A stretch of 64,000 nucleotides of DNA, from contig JAUSGI010000004.1 in the NCBI GenBank assembly GCA_030649135.1, forward strand, positions 34,089 to 98,088. Reading direction: 5' to 3'. Source of the stretch: a bacterium (GTDB lineage: Bacteria > Patescibacteriota > Minisyncoccia > Phycocordibacterales > Zambryskibacteraceae). Below, one piece after another: positions 1 to 64,000 of this stretch (within the stretch, counting starts at the first letter, position 1; each line of letters begins with the position of its first letter). The notes under the pieces are model-generated. The model searched no databases. It was not told the DNA's origin and saw nothing but the letters and a program-made list of their open reading frames with translations. Made by a program: the position numbers and the translations under genes.

Positions 1-65
1 TTGGTCGGACATGCCTCTCTTAACGCCAAAAGTTTCAAGACTATCGCCGAATCACTTATTCGAAA

Positions 66-1067
66 ATGAACCCCAAATCAATTACTGAAGCAGGAGATTT
101 GAAAGGCAAGAGAGTGCTCGTTAGAGTAGATTGGAATGTGCCGATAGAGGATGGCAAAGTGATTGATGATTTTCGTATCAAAAAATCTTTACCGACCCTC
201 GAATATTTGAAAAACGCCGGGGCAAAGGTGACAATTATTACTCACTTGGAACCGAAAGGCACTTCGGTTGAATTTCTCAAGATGTATGTACCGGAAGGCA
301 TGGAGCTTCTCGAAAACTTACGAGATAATCTGGGGGAAGAAAGCAATTCGGAGGCATTCGCCAAAGAATTGGCATCTGGAGCCGATATTTATGTGAACGA
401 AGCTTTCTCGGTAGCGCATCGCAGACATGCTTCGATAGTAGGAGTGCCCTCGCTTCTGCCGAGTTTCATTGGCCTGCAATTCGCTCTCGAAATCAAAGAA
501 CTTTCTAAAGCCTTCTACCCTAAGAAGCCGTTCCTCTTCATTCTTGGAGGCGCCAAATTTGATACCAAACTGCCACTTCTGAAAAAATTTATCCATATTG
601 CCGACTATATTTTTGTCGGGGGCGCTTTAGCCAATAATTTTTTCAAAGAGCAGGGTATGGATGTTGACGGTTCGCTAGTGAAAGAAGGAAACTTTGGGCT
701 TAAAGAACTTTTGAAGACCGGTAAAATTATTTTGCCGGAGGACACTATCGTAAAAGACGGCAAAATTCTTGATGCCGGTCCTAAGGCTATGGAGAACTTG
801 AAGCCCATAATTTCTGCTTCGAAGCTGGTGTTGTGGAACGGTCCTTTGGGAGGTTACGAGCATGGTTACAATGTGGCCACACTTGCTTTGGCCCAAATGA
901 TTTCTGAGTTTGCAAGTGAGTCTATCATAGGAGGAGGGGATACGATTGCGGCCATAAGGGAATTAAATCTTTTTGACAAATTTTCTTTTGTTTCGACAGG
1001 CGGCGGCGCGATGCTTGATTTCCTGGCCACCGGTACTTTGCCCGGCATTGAGGCTATGAAACAATAG
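66..1067 (+). CDS. pgk: phosphoglycerate kinase (short form, 333 aa)
   Basis: N-terminal PGK signature (GKRVLVRVDWNVP, substrate-binding region); length shorter than typical. Confidence 0.8.
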   Translation: MNPKSITEAGDLKGKRVLVRVDWNVPIEDGKVIDDFRIKKSLPTLEYLKNAGAKVTIITHLEPKGTSVEFLKMYVPEGMELLENLRDNLGEESNSEAFAKELASGADIYVNEAFSVAHRRHASIVGVPSLLPSFIGLQFALEIKELSKAFYPKKPFLFILGGAKFDTKLPLLKKFIHIADYIFVGGALANNFFKEQGMDVDGSLVKEGNFGLKELLKTGKIILPEDTIVKDGKILDAGPKAMENLKPIISASKLVLWNGPLGGYEHGYNVATLALAQMISEFASESIIGGGDTIAAIRELNLFDKFSFVSTGGGAMLDFLATGTLPGIEAMKQ

Positions 1068-1425
1068 CTTGACGGATTTTCTCGGAGTTAGCTACAAAAT
1101 CTTTTGCGTTGCCTGAAACACTAGGGTCCGGAAAGACCCAAATGTGCGCGTGCTCCACTTCGTCGCCGATTATTTTGGAAAGTATAAAATCTGTGCCAAA
1201 CGCCTTTTGTTGAGCTAGGGCAATCTTCTTTACAACTTCGAAATACTCGCCCGCATTAGGCACATCCCAAACCCATCTGTGGTGTTTTTTAGTAACCACT
1301 TGAGTGTGTCCGGGAGACTGCGGGTTAATGTCGAGGAATGCCAGAAAATTTTCGTCCTCGTAGACCTTATGTGAAGGAATTTCGCCACTGACAATTTTAC
1401 AAAATACGCAGTTCGTGTCCGCCAT
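1054..1425 (-). CDS. HIT-family nucleotide hydrolase
   Basis: histidine-triad motif HxHxHxx (EHAHIWVFP) and N-terminal CVFCKI motif. Confidence 0.75.
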   Translation of the reverse strand: MADTNCVFCKIVSGEIPSHKVYEDENFLAFLDINPQSPGHTQVVTKKHHRWVWDVPNAGEYFEVVKKIALAQQKAFGTDFILSKIIGDEVEHAHIWVFPDPSVSGNAKDFVANSEKIRQAIVS

Positions 1426-1430
1426 TTTAT

Positions 1431-2342
1431 TTAGTAAGTATAATCATCTGCCAATCGGCCTAGTTGGTCGAACAATTCTATAGTCTCATACTTTTGGGCC
1501 CACATTTCCCAGCCCTTGCCGAGAAATATTCGCCATGTCCGGCCGAAAAAATTCGAGTCGGTGGAATGATTGGCAATACAAGCACTATAATTGAAATGGC
1601 TTTTGATAAAGGCGACACAAGAACCGGAAAATAATTTACCATCCACGCAGTTGTAGCAAATATCTCCTTCCGCGTTGCGGGTATTGAATTCTGGCGTACG
1701 GCAAGGTGATAGCCTTTCTATAAATTCTCGACACTCGTTTTCAAGCGCGTTGACTCCGGGTTCATTGGCCGGTACGGGGCAATTGCGTGTGAGCGCCGGG
1801 GTAAATGTGTATTCGGACAAGTCTTCCAAGAAGCCCGAACAAATATTTTCTTTGAAGCTGACAATTTTGTATGGTGACTGCGGTCCGGCCGAGCCGGTAG
1901 TGACGACGGCTGTCTCACCGCTTTGGAGTACTGCGTTCTGTAAGATATTGGAACCGGTTGGTGAGACATAGAGCGCTGCCTGACCGATAACCGCGGTGTC
2001 CGCCGGGAAATATCGAAGCACACCACCGGAATTGTAGGCGCGCTTATCTTTACCGTTTTTCAGTTGCCAGCCGGTAATGTTGACCGGCTCTCTGTCCCTG
2101 TTGTCTATGGTAATGTACTCCTCGTATGGTTGATAAGCATAGGACGCGTTGCCGGCGCCAAGAGAAACATTTCGTACTTGGGACGAGCCCAGTGTAGTCG
2201 TATTAGCGCCGATACTGGTATTACCGGAAGGACTGGATGGATTGGCCGTGAGGTTGGGCGCTCCCTTGGGTGTCACTAATATGATGACAATGAGTACGGC
2301 CAAAATCACGATGCCTTCCGCGGTGCCGTTGCCGTCTTTCAT
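1431..2342 (-). CDS. secreted/membrane-anchored hypothetical protein with lamin-tail-like domain
   Basis: N-terminal hydrophobic segment; ITIDNRDREPVNITGWQLKNG resembles LTD motif; no enzymatic motifs. Confidence 0.4.
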   Translation of the reverse strand: MKDGNGTAEGIVILAVLIVIILVTPKGAPNLTANPSSPSGNTSIGANTTTLGSSQVRNVSLGAGNASYAYQPYEEYITIDNRDREPVNITGWQLKNGKDKRAYNSGGVLRYFPADTAVIGQAALYVSPTGSNILQNAVLQSGETAVVTTGSAGPQSPYKIVSFKENICSGFLEDLSEYTFTPALTRNCPVPANEPGVNALENECREFIERLSPCRTPEFNTRNAEGDICYNCVDGKLFSGSCVAFIKSHFNYSACIANHSTDSNFFGRTWRIFLGKGWEMWAQKYETIELFDQLGRLADDYTY

Positions 2343-2376
2343 AAGTCTATCTTAATACGCGTGCTAGAATAGTCCA

Positions 2377-4011
2377 ATGCAGCATTTCCCTGAATTATTT
2401 GAGACCCTGCTTAAACAGCGAGGCATCCTACCGGAGGAACAAGAAGATTTTTTGAGTCCTGACTATGAGAAGCTTTATGACCCCTTACTTCTGCCGGATA
2501 TGCTCAAAGCTCGTGACAGAGTAATTAAAGCTATTAAGAACAATGAGCATATTGTCATCTTCTCCGACTATGACTGTGACGGCTTGCCGGGCGCGGTGGT
2601 ATTCTCTGATTTTTTTGTGAGGATGAATTATGAAAACGTATCATTCTATATTCCACACAGGCATGATGAAGGCTTCGGTCTCAATCTCGGCGCGATAGAA
2701 GAAATCGCCGCCCGTGGCGCCGGACTCATGATTACTATCGATTGCGGTATCGCCAATACGGCGGAAGTGGCGTTCGCCAACGATAAGGGTATTGATGTTA
2801 TCATCACCGACCATCACAAACCGAACCCGACTCTGCCGGCGGCTTATGCTGTCGTCAATCAGAATAGGGAAGATTCAGATTATCCGTTCAAAGGACTCTG
2901 CGGCGCAGCCGTGGCGTTCAAGTTGGTGCAGGCTATAACCGCCCACGAAACTTTCGGCGTGAAGCCGGGTATGGAAAAGTGGTCTCTTGATATGGTGGCC
3001 ATCGCCACACTCTCGGATATGGTACCGCTGACGGGTGAGAACAGAATTCTCGCAAGCTTTGGACTTAGTGTCTTGCGCAAATCTCCGCGACCCGGTCTGG
3101 CGGCACTTTTCAAAAGAATGAATCTCGACCAGAGAACTGTTTCGGAGGACGATGTTACATTCATGATTACCCCGCGCATTAATGCCGCCTCGCGCATGGG
3201 TATGCCGGAGGATGCCTTCAAACTCTTGAAGACCAAAGACCACGAAGAAGCCGAGAGACTGGCTCTTCACCTAGAGAAAATCAACAATGAACGCAAAGGG
3301 GTGGTAGCAAGCGTTGTAAAAGAAGCTAAGTCACATTTAGCAAAACGCGAAGTGATTACCGATGTGATTGTGATCGGTAATCCGGATTGGCGTCCCGCGC
3401 TTCTGGGTTTGGTAGCAAATTCTTTGGTTGAGGAATATGAGAGGCCGGCATTTGTCTGGGGTCGAAGCGGTGACGGAACACTTAAAGGTTCGTGCCGTTC
3501 GTACAATGGCCATGACCTGTTTGCTCTGATGAGTGTTACTGGTGATGCATTCGTGGAGTTTGGCGGACATGCCGGAGCTGGCGGCTTTTCTGTCACCCTC
3601 GAGAGTCTCACTACGCTTGAAGAGAGGCTGTCCCAAGCTCTACCCGATTTGGGGGCCGGACTCACAGAGGCAGATGTGCCCGCTCTCCATATAAAATTGG
3701 ACGATATCGGGGACCACCTCTGGAGTCTCGTCTCACGATTTGCGCCGTTCGGCATGGGAAACGAGAAACCTGTTTTTAAAATTCCGCAAGCGGAAATCAA
3801 ATCGGTAAAAAGATTTGGCAAGGAGAATAATCATCTGGAACTTATGTTTAACGGCGGAGTCAAGGCTATTTCTTTTTTCTCCGACCCTGCTTCATACTCC
3901 GTCCTCCTTACTCCCGGCACTCGTATTTCTCTGCTTGCCAATCTAGAAAAATCTTTTTTCCGTAATCGTCCCGAATTGCGCTTGAGGATTGTTGATATCG
4001 TAGAATCATGA
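2377..4011 (+). CDS. recJ: single-stranded-DNA-specific exonuclease RecJ (DHH/DHHA1)
   Basis: DHH motifs (FSDYDCDG, ITDHH) and GGH...G DHHA1-type C-terminal region. Confidence 0.8.
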   Translation: MQHFPELFETLLKQRGILPEEQEDFLSPDYEKLYDPLLLPDMLKARDRVIKAIKNNEHIVIFSDYDCDGLPGAVVFSDFFVRMNYENVSFYIPHRHDEGFGLNLGAIEEIAARGAGLMITIDCGIANTAEVAFANDKGIDVIITDHHKPNPTLPAAYAVVNQNREDSDYPFKGLCGAAVAFKLVQAITAHETFGVKPGMEKWSLDMVAIATLSDMVPLTGENRILASFGLSVLRKSPRPGLAALFKRMNLDQRTVSEDDVTFMITPRINAASRMGMPEDAFKLLKTKDHEEAERLALHLEKINNERKGVVASVVKEAKSHLAKREVITDVIVIGNPDWRPALLGLVANSLVEEYERPAFVWGRSGDGTLKGSCRSYNGHDLFALMSVTGDAFVEFGGHAGAGGFSVTLESLTTLEERLSQALPDLGAGLTEADVPALHIKLDDIGDHLWSLVSRFAPFGMGNEKPVFKIPQAEIKSVKRFGKENNHLELMFNGGVKAISFFSDPASYSVLLTPGTRISLLANLEKSFFRNRPELRLRIVDIVES

Positions 4012-4466
4012 CTATTATTTACACAGATGGGGCGTCGAGGGGAAACCCTGGACCGGGGGGGTGGGGGGCAATAATTTCGAACGACAATTCCGTGGTAGAA
4101 ATTGGCGGAAGGGAAGAGCATACGACAAATAACCGCATGGAACTTACGGCGGCAATCAAAGCTCTAGAATCGACACCGGATAAAGAAGTTACCGTTTACG
4201 CGGATTCGGAATATGTGACGAAGGGCATGACCGAATGGATCAAGAGATGGCAACAGAAAGGCTGGAGGACGGCAGGTAAGAAGCCGGTACTCAGCCAAGA
4301 TTTATGGCAGAAACTCCTCGAGCTTACGGAGGGAAGACGAGTGGAGTGGAAATATGTGGCAGGACATGCCGGTGTGCCTCTCAATGAGCGCGCGGACGAG
4401 ATAGCTACCACTTTTGCCGATAATCTTCTACCCAAACTTTATAATGGACCAAGAGGTAAGTACTAA
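4008..4466 (+). CDS. rnhA: ribonuclease HI
   Basis: YTDGASRGNPGPGGWG N-terminus and conserved RNase H fold residues; overlaps recJ stop by 4 nt. Confidence 0.85.
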   Translation: MTIIYTDGASRGNPGPGGWGAIISNDNSVVEIGGREEHTTNNRMELTAAIKALESTPDKEVTVYADSEYVTKGMTEWIKRWQQKGWRTAGKKPVLSQDLWQKLLELTEGRRVEWKYVAGHAGVPLNERADEIATTFADNLLPKLYNGPRGKY

Positions 4467-5895
4467 AAGTATTTTCGTATTTATATTTGGTTCTATCTTC
4501 GGTATTCTGATTTCTTCTTTTGTTTTTATTGCTCCGCTGGTGGGCGTTTTGTTTATCATTATCGGTTCGGCCTTACTTAATGTGGAGAAACTTTGGAATA
4601 AAATAATAAATAAAGAAGTTTTATTTCTCTCTCTTGCGTTTCTATCGTTCGGCCTCGGTGTCCTGCGTTATTCGATTAAAGATTTTCACGAGCCGCTCGT
4701 TCCAACTTTCCAAGGCGTTGTTATAAGCGAGCCGGAACAGGGAGAAAATACTACTCGTTTTGTCTTGCGGACAGACAATGGCGAAAAAGTTTTAGTGAGT
4801 ACGGATTTGTATAGTGCTGTGCAGTATGGAGATGATGTTAAGGCCGCAGGTAAGCTGGAAAAGCCGGGTATTATTGATAATGATACCGGCCGGCCGTTTA
4901 ATTATGCCGAGTATCTTTCGAAAGACGATATTTATTACACTCTAAGTTTTGCGAAAGTCGAAATTTTGTCACACGACCACGGCAATCCCGCGAAGAGCAT
5001 TCTCTTGAAGATAAAAAGGAGTTTCGTAGCCAAAACCAAAGAAATTCTGGCCGAGCCATATGCTAGCCTGCTTTCTGGTCTCATTGTTTCAGGCAAGGAA
5101 GCGATGCCGAAAAATATTCTCGAAGAGTTTCGTCGGGCCGGCATCATACATATCGTGGTACTCTCCGGCTATAACATCACTATCATTGCGGAGTTTGTGA
5201 GAACGGTGTTTAGAAGCGCAGGGTTCTCTATCGTAGGAATTATTCTCTTTGTCATTATGACGGGAGCGCAAGCCACGGTTGTGCGCGCGGCACTTATGGT
5301 ACTTGCGGTGATTCTCGCTAAGGTTTTTCATAGAAAGTTTTCGGCTCCCAGAGCGCTTCTCGTTGCGGCCTTCTTAATGCTTCTCCAGAATCCGAAAATT
5401 CTTGTCTTTGACCCGTCTTTTCAACTTTCGTTTCTTGCGACTCTCGGCTTAATTTATGTTGTGCCTATAGTCGACCGGTATTTAAAATGGATACCGGGGA
5501 AGTGGGGTCTGCGGGTGGCCATTGCCACTACCTTAGCTACCCAAGTGACCGTTCTGCCCTTCCTCATCTATTCTATGGGTAATGTTTCTTTAGTGTCGCT
5601 TCCTGCCAATATTATGATTTTGCTCATCATACCCGCCACCATGCTTGCGGGCTTTGTCGCAACACTTGTTGCATACGTAAGTTCTGTCTTAGCCTTACCA
5701 TTTTCTTACATAGCCCATCTTCTTTTGGCTTGGATTCTCGGTGTTTCTCACTATCTCGGTAGTTTTTCTTTCGCTTCTATTGCTGTTCCACCTGTGCCCT
5801 GGTGGTTAGTGGTTTTGATTTACCTTGCGATAGTTATTTTTATACAGCGTTGGAAACCTAACGGAGTGGCATATGATACTGTAAACAAGATATGA
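4414..5895 (+). CDS. ComEC/Rec2-like polytopic membrane protein (competence domain only)
   Basis: multi-TM protein with soluble N-terminal OB-like segment; start overlaps rnhA, so a later Met (4444) may be the true start. Confidence 0.5.
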   Translation: MPIIFYPNFIMDQEVSTKSIFVFIFGSIFGILISSFVFIAPLVGVLFIIIGSALLNVEKLWNKIINKEVLFLSLAFLSFGLGVLRYSIKDFHEPLVPTFQGVVISEPEQGENTTRFVLRTDNGEKVLVSTDLYSAVQYGDDVKAAGKLEKPGIIDNDTGRPFNYAEYLSKDDIYYTLSFAKVEILSHDHGNPAKSILLKIKRSFVAKTKEILAEPYASLLSGLIVSGKEAMPKNILEEFRRAGIIHIVVLSGYNITIIAEFVRTVFRSAGFSIVGIILFVIMTGAQATVVRAALMVLAVILAKVFHRKFSAPRALLVAAFLMLLQNPKILVFDPSFQLSFLATLGLIYVVPIVDRYLKWIPGKWGLRVAIATTLATQVTVLPFLIYSMGNVSLVSLPANIMILLIIPATMLAGFVATLVAYVSSVLALPFSYIAHLLLAWILGVSHYLGSFSFASIAVPPVPWWLVVLIYLAIVIFIQRWKPNGVAYDTVNKI

Positions 5896-6551
5896 CTTAC
5901 TATGATACTCGAGAACAAATCACTAGGGGGCTTCCTCTGGAGGAAATTAAGAAAATTAATATCATCGAAACTAATGAGCCATTGGTTGAAATTATTGAGA
6001 ATGATAGAATCAAGCTTTTAAGTGATCATAAATATTTGTCTCCCAATTTACGTAAAAGTGCCAGAGATATTTTATATATAGCAGCTGGCAATTTGCCACC
6101 AGACAATAAATTACTCATTGTTACGGCGTATCGGTCTATTCAGATGCAAAAAGAATTGTATAACTCTAGATTAAAGCAACTTGCGATGAAACACCCATTC
6201 AAAATGGTATTTGATTACAAAGGATGGAAGAAAACAGTTGGCCTCTATACATCTCCACCAGGGGGATCATCTCACCAGTCTGGGGGGGCTCTGGATTTAA
6301 CAGTAATCGATGCGGAAGGCGATAGACTAGATATGGGAACGGAACTAACCGATTTTGGAGTGAAGGTTCATACTGAAAATAATTTGATTACAGATGAGCA
6401 GAGAAAAAATAGGAAGATATTGTATGACGCAATGACGAAAGCTGGCTTTGTAAACTATCCGCTCGAGTGGTGGCACTATTCTTATGGGGACAGAATGTGG
6501 GCTGCTTATAGCAGGAGAGAAGAATGTTTTTACGGACCCATTCCTGACTAG
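5892..6551 (+). CDS. D-Ala-D-Ala dipeptidase, M15 (VanX-like)
   Basis: SxHxxGxAxD zinc-ligand motif (SSHQSGGALDL) and EWWHYSYGD C-terminal motif. Confidence 0.7.
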   Translation: MTYYDTREQITRGLPLEEIKKINIIETNEPLVEIIENDRIKLLSDHKYLSPNLRKSARDILYIAAGNLPPDNKLLIVTAYRSIQMQKELYNSRLKQLAMKHPFKMVFDYKGWKKTVGLYTSPPGGSSHQSGGALDLTVIDAEGDRLDMGTELTDFGVKVHTENNLITDEQRKNRKILYDAMTKAGFVNYPLEWWHYSYGDRMWAAYSRREECFYGPIPD

Positions 6552-6646
6552 CAGTTTTAAAATTCTTCTCCACCCCAGTAGTAGAGCAAAGCTCACTACG
6601 GGGCAGGCATTCTGCCAATTGAGATTTCCCCCAAAAGCTTTGATGC

Positions 6647-7420
6647 TCACCCTTCGATGCAAGCAAGTATTCTGCTTATATGCTCTTTAGAAATTCTAGT
6701 TTTAAAATATTCCTTAGTCAGAGTCTTAGGATAATGATCGATGGGCTCCGACGCAATATGTAACTCATGAAGATTTTTGATGAACACTTCTACTACGTGG
6801 TCAAAGTTGATCGTTGTATCCGCAAAATTGCCAATGAGAAAATGTGGTAGAAGATGAAATTTTGGCCTTTTTCTATAATTTAGTAAGGTGGCAGCAACCG
6901 AAAAGAAAGTTTTAGGGTCAATGTGTTCAATGATAATATTTACGCGTTCGGCAGGATAATCCGACTGCCTTTGGAGGTATTCATTAAACCATTTGGATTT
7001 CCAGATGTAGTCTTCCGCTCCAAGTACATGAATAAGCTTCATTAAGCCAATGATTAGGGCGTACTTCCTTTGTTTCCAGAATGGGATACTTAAACACTCG
7101 GTATTTATGAAAGGCTCCATTGCCAGTATGGCTTTACAGTTTTTGCCTAGCTTTGCCTTGTTCACTACCAGAAAGCCAAAGGAAATGCCTCCAACCACGT
7201 ATTTATCGGAGTTTAAATCAGCTATTTTCTGGTCAAGGTAATTCGCAAATTTTTCTACAGTTATAGGCCACTTTAATGGGGGAATATCCCTATGAAACCC
7301 AGGCAGGTCGACGAAATGGACAGTAAAGTAGTCAGAAAGAAATTCAGTTAGCCCATGCAGTAACACGCTGTTTGTTGGAAAAGAGTGTACAAGGAGCAAG
7401 TCCGGTTTTGGGGAATACAT
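6647..7420 (-). CDS. alpha/beta-fold hydrolase
   Basis: HG oxyanion region near N-terminus, nucleophile-elbow-like GGISFG, overall alpha/beta hydrolase pattern. Confidence 0.55.
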   Translation of the reverse strand: MYSPKPDLLLVHSFPTNSVLLHGLTEFLSDYFTVHFVDLPGFHRDIPPLKWPITVEKFANYLDQKIADLNSDKYVVGGISFGFLVVNKAKLGKNCKAILAMEPFINTECLSIPFWKQRKYALIIGLMKLIHVLGAEDYIWKSKWFNEYLQRQSDYPAERVNIIIEHIDPKTFFSVAATLLNYRKRPKFHLLPHFLIGNFADTTINFDHVVEVFIKNLHELHIASEPIDHYPKTLTKEYFKTRISKEHISRILACIEG

Positions 7421-7436
7421 TGGGAATTTTCAGTTA

Positions 7437-8033
7437 TTATTTTGCATCTAAAAAATTTTGTTCGACGTTACCCCAGTTCAGGTTCTCGAAGAAGGCTTCA
7501 ATGTATTTCTTTTTTTCCGCGGGAGTGTAGTCGATAAAATATGCATGTTCCCACATGTCGAGCACCAGAATCGGTGCAGGGCCAACGAGTTGACCCAGAT
7601 GATGTTCGTCCACCCAAGCGTTTAGAAGTCTTTTAGTATGAGGGTCGTAATAAAGGATGGCCCAGCCGATACCGCGGGTGAGCGCAATGGATTTGAATCT
7701 ATTTAACCACTTATCGAAGTCGCCCCATTCTTCCTCGACTGCTTTTTTGAGAGAACTTTCTACGGTAAGTGCGGTCGAACCATTCTCAAAATGCGCGAAA
7801 TAGTATTCGTGATTCCTCATGCCATCGAATTCGAAAGCGAATCGGCGTTGGATTTCCCCGAGAGCGTAAGCGTTAGCTTCGGCATTTTCCGCATACTCAT
7901 CTATTTTCGTCAGGATAGTGTTGGTGTTTTTCACATAACCCGAATAGAGGCCGAGATGTATCTCAATCGCTTTCTCGCTAATGCCATTGAGTTTGGGAAT
8001 ATTAAACTTCTTTTCTTCAAATAATTTGGTCAT
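7437..8033 (-). CDS. sodA: Fe/Mn superoxide dismutase
   Basis: DxWEHAYY metal-ligand signature and N-terminal H...H motifs. Confidence 0.9.
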   Translation of the reverse strand: MTKLFEEKKFNIPKLNGISEKAIEIHLGLYSGYVKNTNTILTKIDEYAENAEANAYALGEIQRRFAFEFDGMRNHEYYFAHFENGSTALTVESSLKKAVEEEWGDFDKWLNRFKSIALTRGIGWAILYYDPHTKRLLNAWVDEHHLGQLVGPAPILVLDMWEHAYFIDYTPAEKKKYIEAFFENLNWGNVEQNFLDAK

Positions 8034-8056
8034 AGTGCCTAGATTATACTATAGGT

Positions 8057-8914
8057 ATGGATTTCCTGAAAAAGTATTCCCAAGAAGCAGTTTTGGCGGT
8101 ACTTGTTCTCTCGAATATCTTTGTATGGTTTGCGGTCTACCAAAGACAGCCGAGTAATATTCTTAGCGTCTATTTCCTCGACATTGGCCAGGGTGATGCT
8201 ATTTTTATCGACTCACCCGCGCATGGTCGTCTGCTTCTTGATGGCGGTAAGAACAGGTCAGTATTGACGGAACTAGGCAAAATTTTGCCTTTTGCCGACA
8301 AGCGTATAGATGTGATGATTGAATCTCATCCCGACGCTGACCACATTGGCGGTCTGCCGGAAGTAGTTTCGAGATACGATGTCGGAATGTTTCTTGAACC
8401 CGGGGTGGAATCTGATAATAGTATTGATGACGAACTTCACAGGCGAGTAGATGAGAAAAATATTCCGAAAATACTTGCGAGAAGGGGAATGGTGGTGAAC
8501 TTTGGTGACGGTGCGAAGCTCCAGATACTTTTTCCTAATCAAGGTGTTTCTAATTGGGAGACAAATAGAGCCTCTATTGTGGCAAAATTGGTGTACGGAA
8601 ACAAATCTTTCTTGCTGACAGGAGATTCGCCCATAGCGATTGAAAATGTTTTAATTAATCTTGACCAAAAAATCTTAGATTCTGATGTTTTGAAAGCCGG
8701 TCATCACGGTTCACGCACCTCTACCTCTCTAGTTTATGCTCAAGCTGTATCGCCAGAATATGCCGTCATTTCTGCCGGCAAAGATAATACTTATGGTCAT
8801 CCGCACAAAGAAGTGCTCGATATTTTACAAAAAGTCGGCGCGAAGGTGGTTAGTACCGCCTCCTCCGGCACCATCAAATTTGAAACGGACGGAAAAAATT
8901 TAAAATCTAAATGA
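8057..8914 (+). CDS. metallo-beta-lactamase-fold hydrolase (ComEC C-terminal-domain-like)
   Basis: HxHxDH motif (ESHPDADHIGG) and distal GHHGS; N-terminal TM. Confidence 0.65.
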   Translation: MDFLKKYSQEAVLAVLVLSNIFVWFAVYQRQPSNILSVYFLDIGQGDAIFIDSPAHGRLLLDGGKNRSVLTELGKILPFADKRIDVMIESHPDADHIGGLPEVVSRYDVGMFLEPGVESDNSIDDELHRRVDEKNIPKILARRGMVVNFGDGAKLQILFPNQGVSNWETNRASIVAKLVYGNKSFLLTGDSPIAIENVLINLDQKILDSDVLKAGHHGSRTSTSLVYAQAVSPEYAVISAGKDNTYGHPHKEVLDILQKVGAKVVSTASSGTIKFETDGKNLKSK

Positions 8915-8917
8915 AGA

Positions 8918-8945
8918 GGGCGTCACCGTGTGACCGGCGACGCCC
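8918..8945. terminator. bidirectional GC-rich hairpin between convergent genes
   Basis: GGGCGTCACCGTGTGACCGGCGACGCCC stem-loop between 8057..8914(+) and 8956..10416(-). Confidence 0.5.
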
Positions 8946-8955
8946 TTGTGTCGGA

Positions 8956-10416
8956 CTAGAGTCCGAGTTTCTGCTTCCATCGTTCCGCAACAGCCCTCGC
9001 TTTCTTGGGGGCGATGCCGATATAGAGTGATGGATTCGAGATGACGCTTCGCTGGCGTGGCGTCATCTTCTCGAGGTAGTCCGCCAACTCCGCATCACCC
9101 ATGACCACCTCCTCGAGTGGTCGCGATTCGCGTCTAGCTTGGCGCGCCAGGATTCGCACCTTCTCGTGGGCATGAGAATGTCCCAGCGCGGAGAGAATGA
9201 GCTGTAACGGCTCGGCGGCAGTCCCTCCCTTCGTCATGTTGAGATTTCTCTGAAGGTTTTCATGGTTCACCGTGAGTTTATTCATCACTCTCGTCAGGCG
9301 TTTAGCCATGGAAAAGACGTAGGCCACAACCTCGCCATAAGTTCGGGCCGAGGCGGAGTTCGTGAGGTCGCGTTGGTGTTCGCTGATCTGATCAAGGAAC
9401 ACAGTAATGATGCGCGGCATGACGACCTTCCAGAGACTCTTGGCGTTCTCAAAGTTGATGGGGTTCATCTTCTGCGGCATAGTCGAGGAGCCGACCTGGT
9501 CCTCTTCGACTGGTTCTCCTACCTCAGCGATTTCTGTGCGCTGGAGATGGCGCATATCGTCGGCGAGATTGGCCAGTATGCCGGCAGTAATGGTGACTTC
9601 ACAGAGAAGACGCGTCATCGCTTCGGGCGGTACAATCTGGGTTGAGTATTCGGCCGGGATGAGTCCCATCTCGGCAAGTACTTCAGCTTCGAAGACCTCT
9701 GGGTCGTCGAAGAAGAGCGAAGAAGCGTTGTATGCTCCGACTGCTCCCGAGAACTTCCCGGGGAGTTTATCAGCACGAAGCTTCAGCTCTTCGATTGAAC
9801 CGCCGATGCGACTGACGTACTCGGCGATTGCGAAGCCGAACGAGGTCGGGACCGCATGCTGACCATGGGTTCTTCCGGCTTGGGGTGTCTCGGCTTCGTT
9901 GTCGGCGAGTGTGATAAGGACTTTTTCCAACTCGATGAGCGCTGGGATGACCACAATTTCGACAACGTGCTTGTAGCGTGCAGCGTTGGCCGATTCGATG
10001 ATATCGAATGATGTTGCCGATAGATGGACAAACGGTTTCGCGCGATCGCTCAGTCTCGTCTGGATGCGATTCACGAGAGCTCGGATGTCATGCCCGATTC
10101 GACCTTCCTCATCGTACACTTCTTCGGTCACGACTTCGCCACAGGCCGCCACGATTTCACGCAAAGTGTCTTCGGAGCAAACTCCCCGGCGCTCTAATAC
10201 GGTTGCAAGTGCTCGCTCCACACGGAGCTTGTAACGGGTGAACCCGTTCTCGGAGAGATACTTCGCTACTTCGGCATCCCAGTATCGATAATCGATCGGT
10301 GAAAGGCTGTCGAACACATCACGCATTCTCATATCATCCTCCTGTAAAGGTGCGATTCTCGAAACAAAAACTTCGTGTTCCTCGCTAAACCTATCAGTTT
10401 CCACCCATCTTTTCAA
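8956..10416 (-). CDS. purB: adenylosuccinate lyase (fumarate-lyase superfamily)
   Basis: fumarate lyase signature GSSxMPxKxN (GSSTMPQKMNPINFE); PurB assignment preferred over other family members by length/pattern. Confidence 0.7.
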   Translation of the reverse strand: MKRWVETDRFSEEHEVFVSRIAPLQEDDMRMRDVFDSLSPIDYRYWDAEVAKYLSENGFTRYKLRVERALATVLERRGVCSEDTLREIVAACGEVVTEEVYDEEGRIGHDIRALVNRIQTRLSDRAKPFVHLSATSFDIIESANAARYKHVVEIVVIPALIELEKVLITLADNEAETPQAGRTHGQHAVPTSFGFAIAEYVSRIGGSIEELKLRADKLPGKFSGAVGAYNASSLFFDDPEVFEAEVLAEMGLIPAEYSTQIVPPEAMTRLLCEVTITAGILANLADDMRHLQRTEIAEVGEPVEEDQVGSSTMPQKMNPINFENAKSLWKVVMPRIITVFLDQISEHQRDLTNSASARTYGEVVAYVFSMAKRLTRVMNKLTVNHENLQRNLNMTKGGTAAEPLQLILSALGHSHAHEKVRILARQARRESRPLEEVVMGDAELADYLEKMTPRQRSVISNPSLYIGIAPKKARAVAERWKQKLGL

Positions 10417-10600
10417 TCAGCAGTCCGAGTTGCTCATGTATGACTTTTGCTTCGGCAAGGGTCACATTATTTTCCGTATTGGACGTGGGTCCTGATATAA
10501 AAATTGAGACTCCTTTGATACCTTCTATGTCTTTCGCACTTACTTGGACATCAATTGCGTTCCCAAGTTCGTTTATAAATTTTTTCTCGTATTTCTGCAT
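10394..10600 (-). CDS. small hypothetical protein (68 aa)
   Basis: ORF only; overlaps purB start. Confidence 0.25.
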   Translation of the reverse strand: MQKYEKKFINELGNAIDVQVSAKDIEGIKGVSIFISGPTSNTENNVTLAEAKVIHEQLGLLIEKMGGN

Positions 10601-10672
10601 ATTTTTTAATTGAATATTTATTTGTTATCCATCTGGCCTGCCTGCGCAGGTAGGGGTGATGTTTGAGTCAGT

Positions 10673-11470
10673 CTAAGTAGTTATAGGAAAGATTGCGGAG
10701 GGTCCTTCTGTAAAATCCTGAACTAAACTTCGACTACCAGCTATGAGGTCTGTGTTTCTATAATCATAGGAAGTGCTTCCTATATTAATTACCGTTCCCC
10801 CTGCTTCAGAAACCAATAGAGAACCTGGAGCAAAGTCATAATCTTTGCCGAATGGGTCAAAACATATCCTTCCTTCTATCTTGCCAGTGGCAACCAGAAC
10901 AAACTCGTAACCAGCGCTTATAGTTTGAAGCAAAAGAGATTTCGCCCGTATCTTATTTCGAATCTCCACATTTGCTGGCTTGGCTTGGTTGGTTTCGAGC
11001 GCCACAATCGACTGATTGGTTGGGCGATCACTGACACTAATCCTTTTTCCATCCTCAAATGCCCCTTTGCCTTTTTCTGCGTGATACATAATATCATTTC
11101 TGAAATCATAGATTGCAGAAAAGATAACCTGACCATCTTCAACCAAGGCAACCATAGTTGTACAAAACGGTATACCTCGTACAAAGTGCATAGTTCCATC
11201 TATCGGATCTACAAGCCATAATTTCTTACCATCCCGACTACCTCCAAATTCTTCGCCCACAAATTCTATTGTCGGATCAATTTTCTTGAATTCAGCTCTA
11301 AGATACTGCTCTACTTCATGATCCAGTTTCGTGACCACATTATGGGGAGACTCATCTTTTTGGCTTACGATTTCTACTTTGCCGTAAAAGGGTAAAGTGA
11401 TGCTTCTCGTGGAGCGAATAATTGATAAAGCTTCTTCGGTAACGGTTTTCATATCTTGAGAATACCACAA
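10673..11470 (-). CDS. inositol monophosphatase/CysQ-family phosphatase
   Basis: WLVDPIDGT metal-binding motif and distal DxxAG-like region. Confidence 0.7.
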   Translation of the reverse strand: MWYSQDMKTVTEEALSIIRSTRSITLPFYGKVEIVSQKDESPHNVVTKLDHEVEQYLRAEFKKIDPTIEFVGEEFGGSRDGKKLWLVDPIDGTMHFVRGIPFCTTMVALVEDGQVIFSAIYDFRNDIMYHAEKGKGAFEDGKRISVSDRPTNQSIVALETNQAKPANVEIRNKIRAKSLLLQTISAGYEFVLVATGKIEGRICFDPFGKDYDFAPGSLLVSEAGGTVINIGSTSYDYRNTDLIAGSRSLVQDFTEGPSAIFPITT

Positions 11471-11495
11471 GCTGGCTGTCTGGCACGATACAGAC

Positions 11496-11768
11496 CTATT
11501 TTAAGGAAATAATTTGGAGGCCTTTTTCGTCAATATCTTTGCGAGGATAGAATACAGTTAAGTCATCAATCTTCTTTCTGTCGACATAACTAACCTGTTT
11601 CTCCAACTCTCGACCGGTATAATTCTTAGCCACTGGGTCCCATTCTTTAAGAACCAAAGTGTCTCCTTCAGCAATGTCAAAATCATTTAAGCGTAATTCA
11701 AATGTCTTCTTGCCATCAAGAATGGCTTGGAAAGATTCCGGCCAAATTTTCTTTTCTACTTTTCTCAT
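11496..11768 (-). CDS. ASCH/DUF3850-like small protein
   Basis: resembles ASCH-fold small proteins (KTFELRLNDFDIAEGDTLVLKEW). Confidence 0.4.
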   Translation of the reverse strand: MRKVEKKIWPESFQAILDGKKTFELRLNDFDIAEGDTLVLKEWDPVAKNYTGRELEKQVSYVDRKKIDDLTVFYPRKDIDEKGLQIISLK

Positions 11769-11809
11769 AATCTAATTTTATACTACCTGCACAACGTGTT
11801 TCATGGATT

Positions 11810-12760
11810 CTACTTTTTTGTTCTGGCACGAGCCCCAGCAGAGCTTTTTGGCTGGACAACTGTTTTTTTGGGACCGGCGTCTTCCTTGGTAGAACCAAGT
11901 TTTTTGGGAGCAATTACATCTATGTAATGTGAGCTGGCATCATCATCTTTTTTATTAACAATATGTATAAGTTTTTTTAGTTCCGTTAAATATTCATCAG
12001 AATTTTTAGAATCTTCAATTTTAAGTCCCATATCTTTGCAGGCATCTCTGTCGTAACAGTGTCCATGAGAGAAAGTGTTTCTCGCAAGGTCTCTGGATAT
12101 GTCTCTTGCCACATTCTTGTCATAGCCAGCCAATTCTAATAGCTCATCAGCATAGAATTGTGCCTCCCACACTATTGTTTCCATCTCTCTGTAATGTACT
12201 ATGTCTATTTTTTCTACCATTTGTTTCCATGGTATAGGCATTTCGTCAGGTGTCATTTTCTTAAACTTGCGTTCGATGTCATTGACCTTTTCTATAATTC
12301 CATAGCTAGAAACCCATTCTCCTCTGTATCGTATCTGAGGGTCAATGGGGGTTAGGTATCCAAGATCGCCAAGAGTGATATTGTTACCCGCAAGTGACAT
12401 TAATGTGGCTCCGCTCGCTGCCTCATAAGGAACAAAAACATGCAAAAAATCAAATCTCTTCCTAAGAAATCTGGCTATATTATAGGCGGAAGAAAGACTA
12501 CCACCAGGGGAATGAAGAAGTAAAAATGCTTTTTTTACGTTCTGGCAGTTTTTATCCACTTCCTCCTCGAGTTTATATACATCATTGGTGGATATTGAGA
12601 CTGAACTGTAACTTGCAGGATTGATTCTTATTAATTTATCTGAGGCAATAAAAGTAATAACGGCAACTGCGTTTCTGTCTGCTATCTTTTGCAACGGCTC
12701 CAGTTCTTCTTCAGTAAACATAATCGAGTACATCCTTTCATAAAGGCAACTAATATTCAA
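11810..12760 (-). CDS. ClpP/crotonase-fold serine protease (S49/SDH-like) with Lys-rich C-terminal tail
   Basis: LHSPGG oxyanion/nucleophile region typical of ClpP-class peptidases; C-terminus KKTVVQPKSSAGARARTKK. Confidence 0.5.
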   Translation of the reverse strand: MNISCLYERMYSIMFTEEELEPLQKIADRNAVAVITFIASDKLIRINPASYSSVSISTNDVYKLEEEVDKNCQNVKKAFLLLHSPGGSLSSAYNIARFLRKRFDFLHVFVPYEAASGATLMSLAGNNITLGDLGYLTPIDPQIRYRGEWVSSYGIIEKVNDIERKFKKMTPDEMPIPWKQMVEKIDIVHYREMETIVWEAQFYADELLELAGYDKNVARDISRDLARNTFSHGHCYDRDACKDMGLKIEDSKNSDEYLTELKKLIHIVNKKDDDASSHYIDVIAPKKLGSTKEDAGPKKTVVQPKSSAGARARTKK

Positions 12761-12832
12761 CTCTCTCTAATTCTAAGTGCACCTAATTGACGCGTTATTG
12801 GCAGGGAGGCTCTAAAACAAGACTCTCAAAAC

Positions 12833-13075
12833 TTAAATCACCCCGGCTTTTTTGAGGACGGAGTGGGCGCCGCGTTTGTTAATGGTCTTGATGGCTCTGG
12901 TGGAGAGAATGAGAGTAATAGTCTTCTTCAGTTCCGGCACGTAAATGCGCTTTTTCTGGAGATTGGGGTACTTACGAACAGACCCGGTGGGGTTAAATTG
13001 GGTGGCACGGGTGCGGTTGGAATATCCGCCTCCCATCCTCGAACCCTTGCTGTTTATTGGACAAATTCTCGGCAT
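12833..13075 (-). CDS. rpmB: 50S ribosomal protein L28
   Basis: MPRICPI..GxxxGxxxSNR..T.R.F.PNLQ pattern. Confidence 0.75.
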   Translation of the reverse strand: MPRICPINSKGSRMGGGYSNRTRATQFNPTGSVRKYPNLQKKRIYVPELKKTITLILSTRAIKTINKRGAHSVLKKAGVI

Positions 13076-13107
13076 AATCGAGTTAATTTACATGATATAA
13101 TCGGCAA

Positions 13108-13716
13108 ATGCAAGTCGATTTTATCTTCCAAATCGCCATTCTCATCATGTCGGTGGTCATTCACGAAGTCTCTCACGGTTATGTCGCAAGCTATCTGGGG
13201 GACCAGACTGCCCGATATCAAGGTCGTCTGACCCTCAACCCCATCAAGCACCTCGATATGACTGGTTCAATATTGGTGCCAGCCCTTTCCTACTTTCTGG
13301 GTGGTTTCATTTTCGGTTGGGCCAAGCCCGTGCCATATAATCCCTACAACCTAAGGCCGGGACGCTGGTCGGAGGCGGCCGTGGCGGCCGCCGGTCCGGT
13401 CTCCAATCTTCTCCTGGCACTTATTTTCGGCCTGCTTCTACGCGTTGGTATTTCCGACGACCCTGCTTTTGTCAAAATCACGGCGATGATTGTCTTTATC
13501 AATATTCTGCTCGCCATCTTTAATCTGGTGCCCATCCCACCTCTTGATGGCTCTAAACTGCTTTTTGCCGTTTTTCCTAATAAACTCTTCCAAATCAGAG
13601 GATTCTTTGAGAGATACGGTCTCGTCCTTATCCTTTTCTTCATCTTCTTCCTCTGGCAGTTTATTTCCCCGGTCATTGTCCTACTCTTTCGCCTGATTAC
13701 CGGTATTGCAATTTAG
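13108..13716 (+). CDS. site-2 protease-family zinc metalloprotease (M50)
   Basis: HEVSHG (HExxH) in TM helix, multiple TM segments, PxxDG-like motif (IPPLDGSKL). Confidence 0.7.
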
Positions 13717-13763
13717 GCTACTGTTTAGTAGAGTTACGGTCTCCCGCTGGGAGCATTTTTGTA

Positions 13764-14177
13764 ATGAGCACCATCAATCAACTCATCAAGCGCAAAAGGA
13801 AAAAGATTGCCCGCAAAACCAAGGCAATTGCTTTGACGCGTGGCTTTAATACCATCAAGAACCGCCCTGTTTTCTACAAATCTCCCTTCAAGCGGGGAGT
13901 GGCTACTAAAGTAACAACCAAGACTCCCAAGAAACCAAACTCCGCCATCAGAAAGATTGCCAGAGTCCGTCTGACCAATGGTATGGAGGTCACCGCCTAT
14001 ATCCCCGGCATCGGGCACAATTTACAGGAGCACTCGGTGGTTGTGATTCGCGGCGGGCGCGTTAAGGATGTGGGTCTGCGTTACACTATTGTGCGCGGGG
14101 TGCTTGACGCCACTGGAGTTGAGAACAGGAAGCAGACCCGAAGTCAGTACGGAGTCAAAAAACCTAAAAATAAATGA
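13764..14177 (+). CDS. rpsL: 30S ribosomal protein S12
   Basis: [40 protein letters not shown]. Confidence 0.95.
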
Positions 14178-14644
14178 GACGCAAACTTAAAGCCAAGCCC
14201 AAGATAAATCCCGATTTCGTTTATGATTCGGAGAAAGTCACGAAGTTTATTAACTACTGCATGGAACGCGGCAAGAAGACTACCGCCCGCAAAATTGTCT
14301 ACCAATCTTTTGATGTAATAAAAGAGAAGACCAAGAACCCGAACCCCTTGGAAGTCTTTGAGTCAGCGCTCAAAAATACCGGTCCGACCATGGAAGTACG
14401 CTCAAGACGTGTCGGCGGAGCCAACTATCAGATTCCCCGCGAAGTACGTCCGGAACGCCGCCAATTTCTCTCGATGATGTGGATTATCGATGCCGCTCGC
14501 CACAAGAAAGGTAAACCCATGCATGAAAAATTAGCCGAAGAAATTATTGCCGCTTCCAATAATGAAGGTGACGCAGTCCGCAAGCGCGAGAATACTCACA
14601 AAATGGCGGAAGCCAACAAGGCCTTCGCCCACTTCGCGTGGTGA
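14174..14644 (+). CDS. rpsG: 30S ribosomal protein S7
   Basis: position after rpsL; S7 motifs ([23 protein letters not shown]). Confidence 0.95.
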
Positions 14645-14670
14645 GGGTCTGAAAGACCCCACCCCGCCAT

Positions 14671-14688
14671 GGCGGGGTCTAAGATTTT
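14671..14688. repeat. GC-rich palindromic hairpin ACCCCGCC-ATG-GCGGGGT (member of a small repeat family)
   Basis: similar palindromes at 23885..23902 and in inverted, expanded form at ~35519..35558. Confidence 0.4.
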
Positions 14689-14719
14689 ATAATTCATTTC
14701 ATTCATAATAAAATCTAAG

Positions 14720-16888
14720 ATGGAACGAGACTATCCTTTAGAACGCGTCAGAAATTTTGGAATAATTGCGCATATTGACGCTGGTAAGACCACCACTTCC
14801 GAACGAGTACTTTTTTATACCGGTTCACAGCACGATATTGGCGAAGTGCATGAGGGAGATACCACTACCGACTGGATGGAACAAGAACGCGAACGCGGTA
14901 TCACTATCACTGCCGCTGCCATTACCTGTTTCTGGGCGCCGACTTATCTAACCGAAGCTGAAAGACTGAAAAAAGAAAATAAGTTTCGTTTCAATATTAT
15001 CGATACCCCCGGCCACATCGACTTTACCGTGGAAGTGAAGCGCTCGCTTAGGGTGCTTGACGGCGCGGTGGTCGTTTTCGACGGGGTGGCCGGTGTGGAA
15101 CCGCAGTCCGAGACCAACTGGCGTTATGCCGAAGAAGCTCTGGTACCTCGTATTTGCTTCGTCAATAAACTGGACCGCACCGGCGCATCCTTCGAGCGCT
15201 CATACAAATCAATTCTTGACCGGCTTTCCAAAAAAGCGGTGCGCATGCAGATTCCGATAGGGGAAGAAGCCAAACACGAGGGTGTAATAGATTTGCTCAA
15301 AATGAAAGCTTATTATTTCGAAGGTAATATGGGCAACTTGGTGATTGAGAAAGAAATTCCGGAAAATCTGCGTGCCGATGCGGAAAAGTATCGTGCCGAA
15401 TTGGTGGAAAAGGTGGCGGAGAGTGATGAAGTGCTTATGAACATGTATCTCGAAGGCAAAGAGAAAGAGATTAGTCTTGATGCTCTTAAAGCGACCCTTC
15501 GTAAAGCGGTTATCGCCAATAAAATTTTCCCGGTCTTTGCCGGCTCGGCTCTCAAGAATAAAGGCGTCCAGCTTGTACTTGATTCGGTGGTAGATTTCCT
15601 GCCTTCTCCTCTCGACATTCCTAGCATTCGCGGTATTGACCCTCGCACCGGAGAGGAAGTAGAGCGCCATGCATCGGATAGTGAACCATTCTCGGCCTTG
15701 GCATTCAAACTCCAGTCCGACCCGTTCGTTGGTCAACTGACTTTCTTCCGCGTCTATTCCGGCACGATTGAATCCGGCACTTATTTGCATAATTCAACCA
15801 CTGGCGAGAACGAGCGACTCGGCCGCATCGTACGTCTGCAGGCTAATCAGCGGGAGGAGGTTAAAAAAGTTTTTGCCGGAGAAATTGCCGCCGCTGTTGG
15901 TCTAAAGAATGCCAAGACTTCGCATACTTTCTCAGACGAAGCTCACCCCATTATTCTCGGAGAGATTTCATTCCCGGAACCGGTCATCTCTCTGCGCATC
16001 GAACCGAAGACTAAGGCTGACCAAGAGAAAATGGGTATGGCTCTCAAGCGATTATCCGATGAGGACCCGACTTTCAAAATTAAATCGGACCAGGAGACCG
16101 GCGAGACGGTCATCATGGGTATGGGCGAACTTCATCTCGAAATTATTGTGGACCGTATGAAGCGGGAATTTTCCGTTGAAGCTAATGTTGGCAAACCACA
16201 AGTGGCGTACAAAGAGACCATTACAGGCGAAGCGGAGGTGGAAAATAAATATATCAAGCAAACCGGAGGTAAGGGTCAGTACGGACACGTCAAAATTAAG
16301 ATTAAGCCTCTGCCTAAATATGACCCTGAAGAAAAAGTGCCGAAGAATGCTTCTCGCGAGCCCGGATTCGAATTTATTAATGCTATTAAAGGAGGTGTCA
16401 TCCCGCAGGAATTTATTCCAGCTGTGGAGAAAGGTATTAGAGAAGCTATGGACAGAGGTATCGTGGCTGGCTATAAGATGACGGATATTTCGGCCGAACT
16501 TAATTACGGTTCTTACCACGACGTTGACTCTTCAGAAATTGCCTACAAAATTGCGGCCTCGCAGGCTTTCCAAGAAGCGGCAAGGAAAGCCAAACCGGTG
16601 CTCCTCGAACCTATTATGAAAGTAGAAGTAGTAATGCCGGAGAAGTTTATGGGCGATATCACCGGTAATCTCTCTGGCAAGCGGGCCCAAATCGAAGCTA
16701 TGGAAGATAGGGGAGAACTCAAAGTAGTCCGGGCCAAAGTGCCTCTCTCCGAAATGTTCGGTTATGTCACCTCGCTTCGCTCTATGACCGAAGGCCGCGG
16801 TTCCTCGACTATGGAATTCGACCACTATGCCATCGTGCCGACAAACGTTGCTCTAACTATCATCGAAGCGAGAACAGGCGGGAAATAG
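14720..16888 (+). CDS. fusA: elongation factor G
   Basis: GTPase G1-G4 (AHIDAGKTT, DTPGHIDF, NKLD) and EF-G domain IV/V. Confidence 0.95.
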   Translation: MERDYPLERVRNFGIIAHIDAGKTTTSERVLFYTGSQHDIGEVHEGDTTTDWMEQERERGITITAAAITCFWAPTYLTEAERLKKENKFRFNIIDTPGHIDFTVEVKRSLRVLDGAVVVFDGVAGVEPQSETNWRYAEEALVPRICFVNKLDRTGASFERSYKSILDRLSKKAVRMQIPIGEEAKHEGVIDLLKMKAYYFEGNMGNLVIEKEIPENLRADAEKYRAELVEKVAESDEVLMNMYLEGKEKEISLDALKATLRKAVIANKIFPVFAGSALKNKGVQLVLDSVVDFLPSPLDIPSIRGIDPRTGEEVERHASDSEPFSALAFKLQSDPFVGQLTFFRVYSGTIESGTYLHNSTTGENERLGRIVRLQANQREEVKKVFAGEIAAAVGLKNAKTSHTFSDEAHPIILGEISFPEPVISLRIEPKTKADQEKMGMALKRLSDEDPTFKIKSDQETGETVIMGMGELHLEIIVDRMKREFSVEANVGKPQVAYKETITGEAEVENKYIKQTGGKGQYGHVKIKIKPLPKYDPEEKVPKNASREPGFEFINAIKGGVIPQEFIPAVEKGIREAMDRGIVAGYKMTDISAELNYGSYHDVDSSEIAYKIAASQAFQEAARKAKPVLLEPIMKVEVVMPEKFMGDITGNLSGKRAQIEAMEDRGELKVVRAKVPLSEMFGYVTSLRSMTEGRGSSTMEFDHYAIVPTNVALTIIEARTGGK

Positions 16889-16982
16889 CTTTTAATACGG
16901 AAAATTTGACATTGTGATTAGTTTGTGACAGAGTGAAAGTAGACGTACGGCCCTGCGGGCCAAATTCAAGGAGGACACTATC

Positions 16983-17249
16983 ATGTTGCGTTGGGGTGCT
17001 ATGCTCTTCATCGGCGTGCTGATCTTTCTGTGCGGGGTGTTTGTGTCAGACAGGTGGGTGGTCGTCGGTAAGGCAGAGGCCATATCATCCGGCCGTCCAC
17101 ACTGTCAGGCGTACATGGACCACGCCGTTCGGGCGGTCCAGGAAAGTGAGCATCAGTATGGAGCGCCGAACTACGCGAAAGCAGTAGCATCGACGGCCTG
17201 GAGTGCCATCTACCGTAACTGCATGGGGGGGGCCCTACTAGTCCGGTAA
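16983..17249 (+). CDS. G+C-rich ORFan (88 aa) with N-terminal hydrophobic segment
   Basis: compositionally anomalous vs flanks; RBS AAGGAGG upstream; hairpin+T-run downstream (~17290..17330). Confidence 0.35.
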   Translation: MLRWGAMLFIGVLIFLCGVFVSDRWVVVGKAEAISSGRPHCQAYMDHAVRAVQESEHQYGAPNYAKAVASTAWSAIYRNCMGGALLVR

Positions 17250-17433
17250 GGGACTTCCAATGCGCTAATCTTTTTTCATGTTCGCCGCCGGTCTGCTTAC
17301 CCAGACCGGCTTTATTATTTCTTACTTTGAAGATTGCACATTCAGAATTTTCGGTTGACGAATTTTATATTAAGTCTTATAATATAGGAAGGAACGAACA
17401 CGAGTTAACCCTCTATCCATAAAGGGGGAAGAG

Positions 17434-17715
17434 ATGAAAAAGGTTATCGTCCTCTTACTGCTTCTCGGCACCGATTACTGGATTGACCAAGACAACCGAA
17501 TCATCTTCGGCAGGACGCCGAAGATCGTGAACGAGATTTGCTTCATGAGGGGAGGGGCGTTTTTCGGAAAAAACGGCAGAAGGCTCGTCTGGGCCGACGG
17601 CTGTCATGACCCGTGGGACGATGTAATGATTCTCCCGCTCGAGGCCCGGAGCCCCGAGCACTACATTCACAGGCACGAACTCAAGCACCGTCTCGACGGT
17701 GCTTGGCATGACTGA
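17434..17715 (+). CDS. G+C-rich ORFan (93 aa), signal-peptide-like N-terminus
   Basis: anomalous composition; followed by CCCCGGCACGCACGCGTGCCGGGG-TTTT terminator. Confidence 0.35.
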   Translation: MKKVIVLLLLLGTDYWIDQDNRIIFGRTPKIVNEICFMRGGAFFGKNGRRLVWADGCHDPWDDVMILPLEARSPEHYIHRHELKHRLDGAWHD

Positions 17716-17732
17716 CAATGAGGGAGCTGGAC

Positions 17733-17760
17733 CCCCGGCACGCACGCGTGCCGGGGTTTT
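17733..17760 (+). terminator. rho-independent terminator
   Basis: perfect GC hairpin CCCCGGCACG/CGTGCCGGGG followed by TTTT. Confidence 0.55.
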
Positions 17761-17903
17761 CGCTGGATTGACTATTTCTGCCCTTTTGTATACCATAGCC
17801 CTTACGCGTTAACGTTTGTTGGTACTTTGATATTTTCTTCATAGACCATATAGCGGTTTAGTGCGTTAAAACATTAATATCTATTCAATAATAATTTACT
17901 AAT

Positions 17904-19097
17904 ATGGCAGCAGAATTTGATCGCTCCAAACCGCACATCAACGTAGGCACCATCGGCCACGTTGACCACGGCAAGACCACTCTTACCGCGGCTATTCTTA
18001 ATGTGCTTCACCGCGCAGGCAAGAATGCCACGATTAAGAGCGTTGACCAAATCGATAACTCTCCGGAAGAAAAAGCTCGGGGCATTACCATCGCCCTTTC
18101 CCACTCGGAATACGAGACCGACTTGCGCCACTACGCACACGTTGATGCTCCCGGCCACGCGGACTACATAAAGAACATGATTACCGGTGCCGCCCAAATG
18201 GACGGAGCTATTCTCGTGGTTGCCGCTACCGATGGTGTGATGCCTCAGACTCGCGAACACATTCTGCTTGCCAAACAGGTTGGAGTGCCGAAGATTGTAG
18301 TTTTCCTCAACAAGTGCGACATGGTTCCCGACAAGGAACTCATTGCTCTAGTCGAAGAAGAAGTTCGCGACCTCTTGAAGAAATATGACTATGACGGTGC
18401 CAATGCGCCGATTATCCAAGGTTCGGCCCTTAAAGCTCTGGAAGCCACCGGTATTGACGACGAATGGTCAAAGAAAATCTTGGAACTTACAGATGCTCTC
18501 GACACCTATTTCCCAATTCCGGTGCGCGAAACCGACAAGCCATTCCTCATGCCTATTGAAGACATCTTCTCCATTGAAGGCCGCGGCACGGTTGTGACCG
18601 GTCGTATCGAGCGAGGCAAGGTGAAAGTGGGTGAAGAAGTCGAAATTGTGGGTATCAAGGATACTGCCAAAACTACGGTGACGGGTATCGAGATGTTTAA
18701 CAAGTCTCTCCAAGAGGGTCTGGCTGGAGATAATGCCGGCGTTCTCTTGCGAGGTGTGAAGAAGGAAGATTTGCACCGAGGACAAGTCTTGTCCAAACCT
18801 GGTTCCGTTACCCCTCATACCAACTTTACTGCCGAGGTCTACATTCTGAAAAAGGAAGAAGGTGGTCGACACACGCCATTCTTTACCGGCTACAAACCGC
18901 AGTTCTACATTCGTACTACTGACGTAACCGGAGAAGTTACTTTGGCTGAAGGTGTAGAGATGGTTATGCCCGGAGATACCGCCACCTTTACGGTTAAGCT
19001 GGTTGCGCCTGTCGCTCTCGAAAATGAACAGCGCTTTGCCATCCGCGAAGGTGGTAAGACTGTCGGAGCCGGCGTGGTTACCAAAGTCATCGCGTAA
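17904..19097 (+). CDS. tuf: elongation factor Tu
   Basis: [22 protein letters not shown]; full-length EF-Tu. Confidence 0.97.
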
Positions 19098-19102
19098 ATT
19101 AC

Positions 19103-19495
19103 GTGCCCAAAAAAGTACCTCTAAAACCAAAAAGGGTTCTTAAACCTAAAGTTCCTAAGGCTCCCAAAGTTCCCAAAGCGGAAGAAGTAACCTCGCGTCT
19201 GCGTATCCGAGTGATGGCTTATGAGTCCAAGCTTTTGGACCTCTCGGTCAAACAAATCATAGACACAGCACTCCGTTATGACGCCAAGGTGCAAGGTCCG
19301 ATTCCTCTGCCAACGGGAATCAAGAAATACACGGTTAATCGTGCCGCATTTATCTACAAAAATGCGCGTGAGCAGTTCGAGATGCGGATTCACAAGCGGT
19401 TAATCGATATTCTGAATCCCACTCCCAAGATTATCGAGTCGCTCACCAACTTGAGTTTGCCGAGTGGGGTCAACATTGATGTCAAGCTCATATGA
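19103..19495 (+). CDS. rpsJ: 30S ribosomal protein S10 with Lys/Pro-rich N-terminal extension
   Basis: conserved S10 core starts at ~RLRIRVMAYESKLLD; ~28 aa KPK-rich extension precedes it. Confidence 0.85.
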   Translation: MPKKVPLKPKRVLKPKVPKAPKVPKAEEVTSRLRIRVMAYESKLLDLSVKQIIDTALRYDAKVQGPIPLPTGIKKYTVNRAAFIYKNAREQFEMRIHKRLIDILNPTPKIIESLTNLSLPSGVNIDVKLI

Positions 19496-19965
19496 AAAAG
19501 CTTATTGCCAAGAAGGTAAATATGACCCAAATTTTCGGCGAAACCGGGGAGGTTTACCCTGTGACTGTGGTCATGCCAGTAGAAAAAGGTCAGACCTTAA
19601 GTACTGATTCCCAAGGTCTGACCTTGGATACTGGCGACGATTTCCAGGAGGGTGAAATGGTCAATGTCTCCGGTACATCGAAAGGCAAGGGTTTCCAGGG
19701 AGTAGTTAAGAGGCACAAGTTTGAAGGCGGCCGCCGCTCGCACGGACAGAAACATTCCGAGCGTGAAGCGGGTTCCATCGGCGGCGGCGGCCGCGCGGGA
19801 GGCCGGGTCATCAAGGGTATGCGCATGGCTGGTCGGATGGGCAACGAGCGAGTGACGGTCAAGAACCTGAAAATTATCAAGATTCTTCCCGAAACACGAG
19901 AAATCTTCATTCAGGGAGCCATTCCCGGCCGACGAGGCAGTACGGTTGAGATTAAAGCCAGATAA
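19492..19965 (+). CDS. rplC: 50S ribosomal protein L3 (short)
   Basis: MTQIFGE.G..YPVTVV and GKGFQGVVKRH motifs. Confidence 0.9.
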   Translation: MKKLIAKKVNMTQIFGETGEVYPVTVVMPVEKGQTLSTDSQGLTLDTGDDFQEGEMVNVSGTSKGKGFQGVVKRHKFEGGRRSHGQKHSEREAGSIGGGGRAGGRVIKGMRMAGRMGNERVTVKNLKIIKILPETREIFIQGAIPGRRGSTVEIKAR

Positions 19966-20617
19966 AATTATGGACGCAACAGTCTATAGCATCGATGGCA
20001 AGAAGTCCGGTACGGTATCCCTGCCGGAGAACGTCTTCGGTATTCATTGGAACGCTGACTTGGTCAAACAAGTGGCAGATTCACTGCTTTCAGCAAAGCG
20101 TAAAAATGTTGCCCACACCAAGGACCGAAGCGAGGTGCGGGGTGGAGGCAAGAAGCCGTGGAAACAGAAAGGTACCGGTCGCGCGCGGCACGGTTCCATC
20201 CGTTCTCCCATCTGGGTGGGTGGCGGTGTGACCGGTGGCCCGAGAAATGAAAAAAATTTCGAGCGTAAGGTTTCAAAGAAAATGAGGACCAAGGCACTCT
20301 ACACCATTCTCTCCCGCAAATGGCATGATGGCGAAATACTTTTTGTTGATTCGGTGGCGCTTGCCGAGCCCAAGACGAGAGTGGCCGTGAAGGCCCTCCA
20401 GTCTCTCTCTGGCATCAAGGGGTTTGAAAGTATTTTTTCGAAGAGAAACAACGCAACAGTTATCGCTCTGTCGGGTAAAAATAAGGAAACCGAACGCGCC
20501 TTCGATAATCTCGGTAATATTGAAGTGGTCGAAGCAAGAAACTTAAACCCTCTCTTGCTGCTTGAGCACAAATATTTAATAATCGAGAATCCCAAATTGA
20601 TTTATGGCAAATCTTAA
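19946..20617 (+). CDS. rplD: 50S ribosomal protein L4
   Basis: order and KxGTGRARHGSIRSPxWxGGG motif. Confidence 0.9.
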   Translation: MRLKPDKIMDATVYSIDGKKSGTVSLPENVFGIHWNADLVKQVADSLLSAKRKNVAHTKDRSEVRGGGKKPWKQKGTGRARHGSIRSPIWVGGGVTGGPRNEKNFERKVSKKMRTKALYTILSRKWHDGEILFVDSVALAEPKTRVAVKALQSLSGIKGFESIFSKRNNATVIALSGKNKETERAFDNLGNIEVVEARNLNPLLLLEHKYLIIENPKLIYGKS

Positions 20618-20897
20618 TTTAAAGCCGAATAATGTTCTCTTGCGCCCTCGTATTACCGAGAAGGCCGCTTTGGGAGCCGACAAGTCCAATGTCTATGTTT
20701 TTGAGGTGACAACGGACGCCACCAAAAAGTCCATCAGCGCTTCCGTTCGCGATGCTTACGGAGTGACGCCCAAACAGGTGCATGTTGCCGCCATTCCTTC
20801 CAAACGAGTTTTTGTCCGGGGCAAAAGAGGGGTAAAGGGTGGAGGCAAGAAAGCGTATGTCTATCTGAAGAAGGGGGATAAAATCGAACTAATATAA
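20604..20897 (+). CDS. rplW: 50S ribosomal protein L23
   Basis: order; L23 N-terminal pattern (LRPRITEKA, FEV...A.K..I). Confidence 0.85.
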   Translation: MANLNLKPNNVLLRPRITEKAALGADKSNVYVFEVTTDATKKSISASVRDAYGVTPKQVHVAAIPSKRVFVRGKRGVKGGGKKAYVYLKKGDKIELI

Positions 20898-21736
20898 TGA
20901 AAAAGTACCGACCAACAACAGATTCCCGTCGCCATATGTCTGGCATAGACTTCCGCAAGATTCTTACTTCAGATAAACCTGAAAAGTCTCTGACTAGTGG
21001 CTTCAGGCGTGGTACCGGTCGGAATAATCGTGGTCGTATTACCACTCGGCATAAAGGCGGGGGTCATAAACGTCTTTTTCGGGAGGTTGATTTTTCCTAC
21101 GATAAGTATGACGTACCCTTTACCATAAAGACCATCGAATATGATCCCAATCGTTCCGGTTTTATCGGGCTCGCGGTCTACCGAGACGGGGAGAAGAGAT
21201 ATGTGCTTTTGCACAATAGCGCGCGAGTCGGGCAAACTTTTGTGGTTTCCGAGAATGCTCCACAAGTGCCTGGTAATCGTTTGCCTCTCGGCAATATCTC
21301 TGTCGGCACTTTTGTTTATAACGTTGAACTTAAACACAAGGGTGGCGCGAAAATTGCCCGCTCTGGAGGTGATTATGTAGAAATATTGGCTAAGGAGGGG
21401 GGCTTTGTTGATTTGAAAATGCCTTCAAGCGAGGTGCGTAAAGTGCCTATTAACGCCTGGGCCTCTATCGGGGAAGTTTCTAATAATGAAAATCGTTTGG
21501 TAACCATCGGCAAGGCCGGTCGTTCACGTTGGCTTGGTATCCGCCCACACGTCCGCGGTACCGCTATGAATCCGGTAGACCATCCGCACGGAGGTGGAGA
21601 AGGCCGTTCCGGCCGAGGTCGCAGGCGTGCTATTTCTTACTACGGTAAACCGACTGGCAAGGGTCAGAAATCTCGCCGAACCAAAAAATATTCAAACAAG
21701 TTTATGGTCAGTCGCCGAAAAGTAGGGAAGAGGTAG
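20897..21736 (+). CDS. rplB: 50S ribosomal protein L2
   Basis: GRNN.GRIT.RH.GGGHKR and RG.AMNPVDHPHGGGEG motifs. Confidence 0.95.
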   Translation: MKKYRPTTDSRRHMSGIDFRKILTSDKPEKSLTSGFRRGTGRNNRGRITTRHKGGGHKRLFREVDFSYDKYDVPFTIKTIEYDPNRSGFIGLAVYRDGEKRYVLLHNSARVGQTFVVSENAPQVPGNRLPLGNISVGTFVYNVELKHKGGAKIARSGGDYVEILAKEGGFVDLKMPSSEVRKVPINAWASIGEVSNNENRLVTIGKAGRSRWLGIRPHVRGTAMNPVDHPHGGGEGRSGRGRRRAISYYGKPTGKGQKSRRTKKYSNKFMVSRRKVGKR

Positions 21737-21742
21737 GTAATG

Positions 21743-21771
21743 TTGACGCCAGCTTCTCGTTAGTGTATAAT
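21743..21771 (+). promoter_or_regulatory. sigma70-like promoter of G+C-rich ORFan
   Basis: TTGACG-17 nt-TATAAT followed by RBS GGAGGGGGG before ATG 21809. Confidence 0.5.
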
Positions 21772-21808
21772 GTAGGTAGGAGTACCAAGAATTACCAGGA
21801 GGGGGGAC

Positions 21809-22234
21809 ATGACAGTTGCGGGAACGTTGTTTAACAAGTTGTTGAGGGTGTGCGGCAAGCGGGTGGTCGACTCCGCTAGCAACAGGAAGGAGTTCGTCGA
21901 CAACGGCACCTTGTTTCCGGTGCCCAACATCGGCCAGGAGATGTACCTATTCCCGGTCACTCGCCGTCTCACCGGTGATGAGGCAGAGGACGCCTATGCA
22001 TCTTTTGGCCTCGAAGCTGCCGGGTGGGAGGAGCTCGCTCTGGCCAATGACGCCAACCCTGCCATGGCGTCAGAGAGACCCAACGCCACTCAATGGCGGG
22101 ATCGGGGGCGGTGGTGCTACATCACCTTCTCCGAGCCTGGGGAGAACTATCTCCTTCGGGCGGGGAAGGTCGATAGGTGGGACCCCGGGTGGTGGCTCGC
22201 AGGTCGTCCCATCAAGTGGGACGAGTACCGGTAA
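21809..22234 (+). CDS. G+C-rich ORFan (141 aa) inserted between rplB and rplJ
   Basis: strong compositional contrast; own promoter and terminator. Confidence 0.4.
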   Translation: MTVAGTLFNKLLRVCGKRVVDSASNRKEFVDNGTLFPVPNIGQEMYLFPVTRRLTGDEAEDAYASFGLEAAGWEELALANDANPAMASERPNATQWRDRGRWCYITFSEPGENYLLRAGKVDRWDPGWWLAGRPIKWDEYR

Positions 22235-22244
22235 TTCGGGGTCT

Positions 22245-22282
22245 GGGCGTTCGGACAGTCGTCCGAACGCCCTTTTCGTTTG
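22245..22282 (+). terminator. rho-independent terminator
   Basis: GGGCGTTCGGAC-AGTC-GTCCGAACGCCC hairpin + TTTTCGTTT. Confidence 0.6.
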
Positions 22283-22391
22283 TATACTTGCATTAAATTT
22301 TTATTCCTGTAAGGTATTTCTCCATAAGGTCAAAGACAGTAGGCATCCATAAGCCCTACCGAGACTAAACCACTCTGGCCTTATTAAATTA

Positions 22392-22880
22392 ATGGCCATT
22401 TCGAAAGCCAAAAAGGGAGAAGTGCTCACGAAGCTTAAGGCGGCCTTCAAAAGTGCCAAGTCTTTGGTGTTCATTAACTTTAAGGGCTTGAATGTGGCCA
22501 ATGCCACTCAAATGCGCCGTGCTCTCAAAAGTGAAGGTATTTCTTACACGGTTGCCAAAAAGACTCTAACCAACTTAGCGCTTGAGGGAGAGAAGTTTCA
22601 GGGCACAGCACCAGTGCTCGAAGGTGAGTTAGCTCTTGCGTGGGGAGAAGACTTGGTGGCTCCGGCTCGCGGAGTTTATGGTTTCCAGAAAAAGTTTCCG
22701 GAGAGTCTCAAGATTATGGGTGGAGTCTTCGAAGGTCGTTTTATGACGGCAGTCGAAATGGAGGAGATTGCCCAGATTCCTACGCTCGAGGTGCTTCGCG
22801 GCAAGTTCGTCAATATTATTAATTCCCCGATACAGCGCTTTGTGATTGGGCTTAATGAAATTAGTAAGATTAAGAGTTAA
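22392..22880 (+). CDS. rplJ: 50S ribosomal protein L10
   Basis: L10 N-terminal pattern (KxxVxxLxxxxxxAxSxVxxxYxGLxVxxxxxLR). Confidence 0.85.
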   Translation: MAISKAKKGEVLTKLKAAFKSAKSLVFINFKGLNVANATQMRRALKSEGISYTVAKKTLTNLALEGEKFQGTAPVLEGELALAWGEDLVAPARGVYGFQKKFPESLKIMGGVFEGRFMTAVEMEEIAQIPTLEVLRGKFVNIINSPIQRFVIGLNEISKIKS

Positions 22881-22884
22881 AAAC

Positions 22885-23298
22885 ATGGAAGATACACAAA
22901 ATACAAATACCGAAATAGTTAAGGAAGTTCCTACAAAGTTCAAAAAGATTGTTGAAGAAGTTGAGACCATGTCGGTACTTGAACTCAATGAACTGGTGAA
23001 AGTTTTCGAAAACAAGTTCGGAGTTTCTGCTACAGCTGTAGCCGCGCCCGCCTCCGCGCAAGGCTCCGGCGAGGCAATAGAAGAGAAATTGACAGCAAGC
23101 GTGGAGCTCACTAATAGCGGTGCCAACAAAATCGCCATCATCAAGGTGGTCAAAGAAGTGCTCGGCCTCGGTCTCAAAGAAGCTAAGGACCTCGTCGATG
23201 CTGCTCCCTCGATGCTTAAAGCAGACATGAAGAAAGAAGAGGCAGAAGCGCTCAAAAAGCAGATAGAAGACGCTGGTGGTAAAGTGACGCTCAAGTAG
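22885..23298 (+). CDS. rplL: 50S ribosomal protein L7/L12
   Basis: C-terminal KVIKEVRxxTGLGLKEAKDLVDxAP...EAEALKKQLEDAGA-like domain; start moved to Met after rplJ stop (ORF track begins at 22846). Confidence 0.85.
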   Translation: MEDTQNTNTEIVKEVPTKFKKIVEEVETMSVLELNELVKVFENKFGVSATAVAAPASAQGSGEAIEEKLTASVELTNSGANKIAIIKVVKEVLGLGLKEAKDLVDAAPSMLKADMKKEEAEALKKQIEDAGGKVTLK

Positions 23299-23310
23299 TA
23301 GAATGGGCGC

Positions 23311-23868
23311 ATGAAATCCGTTTCCCACATCTTCGGCGGAGAGGCCAAAGTAAAGATTATGCGCCTGTTTATCTTTAACCCAGGTCTCACTTTTACTTCC
23401 GCTGAAGTGGCCCACCGTGCCAAAGAGAGACCTCATACGGCCCGCAAGGAACTTAGAATTCTCGCCAAGGCGGGTCTCATCAAGCGACGCACGAAGGGCT
23501 TTGCTCTCAACTCTTCCTACCTGTATCTTCCCGCGATTGAAAATTTTCTGATAGATGCCACGCCCATCACGGAGAAAGAGATAATCCAGAAAGTTTCTCG
23601 CGCCGGCAACATCAGACTTGTCTTAATTTCCGGTGTCTTTCTACATGACCGTGATTCTCGTGTGGACATCCTCGTCGTGGGGGACCATCTCAAAGGAGCC
23701 AAACTCTTGTCGGCTATATCATCGATTGAAGCTCTCTTGGGCAAGGAGTTGCGTTATGCCGCTTTCGAGACCGCCGATTTCCGATATCGTCTGGGTATCT
23801 ACGACAAGCTTATTAGAGATATTCTGGACTACCAGCACGAGAAGATTCTTAATAAATTGGGTATTTAA
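23311..23868 (+). CDS. hypothetical protein, possible winged-helix N-terminus
   Basis: ORF with good context; no confident family. Confidence 0.3.
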   Translation: MKSVSHIFGGEAKVKIMRLFIFNPGLTFTSAEVAHRAKERPHTARKELRILAKAGLIKRRTKGFALNSSYLYLPAIENFLIDATPITEKEIIQKVSRAGNIRLVLISGVFLHDRDSRVDILVVGDHLKGAKLLSAISSIEALLGKELRYAAFETADFRYRLGIYDKLIRDILDYQHEKILNKLGI

Positions 23869-24028
23869 CCCCGCTTCACCCCGCCTTGGCGGGGCAAGCG
23901 GCGGGGCAGGATTATCCACACCCCAATAAACCTCGTATTTTATAGGTGTATAATGAATCGCGTACCCCTTTTAGAGTGGTCACAATTAGAAGCTAAGTGC
24001 ATTTGCACAGACATCGAGCTAAGAATAT

Positions 24029-24727
24029 ATGTTATTAAACACATGGGGAGAAGTGCTAACCCTTTCCTTCCAGAATCTTTGGGTAGGAGTGGTTAACTTT
24101 GTCCCGAACCTTGTTATTGCTATCGTCATCCTTATCCTAGGATGGTTAGTTGGCGCGCTTATCGGCCGAGCAATTTGGCAAGTGTTCAAGTCTCTGAAAG
24201 TTGATGACGCTCTTCGCCAGGCGGGATTCGACTCTTTTGTGCGTCGTGGAGGTATTGACCTTGATTCCGGCGCGTTTGTTGGTGGTTTGGTGAAGTGGTT
24301 TGTGATAGTGATGTTTTTAGTGGCAGCTCTGGATGTTTTAGGCCTTTCACAAGTCAACTTCTTCCTCCAAGACGTAGTACTTGGCTATTTGCCTCGTGTA
24401 CTCGCTGCGGCTTTGGTTCTCTTGGTGGCTGGCGTTATCGGTGATGTCACCGGACGTGTGGTTGTCACAGCAGCTCGGACGGCAGGTATTGATTCAGCAC
24501 ATTTTGTGGGTGCTGTGGCCAAGTGGGCCATCTGGATTTTCGCCATTCTCGTAGCTCTTTCCCAACTGGGTATTGCTGCGGCGTTTAGTCAGACTCTCTT
24601 CACAGGCATTGTCATCGCGGTCTCTCTCGCCCTCGGTCTCTCCTTCGGTCTCGGCGGACAGGAAGCGGCATCTCGCTTCCTCGAAAAGCTTCGCGGAGAA
24701 ATGAGTGGTAAAAACCACAACGGTTAA
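24029..24727 (+). CDS. integral membrane protein (repeated conserved-TM-helix type)
   Basis: 4-5 predicted TM helices with repeated WxVxxLVxxLxxxLxVLGLxQ-like units. Confidence 0.4.
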   Translation: MLLNTWGEVLTLSFQNLWVGVVNFVPNLVIAIVILILGWLVGALIGRAIWQVFKSLKVDDALRQAGFDSFVRRGGIDLDSGAFVGGLVKWFVIVMFLVAALDVLGLSQVNFFLQDVVLGYLPRVLAAALVLLVAGVIGDVTGRVVVTAARTAGIDSAHFVGAVAKWAIWIFAILVALSQLGIAAAFSQTLFTGIVIAVSLALGLSFGLGGQEAASRFLEKLRGEMSGKNHNG

Positions 24728-24769
24728 CCTCGAGGTATTACTTAGCTAGATAATACCCGGATAATCTGT

Positions 24770-24797
24770 AGGGAAGAGCCCGTTTTCGGGCTCTTTT
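24770..24797 (+). terminator. rho-independent terminator
   Basis: GAAGAGCCCG-TTTT-CGGGCTCTTT hairpin + T-run after 24727 stop. Confidence 0.5.
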
Positions 24798-24805
24798 CTG
24801 TTCTA

Positions 24806-24834
24806 TTGACTTTTAAACCTCATTGTGATATGAT
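24806..24834 (+). promoter_or_regulatory. sigma70-like promoter of G+C-rich ORFan
   Basis: TTGACT-17 nt-TATGAT, RBS AGGAGAG before ATG 24909. Confidence 0.45.
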
Positions 24835-24908
24835 TAGGGCAGGATGGGCATTGGCCCATAAGACGATCTTCGTTTACTACCTTCAAGGCTACACCTTAGG
24901 AGAGTGTC

Positions 24909-25418
24909 ATGAGCGTAGTGGAGAAAGCCGAACTCTCGCCAATCCTGGGTAGCGTACCGGTCGTGATGTTTTTCTTCAACGTCACCGACAAGAGGCTCGT
25001 GCCTTGGTGGGCGAAGACCGTGTCGGGCCTCGAGCAGAAGCCGGCCACCGAAGGTCAGCCCTCCGGTGTCGAGTTGATCAGGGGCAAGCACGTGAATCTC
25101 TATTCCGTTCTCGACGAGATCGGAGAGCAGGGATTCATTCCGGTCCGGCTCCTCGTCATCGAGAGGGGTCAAGGTAGGGTTCGTATGGCCCTGGTGTGCG
25201 TTCACTCGGATCACCTGAAAGAGGGCGATCGACGGATGCCCCGGAGAGAGGAAGCTGATGTACGGGGGCTTCTCAAGAAGCTCTGGGACGTTCGGGTTCA
25301 TCGTAACCCGGGCGAGCACGGAGGGAACTTCATCATCGGGTGTGCCTACCCGGCGATGGGGAATTCCAGGGGCAAGCTGCTCGTCGCCGACGGGCAGTTC
25401 CGGTTGGAGACGAAGTAG
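24909..25418 (+). CDS. G+C-rich ORFan (169 aa) inserted upstream of rpsS
   Basis: compositional contrast; own promoter/terminator. Confidence 0.4.
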   Translation: MSVVEKAELSPILGSVPVVMFFFNVTDKRLVPWWAKTVSGLEQKPATEGQPSGVELIRGKHVNLYSVLDEIGEQGFIPVRLLVIERGQGRVRMALVCVHSDHLKEGDRRMPRREEADVRGLLKKLWDVRVHRNPGEHGGNFIIGCAYPAMGNSRGKLLVADGQFRLETK

Positions 25419-25429
25419 CTGTGAGGTCT

Positions 25430-25470
25430 GGACCGGGGGCGCAACGCGCGCTCCCGGTCCTTTACTTTTT
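25430..25470 (+). terminator. rho-independent terminator
   Basis: GGACCGGGGGCGC...GCGCTCCCGGTCC hairpin + TTTACTTTTT. Confidence 0.55.
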
Positions 25471-25525
25471 ACGTTGATTTATATACTATATCCCGCATAG
25501 CTCGCTCGAGCTTTTTCATTTAATA

Positions 25526-25867
25526 ATGACCAGGTCATCTAAAAAAGGTCCATACGTCGACCCTCGAGTACTCAAGAAGTTAGAGGGCAAAAGCCCCACG
25601 ACCGCTGGGGTTATAAAGACGTGGTCGAGGGCCTGCCAAATTGCTCCGGAGATGGTTGGTTTTACCTTCGGGGTTCATAATGGTAAGGACCACGTAGCGG
25701 TGTTTGTCAGCGAAGACATGGTCGGACATCGCCTTGGCGAGTTTTCGCTAACGCGCAAATTTACAAGACACGGCGGTAGAATGCAGAAGGACCTTGAACA
25801 GAAGCAAAAGGAGTCCGAAATTGCTGCCGCTAAGGCAGTCAAGGGTGCGGCGGAATCAAAGAAGTAG
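25526..25867 (+). CDS. rpsS: 30S ribosomal protein S19 with Lys/Ala-rich C-terminal extension
   Basis: KKGPYVD..L and GHRLGEF..TR.F.GH motifs. Confidence 0.9.
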
Positions 25868-25892
25868 ATTCAAGATTTAGAATTTAAGATTT

Positions 25893-26228
25893 ATGAATGA
25901 AGCAACAGCACAACTTAATAACTACCGACAATCTCCACGCAAGGTGCGTTTAGTGGTGGATACTCTGCGTGGCAAAAAAATAGAGGAAGCAATTACTCTA
26001 CTCTCGTTTATCCCAAGGCGTTCCGCCCTGCCACTTCAGAAACTTTTGACCTCGGCTTTGGCAAATGCCAAAGACCTTGCTTTGCCTACGGAAGATTTAA
26101 TTGTCAAAGAGATTAGAGTTGATGCCGGTGGCACCCTTTACCGCCGCCGCCCGCGTTCGAAAGGTATGGCCAACCCGATTCGTAAAAGGACGTCGCGTAT
26201 TCGCGTAACGCTTGCTCCCAAGAAATAA
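25893..26228 (+). CDS. rplV: 50S ribosomal protein L22
   Basis: order; SPRK.RLV.D.IRG pattern. Confidence 0.9.
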   Translation: MNEATAQLNNYRQSPRKVRLVVDTLRGKKIEEAITLLSFIPRRSALPLQKLLTSALANAKDLALPTEDLIVKEIRVDAGGTLYRRRPRSKGMANPIRKRTSRIRVTLAPKK

Positions 26229-26886
26229 TATGACACACACAGTACATCCATATTCACATCGTCTTGGTATCCTGCGGGATTGGAAATCGCGTTGGTTTGC
26301 GCCGAAGGGTAAATACAAATACATTTTGCGTGGTGATATTTTGATTAGGCAATATTTGGAGAAGAAACTTAAAGGATTTTTCGTGGCCGATGTTGAAATA
26401 GAGAGAAGTGAGAAGTCCTTGCGCATTATTGTCAGCTCCTCTCGTCCGGGCATGATTATCGGCCGTCAAGGTGACGGCGCGGAATTGCTTCGTAAAGAAA
26501 TTAAGTCATTCCTTTTGAAACATAAATTACTTGAGGAAAAAGTGGACGTCAGGCTCGACATCAAAGAAATTAAATCGGCCGAGACCAATGCCGCCATCGT
26601 GTCGCAGATGATAGTCGAGGGATTGGAGAAACGTTTGCCGTTCAGAAGGGTGATGAAGCAGATGCTTGAGAAGGTCATGGCTAATCGCGACGTGCTCGGG
26701 GTGCGAATCTTTCTGGCTGGCCGCTTGGGTGGTGCCACTATGAGCCGCACGGAAGACCGCAAGCTCGGCCGTATTCCTTTGCAGACTCTGCGCGCTGATG
26801 TTGACTACGCTCTTACCAAAGCAGTAATGCCCTACGGCACTATTGGGGTCAAGGTTTGGATATATAAAGGCGATATATTTAAATAA
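26212..26886 (+). CDS. rpsC: 30S ribosomal protein S3
   Basis: HP..HRLGI...W.S.W KH N-term, GRLGGAEIAR-like motif (GRLGGATMSR). Confidence 0.95.
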   Translation: MLPRNNMTHTVHPYSHRLGILRDWKSRWFAPKGKYKYILRGDILIRQYLEKKLKGFFVADVEIERSEKSLRIIVSSSRPGMIIGRQGDGAELLRKEIKSFLLKHKLLEEKVDVRLDIKEIKSAETNAAIVSQMIVEGLEKRLPFRRVMKQMLEKVMANRDVLGVRIFLAGRLGGATMSRTEDRKLGRIPLQTLRADVDYALTKAVMPYGTIGVKVWIYKGDIFK

Positions 26887-26887
26887 C

Positions 26888-27304
26888 ATGCTCTTTCCCA
26901 AAAAAGTTAAACATCGAAAGTGGCACACCATGCGAAGGAATCCATCGAGGGTCTCCGTGGCCACTCGTGGACTCTCGGTAGCGTTCGGCTCGTATGGATT
27001 GAAGGCACTCGGCTCCGCTCGTATCCGCTCCAATCAAATTGAATCTTCGAGGAAAGTCTTATCTCGCTCTGTAGGTAAGACCGGTCGCTTCTGGATTCGA
27101 ATTTTCCCGGACATGCCTTATACCACCAAGCCTGCGGAAGTGAAGCTCGGTAAGGGCAAGGGAGATTTGGCAGGTTATGCGGCGCCGGTTCTCCCCGGTA
27201 GAATCATTTTTGAGGTAGACGGTATCAGCGAGGTAGATGCCCGGGAAGCGCTTCGTAAAGCGGGTACTAAACTACCGGTCAAGACTAAAGTAGTAGCCAG
27301 ATAG
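26888..27304 (+). CDS. rplP: 50S ribosomal protein L16
   Basis: MLFPKKVKHRK N-term; start reset to Met after rpsC stop. Confidence 0.9.
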   Translation: MLFPKKVKHRKWHTMRRNPSRVSVATRGLSVAFGSYGLKALGSARIRSNQIESSRKVLSRSVGKTGRFWIRIFPDMPYTTKPAEVKLGKGKGDLAGYAAPVLPGRIIFEVDGISEVDAREALRKAGTKLPVKTKVVAR

Positions 27305-27328
27305 TTCGACAAGCTCACCATAAATAAT

Positions 27329-27511
27329 ATGAAGAAAACTATCTACATCGGCAAATCAAAACAGGATTTGGTAAAAGCCCTCGGAGAGAGGCGAGAAATT
27401 TTGCGTAAACTAAGATTCGGAGCTTCCGGTTCCAAGACCCGCAATGTGAAAGAAGGTATGGTTATCAGAAAAGATATTGCCCGTATCATGACTGAACTTA
27501 ATAAAGCGTAA
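27329..27511 (+). CDS. rpmC: 50S ribosomal protein L29
   Basis: position and size; ELR..RFQ.ATGQLENT-like pattern (weak). Confidence 0.7.
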   Translation: MKKTIYIGKSKQDLVKALGERREILRKLRFGASGSKTRNVKEGMVIRKDIARIMTELNKA

Positions 27512-27512
27512 T

Positions 27513-27761
27513 ATGGAAACTGACAAAACAAAAAAGCCCCAAATTTTTTCCGGCACGGTAGTCTCGGATAAAATGAAAGACACTATCGTGGTCTCGGTCG
27601 AGCGCTATGAAAAACATCCCCGATATTCCAAATTCATCAGGCGACGTAAGAAATTCAAGGTGCATGACGCTGGTAATACCGCCAAGGTGGGTGATAAAGT
27701 ACAAATCATCGCTACTAGGCCGATATCGAAGGATAAAAGTTTCAAATTGTTAACTTCCTAA
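27513..27761 (+). CDS. rpsQ: 30S ribosomal protein S17
   Basis: G.VVSDKM.KT.VV.VER...HP.Y.K..KR.KK..AHD pattern. Confidence 0.9.
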   Translation: METDKTKKPQIFSGTVVSDKMKDTIVVSVERYEKHPRYSKFIRRRKKFKVHDAGNTAKVGDKVQIIATRPISKDKSFKLLTS

Positions 27762-27764
27762 GCC

Positions 27765-28136
27765 ATGATTCAACCACAATCCATTGTGCAAATAGCAGAC
27801 AATTCCGGGGCAAAACTCGGTCGCGTTTTCAAGGTGCTTGGAAGCTCAAAAAAACGCTACGCTTCCATCGGAGAGCTGGTGGTGCTCTCGGTTCAAAAGG
27901 CCGAACCCAGGAAGCTGGTAAAGAAAAAGGATATTCTTTACGGGATAGTGGTGAGACAAAGGGCGCCTTTCCGACGCAAGGATGGTACGTATGTACGTTT
28001 TGACGAAAATGCCGTGGTTATCCTGGATAGTACCAAAAAGGAGCCAATGGCGGGCCGAGTTTTCGGCCCGGTACCCAGAGAAATTGGCGAAATGGGATTC
28101 CAGAAAATTATTTCTTTAGCGCCGGAAGTAGTTTAA
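27765..28136 (+). CDS. rplN: 50S ribosomal protein L14
   Basis: MIQ..S.L.VADNSGAK N-term. Confidence 0.95.
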
Positions 28137-28141
28137 ATATC

Positions 28142-28366
28142 ATGCATGTAAAAAAGGGAGACAACGTAATAGTTTTAACGGGAAAAGATAAAGGTAAGAT
28201 TGGTAAAATCTTGCGCGCCTTTCCAAAACAAGACCAAGTGCTGGTGGAAGGGGTGAATACCAAAAAGGTTCACGAACGGCCGAAAAAGAGTGGCGCCAAA
28301 GGTACCATTATCGAAAAGAATTTTCCCATTCACGTCTCTAATGTAAAAATCCATGGAAAATCTTAG
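28142..28366 (+). CDS. rplX: 50S ribosomal protein L24
   Basis: KKGD.V.V..GKDKGK.G.V KOW motif. Confidence 0.85.
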
Positions 28367-28865
28367 AGAAAAATCAAAAACGATTCCGGGTTATAAAAAC
28401 CCCATGCAGGCGCCACGAGTTTTGAAGGTGGTGGTCTCTTCCGGAGTCGGTTCATTTAAAGACAAGAACAAATTTAAAGTAGTGGAAGACCGTCTGGCGC
28501 GTATTACCGGACAGAAAGCAGCCCCACGAGGAGCTAAAATTTCGATCGCTACTTTCAAATCTCGACAAGGAGACATTGTGGGCTACCAAGTAACTTTGCG
28601 TGGCAAGCGTATGTACGATTTTTTGGACAGATTAGTACATCTTGCCCTTCCGCGCACCAAAGACTTCCGTGGTATTTCCCCGAACGCTGTTGATGAGATG
28701 GGCAATTATACTTTGGGTATCAAAGAACACAACATTTTTCCCGAAACTTCCGACGAAGAGCTTAAAGACGTCTTCGGTCTCGCTGTGACCATCGTCACTA
28801 CCGCCAAGTCCAAAGAAGAAGTGCTCGCTTTCCTTGCCCATCTCGGTTTCCCGTTCAAGAAGTAG
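28353..28865 (+). CDS. rplE: 50S ribosomal protein L5
   Basis: order; L5 central/C-terminal motifs (RGISP...[15 protein letters not shown]). Confidence 0.9.
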
Positions 28866-28945
28866 AAGTTATCTACATTATATAAAATAGAAAAATCCCC
28901 GCGCACAGTGCTCTGTGCGCGGGGGTCTGAAATTGTGACGGATAG

Positions 28946-29542
28946 CTATGAGTCCGACAGGATGCGAACATCCGCTTCTGCCGTCGGGCCCTTTTGTGTC
29001 AGGAAAGCGATGGCGCGGGCGAGTAACGCCGGGCTGTCCCGGAACATGGATAGTCCCATGTTGCAGAGCTTGCAGAGCAATGCCATTCTTCTCGCGCCGT
29101 AGTGCGCCGCCCCATAGAGCGAAAGTGGCAATGCCTGCCCAATCTCATCGCATGAGGTTTCGGGCTGGCTGCAGATCGCGCACCGACCACCCTGCTTCTT
29201 GAAGAGTTCATTGTAGTGACCGTTCATTTTCACGGCAGGGTGCGGATGGGTCTGCGCAAGTGGCGGAGCTGCTGATATGACAGCAGGCAATCCCGTGCTC
29301 ACACCATCGTGGAGCTTGCAGTTTTGTCTGGTCCTGATGCTACCCCCATATGGGTATGTCCCAAACTCCTCGATTGGCCTGTTTTCTCCGCACTCCTTGC
29401 AAGGTCTTGTTTCCATACCAACCTGCTTTCCTTCCTGAACGTGAAGGTTGCAATCTCGCTGTGCACGACCTCCCGCACCAAGCTTGAAACTGTCCAATGG
29501 CCTCATTTTCTCGCACTTAATGCAGTATCTTTTCCCTCCCAT
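28946..29542 (-). CDS. G+C-rich Cys-rich protein (zinc-ribbon repeats; C-terminal CxxC...LLCxxCNxGL segment reminiscent of endonuclease VII/HNH-like nucleases)
   Basis: multiple CxxC pairs (CIKC, CKEC, CAIC, CKLC); opposite strand to spc operon; GC-hairpin terminator at ~28896..28925. Confidence 0.4.
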   Translation of the reverse strand: MGGKRYCIKCEKMRPLDSFKLGAGGRAQRDCNLHVQEGKQVGMETRPCKECGENRPIEEFGTYPYGGSIRTRQNCKLHDGVSTGLPAVISAAPPLAQTHPHPAVKMNGHYNELFKKQGGRCAICSQPETSCDEIGQALPLSLYGAAHYGARRMALLCKLCNMGLSMFRDSPALLARAIAFLTQKGPTAEADVRILSDS

Positions 29543-29707
29543 GCCATGCTCCCTTCTTTAGGGACGGCAACCAATATGGTCGTCTGAACTTGAGTCTGGC
29601 GCGAATCCTACATTGTGTCCACGGGTATGGCAAGTCTAAGGTTTGACAATACCCCTTTCAGTTGATAAGCTGAAACGCGAGCTTTTCGAAGCTTTTTTAG
29701 TTTAATT

Positions 29708-29893
29708 ATGGCCAAAACGTCAGTTATTGCTCGGTCGAAAAAGAAGCCCAAGTTCTCCACTAGGGCGACTTCACGCTGTTTCCGTTGCGGCAGGGGCCGC
29801 GGTTACATGCGCGACTTCGACCTTTGTCGTATCTGCTTTCGGGAGCTTGCCAATGAAGGTAAGATTCCGGGTGTAAAAAAGTCTTCTTGGTAA
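29708..29893 (+). CDS. rpsZ: 30S ribosomal protein S14 type Z (zinc-binding)
   Basis: 61 aa, C..C...C..C motif ([20 protein letters not shown]). Confidence 0.9.
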
Positions 29894-29899
29894 TTTCAT

Positions 29900-30286
29900 A
29901 TGGATACGATTTCAAACATGATTATCCAAATCAAGAATGCCGGTCTCACCGGGCATGACCGTGTATTGGTGCCTTACTCCAAACTGAGACACTCCATAGC
30001 GGAGGCGTTGAAGAAAGAGCACTTCATCAAAGATGTCGAAACCGAATCAGAGAAAGGTAGGAAAATGTTGGCCGTAGGTTTGTTCATGGAAAATCGCGTG
30101 CCGAAAATTAAGGGAGTGAAGCGTATTTCCAAACCTTCCAGACGAATTTACAAGAAAGCTTCCGAGATTCGCGGGGTGAAAAGTGGTTACGGCGCCCTGA
30201 TACTTTCCACCTCTAAAGGCATTATGTCCGGTCGCGAGGCCAAGCGGGCCAGTCTTGGCGGCGAAGCTCTGTTTCAAATCTGGTAA
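29900..30286 (+). CDS. rpsH: 30S ribosomal protein S8
   Basis: D.I.NM...IKNA N-term; order. Confidence 0.9.
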   Translation: MDTISNMIIQIKNAGLTGHDRVLVPYSKLRHSIAEALKKEHFIKDVETESEKGRKMLAVGLFMENRVPKIKGVKRISKPSRRIYKKASEIRGVKSGYGALILSTSKGIMSGREAKRASLGGEALFQIW

Positions 30287-30293
30287 AAAATTT

Positions 30294-30827
30294 ATGTCAC
30301 GCATAGGAAAAAAAATTATTATTTTGCCGGCAAACACCGAGCTTAAAGTTGCCGGTGATAGGGTGCTGGTCAAAGGTCCTTTGGGCGAACTATCACGCGC
30401 GCTTCATCCGGTTATTGAGGTCAGGGTTAGTGGCAATGAAGTGACTGTCCATCCGAAAAAGACTTCTATCGAGTCGAGGGCTCTGTGGGGTACTTATGCT
30501 TCGCACATTACCAACATGATTTCCGGCGTCAATAAGTTGTTTGAAAAGGGGTTGATTCTCGAAGGCGTTGGTTTTAAATCCGAAGTGCAAGGTAATAAAA
30601 TTAATCTGGCCCTCGGATTCTCTCATCCGGTCATTGTCCCGATTCCAGAGGGTTTGAAAGTGACTGCCGAAAAAAATGTTATCACCGTATCAGGCAAAGA
30701 TAAGGAGGAAGTTGGCCAGTTTACTTCGAGACTTCGCTCGCTCAAGAAACCGGAACCGTACAAAGGCAAGGGTATGCGTTATAGAGATGAGATTATTAGG
30801 CGTAAGCAGGGTAAAAAATTAGTATAA
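30294..30827 (+). CDS. rplF: 50S ribosomal protein L6
   Basis: MSRIGKK.I..P N-term; start reset after rpsH stop. Confidence 0.9.
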   Translation: MSRIGKKIIILPANTELKVAGDRVLVKGPLGELSRALHPVIEVRVSGNEVTVHPKKTSIESRALWGTYASHITNMISGVNKLFEKGLILEGVGFKSEVQGNKINLALGFSHPVIVPIPEGLKVTAEKNVITVSGKDKEEVGQFTSRLRSLKKPEPYKGKGMRYRDEIIRRKQGKKLV

Positions 30828-31132
30828 TGGAATCCCGACGCGATAGAATTCATAAAAAGATTAGGGCCAAAGTTTCCGGCACTTCCGCTTGCCCACGTCT
30901 GGCCGTTTATAAATCCAATACTGCCATCTACGCCCAGCTTATCGACGACGATAAGGCTGTAACCTTGGCTTCCGCCAAAGGAACCGATGCTTCCAAGGTA
31001 GGTGCGGAAATCGCCAAAAAAGCGATAGCAAAAAAAATTGAAAAGGTGGCTTTCGACCGGGGTGGCTATATTTATACCGGTAAGGTTCGAGCCTTGGCTG
31101 AGAGTGCGCGCAAGCTTGGATTAAAATTCTAA
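30827..31132 (+). CDS. rplR: 50S ribosomal protein L18
   Basis: order; RL.V.KSN..IYAQ..DD pattern. Confidence 0.85.
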   Translation: MESRRDRIHKKIRAKVSGTSACPRLAVYKSNTAIYAQLIDDDKAVTLASAKGTDASKVGAEIAKKAIAKKIEKVAFDRGGYIYTGKVRALAESARKLGLKF

Positions 31133-31133
31133 T

Positions 31134-31766
31134 ATGGATGAAATAACAAATACAATTATTCCCGTTGACCCGGCTCCGACTATTCCCGTTCCTGCTAAAA
31201 GCCATGATAGCCGAGACAATAGGCCTGCCCGCCCTCACGATAGTTCGGGAGCAGGCGGGGGGGATAAAGGGAAGAGACCGGGACGTCGTTCGTCACGACG
31301 CGATACGCGCACCAAGCCGGAATTTGACCAAAAAATTGTCAGTCTTCGCCGTGTGACTCGCGTGATGGCCGGTGGCAGACGTTTCAGTTTTTCGGTTTGC
31401 TTAGTGGCAGGCAACAGAAAAGGGTCTGTGGGTGTCGGTCAGGGCAAGGCCTCGGATACGCCGCTTGCGATAGAGAAAGCTTTTCGTGATGCCAAGAAAC
31501 ATATGATTACGGTCAATACCACCAAGGAGATGTCCATTCCGCACGAGGTGGAAGCGAAATATGCTTCTTCGCGCGTTAAAATTATGCCGGCACGGGGTAA
31601 GGGGATTCTGGCCGGTAGTTCCGTGCGCACAGTACTCGAGCTTGCCGGTCTTCGGGAGATAGGCGCCAAGCTTTTCTCCAGAAGCAAAAATAGCGCCAAC
31701 AATGCCTACGTGGCCATCAAAGCGCTTAAACAACTCGAGGCTACTAAAATAAGAGACTATAAATAG
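31134..31766 (+). CDS. rpsE: 30S ribosomal protein S5 with ~55-aa Pro/Arg-rich N-terminal extension
   Basis: conserved core V..RRV.RV..GGRRFSF; extension is G+C-richer than core. Confidence 0.9.
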   Translation: MDEITNTIIPVDPAPTIPVPAKSHDSRDNRPARPHDSSGAGGGDKGKRPGRRSSRRDTRTKPEFDQKIVSLRRVTRVMAGGRRFSFSVCLVAGNRKGSVGVGQGKASDTPLAIEKAFRDAKKHMITVNTTKEMSIPHEVEAKYASSRVKIMPARGKGILAGSSVRTVLELAGLREIGAKLFSRSKNSANNAYVAIKALKQLEATKIRDYK

Positions 31767-31767
31767 T

Positions 31768-32040
31768 ATGCAATTTCATAATCTTCAAGCTCGGACGAAG
31801 AGGAAATATTCACGACAAGTGGGGCGTGGCGGTACTCGTGGCAAAACATCCGGCCGCGGCACTAAGGGTCAGAATGCCCGCGCCGGTCGGAAAAAGCGAC
31901 CGGAGTTACGCGATATTATTAAACGCATACCGAAACTACGCGGTCGTGGCAAGTCATCTCTAAAGTCCTTCCAACCAAGGCTTGATGGACGAGCCCTTAA
32001 GGAATTTTTGGCCAAAAAGAAACTTAATGTTAAAACTTAG
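31768..32040 (+). CDS. rplO: 50S ribosomal protein L15 (truncated/short, 90 aa)
   Basis: Gly/Arg-rich L15 N-terminal domain (RGGTRGKTSGRGTKGQ); C-terminal part absent; overlaps secY start. Confidence 0.65.
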   Translation: MQFHNLQARTKRKYSRQVGRGGTRGKTSGRGTKGQNARAGRKKRPELRDIIKRIPKLRGRGKSSLKSFQPRLDGRALKEFLAKKKLNVKT

Positions 32041-33298
32041 TGAGAAATTAAGACTGATTGTCCGGGATGAGTCGCTGCGAAAGCGGTTGCTTTTTGTGCT
32101 CGGCATTCTGGCCGTGACGCGCTTGTTTGCCATTGTTCCCATTCCGGGGATTGATACTTCGCGCCTCCAGAGTCTCTTCGCCGGGTCTGAATTTCTCAAC
32201 CTGTTGAATGTCTTCTCCGGTGGCGGCCTGTCGAATCTATCCATCGTTATGCTCGGAGTTGGTCCATACATCACGGCCTCGATTATCATGCAATTGCTAA
32301 CTGTCATGGTGCCGAAGTTCAAGGCGCTTAGTCAAGAAGAAGGAGAGGCGGGTCGACGTCGGTTCGCTCAATATTCTCGGCTTCTGACGGTGCCTTTGGC
32401 GGTCATCCAAGGCTATACCTTTATCAAATTACTCCAGGGGCAGAACATATTGCCGCCACTTCCTATCAATATTTTCTTGGTGGATATCCTGGTGATTGTA
32501 GCCGGGTCGATGCTCTTGATGTGGCTTGGCGAGCTTATTACGGAATTCGGGGTAGGTAATGGTGTTTCCCTCATCATTTTTGCCGGTATTATTTCACGAC
32601 TGCCTACGGTGGCTGGCCAACTGATTTTTACCTTTGATCTGGCGCAACTGCCGATTTATCTCGTGGGTCTCGCCGTAACACTTCTTGTCATCTGGGGCGT
32701 GGTTGTGGTAACGGAGGCAGAGCGGCCGATACCAATTACTTACGCCAAACAAGTCAGAGGAGGGCGCAGTTATAGCGGTCTTTCCACCTATTTGCCCTTA
32801 CGCGTCAATCAGGCCGGCGTTATCCCTATTATTTTTGCCCTCTCGATTCTGCTTTTTCCTCAAATGATTTTCCAATTTTTAACCCAATCGACTGTGGCTG
32901 TCATAGCGGATGCCGCCAGTTTTGCGCTGGTACTGCTCTCTAATAATTGGTTTTACACTTCCGCCTACTTCGTGCTGGTCTTCCTTTTCACTTACTTCTA
33001 CACCGCCGTTACTTTCGACCCTGACTCCATCGCCACCAATCTCCAGAAATCCGGCGCCTTTGTTCCCGGGGTGCGACCGGGCACGGCTACCTCCGAATAT
33101 ATCTCACGCGTGCTTATCCGACTGACATTGGTCGGGGCGCTCTTCTTGGGCGTAATCGCTATCTTGCCCCTCATTTTACGCTCCCTGACAGGCATTCAAG
33201 CCTTGGCTATCGGAGGTACCGCCCTTCTTATCGTGGTCTCGGTAGTGATTGATTTAATAAAAAAGGTGGACGCCCAGGTTTCGGCACGCGAGTACTAA
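32027..33298 (+). CDS. secY: preprotein translocase SecY
   Basis: 10-TM SecY pattern; start reset to Met at 32027 (ORF track begins 31982). Confidence 0.9.
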   Translation: MLKLSEKLRLIVRDESLRKRLLFVLGILAVTRLFAIVPIPGIDTSRLQSLFAGSEFLNLLNVFSGGGLSNLSIVMLGVGPYITASIIMQLLTVMVPKFKALSQEEGEAGRRRFAQYSRLLTVPLAVIQGYTFIKLLQGQNILPPLPINIFLVDILVIVAGSMLLMWLGELITEFGVGNGVSLIIFAGIISRLPTVAGQLIFTFDLAQLPIYLVGLAVTLLVIWGVVVVTEAERPIPITYAKQVRGGRSYSGLSTYLPLRVNQAGVIPIIFALSILLFPQMIFQFLTQSTVAVIADAASFALVLLSNNWFYTSAYFVLVFLFTYFYTAVTFDPDSIATNLQKSGAFVPGVRPGTATSEYISRVLIRLTLVGALFLGVIAILPLILRSLTGIQALAIGGTALLIVVSVVIDLIKKVDAQVSAREY

Positions 33299-33317
33299 TT
33301 TGGACTATAATAGATAG

Positions 33318-33917
33318 ATGCTTCATACGATTGTTTTCATCGGTCGTTCCGGTTGCGGCAAGGGTACGCAAGCAGACCTGCTTAAAAATCATATCGCGCG
33401 CCTTGATTCCGACAAACACCAGATTCTCTATGTGGAAACCGGCGAACGCTTTCGTAGATTCATCGGTGGCGAAAGTTTTTCCTCCAAGCTTTCCAAAGAA
33501 ATCTATGAAAAGGATGAACGTCAGCCGGATTTTCTCGCTTGTTTGATGTGGGCGAGTATGCTCTCGGAAGAACTGGAGCCCGGGATGCATCTGGTTTTCG
33601 ACGGCGCCCCGCGGTCTCACACCGAAGCGGCTTTGCTTACCACCGCGCTCAAGTTTTATCAAAGAACACGTCCCACGATAATTTATCTCAATGTCAGCCG
33701 GAAGTGGTCCGAGGACCGTCTACTTAGCCGTGGCAGACAAGATGACCGGACCCTTCAGAAAATTAATAAACGTCTGGACTGGTTTGAGGCCGATACTTGG
33801 CCGGCTGTCGAATATTTTAAAACCAATAATTTTTACCGCTTTCTTGAAATTGACGGTGAACAGCCGATTAAGAAAGTGCATGCCGATATCATTGCTGCTT
33901 ATGACCAGTCGTCTTAA
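33318..33917 (+). CDS. adk: adenylate kinase
   Basis: P-loop GRSGCGKGTQ and spc-operon position. Confidence 0.85.
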   Translation: MLHTIVFIGRSGCGKGTQADLLKNHIARLDSDKHQILYVETGERFRRFIGGESFSSKLSKEIYEKDERQPDFLACLMWASMLSEELEPGMHLVFDGAPRSHTEAALLTTALKFYQRTRPTIIYLNVSRKWSEDRLLSRGRQDDRTLQKINKRLDWFEADTWPAVEYFKTNNFYRFLEIDGEQPIKKVHADIIAAYDQSS

Positions 33918-34677
33918 AACTCCCGAAGAAATAAAAATTCTCAAAGAAGGAGGCCAGAGGCTCGCGGAAATTCTTGCACTTCTTGCTTCCAAGGTTAAAC
34001 CCGGCATCTCGACCCTTCTTCTCGAAGAAGAAGCCATGCGACTGATAAAAGAGGGCGGTGATAAGCCAGCCTTCTTGGGATATCGGCCACAAGGCGCCAA
34101 GCGTCCGTTTCCCGCGTCACTTTGCGTGTCCATCAACGAAGAGATTGTCCATGGTATACCAAACGAAATTGAGAAAATTATCAAAGAGGGAGATATTGTC
34201 TCTCTGGATTTCGGCATCGTGCATCGCGGTCTCATTACCGATGCCGCCGTCACCGTGCCGGCCGGTACTATTGACGAAGAATCACGAAAGCTCATTGAGG
34301 TTACGAGAGAGGCTTTGGCAAGCGGTATTAAGGCCGCCTTGCCCGGTTCCACTATTGGCGATATTGGCGCCGCTATAAGCAGAGTTGTCCGGGCGAGCGG
34401 TTTTACTCTGGCGGATGACTTGGTTGGTCATGGTGTCGGTTATGCCGTCCACGAGGACCCGTTTGTGCCGAATGTTGGTATCGAAGGTAAAGGAGAGAGA
34501 CTGGTTCCCGGGCTAGTGATTGCTCTTGAGCCGATGGTCAATGTCGGGAAATCCGGCATTAAAGTATTACCGGATGGTTATACTATCGTTACTCGCGACG
34601 GCTCCAGGAGCGCCCACTTTGAGCACTCGATTGCAATTACAGAGAAAGGCAATATAATTCTCACATCCAATGAATAA
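33901..34677 (+). CDS. map: methionine aminopeptidase type I
   Basis: metal ligands D..D...H...E..E pattern; start reset to MTSRLKTPEE (ORF track 33691 extension overlaps adk). Confidence 0.9.
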   Translation: MTSRLKTPEEIKILKEGGQRLAEILALLASKVKPGISTLLLEEEAMRLIKEGGDKPAFLGYRPQGAKRPFPASLCVSINEEIVHGIPNEIEKIIKEGDIVSLDFGIVHRGLITDAAVTVPAGTIDEESRKLIEVTREALASGIKAALPGSTIGDIGAAISRVVRASGFTLADDLVGHGVGYAVHEDPFVPNVGIEGKGERLVPGLVIALEPMVNVGKSGIKVLPDGYTIVTRDGSRSAHFEHSIAITEKGNIILTSNE

Positions 34678-35278
34678 GCATCCCAAAAAAGAACAAACAT
34701 TTGTGGCGATAAAGCCGGATGGTATCGAGAGGGGTCTTGTCGGCGAAATCATCTCCAGATTTGAAAGAGTGGGCTTGAAACTGGTGGCCATGAAAATGAT
34801 TGTAGTGGATGAGCATCAAGTCGAAAAACACTATACTCTAGACCCGGAGTGGCGCCGCATTACGGGGGAAAAGACTATTGCGGGTTATCTCTCCAAAGGT
34901 CTGAAACCGCCGCTGGAGGACCCTCTAGCCATTACCGCCATCATCCTGGAGAACCTGAAGAAATATATGACCAGTGGCCCTGTCTTGGCGATGGTGTGGG
35001 AAGGAGCCCACGCGGTAGCTATTGTACGTAAGCTTGTCGGCGGCACCGAGCCCTTAGTATCGGATGTTGGCTCTATCAGGGGGGATTTTGTACTCGATTC
35101 GTACACTATGTCCGATGCCGACGGCAGGTCTGTACGTAACCTGGTGCACGCCTCCGGTTCGGTAGCGGAAGCGGAGAAGGAAATCAATCTGTGGTTTAAG
35201 GCGGAGGAGATCATCAATTACCGTCTGGTAGCCGAAGAGATACTTTATGACGTTAATCTGGACGGTATTTTGGAATAG
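34670..35278 (+). CDS. ndk: nucleoside diphosphate kinase with internal insertion
   Basis: FVAIKPDG..RGLVGEII.R.E..G N-term and NxxHGSD-like catalytic His region (NLVHASGS). Confidence 0.75.
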   Translation: MNKHPKKEQTFVAIKPDGIERGLVGEIISRFERVGLKLVAMKMIVVDEHQVEKHYTLDPEWRRITGEKTIAGYLSKGLKPPLEDPLAITAIILENLKKYMTSGPVLAMVWEGAHAVAIVRKLVGGTEPLVSDVGSIRGDFVLDSYTMSDADGRSVRNLVHASGSVAEAEKEINLWFKAEEIINYRLVAEEILYDVNLDGILE

Positions 35279-35574
35279 CACGATTTCAACAATAGGAATA
35301 AGGAGAAATACGAAATATTTTTAGCGGTAAGTCTATACAATATCAACAGGCAGGTTTATTTTTACGAGTTATAATGTATGCAGGGTTATTTGAGGTATTA
35401 TCTAGCTAAAATATTTTTAGGGAGTCCTAATTGTTTCGTCCCTTGGGATGAATCTGCGGACACCCACCTAGTTTTGAAACTAGGGTATACCAAAATAACC
35501 CTCCAAAAGTCCTCCGCCTTGCCCCGCCTAGATCAGGTCGGGGTGAAGCGGAGAATTTTTGTTAAAATGAATCA

Positions 35575-35967
35575 ATGAGAAAATCTTCCCTCCTCTATAC
35601 CGCTTTCGGCCTAATGGTCGCGCTTGGAACGCTGCATTTTGTCGCGGAGGCGTTTTATTTCTATTGGATTTTTTGGTGGTATGACATCATGATGCATCTC
35701 TTGGCGGGATTAGTTGGAGGACTCTTGATTGTATGGTTCGCCCGACCAGACAGCTTTTTAAAATCGATTTTCTTTGCCATCGTTTGCATGCTTGCCATAG
35801 GTATAGTCTGGGAAGTATTCGAATATGTTTACCACATAGCGCAAACCTCGGATTATTGGCAGGACACGACGCTCGACCTAATCGCGGACGTGGTAGGGGC
35901 GGCGCTGGCCTGCTTTTATGCTAGCGAACAGCGTCCAAAATCTTCTTTAGAGTCTCCGGATATTTGA
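35575..35967 (+). CDS. small membrane protein (VanZ-like?)
   Basis: 4 TM helices; weak resemblance to VanZ-like family. Confidence 0.35.
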   Translation: MRKSSLLYTAFGLMVALGTLHFVAEAFYFYWIFWWYDIMMHLLAGLVGGLLIVWFARPDSFLKSIFFAIVCMLAIGIVWEVFEYVYHIAQTSDYWQDTTLDLIADVVGAALACFYASEQRPKSSLESPDI

Positions 35968-36265
35968 GGGCGGTTTCGGCAAGAATTTTTCTATCCAGAG
36001 CGATGCCTTTCTTCTTTAACAGATAAATAAATTTTGAGTATGAAGTGCCGTTTTGTTTGAGTAGGGCAGAGAGGCGCACATTCCAGAGACGGCGGAAGTC
36101 GCCCTTCTTGTCCCTTCGGTGCTCAAAGGAATAAGTCCCGGCATGCATAATAGCTTCGTTGGCCTGTCTCTCTTTGGTCGAGCGGCCGTGTCGGTAGCCT
36201 TTCACCTTGCGGAGAATATTTTTTCTGCTCTTGAGTGCGTTTACGCCTTTCTTGACTCTTGTCAT
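35921..36265 (-). CDS. rplT: 50S ribosomal protein L20
   Basis: RVK.G....RK....AKG...R...Y..A pattern. Confidence 0.9.
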   Translation of the reverse strand: MTRVKKGVNALKSRKNILRKVKGYRHGRSTKERQANEAIMHAGTYSFEHRRDKKGDFRRLWNVRLSALLKQNGTSYSKFIYLLKKKGIALDRKILAETALKYPETLKKILDAVR

Positions 36266-36269
36266 TGGA

Positions 36270-36461
36270 CTAAAAATTAACTAAATAACGGCTTCTGGAT
36301 TTGTTGCTCATATGGAATTCGGTATCACGATTTTTGACCGACTTGACCGCGTGGCGCTCCTTGGCGTTGAAATGGTTTTGTCCGGACTTGCGCGCCAAAA
36401 GCTTGCCCGATTTGGTGAGCTTGAGGCGCTTGGTATAAGACTTATTGGTTTTCATGCTCAT
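36270..36461 (-). CDS. rpmI: 50S ribosomal protein L35
   Basis: 63-aa basic protein upstream of rplT in infC-rpmI-rplT order. Confidence 0.8.
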   Translation of the reverse strand: MSMKTNKSYTKRLKLTKSGKLLARKSGQNHFNAKERHAVKSVKNRDTEFHMSNKSRSRYLVNF

Positions 36462-36523
36462 ATTGAGCCCTACATACTACTGATTTCTGTCTGGATGTCC
36501 AGCTCGCCTGCCGATAGAGAGGT

Positions 36524-37027
36524 TTAGGCTCTCTCGATAATGGCCGTCATGCCCTTGGGGCTCTTTTTGGCAGGGTCGGCAACTTTGTAGTCGACACTCA
36601 CGAATTTGAGCATACGCTCGATGCGTTCCTTGAGGAATTTCTCATCTAGGTACTTGGCCCGCCCTGGTAAGAAGAGATCCACCTTGACGCGATTACCTTC
36701 TGTGAGCCATTCGCTGGTCTTTTTAGCTTTAAGAATTAAGTCGTGGTCACCGGTGCCGAGTTTGACCTGCACGGTCTTTACTTCTGCAGAGTGAGCTTTC
36801 TTGACCTGTTTAGACTTCTTGTTTTCTTCGTAGAGATAGCGGCCGAAGTCGGCAATCTTAGCCACCGGCGGGACGGCGTTGGGGGAAATCTCAATAAGGT
36901 CAAGTCCGAGCTCCTCGGTTTTTTTCAGAGCTTCCTCAAGAGTGAGGACACCCAGGTTTTCTCCTTTTGACCCGATAATACGCAGTTCGCGCGCTCTTAT
37001 CTGTTGATTAATACGAGGTTGTTGCAA
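36524..37027 (-). CDS. infC: translation initiation factor IF-3
   Basis: RIN..IRA.E.R.IG..GE.LGV N-term and C-terminal IF3_C; true start may be a non-AUG codon, as is usual for infC. Confidence 0.85.
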   Translation of the reverse strand: MQQPRINQQIRARELRIIGSKGENLGVLTLEEALKKTEELGLDLIEISPNAVPPVAKIADFGRYLYEENKKSKQVKKAHSAEVKTVQVKLGTGDHDLILKAKKTSEWLTEGNRVKVDLFLPGRAKYLDEKFLKERIERMLKFVSVDYKVADPAKKSPKGMTAIIERA

Positions 37028-37070
37028 CGTCTATGTATGACTTAGTATTAATACTATTGTACACTATTAT

Positions 37071-37529
37071 ATGATGGAATACAAACACAACCCGCCCACT
37101 CTAGCCGAATTGAGGCAATACCGAAAGCCCGTAAGGCATCCTTACAGAGAAGCCAAAATTTCTTTCTCTCCCTTGGAGCGTTTTGCAGTTGGTATTACTC
37201 GTGGCGTTGGTACTATGGGTTTCTTTTTTCTGCTTGTTCTCTGGACAGTGGTCTGGCTTCTCTGGAATCTCTACGGGCCTACAGAACTACGCTTCGACCC
37301 GGCGCCGGCCTTTGTCATTTGGCTCTTTGCCTCCAATATTATTCAATTGGTGCTCCTGCCACTTATCATGGTGGGGCAGAATTTGGAAGGCAAGTTTGCC
37401 GAGCATCGCGCCGAGGCGGACTTCGAGATCAATCAGAAAGCGGAACATGAAATTGAGGTCATCATTGCTCACCTCGAGAATCAAAACGAGCTTTTATTGG
37501 AATTAATCCGTAAAATAGATAGGAAATAA
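37071..37529 (+). CDS. DUF1003-family membrane protein
   Basis: 2 TM + C-terminal coiled segment typical of DUF1003. Confidence 0.45.
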   Translation: MMEYKHNPPTLAELRQYRKPVRHPYREAKISFSPLERFAVGITRGVGTMGFFFLLVLWTVVWLLWNLYGPTELRFDPAPAFVIWLFASNIIQLVLLPLIMVGQNLEGKFAEHRAEADFEINQKAEHEIEVIIAHLENQNELLLELIRKIDRK

Positions 37530-37544
37530 TTATAAAACAATACT

Positions 37545-37817
37545 ATGAAAACAATAATCCTCATTGTCTTGTTGGGTAGCCTAGTGGCTATTGGCCTAAT
37601 ATTCTACATTTCCCCTGACTTGACCATTCGTTCATTTCGCGAAGTGATTCTGCCGCAAGACACCCAGCAAGAAGGTGTGGTAGCGTGTCGAAGTATTGCC
37701 GACTGCCCATCGGGTCTTGATTGCTTTAAGCAGGCTGAAGAAACGACTGGTCTCTGTTACAAAAATGGACAAATGAGCCTTCCTACTCCTGTAGACCGAG
37801 AACCTAGCATATGGTAG
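37545..37817 (+). CDS. small secreted Cys-containing hypothetical protein
   Basis: signal-peptide-like N-terminus, 4 Cys. Confidence 0.3.
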   Translation: MKTIILIVLLGSLVAIGLIFYISPDLTIRSFREVILPQDTQQEGVVACRSIADCPSGLDCFKQAEETTGLCYKNGQMSLPTPVDREPSIW

Positions 37818-37917
37818 AAAATTTTCTCCGAAGATGATAAGAAGTAATTAAGTAGAAAAAACGAAAAGGCCTCTCGCGGTGATGCTATCACTGCGAGAGA
37901 CCCTGAACTGCCGGCTG

Positions 37918-38073
37918 CTACGGTTCGTCGACCTTGAGTACCCGGTGGTCGCCGCTCTTGACCAGGGACTCGTTGTGCGGCCGTGGTCCGAGCGGGAAAG
38001 AGATGATGAGGTAGACGAGGGTGGAGGCGATGATGAAACCAACGAGAACACTTACCAGATTATTCCAATTCAT
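37918..38073 (-). CDS. small single-TM peptide (51 aa)
   Basis: shares duplicated 5' leader/RBS (TCAACAGAAAGGAACAA..ACATG) with peptide at 38221..38346; hairpin+T-run terminator at ~37862..37900. Confidence 0.35.
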   Translation of the reverse strand: MNWNNLVSVLVGFIIASTLVYLIISFPLGPRPHNESLVKSGDHRVLKVDEP

Positions 38074-38220
38074 GTTCTTGTTCCTTTCTGTTGATTGGGT
38101 TGTCTCACATCCGGTTAGGCCACCGTGGACCAGAACTTCTGCCACACAGTGTATCTTATTTCTATCAGTTTGTCAAGTAATCAAACCGTGCTCAAAGTTG
38201 GATTGGAGTGGGCTGGTCAC

Positions 38221-38346
38221 CTACGGTCTGGTTACCAAGAAGGTGATTCCTACGGCCATCCCGACTGCAACAACGGCGAACGCAAGAAAAATAGCGATAA
38301 CTACGATGACTGAACTTCTAAGCGATCTCTGGCACCTCGTATCCAT
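38221..38346 (-). CDS. small single-TM peptide (41 aa, MDTRCQRSLRSSVIVVIAIFLAFAVVAVGMAVGITFLVTRP)
   Basis: not in ORF track (<60 aa); same leader as 37918..38073. Confidence 0.35.
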   Translation of the reverse strand: MDTRCQRSLRSSVIVVIAIFLAFAVVAVGMAVGITFLVTRP

Positions 38347-38483
38347 GTTTGTTCCTTTCTGTTGAGTTGGCGTTGTCACTGACTACAATGTTCTGCTTTG
38401 AACACTATACTTTTCTTCTAAAAATACAACAAACCGCCCGCTATTATTGTGCAAGAACCGTTCTTGCATAATTACTAAATTGA

Positions 38484-38915
38484 TTATCCTAATCTATCTT
38501 TATATAGAGCTAGAAAGTTTGGAAATTGGGAGTGGAGAGGGTGGGGTAGGGAATCTAATTTAAACCATTGCACGTCGTCAAACTTATGAGGTTCGCCGTT
38601 CTTAACCTTGTCCTTATCCACCAAAACTTTGAAGTCCAAAGCAATCCAATGAGTTTTCTTGCCATTGTGAGTTCTATGGGCGTCCCTGTAGCCGAGGAAT
38701 TCGTATCCTAAAACATCTGTGCAATATTCTTCGAAAATCTCTTTTTTGAGTGTTTCCTCTACCGTATCTCCGAATTCCAGGCTGCCACCGCCCGGATCCC
38801 AAGCGCCATGTTCGTCACGACAGTTCACACTCCTTTTGTTAAGAAGGATATTGCCGTTACCGTCATGGCAACAGTAAACGATTGTTACTCCTGTATAGTC
38901 CTCTCCTTTTTTCAT
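38484..38915 (-). CDS. NUDIX hydrolase
   Basis: Nudix box GGSLEFGDTVEETLKKEIFEE. Confidence 0.8.
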   Translation of the reverse strand: MKKGEDYTGVTIVYCCHDGNGNILLNKRSVNCRDEHGAWDPGGGSLEFGDTVEETLKKEIFEEYCTDVLGYEFLGYRDAHRTHNGKKTHWIALDFKVLVDKDKVKNGEPHKFDDVQWFKLDSLPHPLHSQFPNFLALYKDRLG

Positions 38916-38940
38916 ATGGCTATTGTATCAAAAACAAAAA

Positions 38941-38956
38941 ACACCCGATTAGGTGT
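38941..38956 (-). terminator. terminator hairpin downstream of tmRNA (bidirectional context)
   Basis: ACACCCGATTAGGTGT flanked by A-run (left) and T-run (right). Confidence 0.5.
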
Positions 38957-38972
38957 TTTTTGTTTTCTACCG

Positions 38973-39381
38973 TGGTGGAGATGGCGCGAATCGAACGCGC
39001 GTGCAAGAAGAAATCGGAGTGAAGTCTACGCGAAGTAGTTTGCTTCATTTGATTCAAGAAATGAGGTACAAAACAAACAAAAGCCCTCAAATCTCTATCC
39101 TCTAAGTTTTGAAATAAGGCGAGGAGATCTTATTCCGTAAGTCCCGTCTGAATTACACAGCTTCCCGGGCATGAGACACTCCCAGAGGCTACGTCGCAAG
39201 GCTCGAGTTAAACTCGAACGTAAGCGAAAGCGAAGTCGTTTCTCGTAAAATACGGAGAAACAATTGACTTCACTCGTGAGACAATTGAGTCTGCACTTAA
39301 ATTTTGAAGCAGATTAAAGAGTTACTTCAGCTCTTTCGCGCATCAATCCGATGAATCTCCCTGTCTAGGCCGATCATCCCC
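38973..39381 (-). ncRNA. ssrA: tmRNA (ssrA)
   Basis: 5' GGGGATG pairs with 3' CATCTCC-A-CCA including G3:U wobble; T-arm GCGCG-TTCGATT-CGCGC; sits directly downstream of smpB; internal tag-like region ...AACGACTTCGCTTTCGCTTACGTTCGAGTTTAA. Confidence 0.7.
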
Positions 39382-39426
39382 ATATTCAAATCATCGCCGA
39401 AGGCGAGATCCCGCCATAGGCGGTGA

Positions 39427-39885
39427 TTACAATGTTCTCTTCAGGTCTCTCTCGACGTCCCGCTTTTTAATCGCTTGGCGCTTATCGAATTTCTTTTTAC
39501 CACGGGCGATAGCGATGTCGAGCTTCAGAAACCTACCCTTATTATACACCGAAAGAGGGACAATTGTCAATCCTTTGGTTCCTTCCGCTATTCTTAACTC
39601 TTCCAGTTCGTCTCTGGAGAGCAGAAGTTTGCGAGTTCGCATGGGGTCATAATCTTTTGGCGCATTTTTGGGTTGATAGGCGGGAATACTGGCACCAATC
39701 AAAAAGGCTTCACCACCGCCAAGGCGGGGCAAGTTGCCTCGTATCGCCACGAATGTCCCCCTCAAACTGCATTTCCCGTCTCGCACGGACTTCACTTCCA
39801 TACCTAAAAGTTCCATGCCAGCCGTGAAGTGCTTGAGAATCTCGTAATCAAATAATGCCTTGGAATTATCCGCCAATCTTGCCAT
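39427..39885 (-). CDS. smpB: SsrA-binding protein SmpB
   Basis: SmpB core (NKKA.FDYEIL...G.EL.G.EVKS); start reset to MARLADN. Confidence 0.85.
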   Translation of the reverse strand: MARLADNSKALFDYEILKHFTAGMELLGMEVKSVRDGKCSLRGTFVAIRGNLPRLGGGEAFLIGASIPAYQPKNAPKDYDPMRTRKLLLSRDELEELRIAEGTKGLTIVPLSVYNKGRFLKLDIAIARGKKKFDKRQAIKKRDVERDLKRTL

Positions 39886-39939
39886 GACAGAATAATAGCA
39901 AAAAATAGTCAAATCTCATTTTTTCAGTATAATGCCACT

Positions 39940-41871
39940 ATGAAGATGCCGCTCAATAAACCCAAGAAATTTATCATCACCAAGTCGCCCAAGGGCAGCG
40001 GCACTCCGCCCGGCCGAGCTCTTTTAAAACAGGTATTTCTTGTCCTCGTTATTTTCTTATCTTTGGTTAGTATCTATTCGTTAATTTCCGATGTTTCCAA
40101 GTCGGTCGAAGAAATTCCTCTCTCCACTCTGGCTCAAGAAATAGCTCTCGGTAAAGTTTCGTCCATCACCATTGTTGGTGATAAGCTCGAGATTGTCTTT
40201 ATTGAAGGCGAAGATAAAGTTTCTAAGAAGGAAGCCGGTACCGCTCTCTCCACCACGCTTAAAAATTATAATGTTTCTCCGGAGGCGCTCTCTAAGGTGG
40301 ATATTGAAGTCAAAAATGACCAAGGGCTTTTGTATTGGTTCGTTTCGCTTGCTCCCATTATTTTGCCCATCGCTTTTATAGTTTTCTTCCTGTGGTTTCT
40401 TTCAAGACAAGTGAAAGGTGCCGGTATGCAGGCCTTTACCTTCGGTCAATCGAAGGCGCGCATGACCCATCCGGATGATAAGAGCCAGAAGGTTACTTTC
40501 AAGGATGTGGCCGGGTGCAAAGAAGCCAAGGAAGAACTTCGCGAGATAGTGGATTTCCTCAAGAATCCTAAAAAGTTTCTCGACATCGGGGCGCGTATTC
40601 CCAAAGGCATACTTCTTATGGGGGCGCCGGGTACGGGCAAGACCCTGCTTGCCCGCGCGGTCGCGGGCGAGGCGGGGGTATCATTCTTTTCCATCTCCGG
40701 TTCGGAGTTTGTAGAAATGTTTGTGGGAGTGGGCGCTTCACGTGTGCGCGACCTCTTTGACTTGGCCAAGAAGGCGGCCCCGGCTATTATTTTTGTTGAC
40801 GAAATAGATGCGGTTGGTCGAGTGCGAGGCACTGGAGTCGGGGGCGGCAACGACGAGCGCGAGCAGACTCTCAATCAGATTCTGGTCGAGCTTGACGGTT
40901 TCGAGCCCAATGAAAAAGTTATTGTCATGGCGGCCACCAATCGTCCCGACGTGCTCGACCCGGCGCTTCTACGTCCGGGGCGATTTGATAGGCGGGTAAC
41001 GCTTGATTTGCCTGACCGTAAAGACAGGGAAGAAATTCTTTTGATACACGCGCGACAAAAACCGTTTGCCGAAGATGTCAATCTGGTTTTAATCGCCGAG
41101 CGGACGCCCGGCTTTTCCGGCGCCGACCTCTATTCGCTGATGAATGAGGCGGCGATTCTTGCGGCGCGCGAAGAGCGTAGCAAAGTCTCGCAATTTGACC
41201 TCATCCGTTCAATTGAGAAGGTGATGCTCGGTCCGGAAAGGAAGAGTCACATCCTTTCCCGGAAAGAAAAAGAGTTGACCGCTTTCCACGAAGCCGGCCA
41301 CGCGGTGACTGCTTCCGTGCTTCCATATGCCGACCCGGTTCATAAAATTTCTATCATTTCCCGTGGCCGCGTGGCCGGCTATGTTTTGAAGTTGCCGTTC
41401 GAAGACCGCAAACTCCAGTCCAAAAAAGAATTTCTGGATGATATCGCGGTAGGACTCGGCGGTTACGTGGTGGAGAAAACTATTTTCAACGATTTAACCA
41501 CCGGTCCGTCAAATGACCTCCAAGTTGCTACGGCTCTGGCGCGCGATATGGTGACCAAGTACGGTATGAGCGAGAAGATGGGGCCAATCGCGCTTGAGGG
41601 TGCCGGCGGCAAACCGCTCTTTGGTCTTGGTGTCGGGGACAAAGAATATTCGGAGAAAGTGGGAGCCGAAATTGATGCCGAAGTCTACAAGATTATGAAC
41701 GAGGCGATGAAGAAGGTGGAGAAGATTATTAAAGAGCATCGAAAAGTGCTTGATACCATCGCTCGGCGACTGATTGAAGTCGAAACTATTGAACGAAAAG
41801 AGTTTGAAGAAATACTGGTGGCACACGGTATTGTGCCGAAGAAGAAGAAAGATATCGAGCACCAATCATAA
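39940..41871 (+). CDS. ftsH: ATP-dependent zinc metalloprotease FtsH
   Basis: Walker [19 protein letters not shown] zinc motif, N-terminal TM pair. Confidence 0.95.
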
Positions 41872-41887
41872 TTCGGGTTAGAATAAG

Positions 41888-42817
41888 GTGATGTATAAGA
41901 GGCCCGCTCTCCTGGTTCTTCTCGCTCTGGTAGCTTTTTTGGCTGTGGCTAAGCCTCACTTGTCCCTATACGAAGATACTCGTAATTTTCTGGCCGCTAC
42001 TTTTTTCGTGCCAAGTATTACTATGAGCGATTTGAAGCATAAGTATCTTGAGGCAGAACGGACAGGCGAGAAGATTAGGATAGTTTTGGTGCCGGGCCAT
42101 GAGCCCCACTTTGGCGGAGCTGAGTTCGGCAAACTCAAGGAGCGTGACATGAACGTGGACCTGGCTCAAGAGCTTAAAGATAAGCTCGAGAGTGATAAGC
42201 GTTTCGAAATTATCATGACTCGTGACAAGGATAACTGGAATCCGAAGTTGGAAAAATATTTTGATGCTAACTGGGAAGCTATCAAGGATTTCACCAAGGT
42301 TAAAAAGACGGAGATGAACCTGCTCGTCGCCGAAGGCAAGGTTAAGAAAGTGTTGAGCGGCATAGAACACAATACCGCGCCCGGTGACGTGGCTTACAGA
42401 CTCTTCGGTATTAACCGCTGGTCAAGGGATATTGGCGCAGACGTTCTCATACACATACACTTCAACGATTATCCTCGCTCACGCGCTTATTTGCCTGGAA
42501 GACATAAGGGCTTTGCCATCTATATACCCGATAAACAGTATTCAAATTCCGTGGCTACCAAGGAAATTGCAACCAATATATTTGAAAGACTGGAGAACTT
42601 TTTCGTGATAAGTGATTTGCCGGAGGAGGACATTGGCATTATTGAAAGTCAAGACTTGATTGCAGTAGGGCAGAGTAATAGTCTCGATGCCGCGAGTATC
42701 CTCATCGAATACGGGTATATCTACAGGCCGCAGTTTACCCGCCAAGTTTCCCGCGCGAGTCTCATTGAACAGATGGCGGAACAGACCTATCTGGGACTGG
42801 AAGATTCTTTTAAATGA
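41888..42817 (+). CDS. N-acetylmuramoyl-L-alanine amidase (Amidase_3 family), secreted
   Basis: signal peptide; RIVLVPGHEPHFGG...DMNVDLA...IMTRD and ADVLIHIHFN motifs parallel the Amidase_3 zinc-site regions. Confidence 0.6.
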   Translation: MMYKRPALLVLLALVAFLAVAKPHLSLYEDTRNFLAATFFVPSITMSDLKHKYLEAERTGEKIRIVLVPGHEPHFGGAEFGKLKERDMNVDLAQELKDKLESDKRFEIIMTRDKDNWNPKLEKYFDANWEAIKDFTKVKKTEMNLLVAEGKVKKVLSGIEHNTAPGDVAYRLFGINRWSRDIGADVLIHIHFNDYPRSRAYLPGRHKGFAIYIPDKQYSNSVATKEIATNIFERLENFFVISDLPEEDIGIIESQDLIAVGQSNSLDAASILIEYGYIYRPQFTRQVSRASLIEQMAEQTYLGLEDSFK

Positions 42818-42823
42818 CGAATC

Positions 42824-43027
42824 TCACATTCCTCCTTGAGGGGAGCAATTGCGACAGAGTCCTTTGTGGCTGAAGATTTCGTAAAGGGCCGAAAGGGCGA
42901 CTAGGACGTAGATGGCTGTGGCTACTCCGCTCGGCACGTAGTTGCCGATGCCGTAATTAGCAGCCTCGAGACCCCAGTTAAGACCACCGATGATAAGCAG
43001 AACAAATGTAATCTTGTGAATTTTCAT
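42824..43027 (-). CDS. DUF378 small membrane protein
   Basis: two-TM 67-aa protein with GGLNWGL motif. Confidence 0.55.
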   Translation of the reverse strand: MKIHKITFVLLIIGGLNWGLEAANYGIGNYVPSGVATAIYVLVALSALYEIFSHKGLCRNCSPQGGM

Positions 43028-43087
43028 ACAATTAATTAGCTGCTAAGTTAATCGCTCACCGATATTCATTATATCAGAATATGCACG

Positions 43088-43684
43088 CTAGATATCCCAA
43101 TGGTTCTCCCCGTCCTGTTTCGTCTGAAGGTTTGCCTTGACTCCGGTATGACTTGAGGCGGTAATCTGCATAATGATATCTTTCACTTTATCGGGTCTGG
43201 GAATCTGGTGAAAGACGAAATGTTTTTCCGACGCGGCGGTTTGAACCGTTACATCTCCGAATCGAAGCATGGTTTCCACAAACCCGTTGGTATGCGTGGA
43301 GACATCCTGTATGCGGTGGCTGTGTAGTTCGGAAATCTTCTGGTTGAAAAGGCCGCGCTGGTCGCTGTCAATGATACGGCTGTCGGTAATGATGACGATG
43401 TTAAGCGTATAGATAGTCAGGACGTGGAAGATAGCCAGCCACAAGCCTAGATACCAGATGCTTGATACGAAAAGGAAAAAGTCGAGCCAGCCGTACGCCG
43501 AAATGTATGACAAAAACATGGAACCGGCAACGACCGGTACAAGACCAGCTACGGTGAAAAATCCAACTCGCACCGAGACATTGAAGAGGTGCTGTCGCAG
43601 AAGTAACAAGACTTTTTCACCCTCTTTTTGTCCCTCGAAGGAATTTGCGGATTCTTGAAAGATTGAGAAAAGCGATTTTATCAT
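43088..43684 (-). CDS. membrane protein with bacterial PH-like (YdbS/YdbT-type) domain
   Basis: 2 TM followed by soluble domain; weak family resemblance. Confidence 0.35.
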   Translation of the reverse strand: MIKSLFSIFQESANSFEGQKEGEKVLLLLRQHLFNVSVRVGFFTVAGLVPVVAGSMFLSYISAYGWLDFFLFVSSIWYLGLWLAIFHVLTIYTLNIVIITDSRIIDSDQRGLFNQKISELHSHRIQDVSTHTNGFVETMLRFGDVTVQTAASEKHFVFHQIPRPDKVKDIIMQITASSHTGVKANLQTKQDGENHWDI

Positions 43685-43899
43685 TGTGGTAAGAGAGCGT
43701 TGATATCGATACTCACAAACAGGACTATCGCCGCGCCGGAAAGGACGACCGAACCGAAAAGGAAGACGGCGGCAAACCTTTTCGGCTGAACACCGATGCC
43801 GAAGCGGGTGAGATGGTAGAGGATGATGAAAGTCGCACCCCAGTAGACGAGGAATACGAACGCGGCTAGAAAGTTAAAAATGATTTCTAAAGAGAGCAT
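43681..43899 (-). CDS. small membrane protein
   Basis: 2 TM helices; overlaps downstream gene start by 4 nt. Confidence 0.3.
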   Translation of the reverse strand: MLSLEIIFNFLAAFVFLVYWGATFIILYHLTRFGIGVQPKRFAAVFLFGSVVLSGAAIVLFVSIDINALLPQ

Positions 43900-43932
43900 G
43901 AATGTTGGGCTTATATTTATTTTAACATCATT

Positions 43933-45258
43933 TCAGCTGTTCTTGTGCCACCCAACAAGCCTGTCAGAAATATTTGTAATACTCCCGGCTCCCATAAAAA
44001 GTAAGACATCCCCATTAGCAACCTCATTTTTAATTGTATGGAGTACATCTTTGAAATTTCTCACAAATCTAGTGGGTTGAGAAAGGGCAATTTTTTGGGC
44101 CAGACTTTTCGCGCCTCGATTTTTTTTAGAATCCGATTCGCGGCCCAGAACCGTATAAGTTTCGAGGATTATCACTTGGTCAGCTTCGTGGAAGGCCTTA
44201 GCAAAATCCGAAAAAAGTAAGGATAGACGTTCCGCTAGATGTGGCTGGAATATAACCCAAATTTTAGCTTTAGGAAATTTTTCTCTGGCACCGGATAATG
44301 TTGCTTTAATTTCCGTCGGGTGATGTGCATAATCATCGTAAATCTTCGCTTTTCTATATATACCGCGGTACTCGAATCTGCGCCACGTTCCCATAAATCT
44401 AGAAAATACCTTGTCTCGAACCAAAACTGGAATACCTAGAAAACTTCCCAATGTATCACAAGCCATTGCGTTTGAATGATTATGTGCTCCCGGAATTTTC
44501 AAGAGGGATTTTACTTTTGCTGCTCGTGCTCCTTGCCGATCATAATATGCTATCTTTGTCTTGGTCTTTAATTGTAACGATGCAAGATTTTTGTCTTCGT
44601 GGTTCAATACCAGATACCCATTCTCCTTCACCCTGCTGATAAAAGTACGGAAGGCTTTTTTAATATTTTCGAACGTCTTATAAAACTCAAGATGCTCCCG
44701 GTCAATATTGGTAATAATAGCTGCAAATGGAGTGTAATGAAGAAACGAGCCGTGGAACTCATCTGCCTCCAAAACAAGCCATTCTGACTTTCCCTTCCGA
44801 AAATTAGAATCACCAAACGCCTTTAGTCTCGTTCCCACTATGATAGTGGGGTCAAAGCCGGCTTTCAGAAGCATCAATCCTACTAACGCTGTCGTTGTGG
44901 ACTTTCCATGAGCGCCGGCGACTGCGATTGTCTTATAATTTTTCGTCAGCTCGCCAAGCGCTTCGGCGTAGGAAAATTGTGGAATTTTGAGTGACGTTGC
45001 CTTTTTACGTTCGGAATTTTCTTTTTTAACAGCGACACTATAAATCACACGCGAAACATCAGGACTAAGCCAGTTAGCGTTATGGAGGCCAGTATGTATT
45101 ACCGCACCATGACGAATTAAATTATTGGTGATAGGTGAACGAATAGCATCGGAGCCGGTAACATGCCAACCTTCCGAAAGATACCACTGTGCCAAAGCAG
45201 AGACACCAATACCACCAATCCCGACAAAATGTACTCTCCGGTTTTTTGCTTGGCTCAT
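43933..45258 (-). CDS. murC: UDP-N-acetylmuramate--L-alanine ligase
   Basis: VHFVGIGGIGVSALA N-terminal Mur ligase motif, central GTNGKTTT-like P-loop (GAHGKSTTT); start moved to MSQAKNRR because the ORF-track N-terminus translates the adjacent tRNA. Confidence 0.85.
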   Translation of the reverse strand: MSQAKNRRVHFVGIGGIGVSALAQWYLSEGWHVTGSDAIRSPITNNLIRHGAVIHTGLHNANWLSPDVSRVIYSVAVKKENSERKKATSLKIPQFSYAEALGELTKNYKTIAVAGAHGKSTTTALVGLMLLKAGFDPTIIVGTRLKAFGDSNFRKGKSEWLVLEADEFHGSFLHYTPFAAIITNIDREHLEFYKTFENIKKAFRTFISRVKENGYLVLNHEDKNLASLQLKTKTKIAYYDRQGARAAKVKSLLKIPGAHNHSNAMACDTLGSFLGIPVLVRDKVFSRFMGTWRRFEYRGIYRKAKIYDDYAHHPTEIKATLSGAREKFPKAKIWVIFQPHLAERLSLLFSDFAKAFHEADQVIILETYTVLGRESDSKKNRGAKSLAQKIALSQPTRFVRNFKDVLHTIKNEVANGDVLLFMGAGSITNISDRLVGWHKNS

Positions 45259-45268
45259 AGATAACGTG

Positions 45269-45342
45269 TCCACCCTCTTGGATTCGAACCAAGGACCCCA
45301 GAGGTATAAGCTCTGTGCTCTAACCAGCTGAGCTAAGGGTGG
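45269..45342 (-). tRNA. tRNA-Ile(UAU) (no encoded CCA; C1:G72)
   Basis: cloverleaf: acceptor CCACCCT/AGGGTGG, D-stem GCTC/GAGC, anticodon stem CAGAG/CTCTG with loop CTTATAC (anticodon TAT), T-arm CTTGG-TTCGAAT-CCAAG. Confidence 0.7.
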
Positions 45343-45370
45343 TATCAACACAATATCTCAAAATAGCGGT

Positions 45371-47506
45371 TTATTCAAAATGAATTTTGGTGGCGGAAGA
45401 TTCGAGGCGTTCTTTCAGTAGCGGAAATTTTGAAAGTTCTGAATCATTTGCGATAAGTTTAATTGCCTCCGCGCGTGCCGCTTCAACCATCTTGATATTT
45501 TTAATCGCTTCCATGCCGAGGTCAGAGATACCCCATTGTTTTCTCCCTGCCAGTTCGCCCGCGCCTCTTTGGACCAAATCAAATTCCGCCAATTCAAAAC
45601 CATTTTTCGCCGTTACCAAAGCTTTGAGCCTTTCTCTTGATTTCTCGCCTTGGCTTTCCGTAAACACATAACAATATGCCTGGTGATTGGAGCGGATGAC
45701 TCTGCCTCGGAGTTGATGGAGTTGCGCCAAGCCGAATCGTTCCGCGCCCTCTATCACGATAAGTGAAGCATTTTCGACATTGACGCCCACCTCTACCACT
45801 GATGTCGCTACTAAGATATCAATCTTTTTATCTTCGAAATCGCGCATCACCTTTTCTTTTTCCACCGGTCGCATTTTGCTGTGGAGAATTCCAATCTCGT
45901 ATTCCGGAAAAATTTCTTTTTTAAGTCGCTTAGCTTCTTCTTTAACCGACTTGGCCTGGACGGCTAATTCTTTGGTCGGGTCGGGTTCATCTATTCTCGG
46001 GCAAATGACGTAGAGTTGCCGGCCGGCCTCCAGCTCCAATCTAATTTTTTCATACGCACCACCTCTTCTTTCTGGAGTGACGACTTCAGTAATAATTTTC
46101 TTCCGGCCGATAGGCATCTCGTCGATAAGTGACAAGTCTAGGTCGCCGTAAAGTGTCAGTGCAAGTGTGCGGGGGATGGGAGTGGCGGTCATTGATAATA
46201 AATGCGGAGTAATCTCATGTTTATTGACGAGTTTTTGCCTTTGAGCGGTGCCGAAGCGGTGTTGCTCATCCACAATCACTAGCGCGAGGTGTTTGAATTT
46301 GACACTCTTTTGAATCAGGGCATGAGTACCGATGAGAACGGCAATCTCACCGGAGGCAACCCATTTTAATAATTGCGTTCTAGAAATATCCGTCCATCCA
46401 TCCGGGTTTAACTTAGATGGAAATTTGCGACAGCCGGAACCAGTAATGAGAGCAATGTTTACAGGCAGATGCTTAAAATATTTTATGAAAGATTCGAAGT
46501 GTTGCTGGGCAAGGATTTCGGTCGGTGCCATGTAAGCCGACTGGAGGGTGCCGAAGTCCTGACCTTTCGGCTTGGAAGTGGTTATGGCATAAACTGCCGT
46601 GGCGGCGATGGCCGTTTTGCCGGAGCCCACGTCCCCCTCGAGTAGTCGGCTCATGGGATGTCCGCGGTGAAAGTCGTCAAGAATGTGCTGGATAGACCTC
46701 TTTTGTGTCGCTGTAGCCTCGAACGGAAATCTTTTTACAAATTTTTCCAGTTCCTCTTCACTTTTTTCTATGATAAAAGCGTTGCGCTCCTTGAATTCAT
46801 GACGTACTTTCTGTCTTTCTAGCTGGATGAAGAATATTTCTTCGAACGCGAAGCGTTTGCGCGCCATTTGCGCGTGCTCCTCTTTTTTCGGTGTATGGAT
46901 ATAAATGAGAGAAGTGCGGAGGTCTGGTAGACTATATTTTTTCAAAATCTCTGCCGGTATAGGGTCTACAATCTCATCAAGAATCTTGGAAACAAAGAGA
47001 TTTTGGATTTTGTGGTAAATCCAGTTGGAAGTGAGTCCTCGCGTTTCCGGATAAATAGGATAGAGAGAATGCGTTCGGCTAGTTTGAGTAAACAAATCTG
47101 GTGCGCTTTCAACTTTTGGGTTCGAGAAATATAACTGACCATTTCTCTCCGAAACTTTTCCTTCCACTCGGACATTTGAACCTTCGGCTATCATTTTGGC
47201 CAGGTAGGCTTGATGGAACCAAATAATTTTTATTTTACCCGTATCGTCTTCTACCACTCCTTCGGCCATGGGAATTTTCTTCCGGAAAGCTTTAGAAGTT
47301 TTCAGTCCGGAGATGTTGCCAAAGATGACAGCGACACTTCCTTTTGTAAGCGTCTCAATTTTTTGCACTTGTGCCGTATCGCCGTAGCGCGCGGGGACGT
47401 GATAGAGCAAGTCTTTAATACTCGTAATCCCGAGCTTCTTTAACGCTTTCTGTTGTACCGGCAAAATGCGAAACGAGCTCAAGAGAGAATCATCCAATTT
47501 CATCAT
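45371..47506 (-). CDS. recG: ATP-dependent DNA helicase RecG
   Basis: wedge/OB N-terminal domain, helicase motifs (GDVGSGKT, DEQHRFG, SATPIPRT). Confidence 0.9.
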   Translation of the reverse strand: MMKLDDSLLSSFRILPVQQKALKKLGITSIKDLLYHVPARYGDTAQVQKIETLTKGSVAVIFGNISGLKTSKAFRKKIPMAEGVVEDDTGKIKIIWFHQAYLAKMIAEGSNVRVEGKVSERNGQLYFSNPKVESAPDLFTQTSRTHSLYPIYPETRGLTSNWIYHKIQNLFVSKILDEIVDPIPAEILKKYSLPDLRTSLIYIHTPKKEEHAQMARKRFAFEEIFFIQLERQKVRHEFKERNAFIIEKSEEELEKFVKRFPFEATATQKRSIQHILDDFHRGHPMSRLLEGDVGSGKTAIAATAVYAITTSKPKGQDFGTLQSAYMAPTEILAQQHFESFIKYFKHLPVNIALITGSGCRKFPSKLNPDGWTDISRTQLLKWVASGEIAVLIGTHALIQKSVKFKHLALVIVDEQHRFGTAQRQKLVNKHEITPHLLSMTATPIPRTLALTLYGDLDLSLIDEMPIGRKKIITEVVTPERRGGAYEKIRLELEAGRQLYVICPRIDEPDPTKELAVQAKSVKEEAKRLKKEIFPEYEIGILHSKMRPVEKEKVMRDFEDKKIDILVATSVVEVGVNVENASLIVIEGAERFGLAQLHQLRGRVIRSNHQAYCYVFTESQGEKSRERLKALVTAKNGFELAEFDLVQRGAGELAGRKQWGISDLGMEAIKNIKMVEAARAEAIKLIANDSELSKFPLLKERLESSATKIHFE

Positions 47507-47584
47507 GCCATTGTACTCTAGAGCCGGAATCCGCCCAAAGAAAATGCCCCACCCTCCGGGAGGGTGGGGCGCGCTTGCGGGTGG

Positions 47585-48268
47585 TCAGTACGGGAAGTAT
47601 CCCCGTGTATAGAACAAAATCCTGTCCGGCATGGCCTTGTCCGCATTCGCTAAGAGGTACTTCTCGAGGGCTCCCGCCGTATTGCAGACGGAAGAGTCTT
47701 TGATGCAGAACTCATGGACCCAGGTCATGCCACCGTCGCTGAAGGCGACATGCGTTGCCGTGCCGGGTATGTCATGCTCGAGGGCGCCACGCGCGTCGAG
47801 ACGTCCGCCAGCGGACATCTCGTCCATGTCTTTCTTGCTCATCCGCAGAGACATGTTCACCTGAAGCCAGCCATCAGGGCTGGTATAGGCGAACCAGTGG
47901 AACTTCTCGCCATTGTACCAACCGACGCCCCAGCCGACCGACCTGTCGAGAGCTCGACCTTTGTCATCGTGGGTCTCGAAGGCAAGGAACTGATACCTTA
48001 CCCAGGGGTGCAGTTGGGGTGCCAATGCCCGGAGCCGTTGGTCTTGCAGGTCCATGATAATGGTGTCGTTGCGCGCCTTCTCGGTAGGGGTGAGCTCCGG
48101 TGCCGTCTCGAGTTGAGCGGCATTTGCCGAGGCAGCATTCGCCCGGGGGGCGGCTGCCCGTATGACCGGTTCGGGCTGTGGCGACGGCGGTGTTGAGCTG
48201 ATACTTTGGTGCACTACGACTGTGAGTAGGCCTAAGCTAACAAGCAGTGCGCCACGCGACAGTGTCAT
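47585..48268 (-). CDS. G+C-rich secreted hypothetical protein (227 aa)
   Basis: signal peptide + Pro/Ala-rich linker; compositional anomaly; terminator hairpin CCCCACCCTCC-CGG-AGGGTGGGG downstream (47540..47565). Confidence 0.4.
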   Translation of the reverse strand: MTLSRGALLVSLGLLTVVVHQSISSTPPSPQPEPVIRAAAPRANAASANAAQLETAPELTPTEKARNDTIIMDLQDQRLRALAPQLHPWVRYQFLAFETHDDKGRALDRSVGWGVGWYNGEKFHWFAYTSPDGWLQVNMSLRMSKKDMDEMSAGGRLDARGALEHDIPGTATHVAFSDGGMTWVHEFCIKDSSVCNTAGALEKYLLANADKAMPDRILFYTRGYFPY

Positions 48269-48547
48269 CTGAGTCCTCCTCGGTAAGTGATATATGAGCT
48301 ACGGGTTTGTCTTGTAACTTAATACCATTAAATATCGCCGTCTGTCAATGATACGAATGTTCCAAACAGGATTGAGGATTAGTGTATAATAATTTCATGA
48401 TGCGATATGGATTCGGCTACGGAGGTGAGATGGCCGGAGGAGCGGGAATCTTCATGAGCCTTGTCTGGCTTATGCTTGTGATTGATCTCATCCTCGTCGG
48501 TGTCTGGCTCTGGAAGCAGATAAACAAATAAGAATTTCCGATTCAGT

Positions 48548-48793
48548 TTAGTTTTTAATCTCAAAGACTTTTCTTTTCGACGTGGCGCCAGAGATAAGTC
48601 GTACTTGAGAGTGTGGAACCTTGAAGTGCTCTGCGATAAGTTTCGTAATGGCTTGGTTCGCCTTGCCTTCCGCCGGCCTTTCTTTAACCGAGACGGTATA
48701 CCAATCTTCCGCGTCCGGCATGAGTTTCAATGGCGGAGGAATAACTTTATTTTCTTTTGCGTTTGGCTTGGCTTTTACAAAAATTCTGGTCAT
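48548..48793 (-). CDS. DUF167 (YggU-like) protein
   Basis: 81 aa, ...AEGKAN.A...L....V....V.L.SG..S..K.. pattern. Confidence 0.55.
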   Translation of the reverse strand: MTRIFVKAKPNAKENKVIPPPLKLMPDAEDWYTVSVKERPAEGKANQAITKLIAEHFKVPHSQVRLISGATSKRKVFEIKN

Positions 48794-48801
48794 TCAATTT
48801 C

Positions 48802-48830
48802 CTTATTCTCCTATTCGAGCGAATTAGAGA
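48802..48830. promoter_or_regulatory. operator-like inverted repeat copy 1 (TCTCCTATTCG-AG-CGAATTAGAGA)
   Basis: one of 4 near-identical copies; lies between ArsR gene stop and DUF167 gene start. Confidence 0.5.
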
Positions 48831-49074
48831 TATATTTTGAGATGTGGTGGGGTTGCGAGGGGAGTCGGTACCACATTTGAAGGCCCCTTTGTTCTTTCTC
48901 CACAATATCCACTGCGGCCAGCACATGGAGATGTTTGGAAGTAGCCTTGAATGAGAGTTTGATATGCTCGGCGATGTCCCCGACGGTAGCTTCCTTGCTC
49001 TTTTTCAAATATTTAATAATAGTCAGGCGTCTCTGATTGGCTAAAGCTTTAAGTAGTCTTTCGAGATTTTTCAT
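48811..49074 (-). CDS. ArsR/SmtB-family transcriptional regulator
   Basis: LKALANQRRLTIIKYL...ATVGDIAEHIKLSFKATSKHLHVL wHTH signature. Confidence 0.7.
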   Translation of the reverse strand: MKNLERLLKALANQRRLTIIKYLKKSKEATVGDIAEHIKLSFKATSKHLHVLAAVDIVEKEQRGLQMWYRLPSQPHHISKYISNSLE

Positions 49075-49097
49075 ACCTATATTGTAAACTGCTTTGG

Positions 49098-49135
49098 CTT
49101 ATTCTCCTATTCGCGCGAATTAGAGAATAGATTTG
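49098..49135. promoter_or_regulatory. operator-like inverted repeat copy 2 (perfect core ATTCGCGCGAAT)
   Basis: 24 bp upstream of ArsR-family gene start, in divergent region with 49172..49447. Confidence 0.5.
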
Positions 49136-49171
49136 GATGATTTGATGATAAAATAAGGGAGGAGGTGTCAT

Positions 49172-49447
49172 ATGGATGAAGGTGAGCAGGCAACCGAGTT
49201 CTGGTTGGACAAGAATCTCAGTTGTACCGAGTTCATCAAGGCGTTTGAGTCTCACTTTCAGGGAGGTCGGGTCGAAAGCCTATCCTTGGTGCGGGTTGCC
49301 AAGCCGGGGTACATGCTTTTCCATCTGAGTGTGCCGCTCGAGAGAAAAGGGGAGCTCCTCGTGTTTCTCCATGAGTACGCCGAGACACGCGACGCCGACA
49401 GCGATTGGAAGACGGCGGGCGTCCATCCATTCAATCTATTTTCATAA
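49172..49447 (+). CDS. small hypothetical protein, paralogue of 50949..51242
   Basis: shared EF(I/V)KAF..(H/Y)F.GG motif and near-identical upstream RBS context (GAGGAGGTGT.ATATG); G+C-richer. Confidence 0.35.
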   Translation: MDEGEQATEFWLDKNLSCTEFIKAFESHFQGGRVESLSLVRVAKPGYMLFHLSVPLERKGELLVFLHEYAETRDADSDWKTAGVHPFNLFS

Positions 49448-49501
49448 CCACGCGTCGGACGGAGCATCGCGCTCCGTCCGACGCGGTTTTGTTTTTAGTA
49501 A

Positions 49502-50350
49502 TTATAGATTGCTGGGATTTGCAGGGTTTGGAGAGTGCGGAGATTTTCTTCCCACGATATAACCAAGTACTCCACCCACGAGAAGGAGAGCTGCCATCAA
49601 TATTATTTTAGTATCGAGATTTTTTTGTGGAGTAGATGAAGTAGGTGACGCGGTGGCATAAACTACCATGTTGCCTGTGTTTGGTTCAGTCGCACCATTT
49701 CCCTTAACACTCCTGATGATATTTGTATCGTAATATTTTATCCCCTTAACGACAGAAAGATTCTCTTTGACATACCCACCTTCGAAACAATCTCCCTTGT
49801 TGGAAATGAGAATGGCCATAGCATCTGTATTGGGAATTCCATATCCCTCAAAGATATGAGGTTGATCTTCGGCACAGCCACGGAAGTCCAGTTTGGCTAC
49901 TTCTTTATTGTCTTGAGTAAGAGTGGCGCGGAATTCAGTCCAATATTTCTCACCATTCTCAATGCGTTCGGAAAGGACTTCGACACGAACAGCAATATTA
50001 TTATTTTTTAGACTGACACTACCGAGATATGGAAGACTTTGGTAAGTATCTGTAATAAATTGACTGTACTTTTGTTCCCCACTTTCACCAGAGAAGAATT
50101 GTTGGAATACCTCGTCACAAGTTTTCACCTCAACGTCTTTGTTTGTGGCGAGGGAAATCGAATGAATAATAGACGGGCATCCTTTCCCACCCATATCACT
50201 TTCAAGATAATAGACTGAATTGTCCGAAGCTTTATAGGCAATTTGAGAAAGGTATGTTGGCCCACCTACAGTGGCCAAGACCTGCTCGCTTGAAATTAAG
50301 AGTAATAATGTGGCCAAGGAAAAAGATAACAATATATAATTTTTATTCAT
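49502..50350 (-). CDS. secreted hypothetical protein with C-terminal TM anchor
   Basis: signal peptide, C-terminal hydrophobic helix + basic tail. Confidence 0.4.
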   Translation of the reverse strand: MNKNYILLSFSLATLLLLISSEQVLATVGGPTYLSQIAYKASDNSVYYLESDMGGKGCPSIIHSISLATNKDVEVKTCDEVFQQFFSGESGEQKYSQFITDTYQSLPYLGSVSLKNNNIAVRVEVLSERIENGEKYWTEFRATLTQDNKEVAKLDFRGCAEDQPHIFEGYGIPNTDAMAILISNKGDCFEGGYVKENLSVVKGIKYYDTNIIRSVKGNGATEPNTGNMVVYATASPTSSTPQKNLDTKIILMAALLLVGGVLGYIVGRKSPHSPNPANPSNL

Positions 50351-50398
50351 ACCATAATGATAACATCTGGGGCTTTGTTTTATATAGGATTGGTTCGG

Positions 50399-50436
50399 CT
50401 TATTCTCCTATTCGAGCGAATTAGAGAATAGATTTG
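50399..50436. promoter_or_regulatory. operator-like inverted repeat copy 3
   Basis: ~50 bp upstream of 49502..50350 start. Confidence 0.45.
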
Positions 50437-50502
50437 TATAAATAGAAAATCGGGTTCCGCGAGGCGCGGAACCCGATTCGAATCGTCGGCCAGTCTTCTA
50501 TG

Positions 50503-50859
50503 CTACAGGACGGTCCACTCGTCTGGGTCGGGCTGCTTGAAGCGCCCAGCGAAAGGGCCATCTGGCCGCCGCATGGCGTGCTGTTTGTGGGGAATGACGT
50601 GTTCCCCAAGCGCGCGAAGAAGCTCGTGCGGGGAACTCGCATACCCGGCGCTGACTTTCCGCTCGAAGCGTCGCCCAAGGTGCAGGACGAATGCTTCGGA
50701 GTTGCCCATCTTGATATCATCGTCCTCTTCCCAGATGAACACTCTTCGCTTTACCGTGGGGTTGCCCGGCACTGGGTCGACACCTACATAGGCATCGACG
50801 ATATACCCCAGTACCTCACCTTTTCCCAACCAATCGTAGAAGCCGATCTCGTTGGCCAT
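50503..50859 (-). CDS. G+C-rich ORFan (118 aa)
   Basis: compositional anomaly; hairpin AAATCGGGTTCCGCG-AGG-CGCGGAACCCGATT downstream. Confidence 0.3.
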   Translation of the reverse strand: MANEIGFYDWLGKGEVLGYIVDAYVGVDPVPGNPTVKRRVFIWEEDDDIKMGNSEAFVLHLGRRFERKVSAGYASSPHELLRALGEHVIPHKQHAMRRPDGPFAGRFKQPDPDEWTVL

Positions 50860-50948
50860 GTGGCCTCCCGGCGCGCCTGAATTTCATTCCTCTCATATTA
50901 TACCATATATCAATATATTATACAAGTAGATAAGGTGCTCATTTTTTA

Positions 50949-51242
50949 GTGATAAGGTATGAGAGGAGGTGTGATATGAGAGATGATATGCGGGTGAGCG
51001 AGTTCAGATTAGATGAAGATTTCGACCGTGACGAGTTCGTAAAGGCGTTCAAGACCTACTTCGAGGGAGGTGATGCCAAAGATCTGGAAGTTGTTCCCGA
51101 CGCGATTTTGTTTTATAAAGGACGAGTGTCGCTTATTCTACTATTCGCACGAATTAGAGATGTAGAGGGGGGGGATTGGGTTGACAATTCAAATAATATA
51201 TCATACACTTTTGAAAGAGCCACATGCGTGGCTATGCTCTAA
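50949..51242 (+). CDS. small hypothetical protein (paralogue of 49172..49447), C-terminal part overwritten by operator-repeat copy 4
   Basis: N-terminal 60 aa alignable to 49172 product; repeat copy at 51132..51160 lies inside the reading frame. Confidence 0.3.
   Translation: MIRYERRCDMRDDMRVSEFRLDEDFDRDEFVKAFKTYFEGGDAKDLEVVPDAILFYKGRVSLILLFARIRDVEGGDWVDNSNNISYTFERATCVAML
51132..51160. promoter_or_regulatory. operator-like inverted repeat copy 4 (variant core ATTCGCACGAAT)
   Basis: sequence match to copies 1-3. Confidence 0.4.
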
Positions 51243-51270
51243 ACCCGAAACCACTTAATGAGGGAGGCAG

Positions 51271-51951
51271 ATGATGGTAATCAGGGGAGGCATCCCCGCG
51301 ATCGTGCGAAACGATGCTGGTTGCTACGAAGGCAACCTAGTGTCGTACTTCCAGATCCTCTGGAACCACGCACAGAACCTCAACAACCCGTACCACAACT
51401 TCCGGCACATCTGCCACGTCCTGTGGTTGTGCCACGAGGCGTGCCTGTACTACACGAAGTACTACCCGAGCGAGCTGACATTGCGGCAGAAGAGGAATCT
51501 ACTCATCGCAGCGCTTTTCCACGACTTCGATCACACCGGCAAGTCGGGACCCGACTGGATGAACATCGCGATAGCGATGAGGGCCATCGATCGGTTCCTT
51601 CTGCCGGAGGACCGTCCGTACCGCATGGACATCTCCCGTCTGGTTTCCTTCACGGAGTATCCGTACGCCGTGGGTCCAGAGGATCTCGACCTCTCGGCAC
51701 TCATCCTCCGCGATGCGGACATGGGCCAGGCGTTCAGCGTGGCCTGGATCCAGCAGGTCATCTTCGGTCTTGCTGCCGAGTGGGGCAAGACTCCGCTCGA
51801 GGTGGTCAAGATGCAAGGGCCGTTCCACGAGAAGGTTCGTTTCCACACCAAGTGGGGGCAGAAGATGTTCCCCGCTTCGGATGTGAGAACGAAGATCAAT
51901 GAGGCCACTGAGCTTCTCGAACTGCTCACCACCGAACCCGTTCTGGCCTGA
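51271..51951 (+). CDS. G+C-rich HD-domain phosphohydrolase-like protein
   Basis: H...H (FRHICH), HD (FHDFDH), distal D (RDAD) spacing typical of HD superfamily. Confidence 0.45.
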   Translation: MMVIRGGIPAIVRNDAGCYEGNLVSYFQILWNHAQNLNNPYHNFRHICHVLWLCHEACLYYTKYYPSELTLRQKRNLLIAALFHDFDHTGKSGPDWMNIAIAMRAIDRFLLPEDRPYRMDISRLVSFTEYPYAVGPEDLDLSALILRDADMGQAFSVAWIQQVIFGLAAEWGKTPLEVVKMQGPFHEKVRFHTKWGQKMFPASDVRTKINEATELLELLTTEPVLA

Positions 51952-51955
51952 GACA

Positions 51956-52009
51956 TCGCCCCGCCTGATGAATCGCCCCGCGGCTCATCAGGCGGGGCGA
52001 TTTTATTTT
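51956..52009 (+). terminator. rho-independent terminator
   Basis: long GC hairpin CGCCCCGCCTGATGA...TCATCAGGCGGGGCG + TTTTATTTT. Confidence 0.55.
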
Positions 52010-52019
52010 ATAGAGAGTA

Positions 52020-52049
52020 GGGTTTGTAAGTGCCCCAAATTTGTGGGAT
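52020..52049 (+). promoter_or_regulatory. conserved TTTGT-N12-TTTGTGGGAT element, copy 1 (upstream of dinB); extended -10 TGTATAAT at 52076..52083
   Basis: three co-oriented copies (52020, 53323, 54521), each immediately 5' of a gene. Confidence 0.45.
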
Positions 52050-52089
52050 AGGGTCGGAACAGGAATATAGTCCGCTGTATAATGCTCGG

Positions 52090-53322
52090 ATGGCGCGAGA
52101 AAAGACCATTTTACATATGGATGGAGATGCCTTCTTCGTCGCCTGTGAGGTCTCGAAGAATCCCAAGCTCAAGGGTAAAGCAGTGGTGACAGGCGAGGAG
52201 CGCGGGATAGTCTCGGCCCTCTCATACGAAGCGAAGGCGCTTGGGGTAGTTAGAGGCATGCCGATATTTTCCTTGCGCAAATCGTTTCCAAGTGTCTTAG
52301 TGCTGCCGGGAGATTATGCTTGTTACGCGCGACTCTCGGGAGAAATGTTTGACATCGTGAGGAGGTATGCCGACGAGGTCGAGGAGTACAGTATCGATGA
52401 GTGTTTCGCCGATCTCTCCGGCCTAGATAAGCCGCTTAAAATGAGTTATAGAGAAATTGCGGAGCGGATAAAGAAAGAAATCGAAAGCGAACTTAGACTC
52501 TCTGTCTCTATCGGGCTCGGGCCCTCAAAGGGGCTCGCCAAGGTGGCGTCGAAGTGGCAGAAGCCCAATGGTCTTACAGTGATAGAAGCAAAGACGGCCC
52601 CAGATTTTCTCAAAAAGACTCCGATTGAGAAAATCTGGGGCATCGGCCCGCGCACAGCAGAGTTTCTAAAGAAGAAAGGAATAGGAACTGCCGGCGAGTT
52701 CGCCTCGCGTGAACTCGCCTGGGTCAGAAAGGAACTTTCCAAACCTTACGAAGTTATTTGGAGAGAGCTCAACGGTGAATACATCATGGAGTTAGACCCC
52801 TTGCCGAAGACTGTCTATTCCTCTGTCCAGAAGACAAGGACATTTCACCCGGCGACAGGGGACAAAGTCTTTCTCCTCTCCGAACTTTCTAAGCATGTGG
52901 AAGAAGCGTGCCGCAAGGCGAGGTACTACCACCTCGTACCGAAGAAGTTTTCTTTTTTCCTCAAGAGCCAGAGCTTCAAATATTTCTCTTACAATATAAA
53001 TCTTCCCTCGCCCACTAATGCTCCGGAGACGCTGGTCGCTCTAGTCCGTAAACATTTCAAAGAAGTTTGGAGAGAGGGAATACTCTTCCGTACCACTGGA
53101 GTGGTGTTGCAAGAGCTTGCTCCGAGAGCGGCAATGCAGGGAGATTTGTTCGGAGGCTCCGATAGAGCCGGTAAGTTTGAAAAGATTCATGGTCAGATCG
53201 ACGCTCTGGAAGAGAAGTTCGGCAAGTCGGTAGTCTATCTCGCCTCCACTCACCAGTCCCTGAAGCGTAAAAAGGTCGGCACCGACTCCGACGACCTCGA
53301 CCGCAACCTGCTGTTTTTGTGA
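52090..53322 (+). CDS. dinB: DNA polymerase IV (Y-family, DinB)
   Basis: HMDGDAFFVACE N-term (catalytic D..D/F), SIDE motif (YSIDECFADL), little-finger domain; start set at MAREKT. Confidence 0.85.
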   Translation: MAREKTILHMDGDAFFVACEVSKNPKLKGKAVVTGEERGIVSALSYEAKALGVVRGMPIFSLRKSFPSVLVLPGDYACYARLSGEMFDIVRRYADEVEEYSIDECFADLSGLDKPLKMSYREIAERIKKEIESELRLSVSIGLGPSKGLAKVASKWQKPNGLTVIEAKTAPDFLKKTPIEKIWGIGPRTAEFLKKKGIGTAGEFASRELAWVRKELSKPYEVIWRELNGEYIMELDPLPKTVYSSVQKTRTFHPATGDKVFLLSELSKHVEEACRKARYYHLVPKKFSFFLKSQSFKYFSYNINLPSPTNAPETLVALVRKHFKEVWREGILFRTTGVVLQELAPRAAMQGDLFGGSDRAGKFEKIHGQIDALEEKFGKSVVYLASTHQSLKRKKVGTDSDDLDRNLLFL

Positions 53323-53352
53323 GGGTTTGTTTTAAGCCAAAATTTGTGGGAT
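53323..53352 (+). promoter_or_regulatory. conserved TTTGT-N12-TTTGTGGGAT element, copy 2 (upstream of ATPase gene)
   Basis: see copy 1. Confidence 0.45.
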
Positions 53353-53372
53353 TATTTTGTGCAAGTATATTT

Positions 53373-54518
53373 ATGGATGTAGAAATAAAGAAACAACCAA
53401 AAACCAGCATTACTGAGGATATTGATTGTGTAATTAAGCTTGAGCCACTTACAATTTTTGCTGGGAATAATAATTCAGGTAAGACTCATTTGATTAACGC
53501 TATAGGGAAAAAACTGTCTGAGAATGACATAAATGTTGTGCATATCCCAAGTGAGAGGATACTTGTAGAGAATGAATTGAAGACAGGAGCAGAAAAGGAT
53601 CCATTAAGAGCGGCTCTCGGTGATTTGATTGAGTTTGCTTTTGATGCCGACAGTTCAATCTCTAGTGATGTTTCTGATATCTCAGTAATACTTCCTGCTG
53701 AATTTATACAATATGGTATTGAGAATATAGATATTTCGGTAAAGACAAACACTCTCACTAACGATGAATATAAAAAAGCTTTAAAAGATGCTCACATAAA
53801 AAAGCTTATCGATTCCATAGTTATATCTGACAAATACTGTGGAGTTGAGGACATAAGTCCATCAAATGTGGGTCAAGGAACACAAAGAATGATTGTCGTT
53901 TCTCTAATTAGATATCTACAGCGTAAAAAATTTGAGAAGGATGGTCGAACAAGTAAACCAACATATATTATTTTTGAAGAACCAGAGATATACCTTCACC
54001 CAAAAATGAAGGCAACCTTGTATGCACTAATTCAAGCCATAGCTAATGATGGAAGATTGAATACTAAAGTTATCTTAACTACCCACGACCCATACTTTAT
54101 TGATATGGGTAGAAATGCAAAAATTTATCGGGTCTTTAGGGATCCTTTGAAGAATTTTTCTACACAATTAATGGATGTACAAAAAGACGTATTACTGTAC
54201 CCATCTTCTGCAGAAATAAACTATATTGTATTTGAGCAGGTTAGCCCTACTTATTTACTTGAATTGTATGAAAGTAAAAAACAAGAAACTGAATTAAAGC
54301 TTGGAAAGAAGTTGGGAGGTCTTAAGTATTATGAATTCGATCTAGCTTTATTTAATAAAATTGGAGAACCTCAATCTTCTACTGATGATGATGGACATCC
54401 CGTTACGTTTATAACTCGGATAAGGCATGATATGGCACACCCCTCTACCTCCATATTAGATTCTTTTGAGTCTAGAGGAAAGGAAGCTATTGAAAAATTA
54501 AGAAATTACAAAGCTTAA
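53373..54518 (+). CDS. ABC/SMC-type (AAA_21/OLD-like) ATPase
   Basis: Walker A GNNNSGKT, Walker B IIFEEPEIYLHP, H-loop ILTTHDPYF; start reset to MDVEIKK (ORF track 53319 would overlap dinB stop and the repeat element). Confidence 0.7.
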   Translation: MDVEIKKQPKTSITEDIDCVIKLEPLTIFAGNNNSGKTHLINAIGKKLSENDINVVHIPSERILVENELKTGAEKDPLRAALGDLIEFAFDADSSISSDVSDISVILPAEFIQYGIENIDISVKTNTLTNDEYKKALKDAHIKKLIDSIVISDKYCGVEDISPSNVGQGTQRMIVVSLIRYLQRKKFEKDGRTSKPTYIIFEEPEIYLHPKMKATLYALIQAIANDGRLNTKVILTTHDPYFIDMGRNAKIYRVFRDPLKNFSTQLMDVQKDVLLYPSSAEINYIVFEQVSPTYLLELYESKKQETELKLGKKLGGLKYYEFDLALFNKIGEPQSSTDDDGHPVTFITRIRHDMAHPSTSILDSFESRGKEAIEKLRNYKA

Positions 54519-54520
54519 AT

Positions 54521-54550
54521 CTGTTTGTAAAACTCTAAAATTTGTGGGAT
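54521..54550 (+). promoter_or_regulatory. conserved TTTGT-N12-TTTGTGGGAT element, copy 3 (upstream of HNH gene, followed by RBS GGAGG)
   Basis: see copy 1. Confidence 0.45.
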
Positions 54551-54565
54551 ATTTGGAGGACAAAC

Positions 54566-55753
54566 ATGGAAGATGAAATAAAGCGATATTTTGAGGGCAT
54601 AGATCTTGATATTCGGAAGCAATCTCGGGGCTATTCACGCTTCATGGATCAGAAAGTTGCTCCAGATGTCCTGTCTTTTATTGCTGATTCTGTAGTCAAT
54701 TCTATGGATGGAAAGGAGCCTGGTACCACCTTTACCATTGGTGATGTATGGGAGTTTCCTTACTTTGTAAAAAATACAGAAGCTGTATTCGGGAAACCCT
54801 CTCCAGAAAATGAAACCACGGAATCTGAGTATGATAAATTTATCGCCCAGCCCTTAAAAACCCTTGCTTTTGCTAAGATTCTGGAAGAAGAAAAAGTTGG
54901 AGGGAAAAATACATATAAGGTTCTAAGGCCCGATATTTTGGAGTATATTTCTCAAAGCGAGAAAAACGCCTTTATATTTTTAGTCCTCTATATTGAAAAG
55001 GTTTTATCTGACAGTGGATTCATAAAAAACTTCGAGGAATATAGGGAAAAGGCGCAGTCAAATAAACTAAAACCAGAAGATCTTGAAATATTAAAAAAAA
55101 GATTCCAAAAATTCATTTTGGGCAATACCAATATAAATGGCGTAATAGAAATAAATAGAGTATTTCCGAAAGTTCTAAATCCTTATGCAGCTTCACATCA
55201 AATTCCAGGAATAGAAAGGGGGCACATAACTTCTGGTAGATTTATTTACCCAGATCTCATGTATAACCGAGAAAATTTTAGGGACATTGGAAAAGACAAG
55301 ACTGTAAGTAGACAAGAAGCGTTAAGAGAAATTACTCAGCAGCCAGAAGTTGTTGAATATCGAGTTCAAAAAGCAAAAAGTATTATACGGCGCCATCATT
55401 CAAGTAGTGAGGTTAAGGATAGCTTGGCAGTAGGCGAAGCGACTCAGGTTCATCATATTTTTTCAGACCATGAATTTCCTGAAATATCTGATTATATTGA
55501 AAACCTTATTTTACTAACACCTCAGCAGCACAACACAAGAGCTCATCCAAAAAATAAAACAAATACCGTTGACGCAGAGTATCAAAGGGAATGCTTGTTA
55601 TCTAAAATTGATTCGATTGAGATGTCCGTAAGTAAGCGAGACAGCCTGTATTCTAAGGAAAGATTTATACACGTTGTGAATATTGGCTATGAACTTGATC
55701 TCTCGACAAATACTAGTTTTGAAGAATTGAGAGATATTATTCGAAAGAGATAG
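54566..55753 (+). CDS. HNH endonuclease-domain protein (C-terminal HNH, ~280-aa unknown N-terminal region)
   Basis: VHHIFSDHEFPE...ENLILLTPQQHNTRAH: H-N-H spacing; start reset to MEDEIKRYF after RBS. Confidence 0.6.
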   Translation: MEDEIKRYFEGIDLDIRKQSRGYSRFMDQKVAPDVLSFIADSVVNSMDGKEPGTTFTIGDVWEFPYFVKNTEAVFGKPSPENETTESEYDKFIAQPLKTLAFAKILEEEKVGGKNTYKVLRPDILEYISQSEKNAFIFLVLYIEKVLSDSGFIKNFEEYREKAQSNKLKPEDLEILKKRFQKFILGNTNINGVIEINRVFPKVLNPYAASHQIPGIERGHITSGRFIYPDLMYNRENFRDIGKDKTVSRQEALREITQQPEVVEYRVQKAKSIIRRHHSSSEVKDSLAVGEATQVHHIFSDHEFPEISDYIENLILLTPQQHNTRAHPKNKTNTVDAEYQRECLLSKIDSIEMSVSKRDSLYSKERFIHVVNIGYELDLSTNTSFEELRDIIRKR

Positions 55754-55757
55754 TTTT

Positions 55758-58277
55758 CTAGCGATTTATGCCAAAAAAGAATACTGAATTATTGTCGATG
55801 TTTAAAGATCTGGTACCGTGATTCCTTGCTACTCGATAAAATTGGGTGAATTCGTCTGTTCCAAAATAATCAAGGTCTTTTAGAGTTATCTTAGCTCCGG
55901 GTTCTTTTAGGGTGAGGATTGCCACAGACCCATCAACAAGCGTGTTCTCTGGTAAAAATGAAGCTCTGGGAGCATAGGTCAGGTTTGGCACCAAGACGCT
56001 ATTTTCTTTATTCCAAAACTTAGAGATTGATAACCCGTCTAACGAATCAACATAAGAGTCATAATTTGGAATGTTCAGGATCTCATTTCGTCCGATATTT
56101 CTTGATTTCAATATTCTTATTTTCCCCTTGTTTTTTGTTATCTTTTTTGTAATTTGTCGATCTCTGTAAGATGTAAATATATTGAATCGAAGTTTTTTTG
56201 CAACGAAGTCAAAGAATTCATTTCTGTACACCAACCAGTAAGGAAAATCTTTCGAACAAATATAAGATTGATCTTTATAACCAATTTCGTTTTTTACATA
56301 AGACTCAACGAGAGTCCGGGCCCCTTTATTACGAGTATTGATAATCAAACTGATTGTCTCAATCTTCACACCCCTGAACCCTTTTTCTCCATAGTCTGTG
56401 ATTTTTTCAATGGCAAATGACGAAGCAAGTTCTCTTGTTTTGTTAAATTCGGGTGCTGATAGAAAACTTTTGGGAATAATAAGACCTACGGTATCTCCTT
56501 GTTGCATTGCTTTCTCGAGAAAAAAAGAAAATAGATTATTTGTTTCGGCATTATATTTATTCTTCTTATAAGTGTTTAGGAGAACTTTATTTTCAGATAT
56601 ATCTCCGAATGGTGGATTGCCAATAACGATATCGTATCTTTTAGATTGGCCAAATAAATTAGTCTCTCCATGCAATAGAAAATCTGCGTTAATTAAATTG
56701 ATCTTGATATTTTTTGGAACATCAAGTTTTTTTAGTAAAAGTTTAAGAATCTCAATTGCATTTTTGTCGATATCAACTACATCAATAGTTACCTCCTTAA
56801 CTGTTTTATATTTTTGAACAAGAAGCGGGAGAAAATTACCAGCACCGACTGATGGTTCTAATATAGAAAGTTTTTCAAACTTTGATACATCAGGAAGATC
56901 TTTTACTATAGTGAAGCAAATGTCCTGTCTGGTGTAATACGCGGCGTGCTGAAGACGTTGGGCATTTGAAAGCTCGACGATTTTAGCTAATTCGGGGTAG
57001 CTAAAATTTTGCATATTCTCTTCGAGAAAAGTCTTAATATTTTCTTCTATATTAAGCCTTTCATCTTGGATTAATTTTTTTATTTGGATTTCATTATTTT
57101 CAACATTTCTAAGCTTTGACTTGATATTTTTAGCTATACCGTTGAATATAATTGTGGGGACTGCCTCACCTAGTGATTGTCTTATATTTATCTCTTCTTT
57201 CTTGAGAATTTTCCTCTTTTCTTCATTTGACAACTTATTTAATTCATCAAGCGGAGTAGATACCCAATTAAAAGAATCTGGTACGGACATCATTCTCATT
57301 AACTCTCTAATACTAAATACCCTGTTATCTTTTGGATGAATGGTTGCTTGGCTCGCAAATATATCGTTTCGGGTATGTATACAAGGAGCAACTTTATCCC
57401 AATAACATCGTGAGTATTTATCTCCGTTCTTGTTTTCATTGTGTACAATCTTTCCGTTTATGATTTGGTGAGGTCGCTTTTTGGCATCAGTATTATCAAA
57501 CGCAGATTGTCCCTCCTTGGTATTCTCAATCCAAGAAAGCATATGCTCAGCGTACGGACGAAAATTGTGATAGATGTCCTTTTTATCAATCTCACCCATA
57601 TTTTTAAGAGATGAAAGGTTGCCTATCGTATCACGCAAGGTACCACCATCTTTCAATACTGGCATTAGATCAAGAGGTGTAACTTCTTGAATATCTTTTC
57701 GTACTCCTATAACGAGTGTTCGGGTTCTACTCGATGGATTACCATAATCTTTGAAATTGATTACTTGATAGTGGATGTTATATTTACCTCCAAGATTTAC
57801 TTCAATTGCTTCACGAATTTGTTTTTGTTTCTTATCGATGTCAGTGCAGAGTGTAGATAGAAAAGCCCTCACATTCTCAAATATAAAAACTTTCGGTCTA
57901 ATTTCATCTACAATTTTTATTGATTCAACGACAAGAGAATTTCGTTCAAGCTCATCCCTTTTTTTGTGATTGGCTACAGACATACCCTGACATGGGGGTG
58001 TTGCCAATAAAACTTCAACTTCTTTTAAACCTTGCTTTGATTTCCAGAGATCAATTTCTGAAAATATTTTTTCTTGAGTGGCTTTTTTTGTGATGTCATC
58101 AGCAATATAACCACTTGGATATAAACACTTATTATTATGTCTTTGCACATCCAAACGTCTGTTCATAAGTTCAACAGTTGCAACACAATCAAATCCTTCT
58201 TTAGAAAAACCATAGCAACCAACGCCGGCGCTACTGAATAAACTTATATATGTTAATTTTTTATTTTGGTTTTTCAT
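55758..58277 (-). CDS. bifunctional DNA methyltransferase: N-terminal C5-cytosine MTase fused to C-terminal gamma-class N6-adenine MTase (Eco57I/TaqI-like)
   Basis: C5 motifs I (LFSSAGVGCYG), IV (PPCQGMS), VI (ENV), VIII (SRTRT), X (GEAVP); then adenine-MTase motif I (LEPSVGAGNFL) and IV (NPPFGD) + TaqI-C-like TRD. Confidence 0.8.
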   Translation of the reverse strand: MKNQNKKLTYISLFSSAGVGCYGFSKEGFDCVATVELMNRRLDVQRHNNKCLYPSGYIADDITKKATQEKIFSEIDLWKSKQGLKEVEVLLATPPCQGMSVANHKKRDELERNSLVVESIKIVDEIRPKVFIFENVRAFLSTLCTDIDKKQKQIREAIEVNLGGKYNIHYQVINFKDYGNPSSRTRTLVIGVRKDIQEVTPLDLMPVLKDGGTLRDTIGNLSSLKNMGEIDKKDIYHNFRPYAEHMLSWIENTKEGQSAFDNTDAKKRPHQIINGKIVHNENKNGDKYSRCYWDKVAPCIHTRNDIFASQATIHPKDNRVFSIRELMRMMSVPDSFNWVSTPLDELNKLSNEEKRKILKKEEINIRQSLGEAVPTIIFNGIAKNIKSKLRNVENNEIQIKKLIQDERLNIEENIKTFLEENMQNFSYPELAKIVELSNAQRLQHAAYYTRQDICFTIVKDLPDVSKFEKLSILEPSVGAGNFLPLLVQKYKTVKEVTIDVVDIDKNAIEILKLLLKKLDVPKNIKINLINADFLLHGETNLFGQSKRYDIVIGNPPFGDISENKVLLNTYKKNKYNAETNNLFSFFLEKAMQQGDTVGLIIPKSFLSAPEFNKTRELASSFAIEKITDYGEKGFRGVKIETISLIINTRNKGARTLVESYVKNEIGYKDQSYICSKDFPYWLVYRNEFFDFVAKKLRFNIFTSYRDRQITKKITKNKGKIRILKSRNIGRNEILNIPNYDSYVDSLDGLSISKFWNKENSVLVPNLTYAPRASFLPENTLVDGSVAILTLKEPGAKITLKDLDYFGTDEFTQFYRVARNHGTRSLNIDNNSVFFFGINR

Positions 58278-58281
58278 GAAT

Positions 58282-58896
58282 TTATAGTGTTCTAATTATT
58301 TTTTCTACTATACCCCTAATCTCAACTTGTTTTCGGTAAAAAGGTTTGAGGTTTTTATTTGCAGGCTGTAATCTGATTTTCCCTTTTTCCTTATATATTT
58401 TTTTAAGTGTTACTTGATTGTCGTCAATGATGGCCACGGCAGTTTGTCCATTATCAGCTACGTTTTGAGATCGAATGACAACAATATCTCCATCAAAGAT
58501 TCCATCCTCAATCATACTGTCTCCTTTAACCTGTAGCGCATAGTGTTGAAAAGGTAGTTTGATATCACTTCTCGGGACGGTAATTGTTTTTTCGTTTATT
58601 TCCATTGCTTCAATAGGCTCTCCAGCTGCAATACTACCAAGCAGTGGAATTTCTACGGTCGATTTTTCTTTCATCGTAGAAATAGTTCTTGGTTGATTTT
58701 CTTCTTTTGTGAGTAAACCCTTTTTTTGTAAGTGTTTAATGTGGAAATGGGCTGTTGAGACGGAAGCAAGTTTAAAATTTTGCTGTATTTCTACTAAAGA
58801 GGGAGCATACCCATTCTTTTTTTGTGATTGCTTCACAAAATCTAGAACCATTTTTTGTTTTTTAGTAAGCATAGATATTGACATACTATTTATCAC
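58282..58896 (-). CDS. lexA: LexA repressor (HTH + S24 autopeptidase), translationally coupled to downstream MTase
   Basis: LexA DNA-binding wHTH, Ala-Gly cleavage site (SIAAGEP), catalytic Ser (GDSM) and Lys (TLKK); 4-nt gap to MTase start. Confidence 0.85.
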   Translation of the reverse strand: MINSMSISMLTKKQKMVLDFVKQSQKKNGYAPSLVEIQQNFKLASVSTAHFHIKHLQKKGLLTKEENQPRTISTMKEKSTVEIPLLGSIAAGEPIEAMEINEKTITVPRSDIKLPFQHYALQVKGDSMIEDGIFDGDIVVIRSQNVADNGQTAVAIIDDNQVTLKKIYKEKGKIRLQPANKNLKPFYRKQVEIRGIVEKIIRTL

Positions 58897-58997
58897 GGAG
58901 GTATACTTCCATTATAGAAGGAAAATAGAAGGTCTACAAGACCTACTTATCCACACCTCCTATATAAAGATCGAATTAGTAATAGTTCTAAAAAAAT

Positions 58998-59204
58998 ATG
59001 GCAAAACCTAAATACATAGCAAAGTCTGGTCAGCCTTGGGCTCCAGCTGAAGTAAAACAGTTGAAAAGCATGGGAGGCAGGGTGCCTACTGGCGTTATTG
59101 GTTTGAAACTTCAGAGACCAGTTGCAGGAGTACGGGCAAAAGCTCAAGAAATCGGCATGAGTTTGAAGCCGGTAAATAAATCGCCACGATCAAAGCTTAA
59201 ATAG
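58998..59204 (+). CDS. small basic hypothetical protein (68 aa)
   Basis: divergent from lexA; shares upstream block CTTATCCACACC.CTATAT.AAAGAT with the second lexA copy's divergent region. Confidence 0.3.
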   Translation: MAKPKYIAKSGQPWAPAEVKQLKSMGGRVPTGVIGLKLQRPVAGVRAKAQEIGMSLKPVNKSPRSKLK

Positions 59205-59322
59205 GTAAACCTGAGCAAAAGGAATGGTAGTAAGTCGCAAGAGCGGTTATCGCGGTATAATTTATTTATGTCTGAATATTACAACCAAAACAGAATAGAA
59301 TCTTGGAATTACATATCCTTGT

Positions 59323-59562
59323 ATGAACCAAGTTGAACGAGATTTAACATATAGATTGGATGCACTGAAAGCTACTTGTAATCAATACGGTCTACAGAGT
59401 TATGAGTGCAAGACTTCTATGGAGATATGGCAAGATCAACATGACTGGAATGTAATGTATGAAAAATATGGTGATTACTTTGGTATAGGCTCTTTGACTG
59501 CCTTATTAATTGTTTTCTTCTATTATTTGTGGTTAAGTTCACTAAATTTAAGTAATAAATAG
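59323..59562 (+). CDS. small membrane hypothetical protein
   Basis: C-terminal TM helix; weak. Confidence 0.25.
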   Translation: MNQVERDLTYRLDALKATCNQYGLQSYECKTSMEIWQDQHDWNVMYEKYGDYFGIGSLTALLIVFFYYLWLSSLNLSNK

Positions 59563-59563
59563 T

Positions 59564-60043
59564 ATGGATAAAAATAATACAAATGAATTGAGTGCTGTTT
59601 TATCTGGAGTAGCCGGGGAGTATTTTGTTGCCGGTGAGTTATCGAGAAGAGGATTTCTTGCTTCGATCACCCTTAGAAATACTAAAGGGGTTGATATCCA
59701 ATGTTCAAATGGAGACGCTAGTAAATCAGTCAGCATACAAGTAAAAACAAATAAGGGTTCATCTAGAAAATGGGTTATGAACCGCAAGGCCGAGGATTAT
59801 TATGCTGATAATCTTTTCTATATTTTTGTGAATCTAAATGACAATAAAAAATCTCCAGATTATTTTGTGGTACCGAGTAAAGTCGCTGCGGAATATACAA
59901 AAAAGAATCATATTGAATGGCTAGGAAGGCCAAGACGTGATGGTAATCCTCACAAAGATAACGACATGAGAAAATTTGTTGACTTAGAAGAAAGGTACTT
60001 AAATCGCTGGGAATTGCTTGGGCTGGATATTCAAATTATATAG
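59564..60043 (+). CDS. PD-(D/E)xK-like nuclease-fold protein (hypothetical)
   Basis: GEY...GVDI...SIQVKT arrangement matches E...D...(E/Q)xK restriction-endonuclease-like core. Confidence 0.3.
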   Translation: MDKNNTNELSAVLSGVAGEYFVAGELSRRGFLASITLRNTKGVDIQCSNGDASKSVSIQVKTNKGSSRKWVMNRKAEDYYADNLFYIFVNLNDNKKSPDYFVVPSKVAAEYTKKNHIEWLGRPRRDGNPHKDNDMRKFVDLEERYLNRWELLGLDIQII

Positions 60044-60110
60044 GGGTAAATTTGAATCTGACGGAATTGGAAAAGATTAGAAATAAAATGGCAAAATTTA
60101 AAATAAATCC

Positions 60111-60515
60111 ATGAACACCTACAACTGGTACTCACAATTAATTAAACCACTGTGGGCACCGCCGGCAGAAGTTTTCGGCCCAGTATGGACCGTGCTATAC
60201 GTCATTATCGCCATCTCTTTCGGCCTCGTATTCTACAGAGTGTGGAAAGGGGAGTTGCCCAAGATGGTTGCATTGCCATTTGCGCTGAACCTCGTCTTCA
60301 ACTTCGCCTTTACCCCCATTCAATTTGGACTCAAGAATAATCTGTTCGCCGCGCTTGATATCCTGCTTGTGCTTGCGACTCTCGTCTGGGCGCTTTACCT
60401 CCTCTGGCGCACTTCGAGCAAACTCCGCTCTGTTGTCTATGCCAATATCCCGTATCTGTTGTGGGTGACATTTGCGACCTATTTGCAATTAACCATCACT
60501 TATCTAAACAGATAA
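60111..60515 (+). CDS. tspO: TspO/MBR tryptophan-rich sensory protein
   Basis: 5-TM 134-aa protein, W-rich N-terminus (NWYSQLIKPLWAPP..FGPVWTVLY). Confidence 0.7.
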   Translation: MNTYNWYSQLIKPLWAPPAEVFGPVWTVLYVIIAISFGLVFYRVWKGELPKMVALPFALNLVFNFAFTPIQFGLKNNLFAALDILLVLATLVWALYLLWRTSSKLRSVVYANIPYLLWVTFATYLQLTITYLNR

Positions 60516-60578
60516 TGTAACTCGGCGGGTTCAGCTTAATGGGAAATGGCTTAAAAATATGCTAAATTGACGCTTACT

Positions 60579-60668
60579 GGAGCCGTCGCATAGTGGTCTA
60601 GTGCGCCTCACTGCTAACGAGGTAGGGTCTAAAAGCCCTCGAGGGTTCAAATCCCTCCGGCTCCGCCA
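60579..60668 (+). tRNA. tRNA-Ser(GCU), class II with long variable arm, CCA encoded
   Basis: acceptor GGAGCCG/CGGCTCC, 3-bp D-stem, anticodon loop CTGCTAA, variable arm GGG..CCC, T-arm GAGGG-TTCAAAT-CCCTC, discriminator G, CCA. Confidence 0.85.
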
Positions 60669-60716
60669 GATGACCAAGTTTGAACCGAAGCAAAATAAGG
60701 ATATATTACCCAAATT

Positions 60717-61418
60717 ATGACCCTACTAGAACTCAAACGAAAATTGAGAGCCATTCAAGCTCTCGGATTTGTAAAGACACATCGTACAGGTGATACAGGC
60801 ATTGGGAAAACGCTCGAGGATCTTCTTGGTATTAAAGAAAACAATATCCCACTTCCTGATATCGGCGAAATAGCAGAACTCAAAGCATATCGAAAAAATG
60901 CAACATCAATGCTGACGCTTTTTACGCTTGAACCTCGACCTAAAGGTGGAGATCGCGATCGAGTACTTCTGGATAGTTTTGGCTATTCAAAAAGAGATAA
61001 TGGTCGCTCAAAAGAATTGCATAGCACTCTTTCGTGTAAGCGTTACAACAATCAAGGTCTGAAGCTCAAGGTTGAGAAAGATAAAGTGCGAGTCGTTGGC
61101 AAAGGCAGGAGATTAAATATTTACTGGGACATGGAGGATCTCCAAAAGAAATTCGAGGCAAAATTGCCAGCCTTAGTATATGCACTAGCAGACTGTAAAG
61201 AAGTAAGAGGTGTCGAGCATTTCCATTTTAACCAAGCTTTCTTTTTAGAGGGCTTCGATTTTGAACACTTCAAAAGTCTGGTAAAGAAAGACGCCATTGT
61301 TGTAGATTTTAGAATGTTTTATCGTCCAAGTGGCTCCGTCCGTAATCACGGCACTGGTTTTAGGGTAAAAATAAAACAACTCTATAACTGCTTCGACACA
61401 AAGGTTGAGCTGATTTAA
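60717..61418 (+). CDS. MvaI/BcnI-family type II restriction endonuclease (candidate)
   Basis: 233 aa (family is monomeric ~230-260 aa); GIKENNIPLPDIGEIAELK matches the family's ENN..L.D.GE.ELK PD-ExK region as I recall it; convergent/overlapping with an SPPY MTase. Confidence 0.5.
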   Translation: MTLLELKRKLRAIQALGFVKTHRTGDTGIGKTLEDLLGIKENNIPLPDIGEIAELKAYRKNATSMLTLFTLEPRPKGGDRDRVLLDSFGYSKRDNGRSKELHSTLSCKRYNNQGLKLKVEKDKVRVVGKGRRLNIYWDMEDLQKKFEAKLPALVYALADCKEVRGVEHFHFNQAFFLEGFDFEHFKSLVKKDAIVVDFRMFYRPSGSVRNHGTGFRVKIKQLYNCFDTKVELI

Positions 61419-63280
61419 TTTTTTCTCAAAACAACAATACTTTCTTTGTTCATCGTTTCCTCTAATGCACCCACGATATTTGTCGGAGAGTTTTTGATCG
61501 GCATTCTTTTGCCGGGAATATTTCGAACTATTATATCTTCGCAAGTAAATCCTATTTTTTCTGCTAATTCAGCAATAATAAAATCGGTGGGAATTCGCAC
61601 TTGTTTAACTAATCTATTTCCAACAACGAGACAGAAGTACTTTTTTGGTTTGAGTACCCTATGTGCTTGTTTCAAGCATTCATTTAAGCCTATATTAAAA
61701 CTCAATACATCTCTTGCTCTTGCCTCATCTTGCTTGGCGATTTTTTCTAATGATTCTTTGAGATAATCGGATGAAAGTATATGAGTTAGATTCTTGCTGG
61801 CTCTACCCCCAAGAAGATTATTGTCTACAGCAGAAGCATCGTTTGGATCATCAAAAACATCAATCCACTGCGCCGAAAGGCGAGAAAACTGTCCATAAGC
61901 AACTGTAGTGCGACTATCGCCATATGGAGGTGAGGTAATGATGCAATCAATAGAATTTGCTTTTATACCACTATCTTTCGACGAATCGCCGTAGATGATT
62001 TTTGTCCACGTATCCTTTTTTGCATCTTTATAAAAGGCAGTCATTCCGGCAATATTTTTCTCTGCATTTTTTCGAAATATGCCTAGAACATCAGGATCAT
62101 GCTTCTCTAGTTTTTCTCCCTTAACACGCACTAACTTGAATTCACCGGTCTTTGTGTTTGAGGAATACCGAACTGTCTCACTAAAAGCAACCATCAAGAA
62201 ATTTTGAATGGTCTCGTCTTTTATTTCTCTTATAGCTTTCTTTAGTTTTGCAAGTTTAACTATTACCTTATCCTTGAACCAAAAATCAATATTCTTAAAA
62301 TCTGGTCTTTTTATTTCGTTATCCTTTATTTTTTCTACTCTGCTGAGCAGGGCAATGTATTCCTTCGTTAGTTTTTGTGGATTGATTGGAGTTGTTTTTG
62401 CTTTTGCAAGAAAAATGGCTAAAGGATTGAGATCAATGCCGTAGGCATTTCTTCCTATTAACCTACTTTCAACTAAAGCTGAACCAGAGCCACAAAAAAT
62501 ATCGCAAATGGTATCACCCTCCTTGCTATAAGTCTCTAACAATCTTCGTCCGACTTGTGGGATAAACATTGCCGGATAAGTATGTATTCCGTGCGTATGT
62601 GATTTTGTTTTTTCTCCCCTGTAATCCCATGAATAATCTATTTTACGCACATACTTTTCATCTCTCGACTGTCCTTGATCTAGTTGTGATTCAAGATTGC
62701 GAATAATCTTAACGACAACACCTCTCACTTCTACTTCATCACGATAAATTGGGAATAGAGTTGGGTTTGCCGGTTGTAATCTAAACTTTCCATTCTCACG
62801 ATATAATTTTTTGAGCGTTGCTTGGTTGTCGTCTATCACAGCTACGACGGTCTGACCATTTTCTGCTACCTCTTGTTTGCGTATAACAACAATATCACCG
62901 TCAAAAATACCTTCATCGATCATACTGCTACCTTGAACACGCAGGGCATAATGTTTACCTTGCTTTCCAATTTCATCTTTTGCTATTGTAATAGTCTCAT
63001 CGGAAATTTCCATGGCCTCAATGGGCTGTCCAGCAGCGATTGCTCCAAGAATAGGAATCTCGATCATCTGCTTTGCTTCCACTGTGGAAACAGCACGAGG
63101 TTGGTTGTGTTCTTTATTCAAAAAGCCAGCATCTTGGAGTTTGCTGATGTAATAGTGGGATGTCGAAACAGAGGCAAGCTTAAATTTCTTCTTGATCTCC
63201 TCAAGAGAGGGGGCGTAGCTGTGCTTTGCCATATAAGCTTTTATGAAATCTAGGACTTGTGTTTGCTTTTTTGTGAGCAT
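61415..63280 (-). CDS. LexA-DNA methyltransferase fusion: full LexA (aa 1-~200) fused in frame to SPPY-type (N4-C/N6-A) MTase (aa ~215-621)
   Basis: LexA part paralogous to 58282..58896 incl. AG cleavage site, Ser (GSSM) and Lys (TLKK); MTase motif X/I (HTYPAMFIPQ...DIFCGSGS) and motif IV (ITSPPYGD); single uninterrupted ORF. Confidence 0.75.
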   Translation of the reverse strand: MLTKKQTQVLDFIKAYMAKHSYAPSLEEIKKKFKLASVSTSHYYISKLQDAGFLNKEHNQPRAVSTVEAKQMIEIPILGAIAAGQPIEAMEISDETITIAKDEIGKQGKHYALRVQGSSMIDEGIFDGDIVVIRKQEVAENGQTVVAVIDDNQATLKKLYRENGKFRLQPANPTLFPIYRDEVEVRGVVVKIIRNLESQLDQGQSRDEKYVRKIDYSWDYRGEKTKSHTHGIHTYPAMFIPQVGRRLLETYSKEGDTICDIFCGSGSALVESRLIGRNAYGIDLNPLAIFLAKAKTTPINPQKLTKEYIALLSRVEKIKDNEIKRPDFKNIDFWFKDKVIVKLAKLKKAIREIKDETIQNFLMVAFSETVRYSSNTKTGEFKLVRVKGEKLEKHDPDVLGIFRKNAEKNIAGMTAFYKDAKKDTWTKIIYGDSSKDSGIKANSIDCIITSPPYGDSRTTVAYGQFSRLSAQWIDVFDDPNDASAVDNNLLGGRASKNLTHILSSDYLKESLEKIAKQDEARARDVLSFNIGLNECLKQAHRVLKPKKYFCLVVGNRLVKQVRIPTDFIIAELAEKIGFTCEDIIVRNIPGKRMPIKNSPTNIVGALEETMNKESIVVLRKN

Positions 63281-63352
63281 AATAGTATTATAGAAAATAA
63301 ATAGAAAGTATACAAATCAACTTATCCACACCCTATATTAAAGATTAAAAAA

Positions 63353-63874
63353 ATGAACAATCAAGAAAAACATAAGTATGCTTACGCACTTACGAGTGTA
63401 GCTTCTACGGGACTCTCTTTTATAGAAGACTCTTTATCTAGAGTAATGAATAATGCGACTGACATGGCTTATTTAAGGTCATTCTATATTTTGTTGTCCT
63501 ATAATTTTGAACTCATCTTAAAATCTAGAGTAGTAATGCTAAACAACTTTTCTGATAAAAACGATATCAATGATACTCTAAGAAAATTAGGTCACGATAT
63601 AACAAAAATAAGTGAGGCTCTTGTTGCCAATTTAGAAGAATTAGGCATAAAGGAAATAACCGAGAATGGTAGTCAATATAAAGTTATTACTACTGACAAC
63701 AAGGAAATTTATGTAGAGAATTTCACAAAGATTCGATATGATTTCCTTGATAACGTAATGCGTAATGTCGATAATCAAGAACATGAACGAATAAAAAAGT
63801 ACACCAAGACATTGACCGATGTAATTTTAAGAAAAGCGAAGCAGAAAAACGAAGAAGCAAAAAATCAGACATAA
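63353..63874 (+). CDS. hypothetical protein (173 aa), divergent from LexA-MTase
   Basis: AT-rich, Lys/Asn-rich; no recognisable motifs. Confidence 0.3.
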   Translation: MNNQEKHKYAYALTSVASTGLSFIEDSLSRVMNNATDMAYLRSFYILLSYNFELILKSRVVMLNNFSDKNDINDTLRKLGHDITKISEALVANLEELGIKEITENGSQYKVITTDNKEIYVENFTKIRYDFLDNVMRNVDNQEHERIKKYTKTLTDVILRKAKQKNEEAKNQT

Positions 63875-64000
63875 TATGGCGCCTAGCTGGGACTATTTAG
63901 ATCGAATACTCCACAACGTTCTTGCCATTATCTGATTTTGGTTTTGGTACTTCAAACCATTCAGGATGAACTTTGTAGATTGCCCTTAATTCACGTATAC

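Follow-up and report, generated by a model that had tools for sequence, protein, structure and literature searches.

Why should a tiny-genome bacterium carry small, strongly G+C-rich genes, each apparently with its own promoter and terminator, among the most conserved genes it has? We addressed this question in a 64,000-nucleotide stretch (the window; GC 0.457) of a Paceibacteria (Patescibacteria/CPR) genome, in which genes A to E lie within the ribosomal cluster and genes F to I outside it; loci of relatives compared with the window bear L-numbers (L003, L083, L085 and so on). The sequence-only reading had described these ORFs as G+C-rich with G/C-ending codons, and computation of GC, GC3 and CAI bore this out. 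A to I, together with a purB-like gene, had a GC of 0.54-0.61 and a GC3 of 0.62-0.80 (z = 1.8-4.6), and were completely separated from 53 reference genes with a GC of 0.466±0.037 (maximum 0.53) and a GC3 of 0.497±0.067 (maximum 0.59; Mann-Whitney U = 530 = 10x53, p = 3e-7). GC1 and GC2 were raised too, the called frames showed GC3 > GC1 > GC2 periodicity, and the favoured codons included ATC, AAG, GAG, AAC and TAC. The CAI of the listed ORFs, computed against r-protein genes, was 0.63-0.73 compared with 0.75 for the r-protein genes themselves, indicating that the codon shift is not translational optimisation. Non-coding flanks had a GC of 0.40-0.49; the excess is thus a real signature of the accessory-gene subset A to I, restricted to gene bodies.

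The features in the ribosomal cluster are the following, with promoters and terminators predicted as consensus matches:

16906-17310, plus strand: cassette A; TTGACA as -35 at 16906-16911, weak -10, Shine-Dalgarno AAGGAGG, ORF 16983-17249, putative terminator 17287-17310
17355-17762, plus strand: cassette B; putative promoter TTGACG-17-TATAAT 17355-17383, ORF 17434-17715, putative terminator 17733-17756 followed by a T-run
17768-17903, plus strand: putative native tuf promoter (TTGACT-17-TACCAT) and conserved 5' UTR
21743-22279, plus strand: cassette C; putative promoter TTGACG-17-TATAAT 21743-21771, Shine-Dalgarno AGGAGG, ORF 21809-22234, putative terminator 22245-22272
22287-22391, plus strand: conserved rplJ promoter-like sequence (CTTGCA-17-TAAGGT) and conserved leader, from alignment of the window, L083 and L003
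22392-24727, plus strand: older block of ordinary GC with rplJ, rplL, a 185-aa HTH protein and a 232-aa MS-channel-TM protein
24806-25460, plus strand: cassette D; putative promoter TTGACT-17-TATGAT with TG extension 24806-24834, ORF 24909-25418, putative terminator 25430-25460
25461-25525, plus strand: promoter-like sequence (TTTACT-17-TACTAT) and leader native to rpsS, kept in relatives without D
28897-29633, minus strand: cassette E; putative promoter TTGCCA-17-TAGGAT 29633-29605, ORF 29542-28946, putative terminator 28924-28897
29643-29707, plus strand: native rpsZ promoter-like sequence (TTGACA-17-TAAGCT), read from the alignment and divergent from the E promoter

Among 21 promoter-like sites between 13 and 32 kb, the top three (11/12, 11/12, and 10/12 with the TG extension) lie directly 5' of B, C and D. 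The claim that a recognisable promoter precedes each ORF therefore holds well for these three and less well for A (perfect -35, poor -10) and E (9/12). A GC-rich hairpin after each ORF was found as claimed: five of the six strongest hairpins in the same region (stems of 9-13 bp with 7-11 GC pairs) are correctly oriented and lie directly 3' of A, B, C, D and E, strong terminators are also predicted at F, G and H, and I has a hairpin of -46 kcal/mol. On these predicted signals, A to E are autonomous promoter-gene-terminator units in the spacers of the str/S10/spc cluster.

Genes of the same kind had been noted further along the window. Their high GC and GC3 stand, and F and H turned out to be on the minus strand:

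47546-48268, minus strand: gene F, 5' of recG; ORF 48268-47585, putative terminator 47570-47546
49172-49485, plus strand: gene G; ORF 49172-49447, putative terminator 49451-49485 with a 15-bp stem
50447-50859, minus strand: gene H; TGGTATAAT extended -10 upstream, ORF 50859-50503, putative terminator 50479-50447
51181-52001, plus strand: gene I; putative promoter TTGACA-17-TACACT 51181-51209, ORF 51271-51951, putative terminator 51955-52001

We found that the label 'ORFan', given to all of these genes, fits only some of them. C (141 aa; GC 0.61, GC3 0.76) had no homologue among 5.8e9 proteins searched and, judged by sequence, is a true ORFan. The label is less secure for A, B, F and G, which had no match in Pfam, PHROG, NCBIfam or PADLOC, nor in about 175 related loci, and which occur only in singleton or same-sample 90% clusters. 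A (88 aa, gene GC 0.59) has a TM helix at its N-terminus and B (93 aa; GC 0.55, GC3 0.72) a signal-peptide-like one, and both are predicted to be small membrane or secreted proteins. F (227 aa, gene GC 0.60) is a Pro-rich protein with a signal peptide, and G (91 aa, GC 0.54) has a 32% identical paralogue of ordinary GC (0.44) at 50949-51242. The label does not apply to E, D, H and I. E (198 aa, gene GC 0.55) matches Endonuclease_7 in Pfam (5e-8) and by its sequence is a degenerate, homing-endonuclease-like endonuclease VII whose catalytic DHxH motif is lost. D (169 aa; GC 0.60, GC3 0.76) follows a 5' UTR of about 70 nt with a hairpin; its homologues fall in about 25 clusters and it belongs to a small, rpsS-linked family specific to Paceibacteria. 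Its structure is predicted with confidence (pLDDT 93), and a search for structural matches found none. H (118 aa; GC 0.59, GC3 0.71) has a 46% identical, likewise GC-rich homologue that adjoins an I homologue in L165. I (226 aa, GC3 0.80) is an HD/PDEase-like phosphohydrolase by Pfam match with 655 homologues, of which the named ones are mostly from Patescibacteria.

Comparison of orthologous junctions showed that at least A+B, C and E are lineage-specific: their sites are empty (144, 107 and 26-83 nt, respectively) in relatives with about 89-91% identical L2. At fusA|tuf, the site is empty in L085, where the tuf promoter and 5' UTR come directly after the fusA stop codon, and is occupied by HicAB in L084 and by A+B in the window. 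The rplB|rplJ site is empty in L083 and L087 and holds C in the window, MazEF in L084, a Cys-rich ORF in L085, and in L003 a YkuD transpeptidase gene equipped with a TATAAT promoter and hairpin of its own. The rplE|rpsZ spacer is 26-83 nt in L133, L085 and L003, compared with 842 nt with E in the window. The MS232|rpsS spacer measures 145-166 nt in five relatives and contains D in the window and L083; D is missing from L003, L084, L085, L087 and L133. Occupancy thus turns over fast, A+B, C and E having been gained in the window lineage or lost in its sisters. C and D do lie between rplB and rpsS as described, but this interval also holds the rplJ-rplL-HTH-MS channel block, which is common to one subclade (8 of 115 loci).

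A survey of about 160 Paceibacteria loci, in which a gap above 300 nt counted as an expanded junction, showed expansion at fusA|tuf in 79%, rplB|rpsS in 68%, rplE|rpsZ in 62% and rpsG|fusA in 45% of loci. For most of the remaining junctions the figure was 0-4%, and rpsJ|rplC reads 40%. In close relatives the occupants of the hot spots are HicAB, MazEF, a YafQ/RelE-like toxin, YkuD or a Cys-rich protein, or there are none. The gap ORFs are mostly singletons, and members of several families turn up at more than one junction; one gene, 63% identical, is found at rplB|rplJ in L085 (minus strand) and at rplL|HTH in L087 (plus strand). The promoter-like sequences of tuf, rplJ, rpsS and rpsZ are conserved at empty and filled sites alike: that of rplJ is kept whether or not a cassette sits 5' (window, L083, L003), and L003 has TTGAAT-17-TAAACT at the rpsZ position. 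The idea that the genes split normally contiguous operons is therefore not upheld, since the junctions are already unit boundaries in the clade, with conserved downstream promoters and the same three or four junctions expanded clade-wide.

We propose that the str-S10-spc supercluster comprises several separate transcription units, among which the tuf, rplJ, rpsS and rpsZ units would each have a sigma-70-like promoter. The spacers between an upstream stop codon and the next promoter may be permissive hot spots that gather small accessory genes, each as a monocistronic, insulated cassette with a strong promoter, strong Shine-Dalgarno, ORF and strong intrinsic terminator. Exchange would occur by recombination via the highly conserved flanking ribosomal genes, and the terminators would matter because only insulated units, leaving dosage-sensitive ribosomal genes undisturbed, would be tolerated there. 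The GC excess may be the mark of a pool of GC-rich genes that circulates within Patescibacteria, their mobile elements or both. We consider it probable that the spacers are swap sites for accessory genes, and not a sign that genes were stolen from a high-GC host, and the combination of swap sites, insulated cassettes and a GC-rich pool within Patescibacteria is, with reasonable likelihood, the best explanation overall. The closest analogues are chromosomal transfer hot spots, which the junctions resemble, and phage morons, which carry a promoter and a terminator of their own, have deviant GC and lie between genes adjacent in relatives (PMC3594210); the cassettes would be a chromosomal equivalent, with promoter and terminator here predicted from sequence. 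Counting against this explanation, neither a source element nor mobility machinery was found: searches placed none of the cassettes on a mobile element, phage contig or plasmid, and revealed no recombinase, repeat, att site or target duplication at their boundaries. The homologues of D, H and I also look vertically inherited.

This inheritance is the core of an alternative to which we give a minor but real chance, namely long residence: the GC-rich genes (D, H and I at the least) would be vertically inherited and lineage-specific, with a GC3 of 0.7-0.85 actively held against genome-wide AT drift. The cause could be selection on the mRNA, for its stability, for its structure or to keep AU-rich endoribonuclease or toxin sites out; alternatively, accessory loci that often recombine could be subject to GC-biased gene conversion. 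The cassette look would be that of any monocistronic gene in Paceibacteria genomes. D homologues in L083, L172, L173 and L007 are always 5' of rpsS, exceed their own flanks in GC in five genomes whose baseline is 0.40-0.51, and drop in identity (71, 50, 42, 27%) as the flanks diverge; the dS of D (0.65) is close to that of its neighbour MS232, with a dN/dS of 0.30. In the window, L164 and L170, recG and I are linked and show similar divergence (recG 71/69%, I 69/56%), and the promoter and terminator of I are homologous between the window and L164. Because the divergence of D and I tracks their flanks and recG, long residence fits better than recent import, and after such residence neutral amelioration should have erased a foreign GC3. 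The GC3 of I instead stays nearly constant (0.66-0.84) regardless of the genome baseline. A puzzling gradient, which also counts against the swap-site explanation, is that it is higher in low-GC genomes (0.80-0.84) than in GC-rich Parcubacteria (0.66-0.73). However, gene-intrinsic high GC leaves unexplained both why close relatives differ in having or lacking A+B, C and E and why these genes have no homologues. Classical codon selection is excluded by a CAI below that of r-protein genes, and GC1 and GC2 are raised as well. Gene conversion effects in bacteria reportedly amount to a few percent of GC3, too small against the +0.25-0.35 seen here.

The original proposal, piecemeal recent acquisition from a high-GC host of an epibiont, for example one of the Actinobacteria, now appears highly improbable. 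It would account for a GC and codon usage unlike the rest of the genome and for the lineage-specificity of A+B, C and E, and actinophages are frequent carriers of endonuclease VII among the distant matches. However, the phage matches to E and I are just 25-32% identical, and the hosts of these phages range over all GC contents. Searches found no non-CPR homologue for any cassette gene, the ORFans had none beyond Patescibacteria-type contigs, and in L170 and L171, which are GC-rich Parcubacteria, the composition of I is native. In other low-GC Paceibacteria the homologues of D, H and I (42-71% identity, conserved positions) are as GC-rich as these genes are here, so that high GC is no mark of recent import from such a host, and promoter and 5' UTR sequences are common to relatives. 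According to a published survey (PMC12455944), Patescibacteria exchange genes horizontally mostly with members of their own phylum, and ribosomal genes and tuf are over-represented in their genomic islands.

Chimeric joins or spurious ORFs in GC-rich non-coding DNA are barely credible: although GC-rich DNA has few stop codons, every segment has overlapping alternative ORFs, A lacks NCBI annotation (it is known solely from a Logan gene call) and Logan contigs stop just 3' of B and C and at the D|rpsS boundary, mis-assembly is unlikely because independent Logan contigs (SRR13727527) are 100% identical to the window over 16735-17812, 20594-22315 and 25534-30836, spanning fusA|A|B (one contig carries the fusA 3' end with both genes), rplB|C and rplE|E|rpsZ, while the segments had no match in an Rfam search, the D arrangement recurs in four other samples, the codon-position periodicity, the dN/dS and pLDDT of D and the Pfam families of E and I point to real genes, and the predicted promoter, Shine-Dalgarno and terminator agree with the called strand.

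Nine open reading frames (ORFs A-I) and a purB-like gene differed in composition from the rest of the window, with A-E lying in spacers between ribosomal genes:

8956-10416, minus strand: purB-like gene
16983-17249, plus strand: A, between fusA and tuf
17434-17715, plus strand: B, between fusA and tuf
21809-22234, plus strand: C, between rplB and rplJ
24909-25418, plus strand: D, upstream of rpsS
29542-28946, minus strand: E, between rplE and rpsZ
48268-47585, minus strand: F, upstream of recG
49172-49447, plus strand: G
50859-50503, minus strand: H
51271-51951, plus strand: I

The window as a whole has a GC content of 45.7%. The comparison set of 53 reference genes comprised 25 genes of translation and 28 others; the tested ORFs and a low-GC island (53-64 kb) were kept out of it. 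The reference genes had a GC of 0.466±0.037 (maximum 0.53) and a GC3 of 0.497±0.067 (maximum 0.59), compared with 0.54-0.61 and 0.62-0.80 in the ten GC-rich genes. Each of the ten lay above all 53 reference genes (U = 530 of a possible 530, p = 3e-7), a complete separation with z scores of 1.9-3.8 for GC and 1.8-4.6 for GC3. The sequence-only reading had described strongly G+C-rich ORFs with G/C-ending codons, and this was borne out for all nine, which exceed every reference gene in both measures; its ORF listing was kept with F and H corrected to the minus strand. In the called frames GC3 was higher than GC1 and GC1 higher than GC2, and codon usage was moved toward C/G-ending synonyms (ATC, relative synonymous codon usage 2.2 versus 1.0; AAG, GAG, AAC and TAC were favoured too). 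The promoter, UTR and terminator-flank DNA of the cassettes has a GC of only 0.40-0.49, which places the excess in the coding bodies and nowhere else. With ribosomal genes as the reference, the codon adaptation index was 0.63-0.73 for the ORFs, 0.75±0.03 for ribosomal genes and 0.72±0.03 for other genes. Translational optimisation as the source of the high GC3 was ruled out by this lower index together with the differing two-fold codon preferences, and the ORFs therefore follow a distinct compositional regime.

The low-GC island (GC 0.31-0.38; 53319-59000 and 61415-63874) flanks a tRNA-Ser gene (60579-60668) on both sides. By eye it codes for large proteins, apparently of the restriction-modification/DNA-methylase type, and for two proteins (58282-58896 and 61415-63280) whose LexA-like N-termini are 63% identical. 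Thus both low-GC and high-GC accessory DNA occur in one genome.

Directly 3' of each of A-I we found a GC-rich stem of 9-15 bp followed by a T-run, a predicted factor-independent terminator. Of the six strongest predicted terminator hairpins in the 19-kb ribosomal region, five lie just 3' of A-E and on the strand expected, and those of F, G, H and I are of equal strength. The three best sigma-70 matches in the same region are upstream of B, C and D. Judged as consensus matches, the predicted promoters of B, C, D and I score 10-11 out of 12, H has TGGTATAAT, and those of A and E are weaker. The earlier description of self-contained units, with a promoter-like match upstream and a hairpin and T-run downstream, therefore stands, with that reservation for A and E. 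An Rfam scan of the GC-rich segments detected no known RNA gene; its only hits, a tmRNA and two tRNAs, were all elsewhere. The tmRNA gene (38973-39381, minus strand, 109 bits) and a tRNA-Ile gene with anticodon TAT (45268-45342, minus strand) are ordinary and unconnected with the cassettes.

The ORF proteins matched exactly those of an NCBI metagenome-assembled genome (locus tags Q7R69_) and Logan assemblies of run SRR13727527. The Logan contigs were 100% identical to the window at 16735-17812, 20594-22315 and 25534-30836, and the junctions fusA|A|B, rplB|C and rplE|E|rpsZ were therefore reproduced by an independent assembler. Three Logan contigs (L178, L002 and L001) end at 17812, 22315 and 25534, positions that fall either just 3' of a cassette or where D meets rpsS; these ends may reflect branching of the assembly graph caused by strain-level presence or absence of cassettes.

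Scans with ribosomal protein L2 identified Paceibacteria/Parcubacteria genomes (Patescibacteria, CPR) as the nearest relatives, the closest being four loci (L003, L083, L084 and L085) with 89-91% L2 identity. Ribosomal genes were placed in about 160 related loci by tblastn. Among the nearest relatives, every cassette site was found in more than one state.

State of the cassette sites in the window and in related loci, with the conserved promoter-like sequence of the downstream gene
fusA|tuf: A and B in the window; 144 nt in L085, the fusA stop codon adjoining the tuf promoter; a HicA toxin gene in L084, preceded by a small ORF at the HicB-antitoxin position; tuf TTGACT-17-TACCAT
rplB|rplJ: C in the window; 107 nt in L083, the stop codon followed directly by the rplJ promoter and leader; 167 nt in L087; in L003 a different GC-rich cassette, a YkuD L,D-transpeptidase gene with its own TATAAT promoter and hairpin; MazE-MazF in L084; a Cys-rich ORF on the opposite strand in L085; rplJ CTTGCA-17-TAAGGT plus leader
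MS232|rpsS (MS232, a 232-aa protein with an MS-channel-type transmembrane region): D in the window; a 71% homologue of D in L083; 145-166 nt in five relatives; rpsS TTTACT-17-TACTAT
rplE|rpsZ: 842 nt with E in the window; 26 nt in L133, 70 nt in L085 and 83 nt in L003; rpsZ TTGACA-17-TAAGCT

The small ORF in L084 had no Pfam match; by sequence and position we read it as a putative HicB. All cassettes are positioned between the upstream stop codon and the promoter-like sequence of the downstream gene, and that sequence is conserved with or without a cassette. At these points the operons of the clade were thus separate units to begin with. This speaks against the proposal that the insertions split operons and force re-initiation, since any need for re-initiation is not made by the cassettes. 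The proposed placement at fusA|tuf, rplB|rpsS and rplE|rpsZ was correct, with the addition that the rplB-rpsS interval also holds rplJ, rplL, a 185-aa HTH protein gene and the MS232 gene, all of ordinary GC. This arrangement (22392-24727) was found in only 8 of 115 related loci; the usual neighbours of rplJ-rplL are rpoBC.

The occupancy of these sites extended across the clade. Gaps of more than 300 nt were present at fusA|tuf in 79% of loci (n = 53), at rplB|rpsS in 68% (n = 114), at rplE|rpsZ in 62% (n = 73) and at rpsG|fusA in 45% (n = 40), and at most other junctions in 0-4%, with 12% at x31768|secY and a reading of 40% at rpsJ|rplC that is possibly overestimated through short HSPs. Gap statistics and the gap matrix showed that the same intervals are variably filled across the roughly 160 loci while neighbouring intervals are compact. 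The gaps contained 296 ORFs, mostly singletons, and several families recurred at other junctions in other genomes; cargo identified by Pfam comprised HicA, MazE/MazF, YafQ-like and YkuD proteins. A Cys-rich 120-aa gene was found at rplB|rplJ in L085 (10880-11242, minus strand) and, 63% identical, between rplL and the HTH gene in L087 (2421-2780, plus strand). The two copies have different terminator hairpins, and their presence at two junctions in opposite orientations is direct evidence of cassette relocation. We conclude that the feature is real and no artefact, and that it consists of moron-like cassettes in hot spots within the ribosomal supercluster of a CPR clade. Our literature search found no paper on insertions in the ribosomal protein operon of Patescibacteria.

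By definition a moron has a promoter and a terminator of its own and a deviant GC content, and is inserted between genes that relatives have side by side (PMC3594210). The cassettes resemble the 'more DNA' of HK97/HK022-type phages in being single genes, often of unknown function, with a predicted sigma-70 promoter, a predicted factor-independent terminator and a GC content unlike that of their neighbours. They also lie between genes adjacent in relatives, with empty sites at rplB|rplJ (L083, L087), fusA|tuf (L085), rplE|rpsZ (L003, L085, L133) and MS232|rpsS (five relatives). Unlike phage morons, they reside in the ribosomal-protein supercluster of a cellular chromosome and not in a prophage, D and I are old genes that keep their position instead of occurring sporadically, and the neighbouring genes had promoters of their own beforehand. 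The neighbours are fusA, tuf and ribosomal protein genes, with no phage structural genes nearby, and scans of IMG/VR with C, a D profile, I and J recovered no viral contig carrying them; the cassettes are therefore moron-like in their working and not phage morons. A phage origin was rejected on these negative scans, on PHROG matches limited to E, I and the purB-like gene, and on tblastn matches of only 23-32% identity among 50,697 phage records, the matched phages having hosts of all GC contents.

A second likeness is to chromosomal HGT hot spots, the 'islets' that lie between conserved core genes and of which Oliveira et al. (2017) reportedly give an example: a few fixed core-gene intervals gather variable accessory genes, including toxin-antitoxin modules, with quick turnover. 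Here, by contrast, the intervals are inside str/S10/spc, the most conserved gene array of bacteria. They hold one or two monocistronic cassettes each instead of multi-gene islands, and the cargo in this genome is uniformly GC-rich. Integron cassettes are similarly small, strain-variable units at a fixed chromosomal place, one gene per unit and mostly ORFan or toxin-antitoxin genes. However, integron cassettes are promoterless, end in attC and adjoin an intI gene, whereas those of the window have their own predicted promoters and plain, perfect terminator hairpins with T-runs. The boundaries showed no shared repeats and the interval no integrase gene. With neither attC nor intI and with a promoter for each unit, integron cassettes are excluded. 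Transposon and att-type insertion were likewise rejected, as the cassette boundaries are marked neither by direct repeats (shared or flanking) nor by att-like sites or a recombinase gene.

The genes themselves are diverse. The sequence-only reading had called them ORFans, which holds for C, with zero homologues among 5.8 billion proteins. For A, B, F and G the support comes from profile libraries (no Pfam, PHROG, NCBIfam or PADLOC match), from 90% clusters that were singletons or confined to the same sample, and from about 175 loci in which they had no relative. It fails for D, E, H and I. By eye, the N-terminus of A is a transmembrane helix and those of B and F resemble signal peptides; the secreted-looking 93-aa protein B also carries a C-terminal HELKH (HExxH-like) motif, which may be due to chance, and matches no family. 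G (GC 0.54, GC3 0.66) has a 32% paralogue over 80 aa located 1.5 kb away at 50949-51242 (GC 0.44, GC3 0.46). H has a 46% homologue that adjoins an I homologue in another genome. For I, an HD/PDEase-like phosphohydrolase, there are 655 homologues at E ≤ 1e-5; most of those that carry a name come from Patescibacteria. The cassettes showed no membership in defence systems, PADLOC giving nothing significant and NCBIfam nothing.

E belongs to the Endonuclease_7 family (PF02945, E = 5.3e-8, 33.1 bits against a cut-off of 23.6; phrog_2633, E = 1.4e-15). The genes related to it, with about 30% identity, are endonuclease VII/HNH genes that occur free-standing in T7-like phages and actinophages. Like these and the seg/mob homing endonuclease genes of T-even phages, E stands alone in a spacer between highly conserved genes and is missing from that spacer in close relatives. 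Unlike the phage genes, it is on a bacterial chromosome and has YGAA in place of DH(D/C/N)H, while Cys121, Cys124, Cys157, Cys160 and Asn161 are kept in comparison with four phage homologues. From T4 endonuclease VII we take DHxH to be catalytic and the four cysteines to bind zinc. E is probably inactive or repurposed, and we infer from its sequence that it is a relic of a homing-type endonuclease.

The D family comprises about 25 clusters among 1.84 billion representatives. In all five genomes whose DNA was examined, D is directly upstream of rpsS. Between D and its L083 homologue dN/dS was 0.30 and dS 0.65, the latter equal to that of the neighbouring MS232. An AlphaFold model from a 26-sequence alignment reached a pLDDT of 92.8 and a pTM of 0.86 (pLDDT 36 with two sequences); it matched no structure in PDB or BFVD, and a profile search likewise gave no match among PDB sequences.

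The GC excess also persists between genomes. D homologues were GC-rich relative to their flanks (0.40-0.51) in five of five genomes, with GC/GC3 of 0.60/0.76, 0.57/0.72, 0.56/0.75, 0.61/0.74 and 0.53/0.52. GC3 of I was 0.80-0.84 in four low-GC genomes, and 0.66 and 0.73 in two GC-rich Parcubacteria, where it matches the neighbours. In three genomes I is linked with recG, and the two proteins have diverged to a similar degree; when the window is compared with another locus (L164), the homology of the I promoter and terminator can be recognised. High GC is thus not a simple sign of recent import, and GC-rich families that persist in low-GC genomes caution against using GC deviation as a mark of recent HGT. 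Two explanations remain. A gene-by-gene force that keeps GC up accounts better for D and I, and repeated re-seeding of families from a GC-rich pool circulating within Patescibacteria accounts better for the turnover in presence and absence and for the ORFan status. The earlier suggestion of a high-GC host as donor is unsupported, as nothing indicates a high-GC donor outside the CPR. In a survey of aquifer Patescibacteria most transfers were within the phylum, and predicted islands and transferred genes were enriched in ribosomal proteins and tuf (PMC12455944); compositional mosaics like that of the window would give such enrichment. As a donor tracer the purB-like gene (GC 0.55; Lyase_1 and ASL_C domains; phrog_1703, 1e-44) was set aside as merely a divergent member of the purB family. 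Its counterpart in L085 (595-2019, minus strand) is GC-rich too and only 34% identical, compared with about 90% for ribosomal proteins; the pair could represent xenologous replacement or paralogues.

Together, the loci show fixed permissive spacers at unit boundaries. The cassettes that fill them are, by their predicted signals, autonomous and insulated; they turn over rapidly, relocate between junctions and include cargo of mobile kinds, among it toxin-antitoxin modules and an endonuclease relic. As no integrase was found, the exchange presumably proceeds by homologous recombination in the flanks, as in other HGT hot spots, and the extremely conserved flanking genes would serve for it. Strong terminators and private promoters may be the price of admission beside dosage-sensitive genes, and the cassettes may come from a GC-rich, Patescibacteria-associated gene pool. 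A wider reading, which we regard as rather unlikely in its entirety, is that the str-S10-spc spacers form a Paceibacteria-wide cassette exchange platform, that a gene-specific force holds GC3 high for long in a subset of cassettes, and that D is a new fold coupled to rpsS. If so, the single-gene cassettes traded at a few fixed spacers would be insulated units that carry toxin-antitoxin pairs, remnants of endonucleases or ORFans with novel folds, and D, H, I and perhaps A-C would hold a GC3 of 0.7-0.85 over long times in genomes of 40-48% GC. Candidate forces would be mRNA selection, GC-biased conversion where loci recombine, or residence in an unseen, GC-rich extrachromosomal pool from which the chromosomal copies are overwritten time and again. 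The D family would then represent a new protein fold, with a genetic coupling to rpsS.

The str-S10-spc cluster is a textbook case of frozen gene order across bacteria. Three or four of its junctions in a large CPR clade are regular sites of fast-turning accessory cassettes, which means that this array too is permeable wherever it is divided into separate transcription units. These junctions offer simple, alignable places to look for strain-variable genes in unculturable organisms, with toxin-antitoxin systems, endonuclease relics and novel small proteins as cargo. A compositional mosaic near ribosomal genes can also misguide binning and genomic-island predictors, and may underlie the ribosomal-gene enrichment reported for 'islands' of Patescibacteria (PMC12455944). 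The most interesting loose ends are the persistent GC excess and the rpsS-linked family D with its predicted novel fold; D merits characterisation for its confident model, its lack of a structural match in PDB and BFVD, and its fixed linkage.

The 5' UTR of D (24835-24908) contains a hairpin with the arms ATGGGC and GCCCAT in the window and L083, and TAGGCA and TGCCTA in L172 and L173. With both arms differing between genomes, it may be a conserved regulatory stem; the consensus fold suffered from a poor automatic alignment and gave no usable covariation. Another hairpin, with a 16-bp stem (7 GC pairs) followed by a T-run, is present on the antisense strand inside rplC (19586-19625, minus strand).

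Follow-up and report, generated by a model that had tools for sequence, protein, structure and literature searches.

How AUA is decoded is the question raised by a short gene in a 64-kb stretch of bacterial DNA (hereafter the window, that is, all 64,000 nucleotides analysed). Lysidine is regarded as the near-universal bacterial solution to the reading of this codon, and tRNAs with an encoded UAU anticodon are treated as rare exceptions (PMC3575796; bioRxiv 10.64898/2026.02.03.703510). Based on sequence comparisons we consider it very probable that the window holds such an exception, namely a functional, chromosomally fixed tRNA-Ile gene with an encoded UAU anticodon that decodes the frequent AUA codons of its host.

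The tRNA gene and its surroundings

The gene, 74 nt in length, is located at positions 45269..45342 of the minus strand, as indicated by ARAGORN, Rfam and the covariation in its family. On the window, ARAGORN called a tRNA-Ile with anticodon tat (45268-45342, minus strand), and Rfam model RF00005 matched 45342-45269 (minus strand) over its full length with 67.4 bits (E = 1.6e-12; gathering score, 29). Both agree with the first-pass annotation, which had described a real tRNA with the anticodon UAU, a C1:G72 pair and no encoded CCA, and whose coordinates were exact throughout. The 5' part reads CCACCCU UA GCUC AGCUGGUUA GAGC A CAGAG CUUAUAC, and the anticodon loop CUUAUAC is followed by CUCUG GGGUC CUUGG UUCGAAU CCAAG AGGGUGG A. 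The acceptor end consists of C1:G72, C2:G71 and the discriminator A73, directly after which comes CACG, so that CCA is not encoded. The anticodon TAT (U34 A35 U36; 45306..45308, minus strand) lies in a loop, CTTATAC, that also contributes C32, U33, A37 and C38. TAT, not the CAT that marks the tRNA-Ile2(CAU)/lysidine system, is present in the window and, among the matches listed, in all relatives linked to ftsH or recG. The minimum-energy fold of the single sequence comprises the acceptor and T arms in an incomplete cloverleaf (z = -2.5), as is common for tRNAs in such folds; the structure was judged by the covariance model and by covariation in place of the single-sequence fold.

The conserved synteny partner of the tRNA is recG (45371..47506, minus strand; 711 aa; Pfam domains RecG_wedge, DEAD and Helicase_C), whose stop codon precedes the tRNA by 28 nt. 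In look-ups of identical proteins, RecG was retrieved from a 3.2-kb Logan contig and nowhere else, while MurC and FtsH had no record. Convergent with recG is ftsH (39940..41871, plus strand), which has tblastn matches at related loci; smpB and tmRNA, rather than tilS, lie ahead of it. The GC content varies from 34 to 50% across the window and is ~46% around the tRNA gene, which equals its surroundings. Thus, of the earlier suggestion that a UAU tRNA fits an A/T-rich, reduced genome, the first part does not hold, while a reduced genome is plausible given the Parcubacteria/Zambryskibacteria relatives described below.

The start of murC and transcription of the locus

The gene following the tRNA, murC, appears as a 472-aa ORF (43933-45351, minus strand) that starts with GTG at 45351 and reads MLIPPLAQLVRAQSLYLWGPWFESKRVDTLS ahead of MSQAKNRR. 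Its first 31 codons (45259..45351, minus strand) are mostly the tRNA read as protein, codons 4-28 being the tRNA itself. Pfam coverage of this extension is nil; the Mur_ligase domain, which is accompanied by Mur_ligase_M and Mur_ligase_C, begins at residue 40 of the long form, that is, at residue 9 after M32 and within ~10 residues of the shorter start. A scan of genome contigs for MurC yielded one close relative, locus L006, the remaining matches being 22-42% identical with no tRNA nearby. MurC of L006 is 80% identical, and its alignment with the short form begins at residue 1, at the same start methionine. The domain position and the start in L006 agree with the earlier view that the N-terminal extension is an ORF-calling artefact, and we assign the true coding sequence to 43933..45258 (minus strand; 441 aa, beginning MSQAKNRRVHFVGIGGIG). 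In L006 the tRNA is located 554 nt upstream of murC, and the same pseudo-peptide forms a free-standing 50-aa ORF (MFIPPLAQLVRAQSLYLCGPWFESKRV) separate from it. ORF callers that are blind to tRNAs lengthen murC by 31 residues here, and a spurious ORF from the same pseudo-peptide arises in a relative as well.

The ATG of murC at 45258 is located 10 nt past the tRNA. A consensus scan revealed no convincing promoters or terminators around the tRNA and no terminator-like sites in 43800-45700. Because neither a terminator nor a promoter is present between the two genes, murC is probably transcribed through the tRNA. By eye, a weak promoter that possibly serves both can be proposed (TTGAAT, 17 nt, TATTGT; 45350..45378, minus strand); it agrees with the consensus at 8 of 12 positions, was missed by the scan, and overlaps the recG stop codon. 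A block just upstream of the tRNA (ATATT-GTGTT-AT) is kept in L006, the rest of the spacer having diverged. Processing of the tRNA 3' end would leave murC with no Shine-Dalgarno sequence and a leader of 10 nt or less.

A conserved tRNA family in a Parcubacteria lineage

The L006 tRNA differs from that of the window by two substitutions, both in loops, and is thus nearly identical in spite of diverged flanks and gene order. Among E. coli genomes, BLAST detected a single match (78%), to a gene annotated as tRNA-Arg in one strain. Metagenomes were scanned with a pattern in which position 34 could be C or T and in which C1, C2, C32/U33 and the D arm were set. This revealed at least 100 well-folded UAU tRNAs on the same backbone, a sample biased by the fixed positions and by the demand for at least six of seven acceptor pairs, which 100 of 103 UAU matches passed. 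With the window and L006 counted, the UAU tRNAs listed comprise 78 distinct sequences. All 100 well-folded members listed carry UAU although the pattern permitted C at position 34, and G72, G71 and A73, none of them forced by the pattern, are invariant among them. C4:G69 and C5:G68 predominate, and C38 is found in 66 of the 78 distinct sequences.

Stem positions are paired in 99.9% of cells; shuffles reach 81.9% and slid controls 32-50%. Compensatory changes occur at 14 of the 21 stem pairs, and 276 double-change cells were observed versus 74 expected. None of 500 shuffles scored as high as the family. Judged from this pattern the gene is under strong purifying selection and is neither a one-off nor a pseudogene.

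Its genomic position is likewise conserved. At about 70 of the 100 UAU tRNA loci listed, the tRNA is located between convergent ftsH and recG genes, as in the window; FtsH is encoded beside it in 68 of the 100 (52-90% identity, tblastn) and a RecG homologue nearby in 59. Neither protein is encoded next to a CAU-bearing match among the matches listed. Relatives of RecG with 73-85% identity are named Ca. Zambryskibacteria, Parcubacteria, Minisyncoccia or Patescibacteria, and a RecG encoded 45 nt upstream of the tRNA at another locus (L068) is 100% identical to an NCBI protein named Zambryskibacteria. The tRNA is also present in NCBI assembly GCA_002396705.1 (L160) and on a 506-kb contig (L162; ERZ27297427 k119_619603). 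By these protein relatives, the host belongs to the Parcubacteria of the Patescibacteria/CPR and is Zambryskibacteria-like. The features that recur in this lineage are C1:G72, C2:G71, C38, a CCA end that is usually not encoded, and the fixed slot between ftsH and recG.

AUA-reading tRNAs with UAU are already known in bacteria. The first-pass annotation had called them rare and seen in a few lineages, which is in line with the literature (PMC3575796, PMC4013482, PMC8450103) but not with the situation inside this lineage, where the UAU gene is the rule. We did not find such a clade-wide distribution reported, and a literature search for tilS, lysidine, AUA or tRNA-Ile(UAU) in connection with CPR, Patescibacteria, Parcubacteria, Saccharibacteria or Zambryskibacteria retrieved nothing relevant.

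Replacement of the lysidine system or a redundant decoder

On balance we favor the view that the UAU tRNA is a substitute for the tRNA-Ile2(CAU)/TilS-lysidine system and not an addition to it. The sequence searched, namely the window and ~0.9 Mb of related loci, is partial genome sequence, and it contained neither tilS nor tRNA-Ile2(CAU). The window contains no ORF with the PP-loop motif (SGG.DS), and in ~0.8 Mb of related loci only three ORFs have it, a NadE-like, a GuaA-like and an unrelated one, none of them TilS-like; the same scan met a Firmicute TilS in an unrelated locus (L007). PF01171 is absent from the gene lists of six further loci (L158-L163). The region upstream of ftsH is a frequent location of tilS in other bacteria. 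At the related loci where smpB was also detected, this position is occupied by a divergent smpB.

The competing view is that the genome keeps tilS and tRNA-Ile2(CAU), and that the UAU tRNA is auxiliary, a state that Taniguchi et al. proposed as an intermediate. It draws on the presence of tilS in ~98% of annotated bacterial genomes (PMC12514573) and of both LAU and UAU tRNAs in some bacteria (PMC3575796), and on the fact that the visible part of this genome amounts to 64 kb. Set against it, besides the results of the searches for TilS and the smpB upstream of ftsH, is the report of tRNAscan-SE 2.0 that in 17 bacterial genomes UAU occurs 'instead of' CAU (PMC8450103); a second decoder would also be less expected in a reduced genome. 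We regard a redundant decoder as a possibility of the less likely kind. Replacement on a larger scale, such that a broad Parcubacteria lineage (Ca. Zambryskibacteria and relatives with RecG identities down to ~51%) dropped TilS and lysidine and reads AUA via the UAU tRNA, is a proposal for which we see the chances as even.

Origin, codon assignment and integrity of the gene

Large viral contigs of IMG/VR also have tRNA arrays that include tRNA-Ile(UAU) genes with C1:G72, a few metagenome matches sit within tRNA arrays (L022, L058, L102, L112, L124), and a low-GC restriction-modification island is located 7 kb from the tRNA in the window. It might therefore be asked whether the gene is cargo of a mobile element or phage and not a core gene. 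This is very unlikely: in the window the tRNA stands alone, with the core genes recG on one side and murC/ftsH on the other, in a slot kept at about 70 of the 100 loci listed, the local GC content matches the surroundings, and the viral look-alikes differ in their stems and have no FtsH or RecG neighbors.

Codon use bears on the amino acid that the tRNA carries. The first-pass annotation had named the AUA frequency as a check, and the codon is indeed common: in the window it amounts to 16.2 per 1000 codons and 21% of isoleucine codons (~12% in the genes for ribosomal proteins and elongation factors), and in FtsH and RecG of the clade to 18.1 per 1000 over 62,609 aligned codons. Alignment columns of FtsH and RecG that hold AUA contain 54% I, 16% V, 13% L and 3% M, and those with AUU or AUC show the same profile, which supports the view that AUA is used often and behaves as isoleucine. 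Charging with another amino acid, or reassignment of AUA (e.g., to methionine, as in some mitochondria), is extremely unlikely in view of these isoleucine-like columns, although a UAU anticodon could in principle also read AUG. The tRNA sequence agrees in part. According to Nureki et al. (1994), the elements recognized by IleRS of E. coli, a distant organism, were reportedly A73, A37/t6A, A38, C4:G69, U12:A23 and C29:G41; the tRNA described here has A73, A37, C4:G69 and U12:A23, as fits an isoleucine tRNA, and departs from this set with C instead of A at position 38 and G:C instead of C:G at 29:41. An IleRS gene was not found in the window or in the related loci searched, where a scan for KMSKS detected only a partial ValRS-like ORF (L033).

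That the gene is a decaying, non-functional copy, for which nothing but the unusual anticodon and C1:G72 speaks, has virtually no probability: the nearly complete stem pairing and abundant compensatory changes over 78 distinct sequences exclude it whatever the status of tilS, and the invariant UAU and A73, the high Rfam score and the near identity in L006 despite diverged flanks add to this.

Proposed function and its implications

We propose that RNase P makes the 5' cut in the precursor and that an endonuclease such as RNase Z cuts after A73, whereupon a CCA-adding enzyme would supply CCA. Isoleucine would be attached by IleRS, and U34, whether modified or bare, would pair with the A of AUA.

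Discrimination between AUA and AUG is a classic weak point of the genetic code. If a broad Parcubacteria lineage has indeed given up TilS and lysidine, direct decoding of AUA by UAU would be the norm in a sizeable slice of the bacteria at moderate GC content, and the lineage would have its own means, at the level of IleRS, the ribosome or U34 modification, to stop U34 from reading AUG. The 78 distinct, covarying UAU tRNAs from an uncultivated clade with reduced genomes and heavy AUA use represent a natural comparative data set, which could be used to address how a U34 anticodon avoids misreading of AUG and which IleRS features match it.

Comparison with known systems

With the canonical tRNA-Ile2(CAU)/TilS system the family shares the reading of AUA, a similar backbone, C4:G69 and C5:G68, and a common D arm (UAGCUCAG...GGUUAGAGC). 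Presumably this backbone also resembles that of E. coli ileX. By contrast, UAU is present in 100 of the 100 members listed and CAU in none, and no TilS was seen in the loci searched.

The closest parallel is tRNA-Ile2(UAU) of Mycoplasma mobile, likewise a bacterial tRNA with an encoded UAU that reads AUA as isoleucine in place of a lysidine-modified CAU (Taniguchi et al. 2013, PMC3575796), and which was proposed to derive from tRNA-Ile2(CAU) via a C-to-T change at position 34 (PMC3575796). M. mobile, however, is a single species of an AT-rich Mollicute genus whose relatives keep tilS, whereas the UAU tRNA described here is found in many distinct Parcubacteria lineages at ~46% GC and with high AUA use, and has a C1:G72/C2:G71 acceptor end and C38. 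In M. mobile, U34 is unmodified and IleRS has Arg (R865) in place of the Trp of E. coli (W905). Bifidobacterium and Neorickettsia also possess tRNA-Ile(UAU) (tRNA-Ile3(UAU) in tRNAscan-SE 2.0) and lack tilS and tRNA-Ile2(CAU); their IleRS is of the eukaryote type (PMC8450103, PMC3575796). [quoted passage not shown] The IMG/VR phage tRNAs share the D arm, the UAU anticodon and C1:G72 with the window tRNA, from which they differ by their multi-tRNA arrays, other stems and the absence of an ftsH/recG context.

In Bacillus subtilis, deletion of tilS was suppressed by a G34-to-U change in tRNA-Ile1 (Fabret 2011; Koehrer 2014, PMC3919564), which demonstrates that a tRNA-Ile with UAU can sustain AUA decoding without TilS (PMC3919564). 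While that tRNA arose by laboratory mutation of the major GAU isoacceptor, the gene studied here is a conserved natural one.

A tRNA-Ile(UAU) gene precedes murC

The minus-strand segment 45269–45342, which reads CCACCCUUAGCUCAGCUGGUUAGAGCACAGAGCUUAUACCUCUGGGGUCCUUGGUUCGAAUCCAAGAGGGUGGA from 45342 to 45269, is called by ARAGORN as tRNA-Ile with anticodon tat and matches the Rfam tRNA model end to end with all stem positions paired (67.4 bits, gathering score 29; E = 1.6e-12). Its acceptor stem, CCACCCU/AGGGUGG, provides C1:G72 and C2:G71, and the discriminator is A73. Because the bases following A73 are CACG, CCA is not encoded, unlike in the tmRNA (38973–39381) and the tRNA-Ser(GCU) (60579–60668) of the window. 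The first-pass annotation had described this UAU anticodon, the C1:G72 pair and the missing CCA; its coordinates are all correct, ARAGORN agrees with it in anticodon and isotype, and both its observation and its core interpretation stand.

The mechanical murC ORF (43933–45351, minus strand; 472 aa, GTG start) crosses the tRNA gene with its residues 1–31, MLIPPLAQLVRAQSLYLWGPWFESKRVDTLS. The Pfam Mur_ligase N-terminal domain covers residues 40–139 (profile positions 2–94) and begins nine residues past M32. In L006, a close relative by MurC, the alignment of the 80% identical protein begins at the first residue of the short form. The tRNA of L006 lies 554 nt upstream of murC with another ORF in between, and the pseudo-peptide of the tRNA is an isolated 50-aa ORF. 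The domain limits and the arrangement in L006 place the true start at the ATG at 45258; the 31-residue extension is an artefact, as had been claimed from the outset. On the minus strand the recG stop at 45371 is followed by a 28-nt gap, the tRNA, a 10-nt gap and the murC ATG. Since a consensus scan found no terminator-like site between tRNA and murC, and no space for a promoter is left there, murC is probably transcribed through the tRNA. Processing of the tRNA 3' end would then leave murC with a leader no longer than 10 nt and lacking a Shine-Dalgarno sequence.

AUA is a frequent isoleucine codon

RecG relatives at 73–85% identity are labelled Candidatus Zambryskibacteria, Parcubacteria group, Minisyncoccia or Patescibacteria group. 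The window carries a tmRNA (minus strand; Rfam 108.8 bits) adjoined by smpB (39427–39915, minus strand), which is divergent from ftsH; this smpB-ftsH arrangement was found again in relatives. In the ribosomal-protein cluster, S5 (31134–31766, plus strand) is followed by a 90-aa ORF without Pfam match (31768–32040, plus strand) and SecY, and neither L30 nor L15 is recognisable in this plus-strand stretch (31134–33298). L30 has been reported absent from CPR bacteria, with which this gene order would be compatible. The organism is best placed among the reduced-genome Parcubacteria. The "A/T-rich" genome that had served as a rationale for the UAU anticodon does not hold, GC being 34–50% across the window and about 46% around the gene.

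Of the 14,540 codons counted across the window, 235 are AUA (16.2 per 1000; 21% of isoleucine codons). AUA makes up about 12% of isoleucine codons in the ribosomal-protein and elongation-factor genes, including four each in S3 and S5 and one in EF-Tu. Among 62,609 aligned codons of FtsH and RecG from the clade its frequency is 18.1 per 1000. In these alignments, the other sequences have I (54%), V (16%), L (13%) or M (3%) in columns holding AUA, a profile indistinguishable from that of AUU (53.5% I) and AUC (55.4% I) columns. Given these counts and profiles, AUA is a frequent isoleucine codon in the clade, and its frequency falls into the "high" usage class as defined in PMC12514573. The organism needs an efficient AUA decoder.

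Sole AUA decoder or companion of the lysidine system

Linkage of ftsH to tilS, whose product modifies tRNA-Ile2(CAU) with lysidine, is common in other bacteria. In the loci that also yielded smpB, the gene upstream of ftsH is divergent smpB, not tilS. No PP-loop (SGG.DS) ORF occurs in the 64-kb window. Related loci amounting to about 0.8 Mb carry the motif only in a NadE-like, a GuaA-like and one unrelated ORF, and PF01171 does not appear in the gene lists for six other loci. An IleRS gene was found in none of the loci examined. We regard it as somewhat probable that tRNA-Ile(UAU) replaces lysidine. The alternative that a lysidine system persists and the tRNA is redundant with it is possible but rather doubtful; the searches just described cover the window and selected loci.

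A conserved tRNA family in a defined genomic slot

Metagenome contigs were scanned with the pattern CCNNNNNTAGCTCAGNTGGTTAGAGCNNNNNNCTYATA, which fixes C1, C2 and the D arm, accepts either C or T as base 34, and places no constraint on the anticodon stem, T arm or 3' acceptor strand. The scan yielded at least 120 loci. Only tRNAs with at least six of seven acceptor pairs were kept, a filter passed by 100 of 103 listed UAU matches; the matches listed, plus the window and L006, comprise 100 well-folded UAU tRNAs (78 distinct sequences), and CAU occurs in only 11–17 of the matches listed. Among these 100 UAU tRNAs, G71, G72 and A73 are invariant, position 74 (window 45268) is C in 97, and CCA is encoded in only 10, A73-CAA being the commonest trailer. 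C38 occurs in 66 of the 78 distinct sequences. A variant on a 506-kb contig (L162) keeps C1:G72, UAU and C38, and has a shorter D loop outside the pattern's reach, so that the sample covers only part of the family.

Pairs were counted on the cloverleaf alignment A3, in which 99.9% of cells are paired, as against 81.9% in shuffles and 32–50% with slid partners. Double-change cells number 276 (74 expected), compensatory changes affect 14 of 21 pairs, and the covariation score was reached by none of 500 shuffles. The unfiltered anticodon and T stems are 99.7–100% paired, and nine of their ten pairs have changed on both sides. This pairing and compensation exclude a pseudogene. Judged by its sequence, tRNA-Ile(UAU) appears functional whether it replaces lysidine or is redundant with it. 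Most family members keep C4:G69 and C5:G68, which are TilS determinants in E. coli. Such a backbone fits the descent proposed by Taniguchi et al. (PMC3575796), in which C34 of an Ile2(CAU)-type gene changed to U. Besides a complete tRNA-Ile(UAU), one relative (L064, minus strand) has a 5'-half copy about 80 nt off that stops in the anticodon loop (5526–5563 and 5645–5682); the truncated copy resembles the partial duplicate that remains when an element has inserted into a tRNA gene.

Neighbours were sought by tblastn with the window proteins. Among the matches listed, FtsH (52–90% identity) adjoins the tRNA in 68 and RecG (51–85%) in 59 of 100 loci, whereas none of the CAU-bearing matches listed has either neighbour. 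The tRNA always lies within the convergent ftsH-recG interval, in either orientation: it is downstream of ftsH and co-directional with it in 47 of the loci listed, and stands in this relation to recG, as in the window, in 19–21. In the window lineage murC, a 72-aa ORF, a bPH-domain protein, DUF378 and an amidase separate it from ftsH. Compared with the window (39940–47506), orientation flips within the interval among the relatives L010–L129; L125 is a close relative (FtsH 90% identical), yet its tRNA is antisense to recG. The tRNA lies 45 nt downstream of a recG (L068) whose product is 100% identical to an NCBI protein named Candidatus Zambryskibacteria RIFOXYD2_FULL_43, and about 30 nt past recG in GCA_002396705.1 (L160). 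What these comparisons add is that the gene is fixed across a wide clade of Parcubacteria, with a signature in its sequence and a genomic slot of its own.

Other features of the window and its relatives

In relatives a tRNA-Ser with anticodon ACU (A34; loop UUUACUAA) adjoins the normal tRNA-Ser(GCU) (L012 4725–4814; L025 5601–5688; L040 10258–10345; L072 2667–2755; L076 5948–6035; L103 10423–10512; L114 783–870; L160 6540–6627); it is absent from the window itself. Its copies differ through compensatory stem changes, which suggests that the gene is maintained. Outside tRNA-Arg(ACG), bacterial tRNAs very rarely carry A34 (PMC4013482).

At 52000–64000 the window has a low-GC island (34–40% versus about 47%) that contains tRNA-Ser(GCU), a Y-family polymerase (52030–53322), an AAA_15 ATPase (53271–54518), an 845-aa C5-methylase/Eco57I-like methylase fusion (55758–58295, minus strand), LexA (58282–58911, minus strand), an MvaI/BcnI-type endonuclease (60699–61418) and a 633-aa LexA-S24 peptidase fused to an N4/N6 DNA methylase (61415–63316, minus strand). 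A similar LexA-methylase fusion adjoins a BglII-type endonuclease in L160. Directly upstream of recG, a 227-aa ORF without Pfam match (47585–48268, minus strand) has 55–62% GC in surroundings of 46%; it also occurs on a Logan contig (L001) and was possibly acquired horizontally.

Comparison with known UAU tRNAs

Large phage contigs in IMG/VR (L130–L157), reaching 448 kb in size, contain tRNA arrays with tRNA-Ile(UAU) or CAU tRNAs that have C1:G72 and the same D arm; one CAU copy, in L143, closely resembles E. coli ileX. C1:G72 is thus not unique to the Parcubacteria clade. The phage UAU tRNAs share this pair with the window gene but differ in their stems and lack the ftsH/recG context, and we reject phage cargo as its source.

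Within the searchable library we found nothing that ties tRNA-Ile(UAU) to CPR or Parcubacteria. As a kind, bacterial tRNA-Ile(UAU) is already documented (PMC3575796, PMC4013482, PMC8450103): tRNADB-CE holds 19 species (PMC4013482), and among the 17 genomes given by tRNAscan-SE 2.0 are those of Bifidobacterium, Mycoplasma and Neorickettsia (PMC8450103). Such cases are still termed rare in current papers (bioRxiv 10.64898/2026.02.03.703510). In M. mobile U34 is unmodified, R865 of IleRS is critical, and misreading of AUG is limited by the ribosome (PMC3575796).

Follow-up and report, generated by a model that had tools for sequence, protein, structure and literature searches.

A small ArsR-family gene bracketed by copies of a conserved inverted repeat: a putative autoregulatory module of Patescibacteria

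The 64-kb stretch of DNA analysed here (the window) codes for an 87-amino-acid winged-helix protein of the ArsR/SmtB family (48811-49074, minus strand), whose gene carries one copy of a polar inverted repeat over its promoter region and another one in its last codons, and the same arrangement of gene and repeats recurs in many lineages of Patescibacteria. We regard the repeat as the probable cognate DNA site of this protein (estimated probability about 0.6), which would place both in an autorepressing operator module with additional target copies. The searchable literature yielded no paper that contains the motif sequence in a relevant context or describes an ArsR regulon of the candidate phyla radiation (CPR), and the unit of gene plus sites is apparently undescribed.

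Results

A pattern scan of the window for TCTCCTATTCG-NN-CGAATTAGAGA revealed three exact matches at 48807-48830, 49103-49126 and 50404-50427 and a fourth 24-mer with one mismatch (TCTAC) at 51137-51160, all on the plus strand. Since only 0.01 matches are expected by chance and four were reached in none of 100 shuffles, chance or low sequence complexity is ruled out as the source of the repeats, which are non-random and directional. The four copies had already been recognized in the initial annotation of this DNA, although with start coordinates that are 5 nt too low and correspond to the beginning of a longer shared repeat starting with cTTATTCTCC. The perfect 12-bp core assigned there to copy 2 is indeed present (ATTCGCGCGAAT, 49109-49120), but the distance between the ArsR start codon at 49074 and the 24-mer amounts to 28 nt rather than 24. 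Copies 1-4 contain the spacers AG, CG, AG and CA, respectively, and the claim that their cores differ only in this spacer fails for copy 4, which has an additional C>A change in its left arm. No further copies were found elsewhere in the window at up to 8 mismatches out of 28.

When scanned as 28-mers, all copies have their sense strand on the minus strand, and those upstream of the DUF167 gene (start at 48793), the ArsR gene (49074) and the gene for a secreted protein (50350) are located as previously proposed. Copy 1 (48804-48831, minus strand), the 3' putative operator, overlaps the final ArsR codons and the stop codon, reading TCT AAT TCG CTC GAA TAG (SNSLE*), and its AGGAGA/AAGGA sequence directly precedes the start of the DUF167 (YggU) gene (48548-48793, minus strand; Pfam DUF167, E 8.8e-21), which is probably co-transcribed with the ArsR gene. 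Copy 2 (49100-49127, minus strand; sense strand TTCTCTAATTCGCGCGAATAGGAGAATA) represents the 5' putative operator, with the ArsR ATG 25 nt downstream. Copy 3 (50401-50428, minus strand) lies 50 nt upstream of a candidate target gene (49502-50350, minus strand) for a 282-aa protein with a signal peptide and a C-terminal anchor, which gave no family match in Pfam or NCBIfam. Over 56 nt it matches copy 2 with 88% identity, and a TATATA sequence (50381-50386, minus strand) follows 14 nt after it. The diverged copy 4 (51134-51161, minus strand; 3/28 mismatches) has the downstream flank TCCwTATAAAACAAA in common with copy 3, and no open reading frame follows it directly on its sense strand; it probably represents a duplicated module of uncertain function.

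Divergent from the ArsR gene is a high-GC gene for a 91-aa protein of no assigned family (49172-49447, plus strand), with copy 2 in the intergenic region between the two. It is equipped with a strong ribosome-binding site (RBS) and a terminator (49451-49485) of its own. The open reading frame at 50949-51242 has the RBS and the first ~45 codons in common with it (33% amino acid identity, E 1e-10), in agreement with the paralogy suggested before. This paralogue has not been overwritten by copy 4, as had been assumed: its remnant (50967-51114, plus strand) consists of the RBS and ~45 codons, followed by an internal deletion which joins codon ~48 to its own terminator tail CCGACGCGATTTTGTTTT (51097-51114). 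The 3' two-thirds of the gene are thus lost by deletion, and copy 4 is located ~20 nt beyond the terminator tail in former intergenic DNA.

The 87-aa protein meets the curated cut-offs for ArsR/SmtB winged helix-turn-helix proteins (Pfam HTH_5, E 1.1e-9, 38.4 bits with a cut-off of 22; NCBIfam NF033788, 70.1 bits with a cut-off of 55), while it reaches 50.6 bits with the model for SdpR-type autorepressors, short of the cut-off of 100. Its AlphaFold model (pLDDT 85.4; H2-26, E28-30, H31-38, H42-54, E59-63, E66-70, with low confidence for the C-terminal helix and tail) retrieves SmtB, CzrA, CadC, NolR, HlyU and AspA in Foldseek with probability 1.0 and TM scores of 0.64-0.69, and the predicted structure matches the alpha1-alpha2-alpha3-alphaR-beta-hairpin(-alpha5) fold of the solved family members. 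The homologues of the protein form 292 clusters. The recognition helix SFKATSKHL is almost invariant among homologues, and a C-terminal SNS[LRFI]E sequence is kept in one subfamily. None of the metal ligands of the alpha3 (ELCVCD), alpha3N or alpha5 (DxHx10HxxE) sites is recognizable in the 87-aa protein, which contains no cysteine at all. Its sequence KEATVGDIA aligns with KELCVCDIS of Lmo1102, ATVGD taking the place of the CVC site, and the C-terminal region that would contain an alpha5 site is variable among the homologues and poorly modelled. As judged from these sequences, metal sensing is unsupported, and neither the metal- or stress-responsive role considered in the initial annotation nor the automatic annotation of these homologues as 'metalloregulator' in public records finds a basis here.

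The repeat is not confined to this window: at least 119 Patescibacteria genome blocks contain its sequence, with ArsR-family genes of 86-99 amino acids. Almost every one of these homologues has one copy upstream and one overlapping or just past the stop codon, and the two copies are co-oriented. Of the 130 copies in this motif-selected set, 31 lie immediately next to an ArsR homologue, and those flanking the gene have sense orientation in all loci except L033, L047, L073 and a weak match in L031. An independent test set selected by the protein only, comprising 4 look-ups and 80 metagenome loci, gave a corresponding picture: the metagenome loci contained the 5' copy in 63/77, the 3' copy overlapping or abutting the stop codon in 55/77 and both copies in 50/74 cases. 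Sense orientation applied to 120 of the 123 copies at protein-selected loci, and a shuffled control gave no match at up to 7 mismatches in 844 kb. The unit is found in Paceibacteria/Parcubacteria groups, in ABY1 groups such as Doudna-, Kerfeld-, Uhr- and Moranbacteria and in one Gracilibacteria MAG. Its neighbours include DUF167 genes, unknown small genes and genes for HD proteins, rhodanese and LMWPc, and the gene order ArsR-DUF167-x-x-RecG is kept in the Zambryskibacteria loci L126-L128. A 227-aa gene showed no homology to the syntenic gene of L126. The unbiased logo contains an invariant ATTCG..CGAAT core with conserved TCTCT and GAATA flanks, a pattern typical of the site of a dimeric winged-helix protein, and the consensus is TCTCTAATTCG-NN-CGAAT-N4-GAATA. 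The RSSQ variants of the wing coincide with TCATTCG/TTATTCG half-sites in 8 of 9 loci, compared to 6 of ~60 others, a co-variation which is suggestive but phylogenetically confounded.

The 5' copy occupies a defined position relative to the promoter. It ends ~28 nt before the ATG (gap peaking at 25-31 nt with a mode of 28 in protein-selected loci) and is followed, at a distance of 13 or 16 nt, by an extended -10 box (TGnTAnnnT), which is itself located 6-9 nt from the ArsR start codon. Among 65 ArsR-upstream copies, TAnnnT begins 13 nt past the 28-mer in 15 and 16 nt past it in 16 cases, 22 of these 31 boxes carrying the TG extension, and a leaderless ATG is present in 32/65, compared to 1/65 on the antisense side. 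The candidate -10 box read from the window sequence, TACAAT (49081-49086, minus strand), fits this scheme, with distances of 6 nt to the ArsR ATG and 13 nt to the putative operator. When all copies were simply scanned together for a downstream -10 box, no peak rose above the antisense control; a peak appears only when the ArsR-upstream copies are analysed separately. The motif itself is rejected as a sigma-70 promoter, since its internal hexamers are poor. Because the 5' copy covers the -35 region of a leaderless promoter, autorepression of the ArsR-like gene is the best reading of this arrangement, but a site centred near -41 would also fit the position of a class II activator. The association of motif and ArsR gene and the autoregulation proposed in the initial annotation thus gain support from the bracketing of the gene in many lineages and the fixed operator-promoter geometry.

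The additional copies appear less uniform. Around the ArsR-like gene, 0-3 extra copies occur per 10-20 kb, which does not correspond to the abundant genome-wide repeat that had been named as the case against a regulatory site. The copies of a MAG are scattered over several contigs rather than clustered. Promoter or start-codon geometry is recognized for 22% of the distal and 3' copies (n=230), compared to 13-14% on the control side, and ~59% are without obvious regulatory placement. The genes following the other copies have no function in common and differ from genome to genome: Pfam assigned 63 unrelated families to 62 of them, and clustering yielded 128 singleton families. A coherent regulon is therefore rejected, and these genes do not constitute a classical regulon. 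The 3' copy at the ArsR gene is kept despite a convergent next gene in 14 of 61 loci with a neighbouring open reading frame within 500 nt. Relative to adjacent genes, the copies show a strong strand polarity (53 >M> versus 5 <M<). Sites of symmetric dimers do not usually behave in this way, and the polarity suggests a further function that depends on direction. More copies lie between convergent (>M<, 19) than between divergent genes (<M>, 10).

Both the strand polarity and the frequent location of copies directly behind stop codons and between genes that converge would be accounted for if the motif acted mainly in the transcript as an intercistronic or 3'-end RNA hairpin (a REP-like stabilizer, a processing site or an element sequestering the Shine-Dalgarno sequence), the ArsR-like gene being just its most conserved neighbour. 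The sense RNA forms a 13-bp hairpin of -12.8 kcal/mol (z -4.1), the 3' arm of the window-type variant reads AGGAGA, and ~20% of the downstream genes begin 2-11 nt later. However, the antisense RNA folds almost equally well (-11.5 kcal/mol), and the 5' copy is located upstream of a leaderless promoter and therefore probably untranscribed. Moreover, AGGAGA is found in just 9 of 51 unbiased 3' copies, which also rejects a Shine-Dalgarno function as the cause of the site asymmetry. It is the primary sequence rather than the pairing that is conserved: the natural variants GTAGA, GGTAGA and GCGA break pairs without compensation, and neither a covariance match nor compensatory changes were found. Rfam scans gave no relevant match for positions 47-53 kb of the window (E up to 10) and none for the conserved flanking sequence in L010/L079/L104. 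The uncompensated loss of pairs and the missing Rfam match point to a site that acts in DNA and not in RNA, and we consider a primary role in RNA improbable.

Several features might instead suggest that the motif serves in recombination or marks the boundaries of cassettes (like integron attC or pdif sites, or just as a conserved patch of homology), segments including the arsR-like gene being exchanged, duplicated or inverted there. Two diverged units in one Doudnabacteria MAG are alike only over motif-gene-motif (326 bp, 72% identity) and have unrelated flanks, although homology stopping at the gene boundaries is expected of any conserved gene in a shuffled neighbourhood. Locus L063 has 10 copies of the same orientation within 3.8 kb, mostly in front of a small co-directional gene; the window segments between the copies form a GC mosaic of foreign-looking genes; symmetrized L-L and R-R variants of the site exist; and a 13-6-13 reading of the motif resembles the core sites of tyrosine recombinases. 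Against this stand the stable ArsR-RecG synteny within Zambryskibacteria and the lack of any integrase or recombinase among the window open reading frames scanned (41.9-63.3 kb) and in most gene tables; the motif, moreover, is a fixed sequence without the GTTRRRY of attC sites. A search for recurrent non-ArsR cassettes bounded by motifs found none, as the only three pairs of similar inter-motif segments, a duplicate contig (L139/L140), a HIT-like gene (L024/L114) and an unannotated stretch of ~87 residues (L006/L109), were neither informative nor cassette-like. An apparent cassette inversion in L142 is confounded, since an IS-type transposase separates recG from the unit at this locus. An origin of the motif from mobile elements is likewise rejected, with no hits in the viral collection IMG/VR and no blastn match of a 40-mer in PLSDB plasmids or INPHARED phages, and a function as recombination site appears quite improbable. 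The initial idea of a spreading palindromic unit is retained only in part: the flanks common to copies 2, 3 and 4 make a local duplication of the operator/promoter module likely, but no transposition signature was seen.

The polarity also recalls the asymmetric rtp/TerI-II sites of Bacillus subtilis, which adjoin the gene of a small winged-helix dimer, and the pair of protein and site might accordingly serve as a polar DNA roadblock (an RTP/Ter-like barrier of replication or transcription) or as an AspA-like centromere rather than as a gene regulator. The centromere-binding AspA is the best structural match, and the GC skew of the motif sense strand is positive in 83 loci out of 101 (negative in 18), with distant genes co-oriented with the motif in 77 cases versus 24. 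Yet the orientation of the motif tracks adjacent genes (~10:1) more tightly than skew or distant genes (~3-4.6:1), and the motif sense strand in this window is the one with negative skew. The scattering of the copies over several contigs per MAG and the absence of ParA/ParB genes from the window and from L120-L128 likewise argue against such a role, which we judge very improbable.

Discussion

According to the preferred reading, an autorepressing operator module, the unit [site - extended -10 promoter - leaderless arsR-like gene - site] would represent an old chromosomal module of Patescibacteria. A dimer of the 87-aa protein would bind to the ATTCG-NN-CGAAT core together with the flanking TCTCT and GAATA sequences. 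When bound to the 5' site, which spans about -55 to -28 across the -35 region, it would occlude RNA polymerase and thereby repress its own leaderless transcript. The 3' site in the last codons may control whether transcription continues into the next gene (DUF167 in this window) or starts there, or may alternatively cooperate with the 5' site. Further copies, which may arise by local duplication of the operator/promoter module, would place lineage-specific accessory genes under the control of the protein, in the window the gene for the 282-aa secreted protein and perhaps a transcript towards a 118-aa gene. As the protein has no recognizable ligand site, its activity probably depends on its own concentration or on some partner rather than on metals.

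A view on the known members of the family shows that the protein shares family and fold with the metal-sensing SmtB, CzrA, CadC and ArsR, which bind 12-2-12 operators, and that its putative site is likewise an imperfect inverted repeat with a 2-bp centre over the regulator's own promoter, which would imply autoregulation. It differs from these regulators in lacking the alpha3 CXC motif, the alpha5 ligands and any cysteine, in the second putative operator inside the 3' codons of its gene and the leaderless mRNA, in the retention of the site across many Patescibacteria lineages, and in the putative extra targets, which are unrelated accessory genes instead of an efflux or metallothionein gene. 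Parallels may also be seen in HlyU, NolR, PagR and SdpR, ArsR-fold dimers without sensor site or with atypical control, which bind AT-rich (pseudo)palindromes at several unlinked genes. However, the identity to these proteins is only ~30% and no sequestering partner was identified here, and we know of no bracketing sites or site within a coding 3' end for any of them. AspA from the Sulfolobus plasmid pNOB8 (rmsd 2.8 A over 72 columns) is likewise a minimal protein of ~90 amino acids and recognizes a palindrome located directly in front of the gene coding for it, whereas the locus described here is chromosomal and syntenic with recG, is not followed by parB/parA genes and has its sites on several contigs.

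Other systems resemble the unit in its architecture. Like CIRCE/HrcA and the NrdR boxes, it combines a long inverted repeat that is near-invariant over very deep lineages with one dedicated, here putative, repressor, but CIRCE controls a conserved regulon (groE, dnaK), whereas the sole conserved target here is the regulator's own gene. The flanking of a single-copy gene by short palindrome copies also present elsewhere is reminiscent of REP/RAYT elements, from which the unit differs in that the flanked gene codes for an 87-aa winged-helix protein instead of a Y1 transposase and that the copies are direct and few rather than hundreds per genome, the remaining 61 kb of the window containing no further one. 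Finally, polar sites next to the gene of a small winged-helix protein are shared with RTP/Ter of B. subtilis, but no evidence places the sites described here at a replication terminus.

A bolder reading, which we put forward as speculative and rather unlikely, is that the polar ~28-bp site at both ends of the gene for this sensor-less ArsR-fold protein would give many Patescibacteria a transferable point of control. Functioning as an operator, as a polar roadblock that requires the protein at gene ends, or as both, it would connect newly acquired accessory genes to one master circuit and so form a minimal global regulatory or insulating system specific to these reduced genomes.

Patescibacteria (CPR) represent a large share of bacterial diversity and are mostly uncultured, ultra-small organisms with genomes of ~1 Mb and very few transcription factors, and to our knowledge almost nothing is known about their gene regulation. 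A conserved putative pair of protein and site with a defined consensus, a promoter context (extended -10 box, leaderless start) and testable targets would provide an experimental handle on regulation in this group. It also corrects the automatic 'metalloregulator' label of these proteins, and it raises a question for the ArsR family, namely that of a regulator gene bracketed by two sites which are strongly polarized with transcription and one of which encodes the last residues of the protein itself.

Inverted repeats around an ArsR-family gene

The 24-mer TCTCCTATTCG-NN-CGAATTAGAGA is matched exactly at 48807, 49103 and 50404 and with one mismatch at 51137 (copies 1 to 4), i.e., four times in the window against 0.01 expected by chance. 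The initial annotation was right about the four repeats, all of which match on the plus strand, while its start coordinates were 5 nt too low. The common repeat is longer than the 24-mer (cTTATTCTCC...GAGAATAG), with copies 2 and 3 being 88% identical across 56 nt and copies 3 and 4 having the extra flank TTTGTTTTATAwAGGA in common; additional copies with up to 8 mismatches in 28 positions are absent from the 64-kb window. Because the genes served by the repeat are on the minus strand, its sense reading is taken as TTCTCTAATTCGCGCGAATAGGAGAATA. In this sense, the 28-mer of copy 2 is located 25 nt upstream of the gene for an 87-aa ArsR-family protein (48811-49074, minus strand; Pfam HTH_5), and copy 1 overlaps the final codons and stop of the same gene (TCT AAT TCG CTC GAA TAG, encoding SNSLE*), with the start of a DUF167 gene 10 nt on. 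Copy 3 is located 50 nt upstream of the gene for a 282-aa secreted/anchored protein, and copy 4 has no sense-strand ORF immediately downstream.

The protein scores above the curated ArsR/SmtB thresholds, and its predicted model is a winged helix with AspA, SmtB, NolR, HlyU, CzrA and CadC as nearest structures. It belongs to the ArsR/SmtB family by sequence and fold, but not to the metal-sensing subgroup: it contains no cysteine, ATVGD occupies the position of the CVC motif in the alignment, and the C-terminus is variable among homologues. The metal-sensing role initially proposed was not borne out, and for the same reasons the public annotation of these proteins as metalloregulators is unsupported. 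The recognition helix SFKATSKHL is almost invariant among homologues, in line with the invariant half-site of the repeat. Half-sites of the type TCATTCG/TTATTCG accompany the wing variants RSSQ in 8/9 loci compared to 6/~60 elsewhere, a phylogenetically confounded comparison.

Conservation of the motif-gene-motif unit

When one genome per species was scanned for the exact pattern, at least 119 blocks matched; nearly all of those among the matches listed come from Patescibacteria MAGs, covering many Parcubacteria/Paceibacteria groups, Doudna-, Kerfeld-, Uhr- and Moranbacteria and one member of the Gracilibacteria; several of these MAGs contain 3-4 separate blocks. The flanks are unrelated between loci, yet positions outside the selected pattern are conserved (yTAT ahead of the motif, CG as the spacer and A/T behind it). 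Among the listed motif-selected loci, 31 of 130 copies adjoin a homologue of the window protein, and a relaxed 28-mer scan finds one copy directly upstream and one at the stop codon of nearly every homologue, co-oriented except in four loci. Since these loci had been picked by the motif, the test was repeated on loci chosen by protein only (four homologues from a protein search plus 80 metagenome loci). There, the 5' copy was present in 63/77 loci, the 3' copy in 55/77 and both in 50/74; 120 of 123 copies were in sense orientation, and only 34 further copies occurred in 452 kb. A shuffled control of 844 kb gave no match at up to 7 mismatches.

When the window was compared with all loci by blastn, dozens of matches covered exactly the motif-gene-motif unit from 48803/4 to 49126-34. 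Its synteny with DUF167 and recG is kept within Zambryskibacteria, which makes it a chromosomal, vertically inherited unit in this group. A mobile-element origin of the motif was rejected, as viral, phage and plasmid collections do not contain it. One Doudnabacteria MAG contains two diverged units (locus L050, 815-1140, and locus L114, 1408-1733) with 72% nucleotide identity; because their locations differ and their flanks are unrelated, the unit can be copied or gained as a discrete 326-bp module. The restriction of their similarity to motif-gene-motif would also fit the motif being the boundary of a recombination cassette, but neither an integrase nor recurrent cassettes were found.

Promoter geometry of the 5' copy

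Distances between the 5' copy and the ATG form a sharp peak at 25-31 nt. In the window, TACAAT is found 6 nt before the ATG of the ArsR-family gene, and among 65 ArsR-upstream copies a TAnnnT box starts 13 nt (15/65) or 16 nt (16/65) from the end of the 28-mer, with a TG extension in 22 of these 31 boxes. An open-frame ATG follows 4-10 nt past TAnnnT in 32/65 cases, versus 1/65 on the antisense side. This spacing, the TG extension and the close ATG argue for transcription as a leaderless mRNA from a predicted extended -10 promoter. The site would then span about -55 to -28, i.e., over the -35 region, which is the classical position of a repressor; a class II activator acting at the 5' site is a conceivable alternative.

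The 3' copy

The motif occurs in two registers at the end of the protein, one in each of two subfamilies, namely ...ISNS[LRFI]E* (stop at GAA TAG) and ...L* (stop at TCTC TAA). Since the C-terminal tail is disordered in the predicted model (pLDDT <50), the conserved entity at the 3' end of the gene appears to be a DNA site rather than a peptide. In 47 loci the following gene runs in the same direction, and in 14 it is convergent, so the 3' site is more than just an operator for a downstream promoter. It may gate read-through, act as a roadblock or cooperate with the 5' site.

Distal copies and site variants

Where the two neighboring genes are co-directional, the motif is found in sense orientation 53 times versus 5; a further 19 copies are flanked by convergent genes and 10 by divergent ones. 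A relation of this polarity to replication would agree with the positive GC skew on the motif sense strand in 83/101 loci, but the orientation of adjacent genes correlates more strongly, and the window is an exception to the skew trend. Genes downstream of distal copies are unrelated (MsrA, Mur ligase, NUDIX, GrpE, MnmA, TfoX and many unknowns), and promoter-like or start-codon-like placement is only weakly enriched among distal and 3' copies (22% vs 13-14% on the control side). Locus L063 carries 10 copies within 3.8 kb, the majority ahead of a small co-directional gene. The sole recurrent non-ArsR neighbors of the motif belong to one family of Cys-rich proteins of ~560-600 aa (MxxKxCQNCxxxFxIxxED...), which frequently occur in tandem (loci L018, L049, L069, L093, L097, L162, L165, L198 and L205).

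The invariant parts of the unbiased logo are TCTCTAATTCG, CGAAT and GAATA, the latter two separated by 4 variable nt. AGGAGA occurs in only 9/51 3' copies of the unbiased set, so the Shine-Dalgarno-like appearance of the window copies is lineage-specific. An RNA element as alternative identity of the motif is unlikely, because both strands fold alike (-12.8 vs -11.5 kcal/mol), site variants are not compensatory and Rfam gives no match. Fully symmetric variants are of an L-L type (TTCTCTAATTCGCGCGAATTAGAGAA; L191, L205, L073 and L144) or an R-R type (TTCTCCTATTCG..CGAATAGGAGAA; L150); recombination or repair at the palindrome center would be expected to give such variants. In L010 (~1300-1560), L079, L104, L058 and L065, a longer inverted repeat (CTCCCATCAAAAT ... 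AACTTTGATGGAAG) has the motif at its apex. In L010, L079 and L104 the motif adjoins a ~120-nt sequence (…GGTCAGGGCAGCTTAAGGCTCTATATGAGCCGGACGCCC…) that is conserved among these three loci and has no Rfam match, a possible undescribed RNA or conserved gene end.

Genomic neighborhood

The region around the copies is a GC mosaic of 56-64% GC genes against a background of ~45%. The four high-GC genes (47585-48268, 49172-49500, 50440-50880 and 51271-52000) each have a strong GGAGG RBS and end in a GC-rich terminator; one shows a PDEase/HD-like match, while the other three are without family matches. They are interspersed among the motif copies and have the look of recently acquired foreign genes. 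The ORF at 50949-51242 matches 49172-49447 in its RBS and first ~45 codons, after which a deletion fuses it with CCGACGCGATTTTGTTTT, the 3' tail of the intact copy's terminator. Copy 4 sits past this junction, and the paralogue was not overwritten by the motif, contrary to what had been suggested. The junction overlaps the flank common to copies 3 and 4, suggesting that illegitimate recombination duplicated an operator/promoter module. A tRNA-Ile with anticodon UAU, which is uncommon in bacteria, is encoded at 45268-45342 beside a Mur-ligase gene (43933-45351), just downstream of recG.

A second repeat, GTTTGT-N12-AAATTTGTGGGAT (52019-52049, 53322-53352 and 54520-54550), contains a 13-mer with three exact matches, which is non-chance at 0 mismatches. 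Each copy stands at the start of a gene, coding for DinB, an AriA/OLD-like AAA_15 ATPase or a type II restriction enzyme. Following the DinB copy, TGTATAAT lies 6 nt before the ATG, so the DinB mRNA is probably leaderless. Because two LexA homologues are encoded nearby (58282-58896 and, as a LexA-methylase fusion, 61415-63280), the repeat could be an SOS/LexA box. Next to the motif cluster region, at 53-63 kb, is a restriction/defence island, a low-GC (31-40%) segment (53319-63280) encoding the AriA/OLD-like ATPase, the type II REase, a C5/N6 methylase fusion, LexA, MvaI/BcnI and a LexA-S24-N4/N6 methylase fusion. The ArsR units of L063, L120, L122 and L126 likewise adjoin restriction or toxin-antitoxin genes.

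Comparison with known ArsR/SmtB systems

No published description of this system was found in the literature. As judged from the sequences, it would work like an ArsR/SmtB autorepressor with a putative 12-2-12-type operator. It differs from all cases of this type known to us in four features: the sites bracket the regulator gene, the 3' site lies inside the coding sequence, the extra sites are polar and form a non-conserved set, and the site itself is kept across many lineages of the Patescibacteria.
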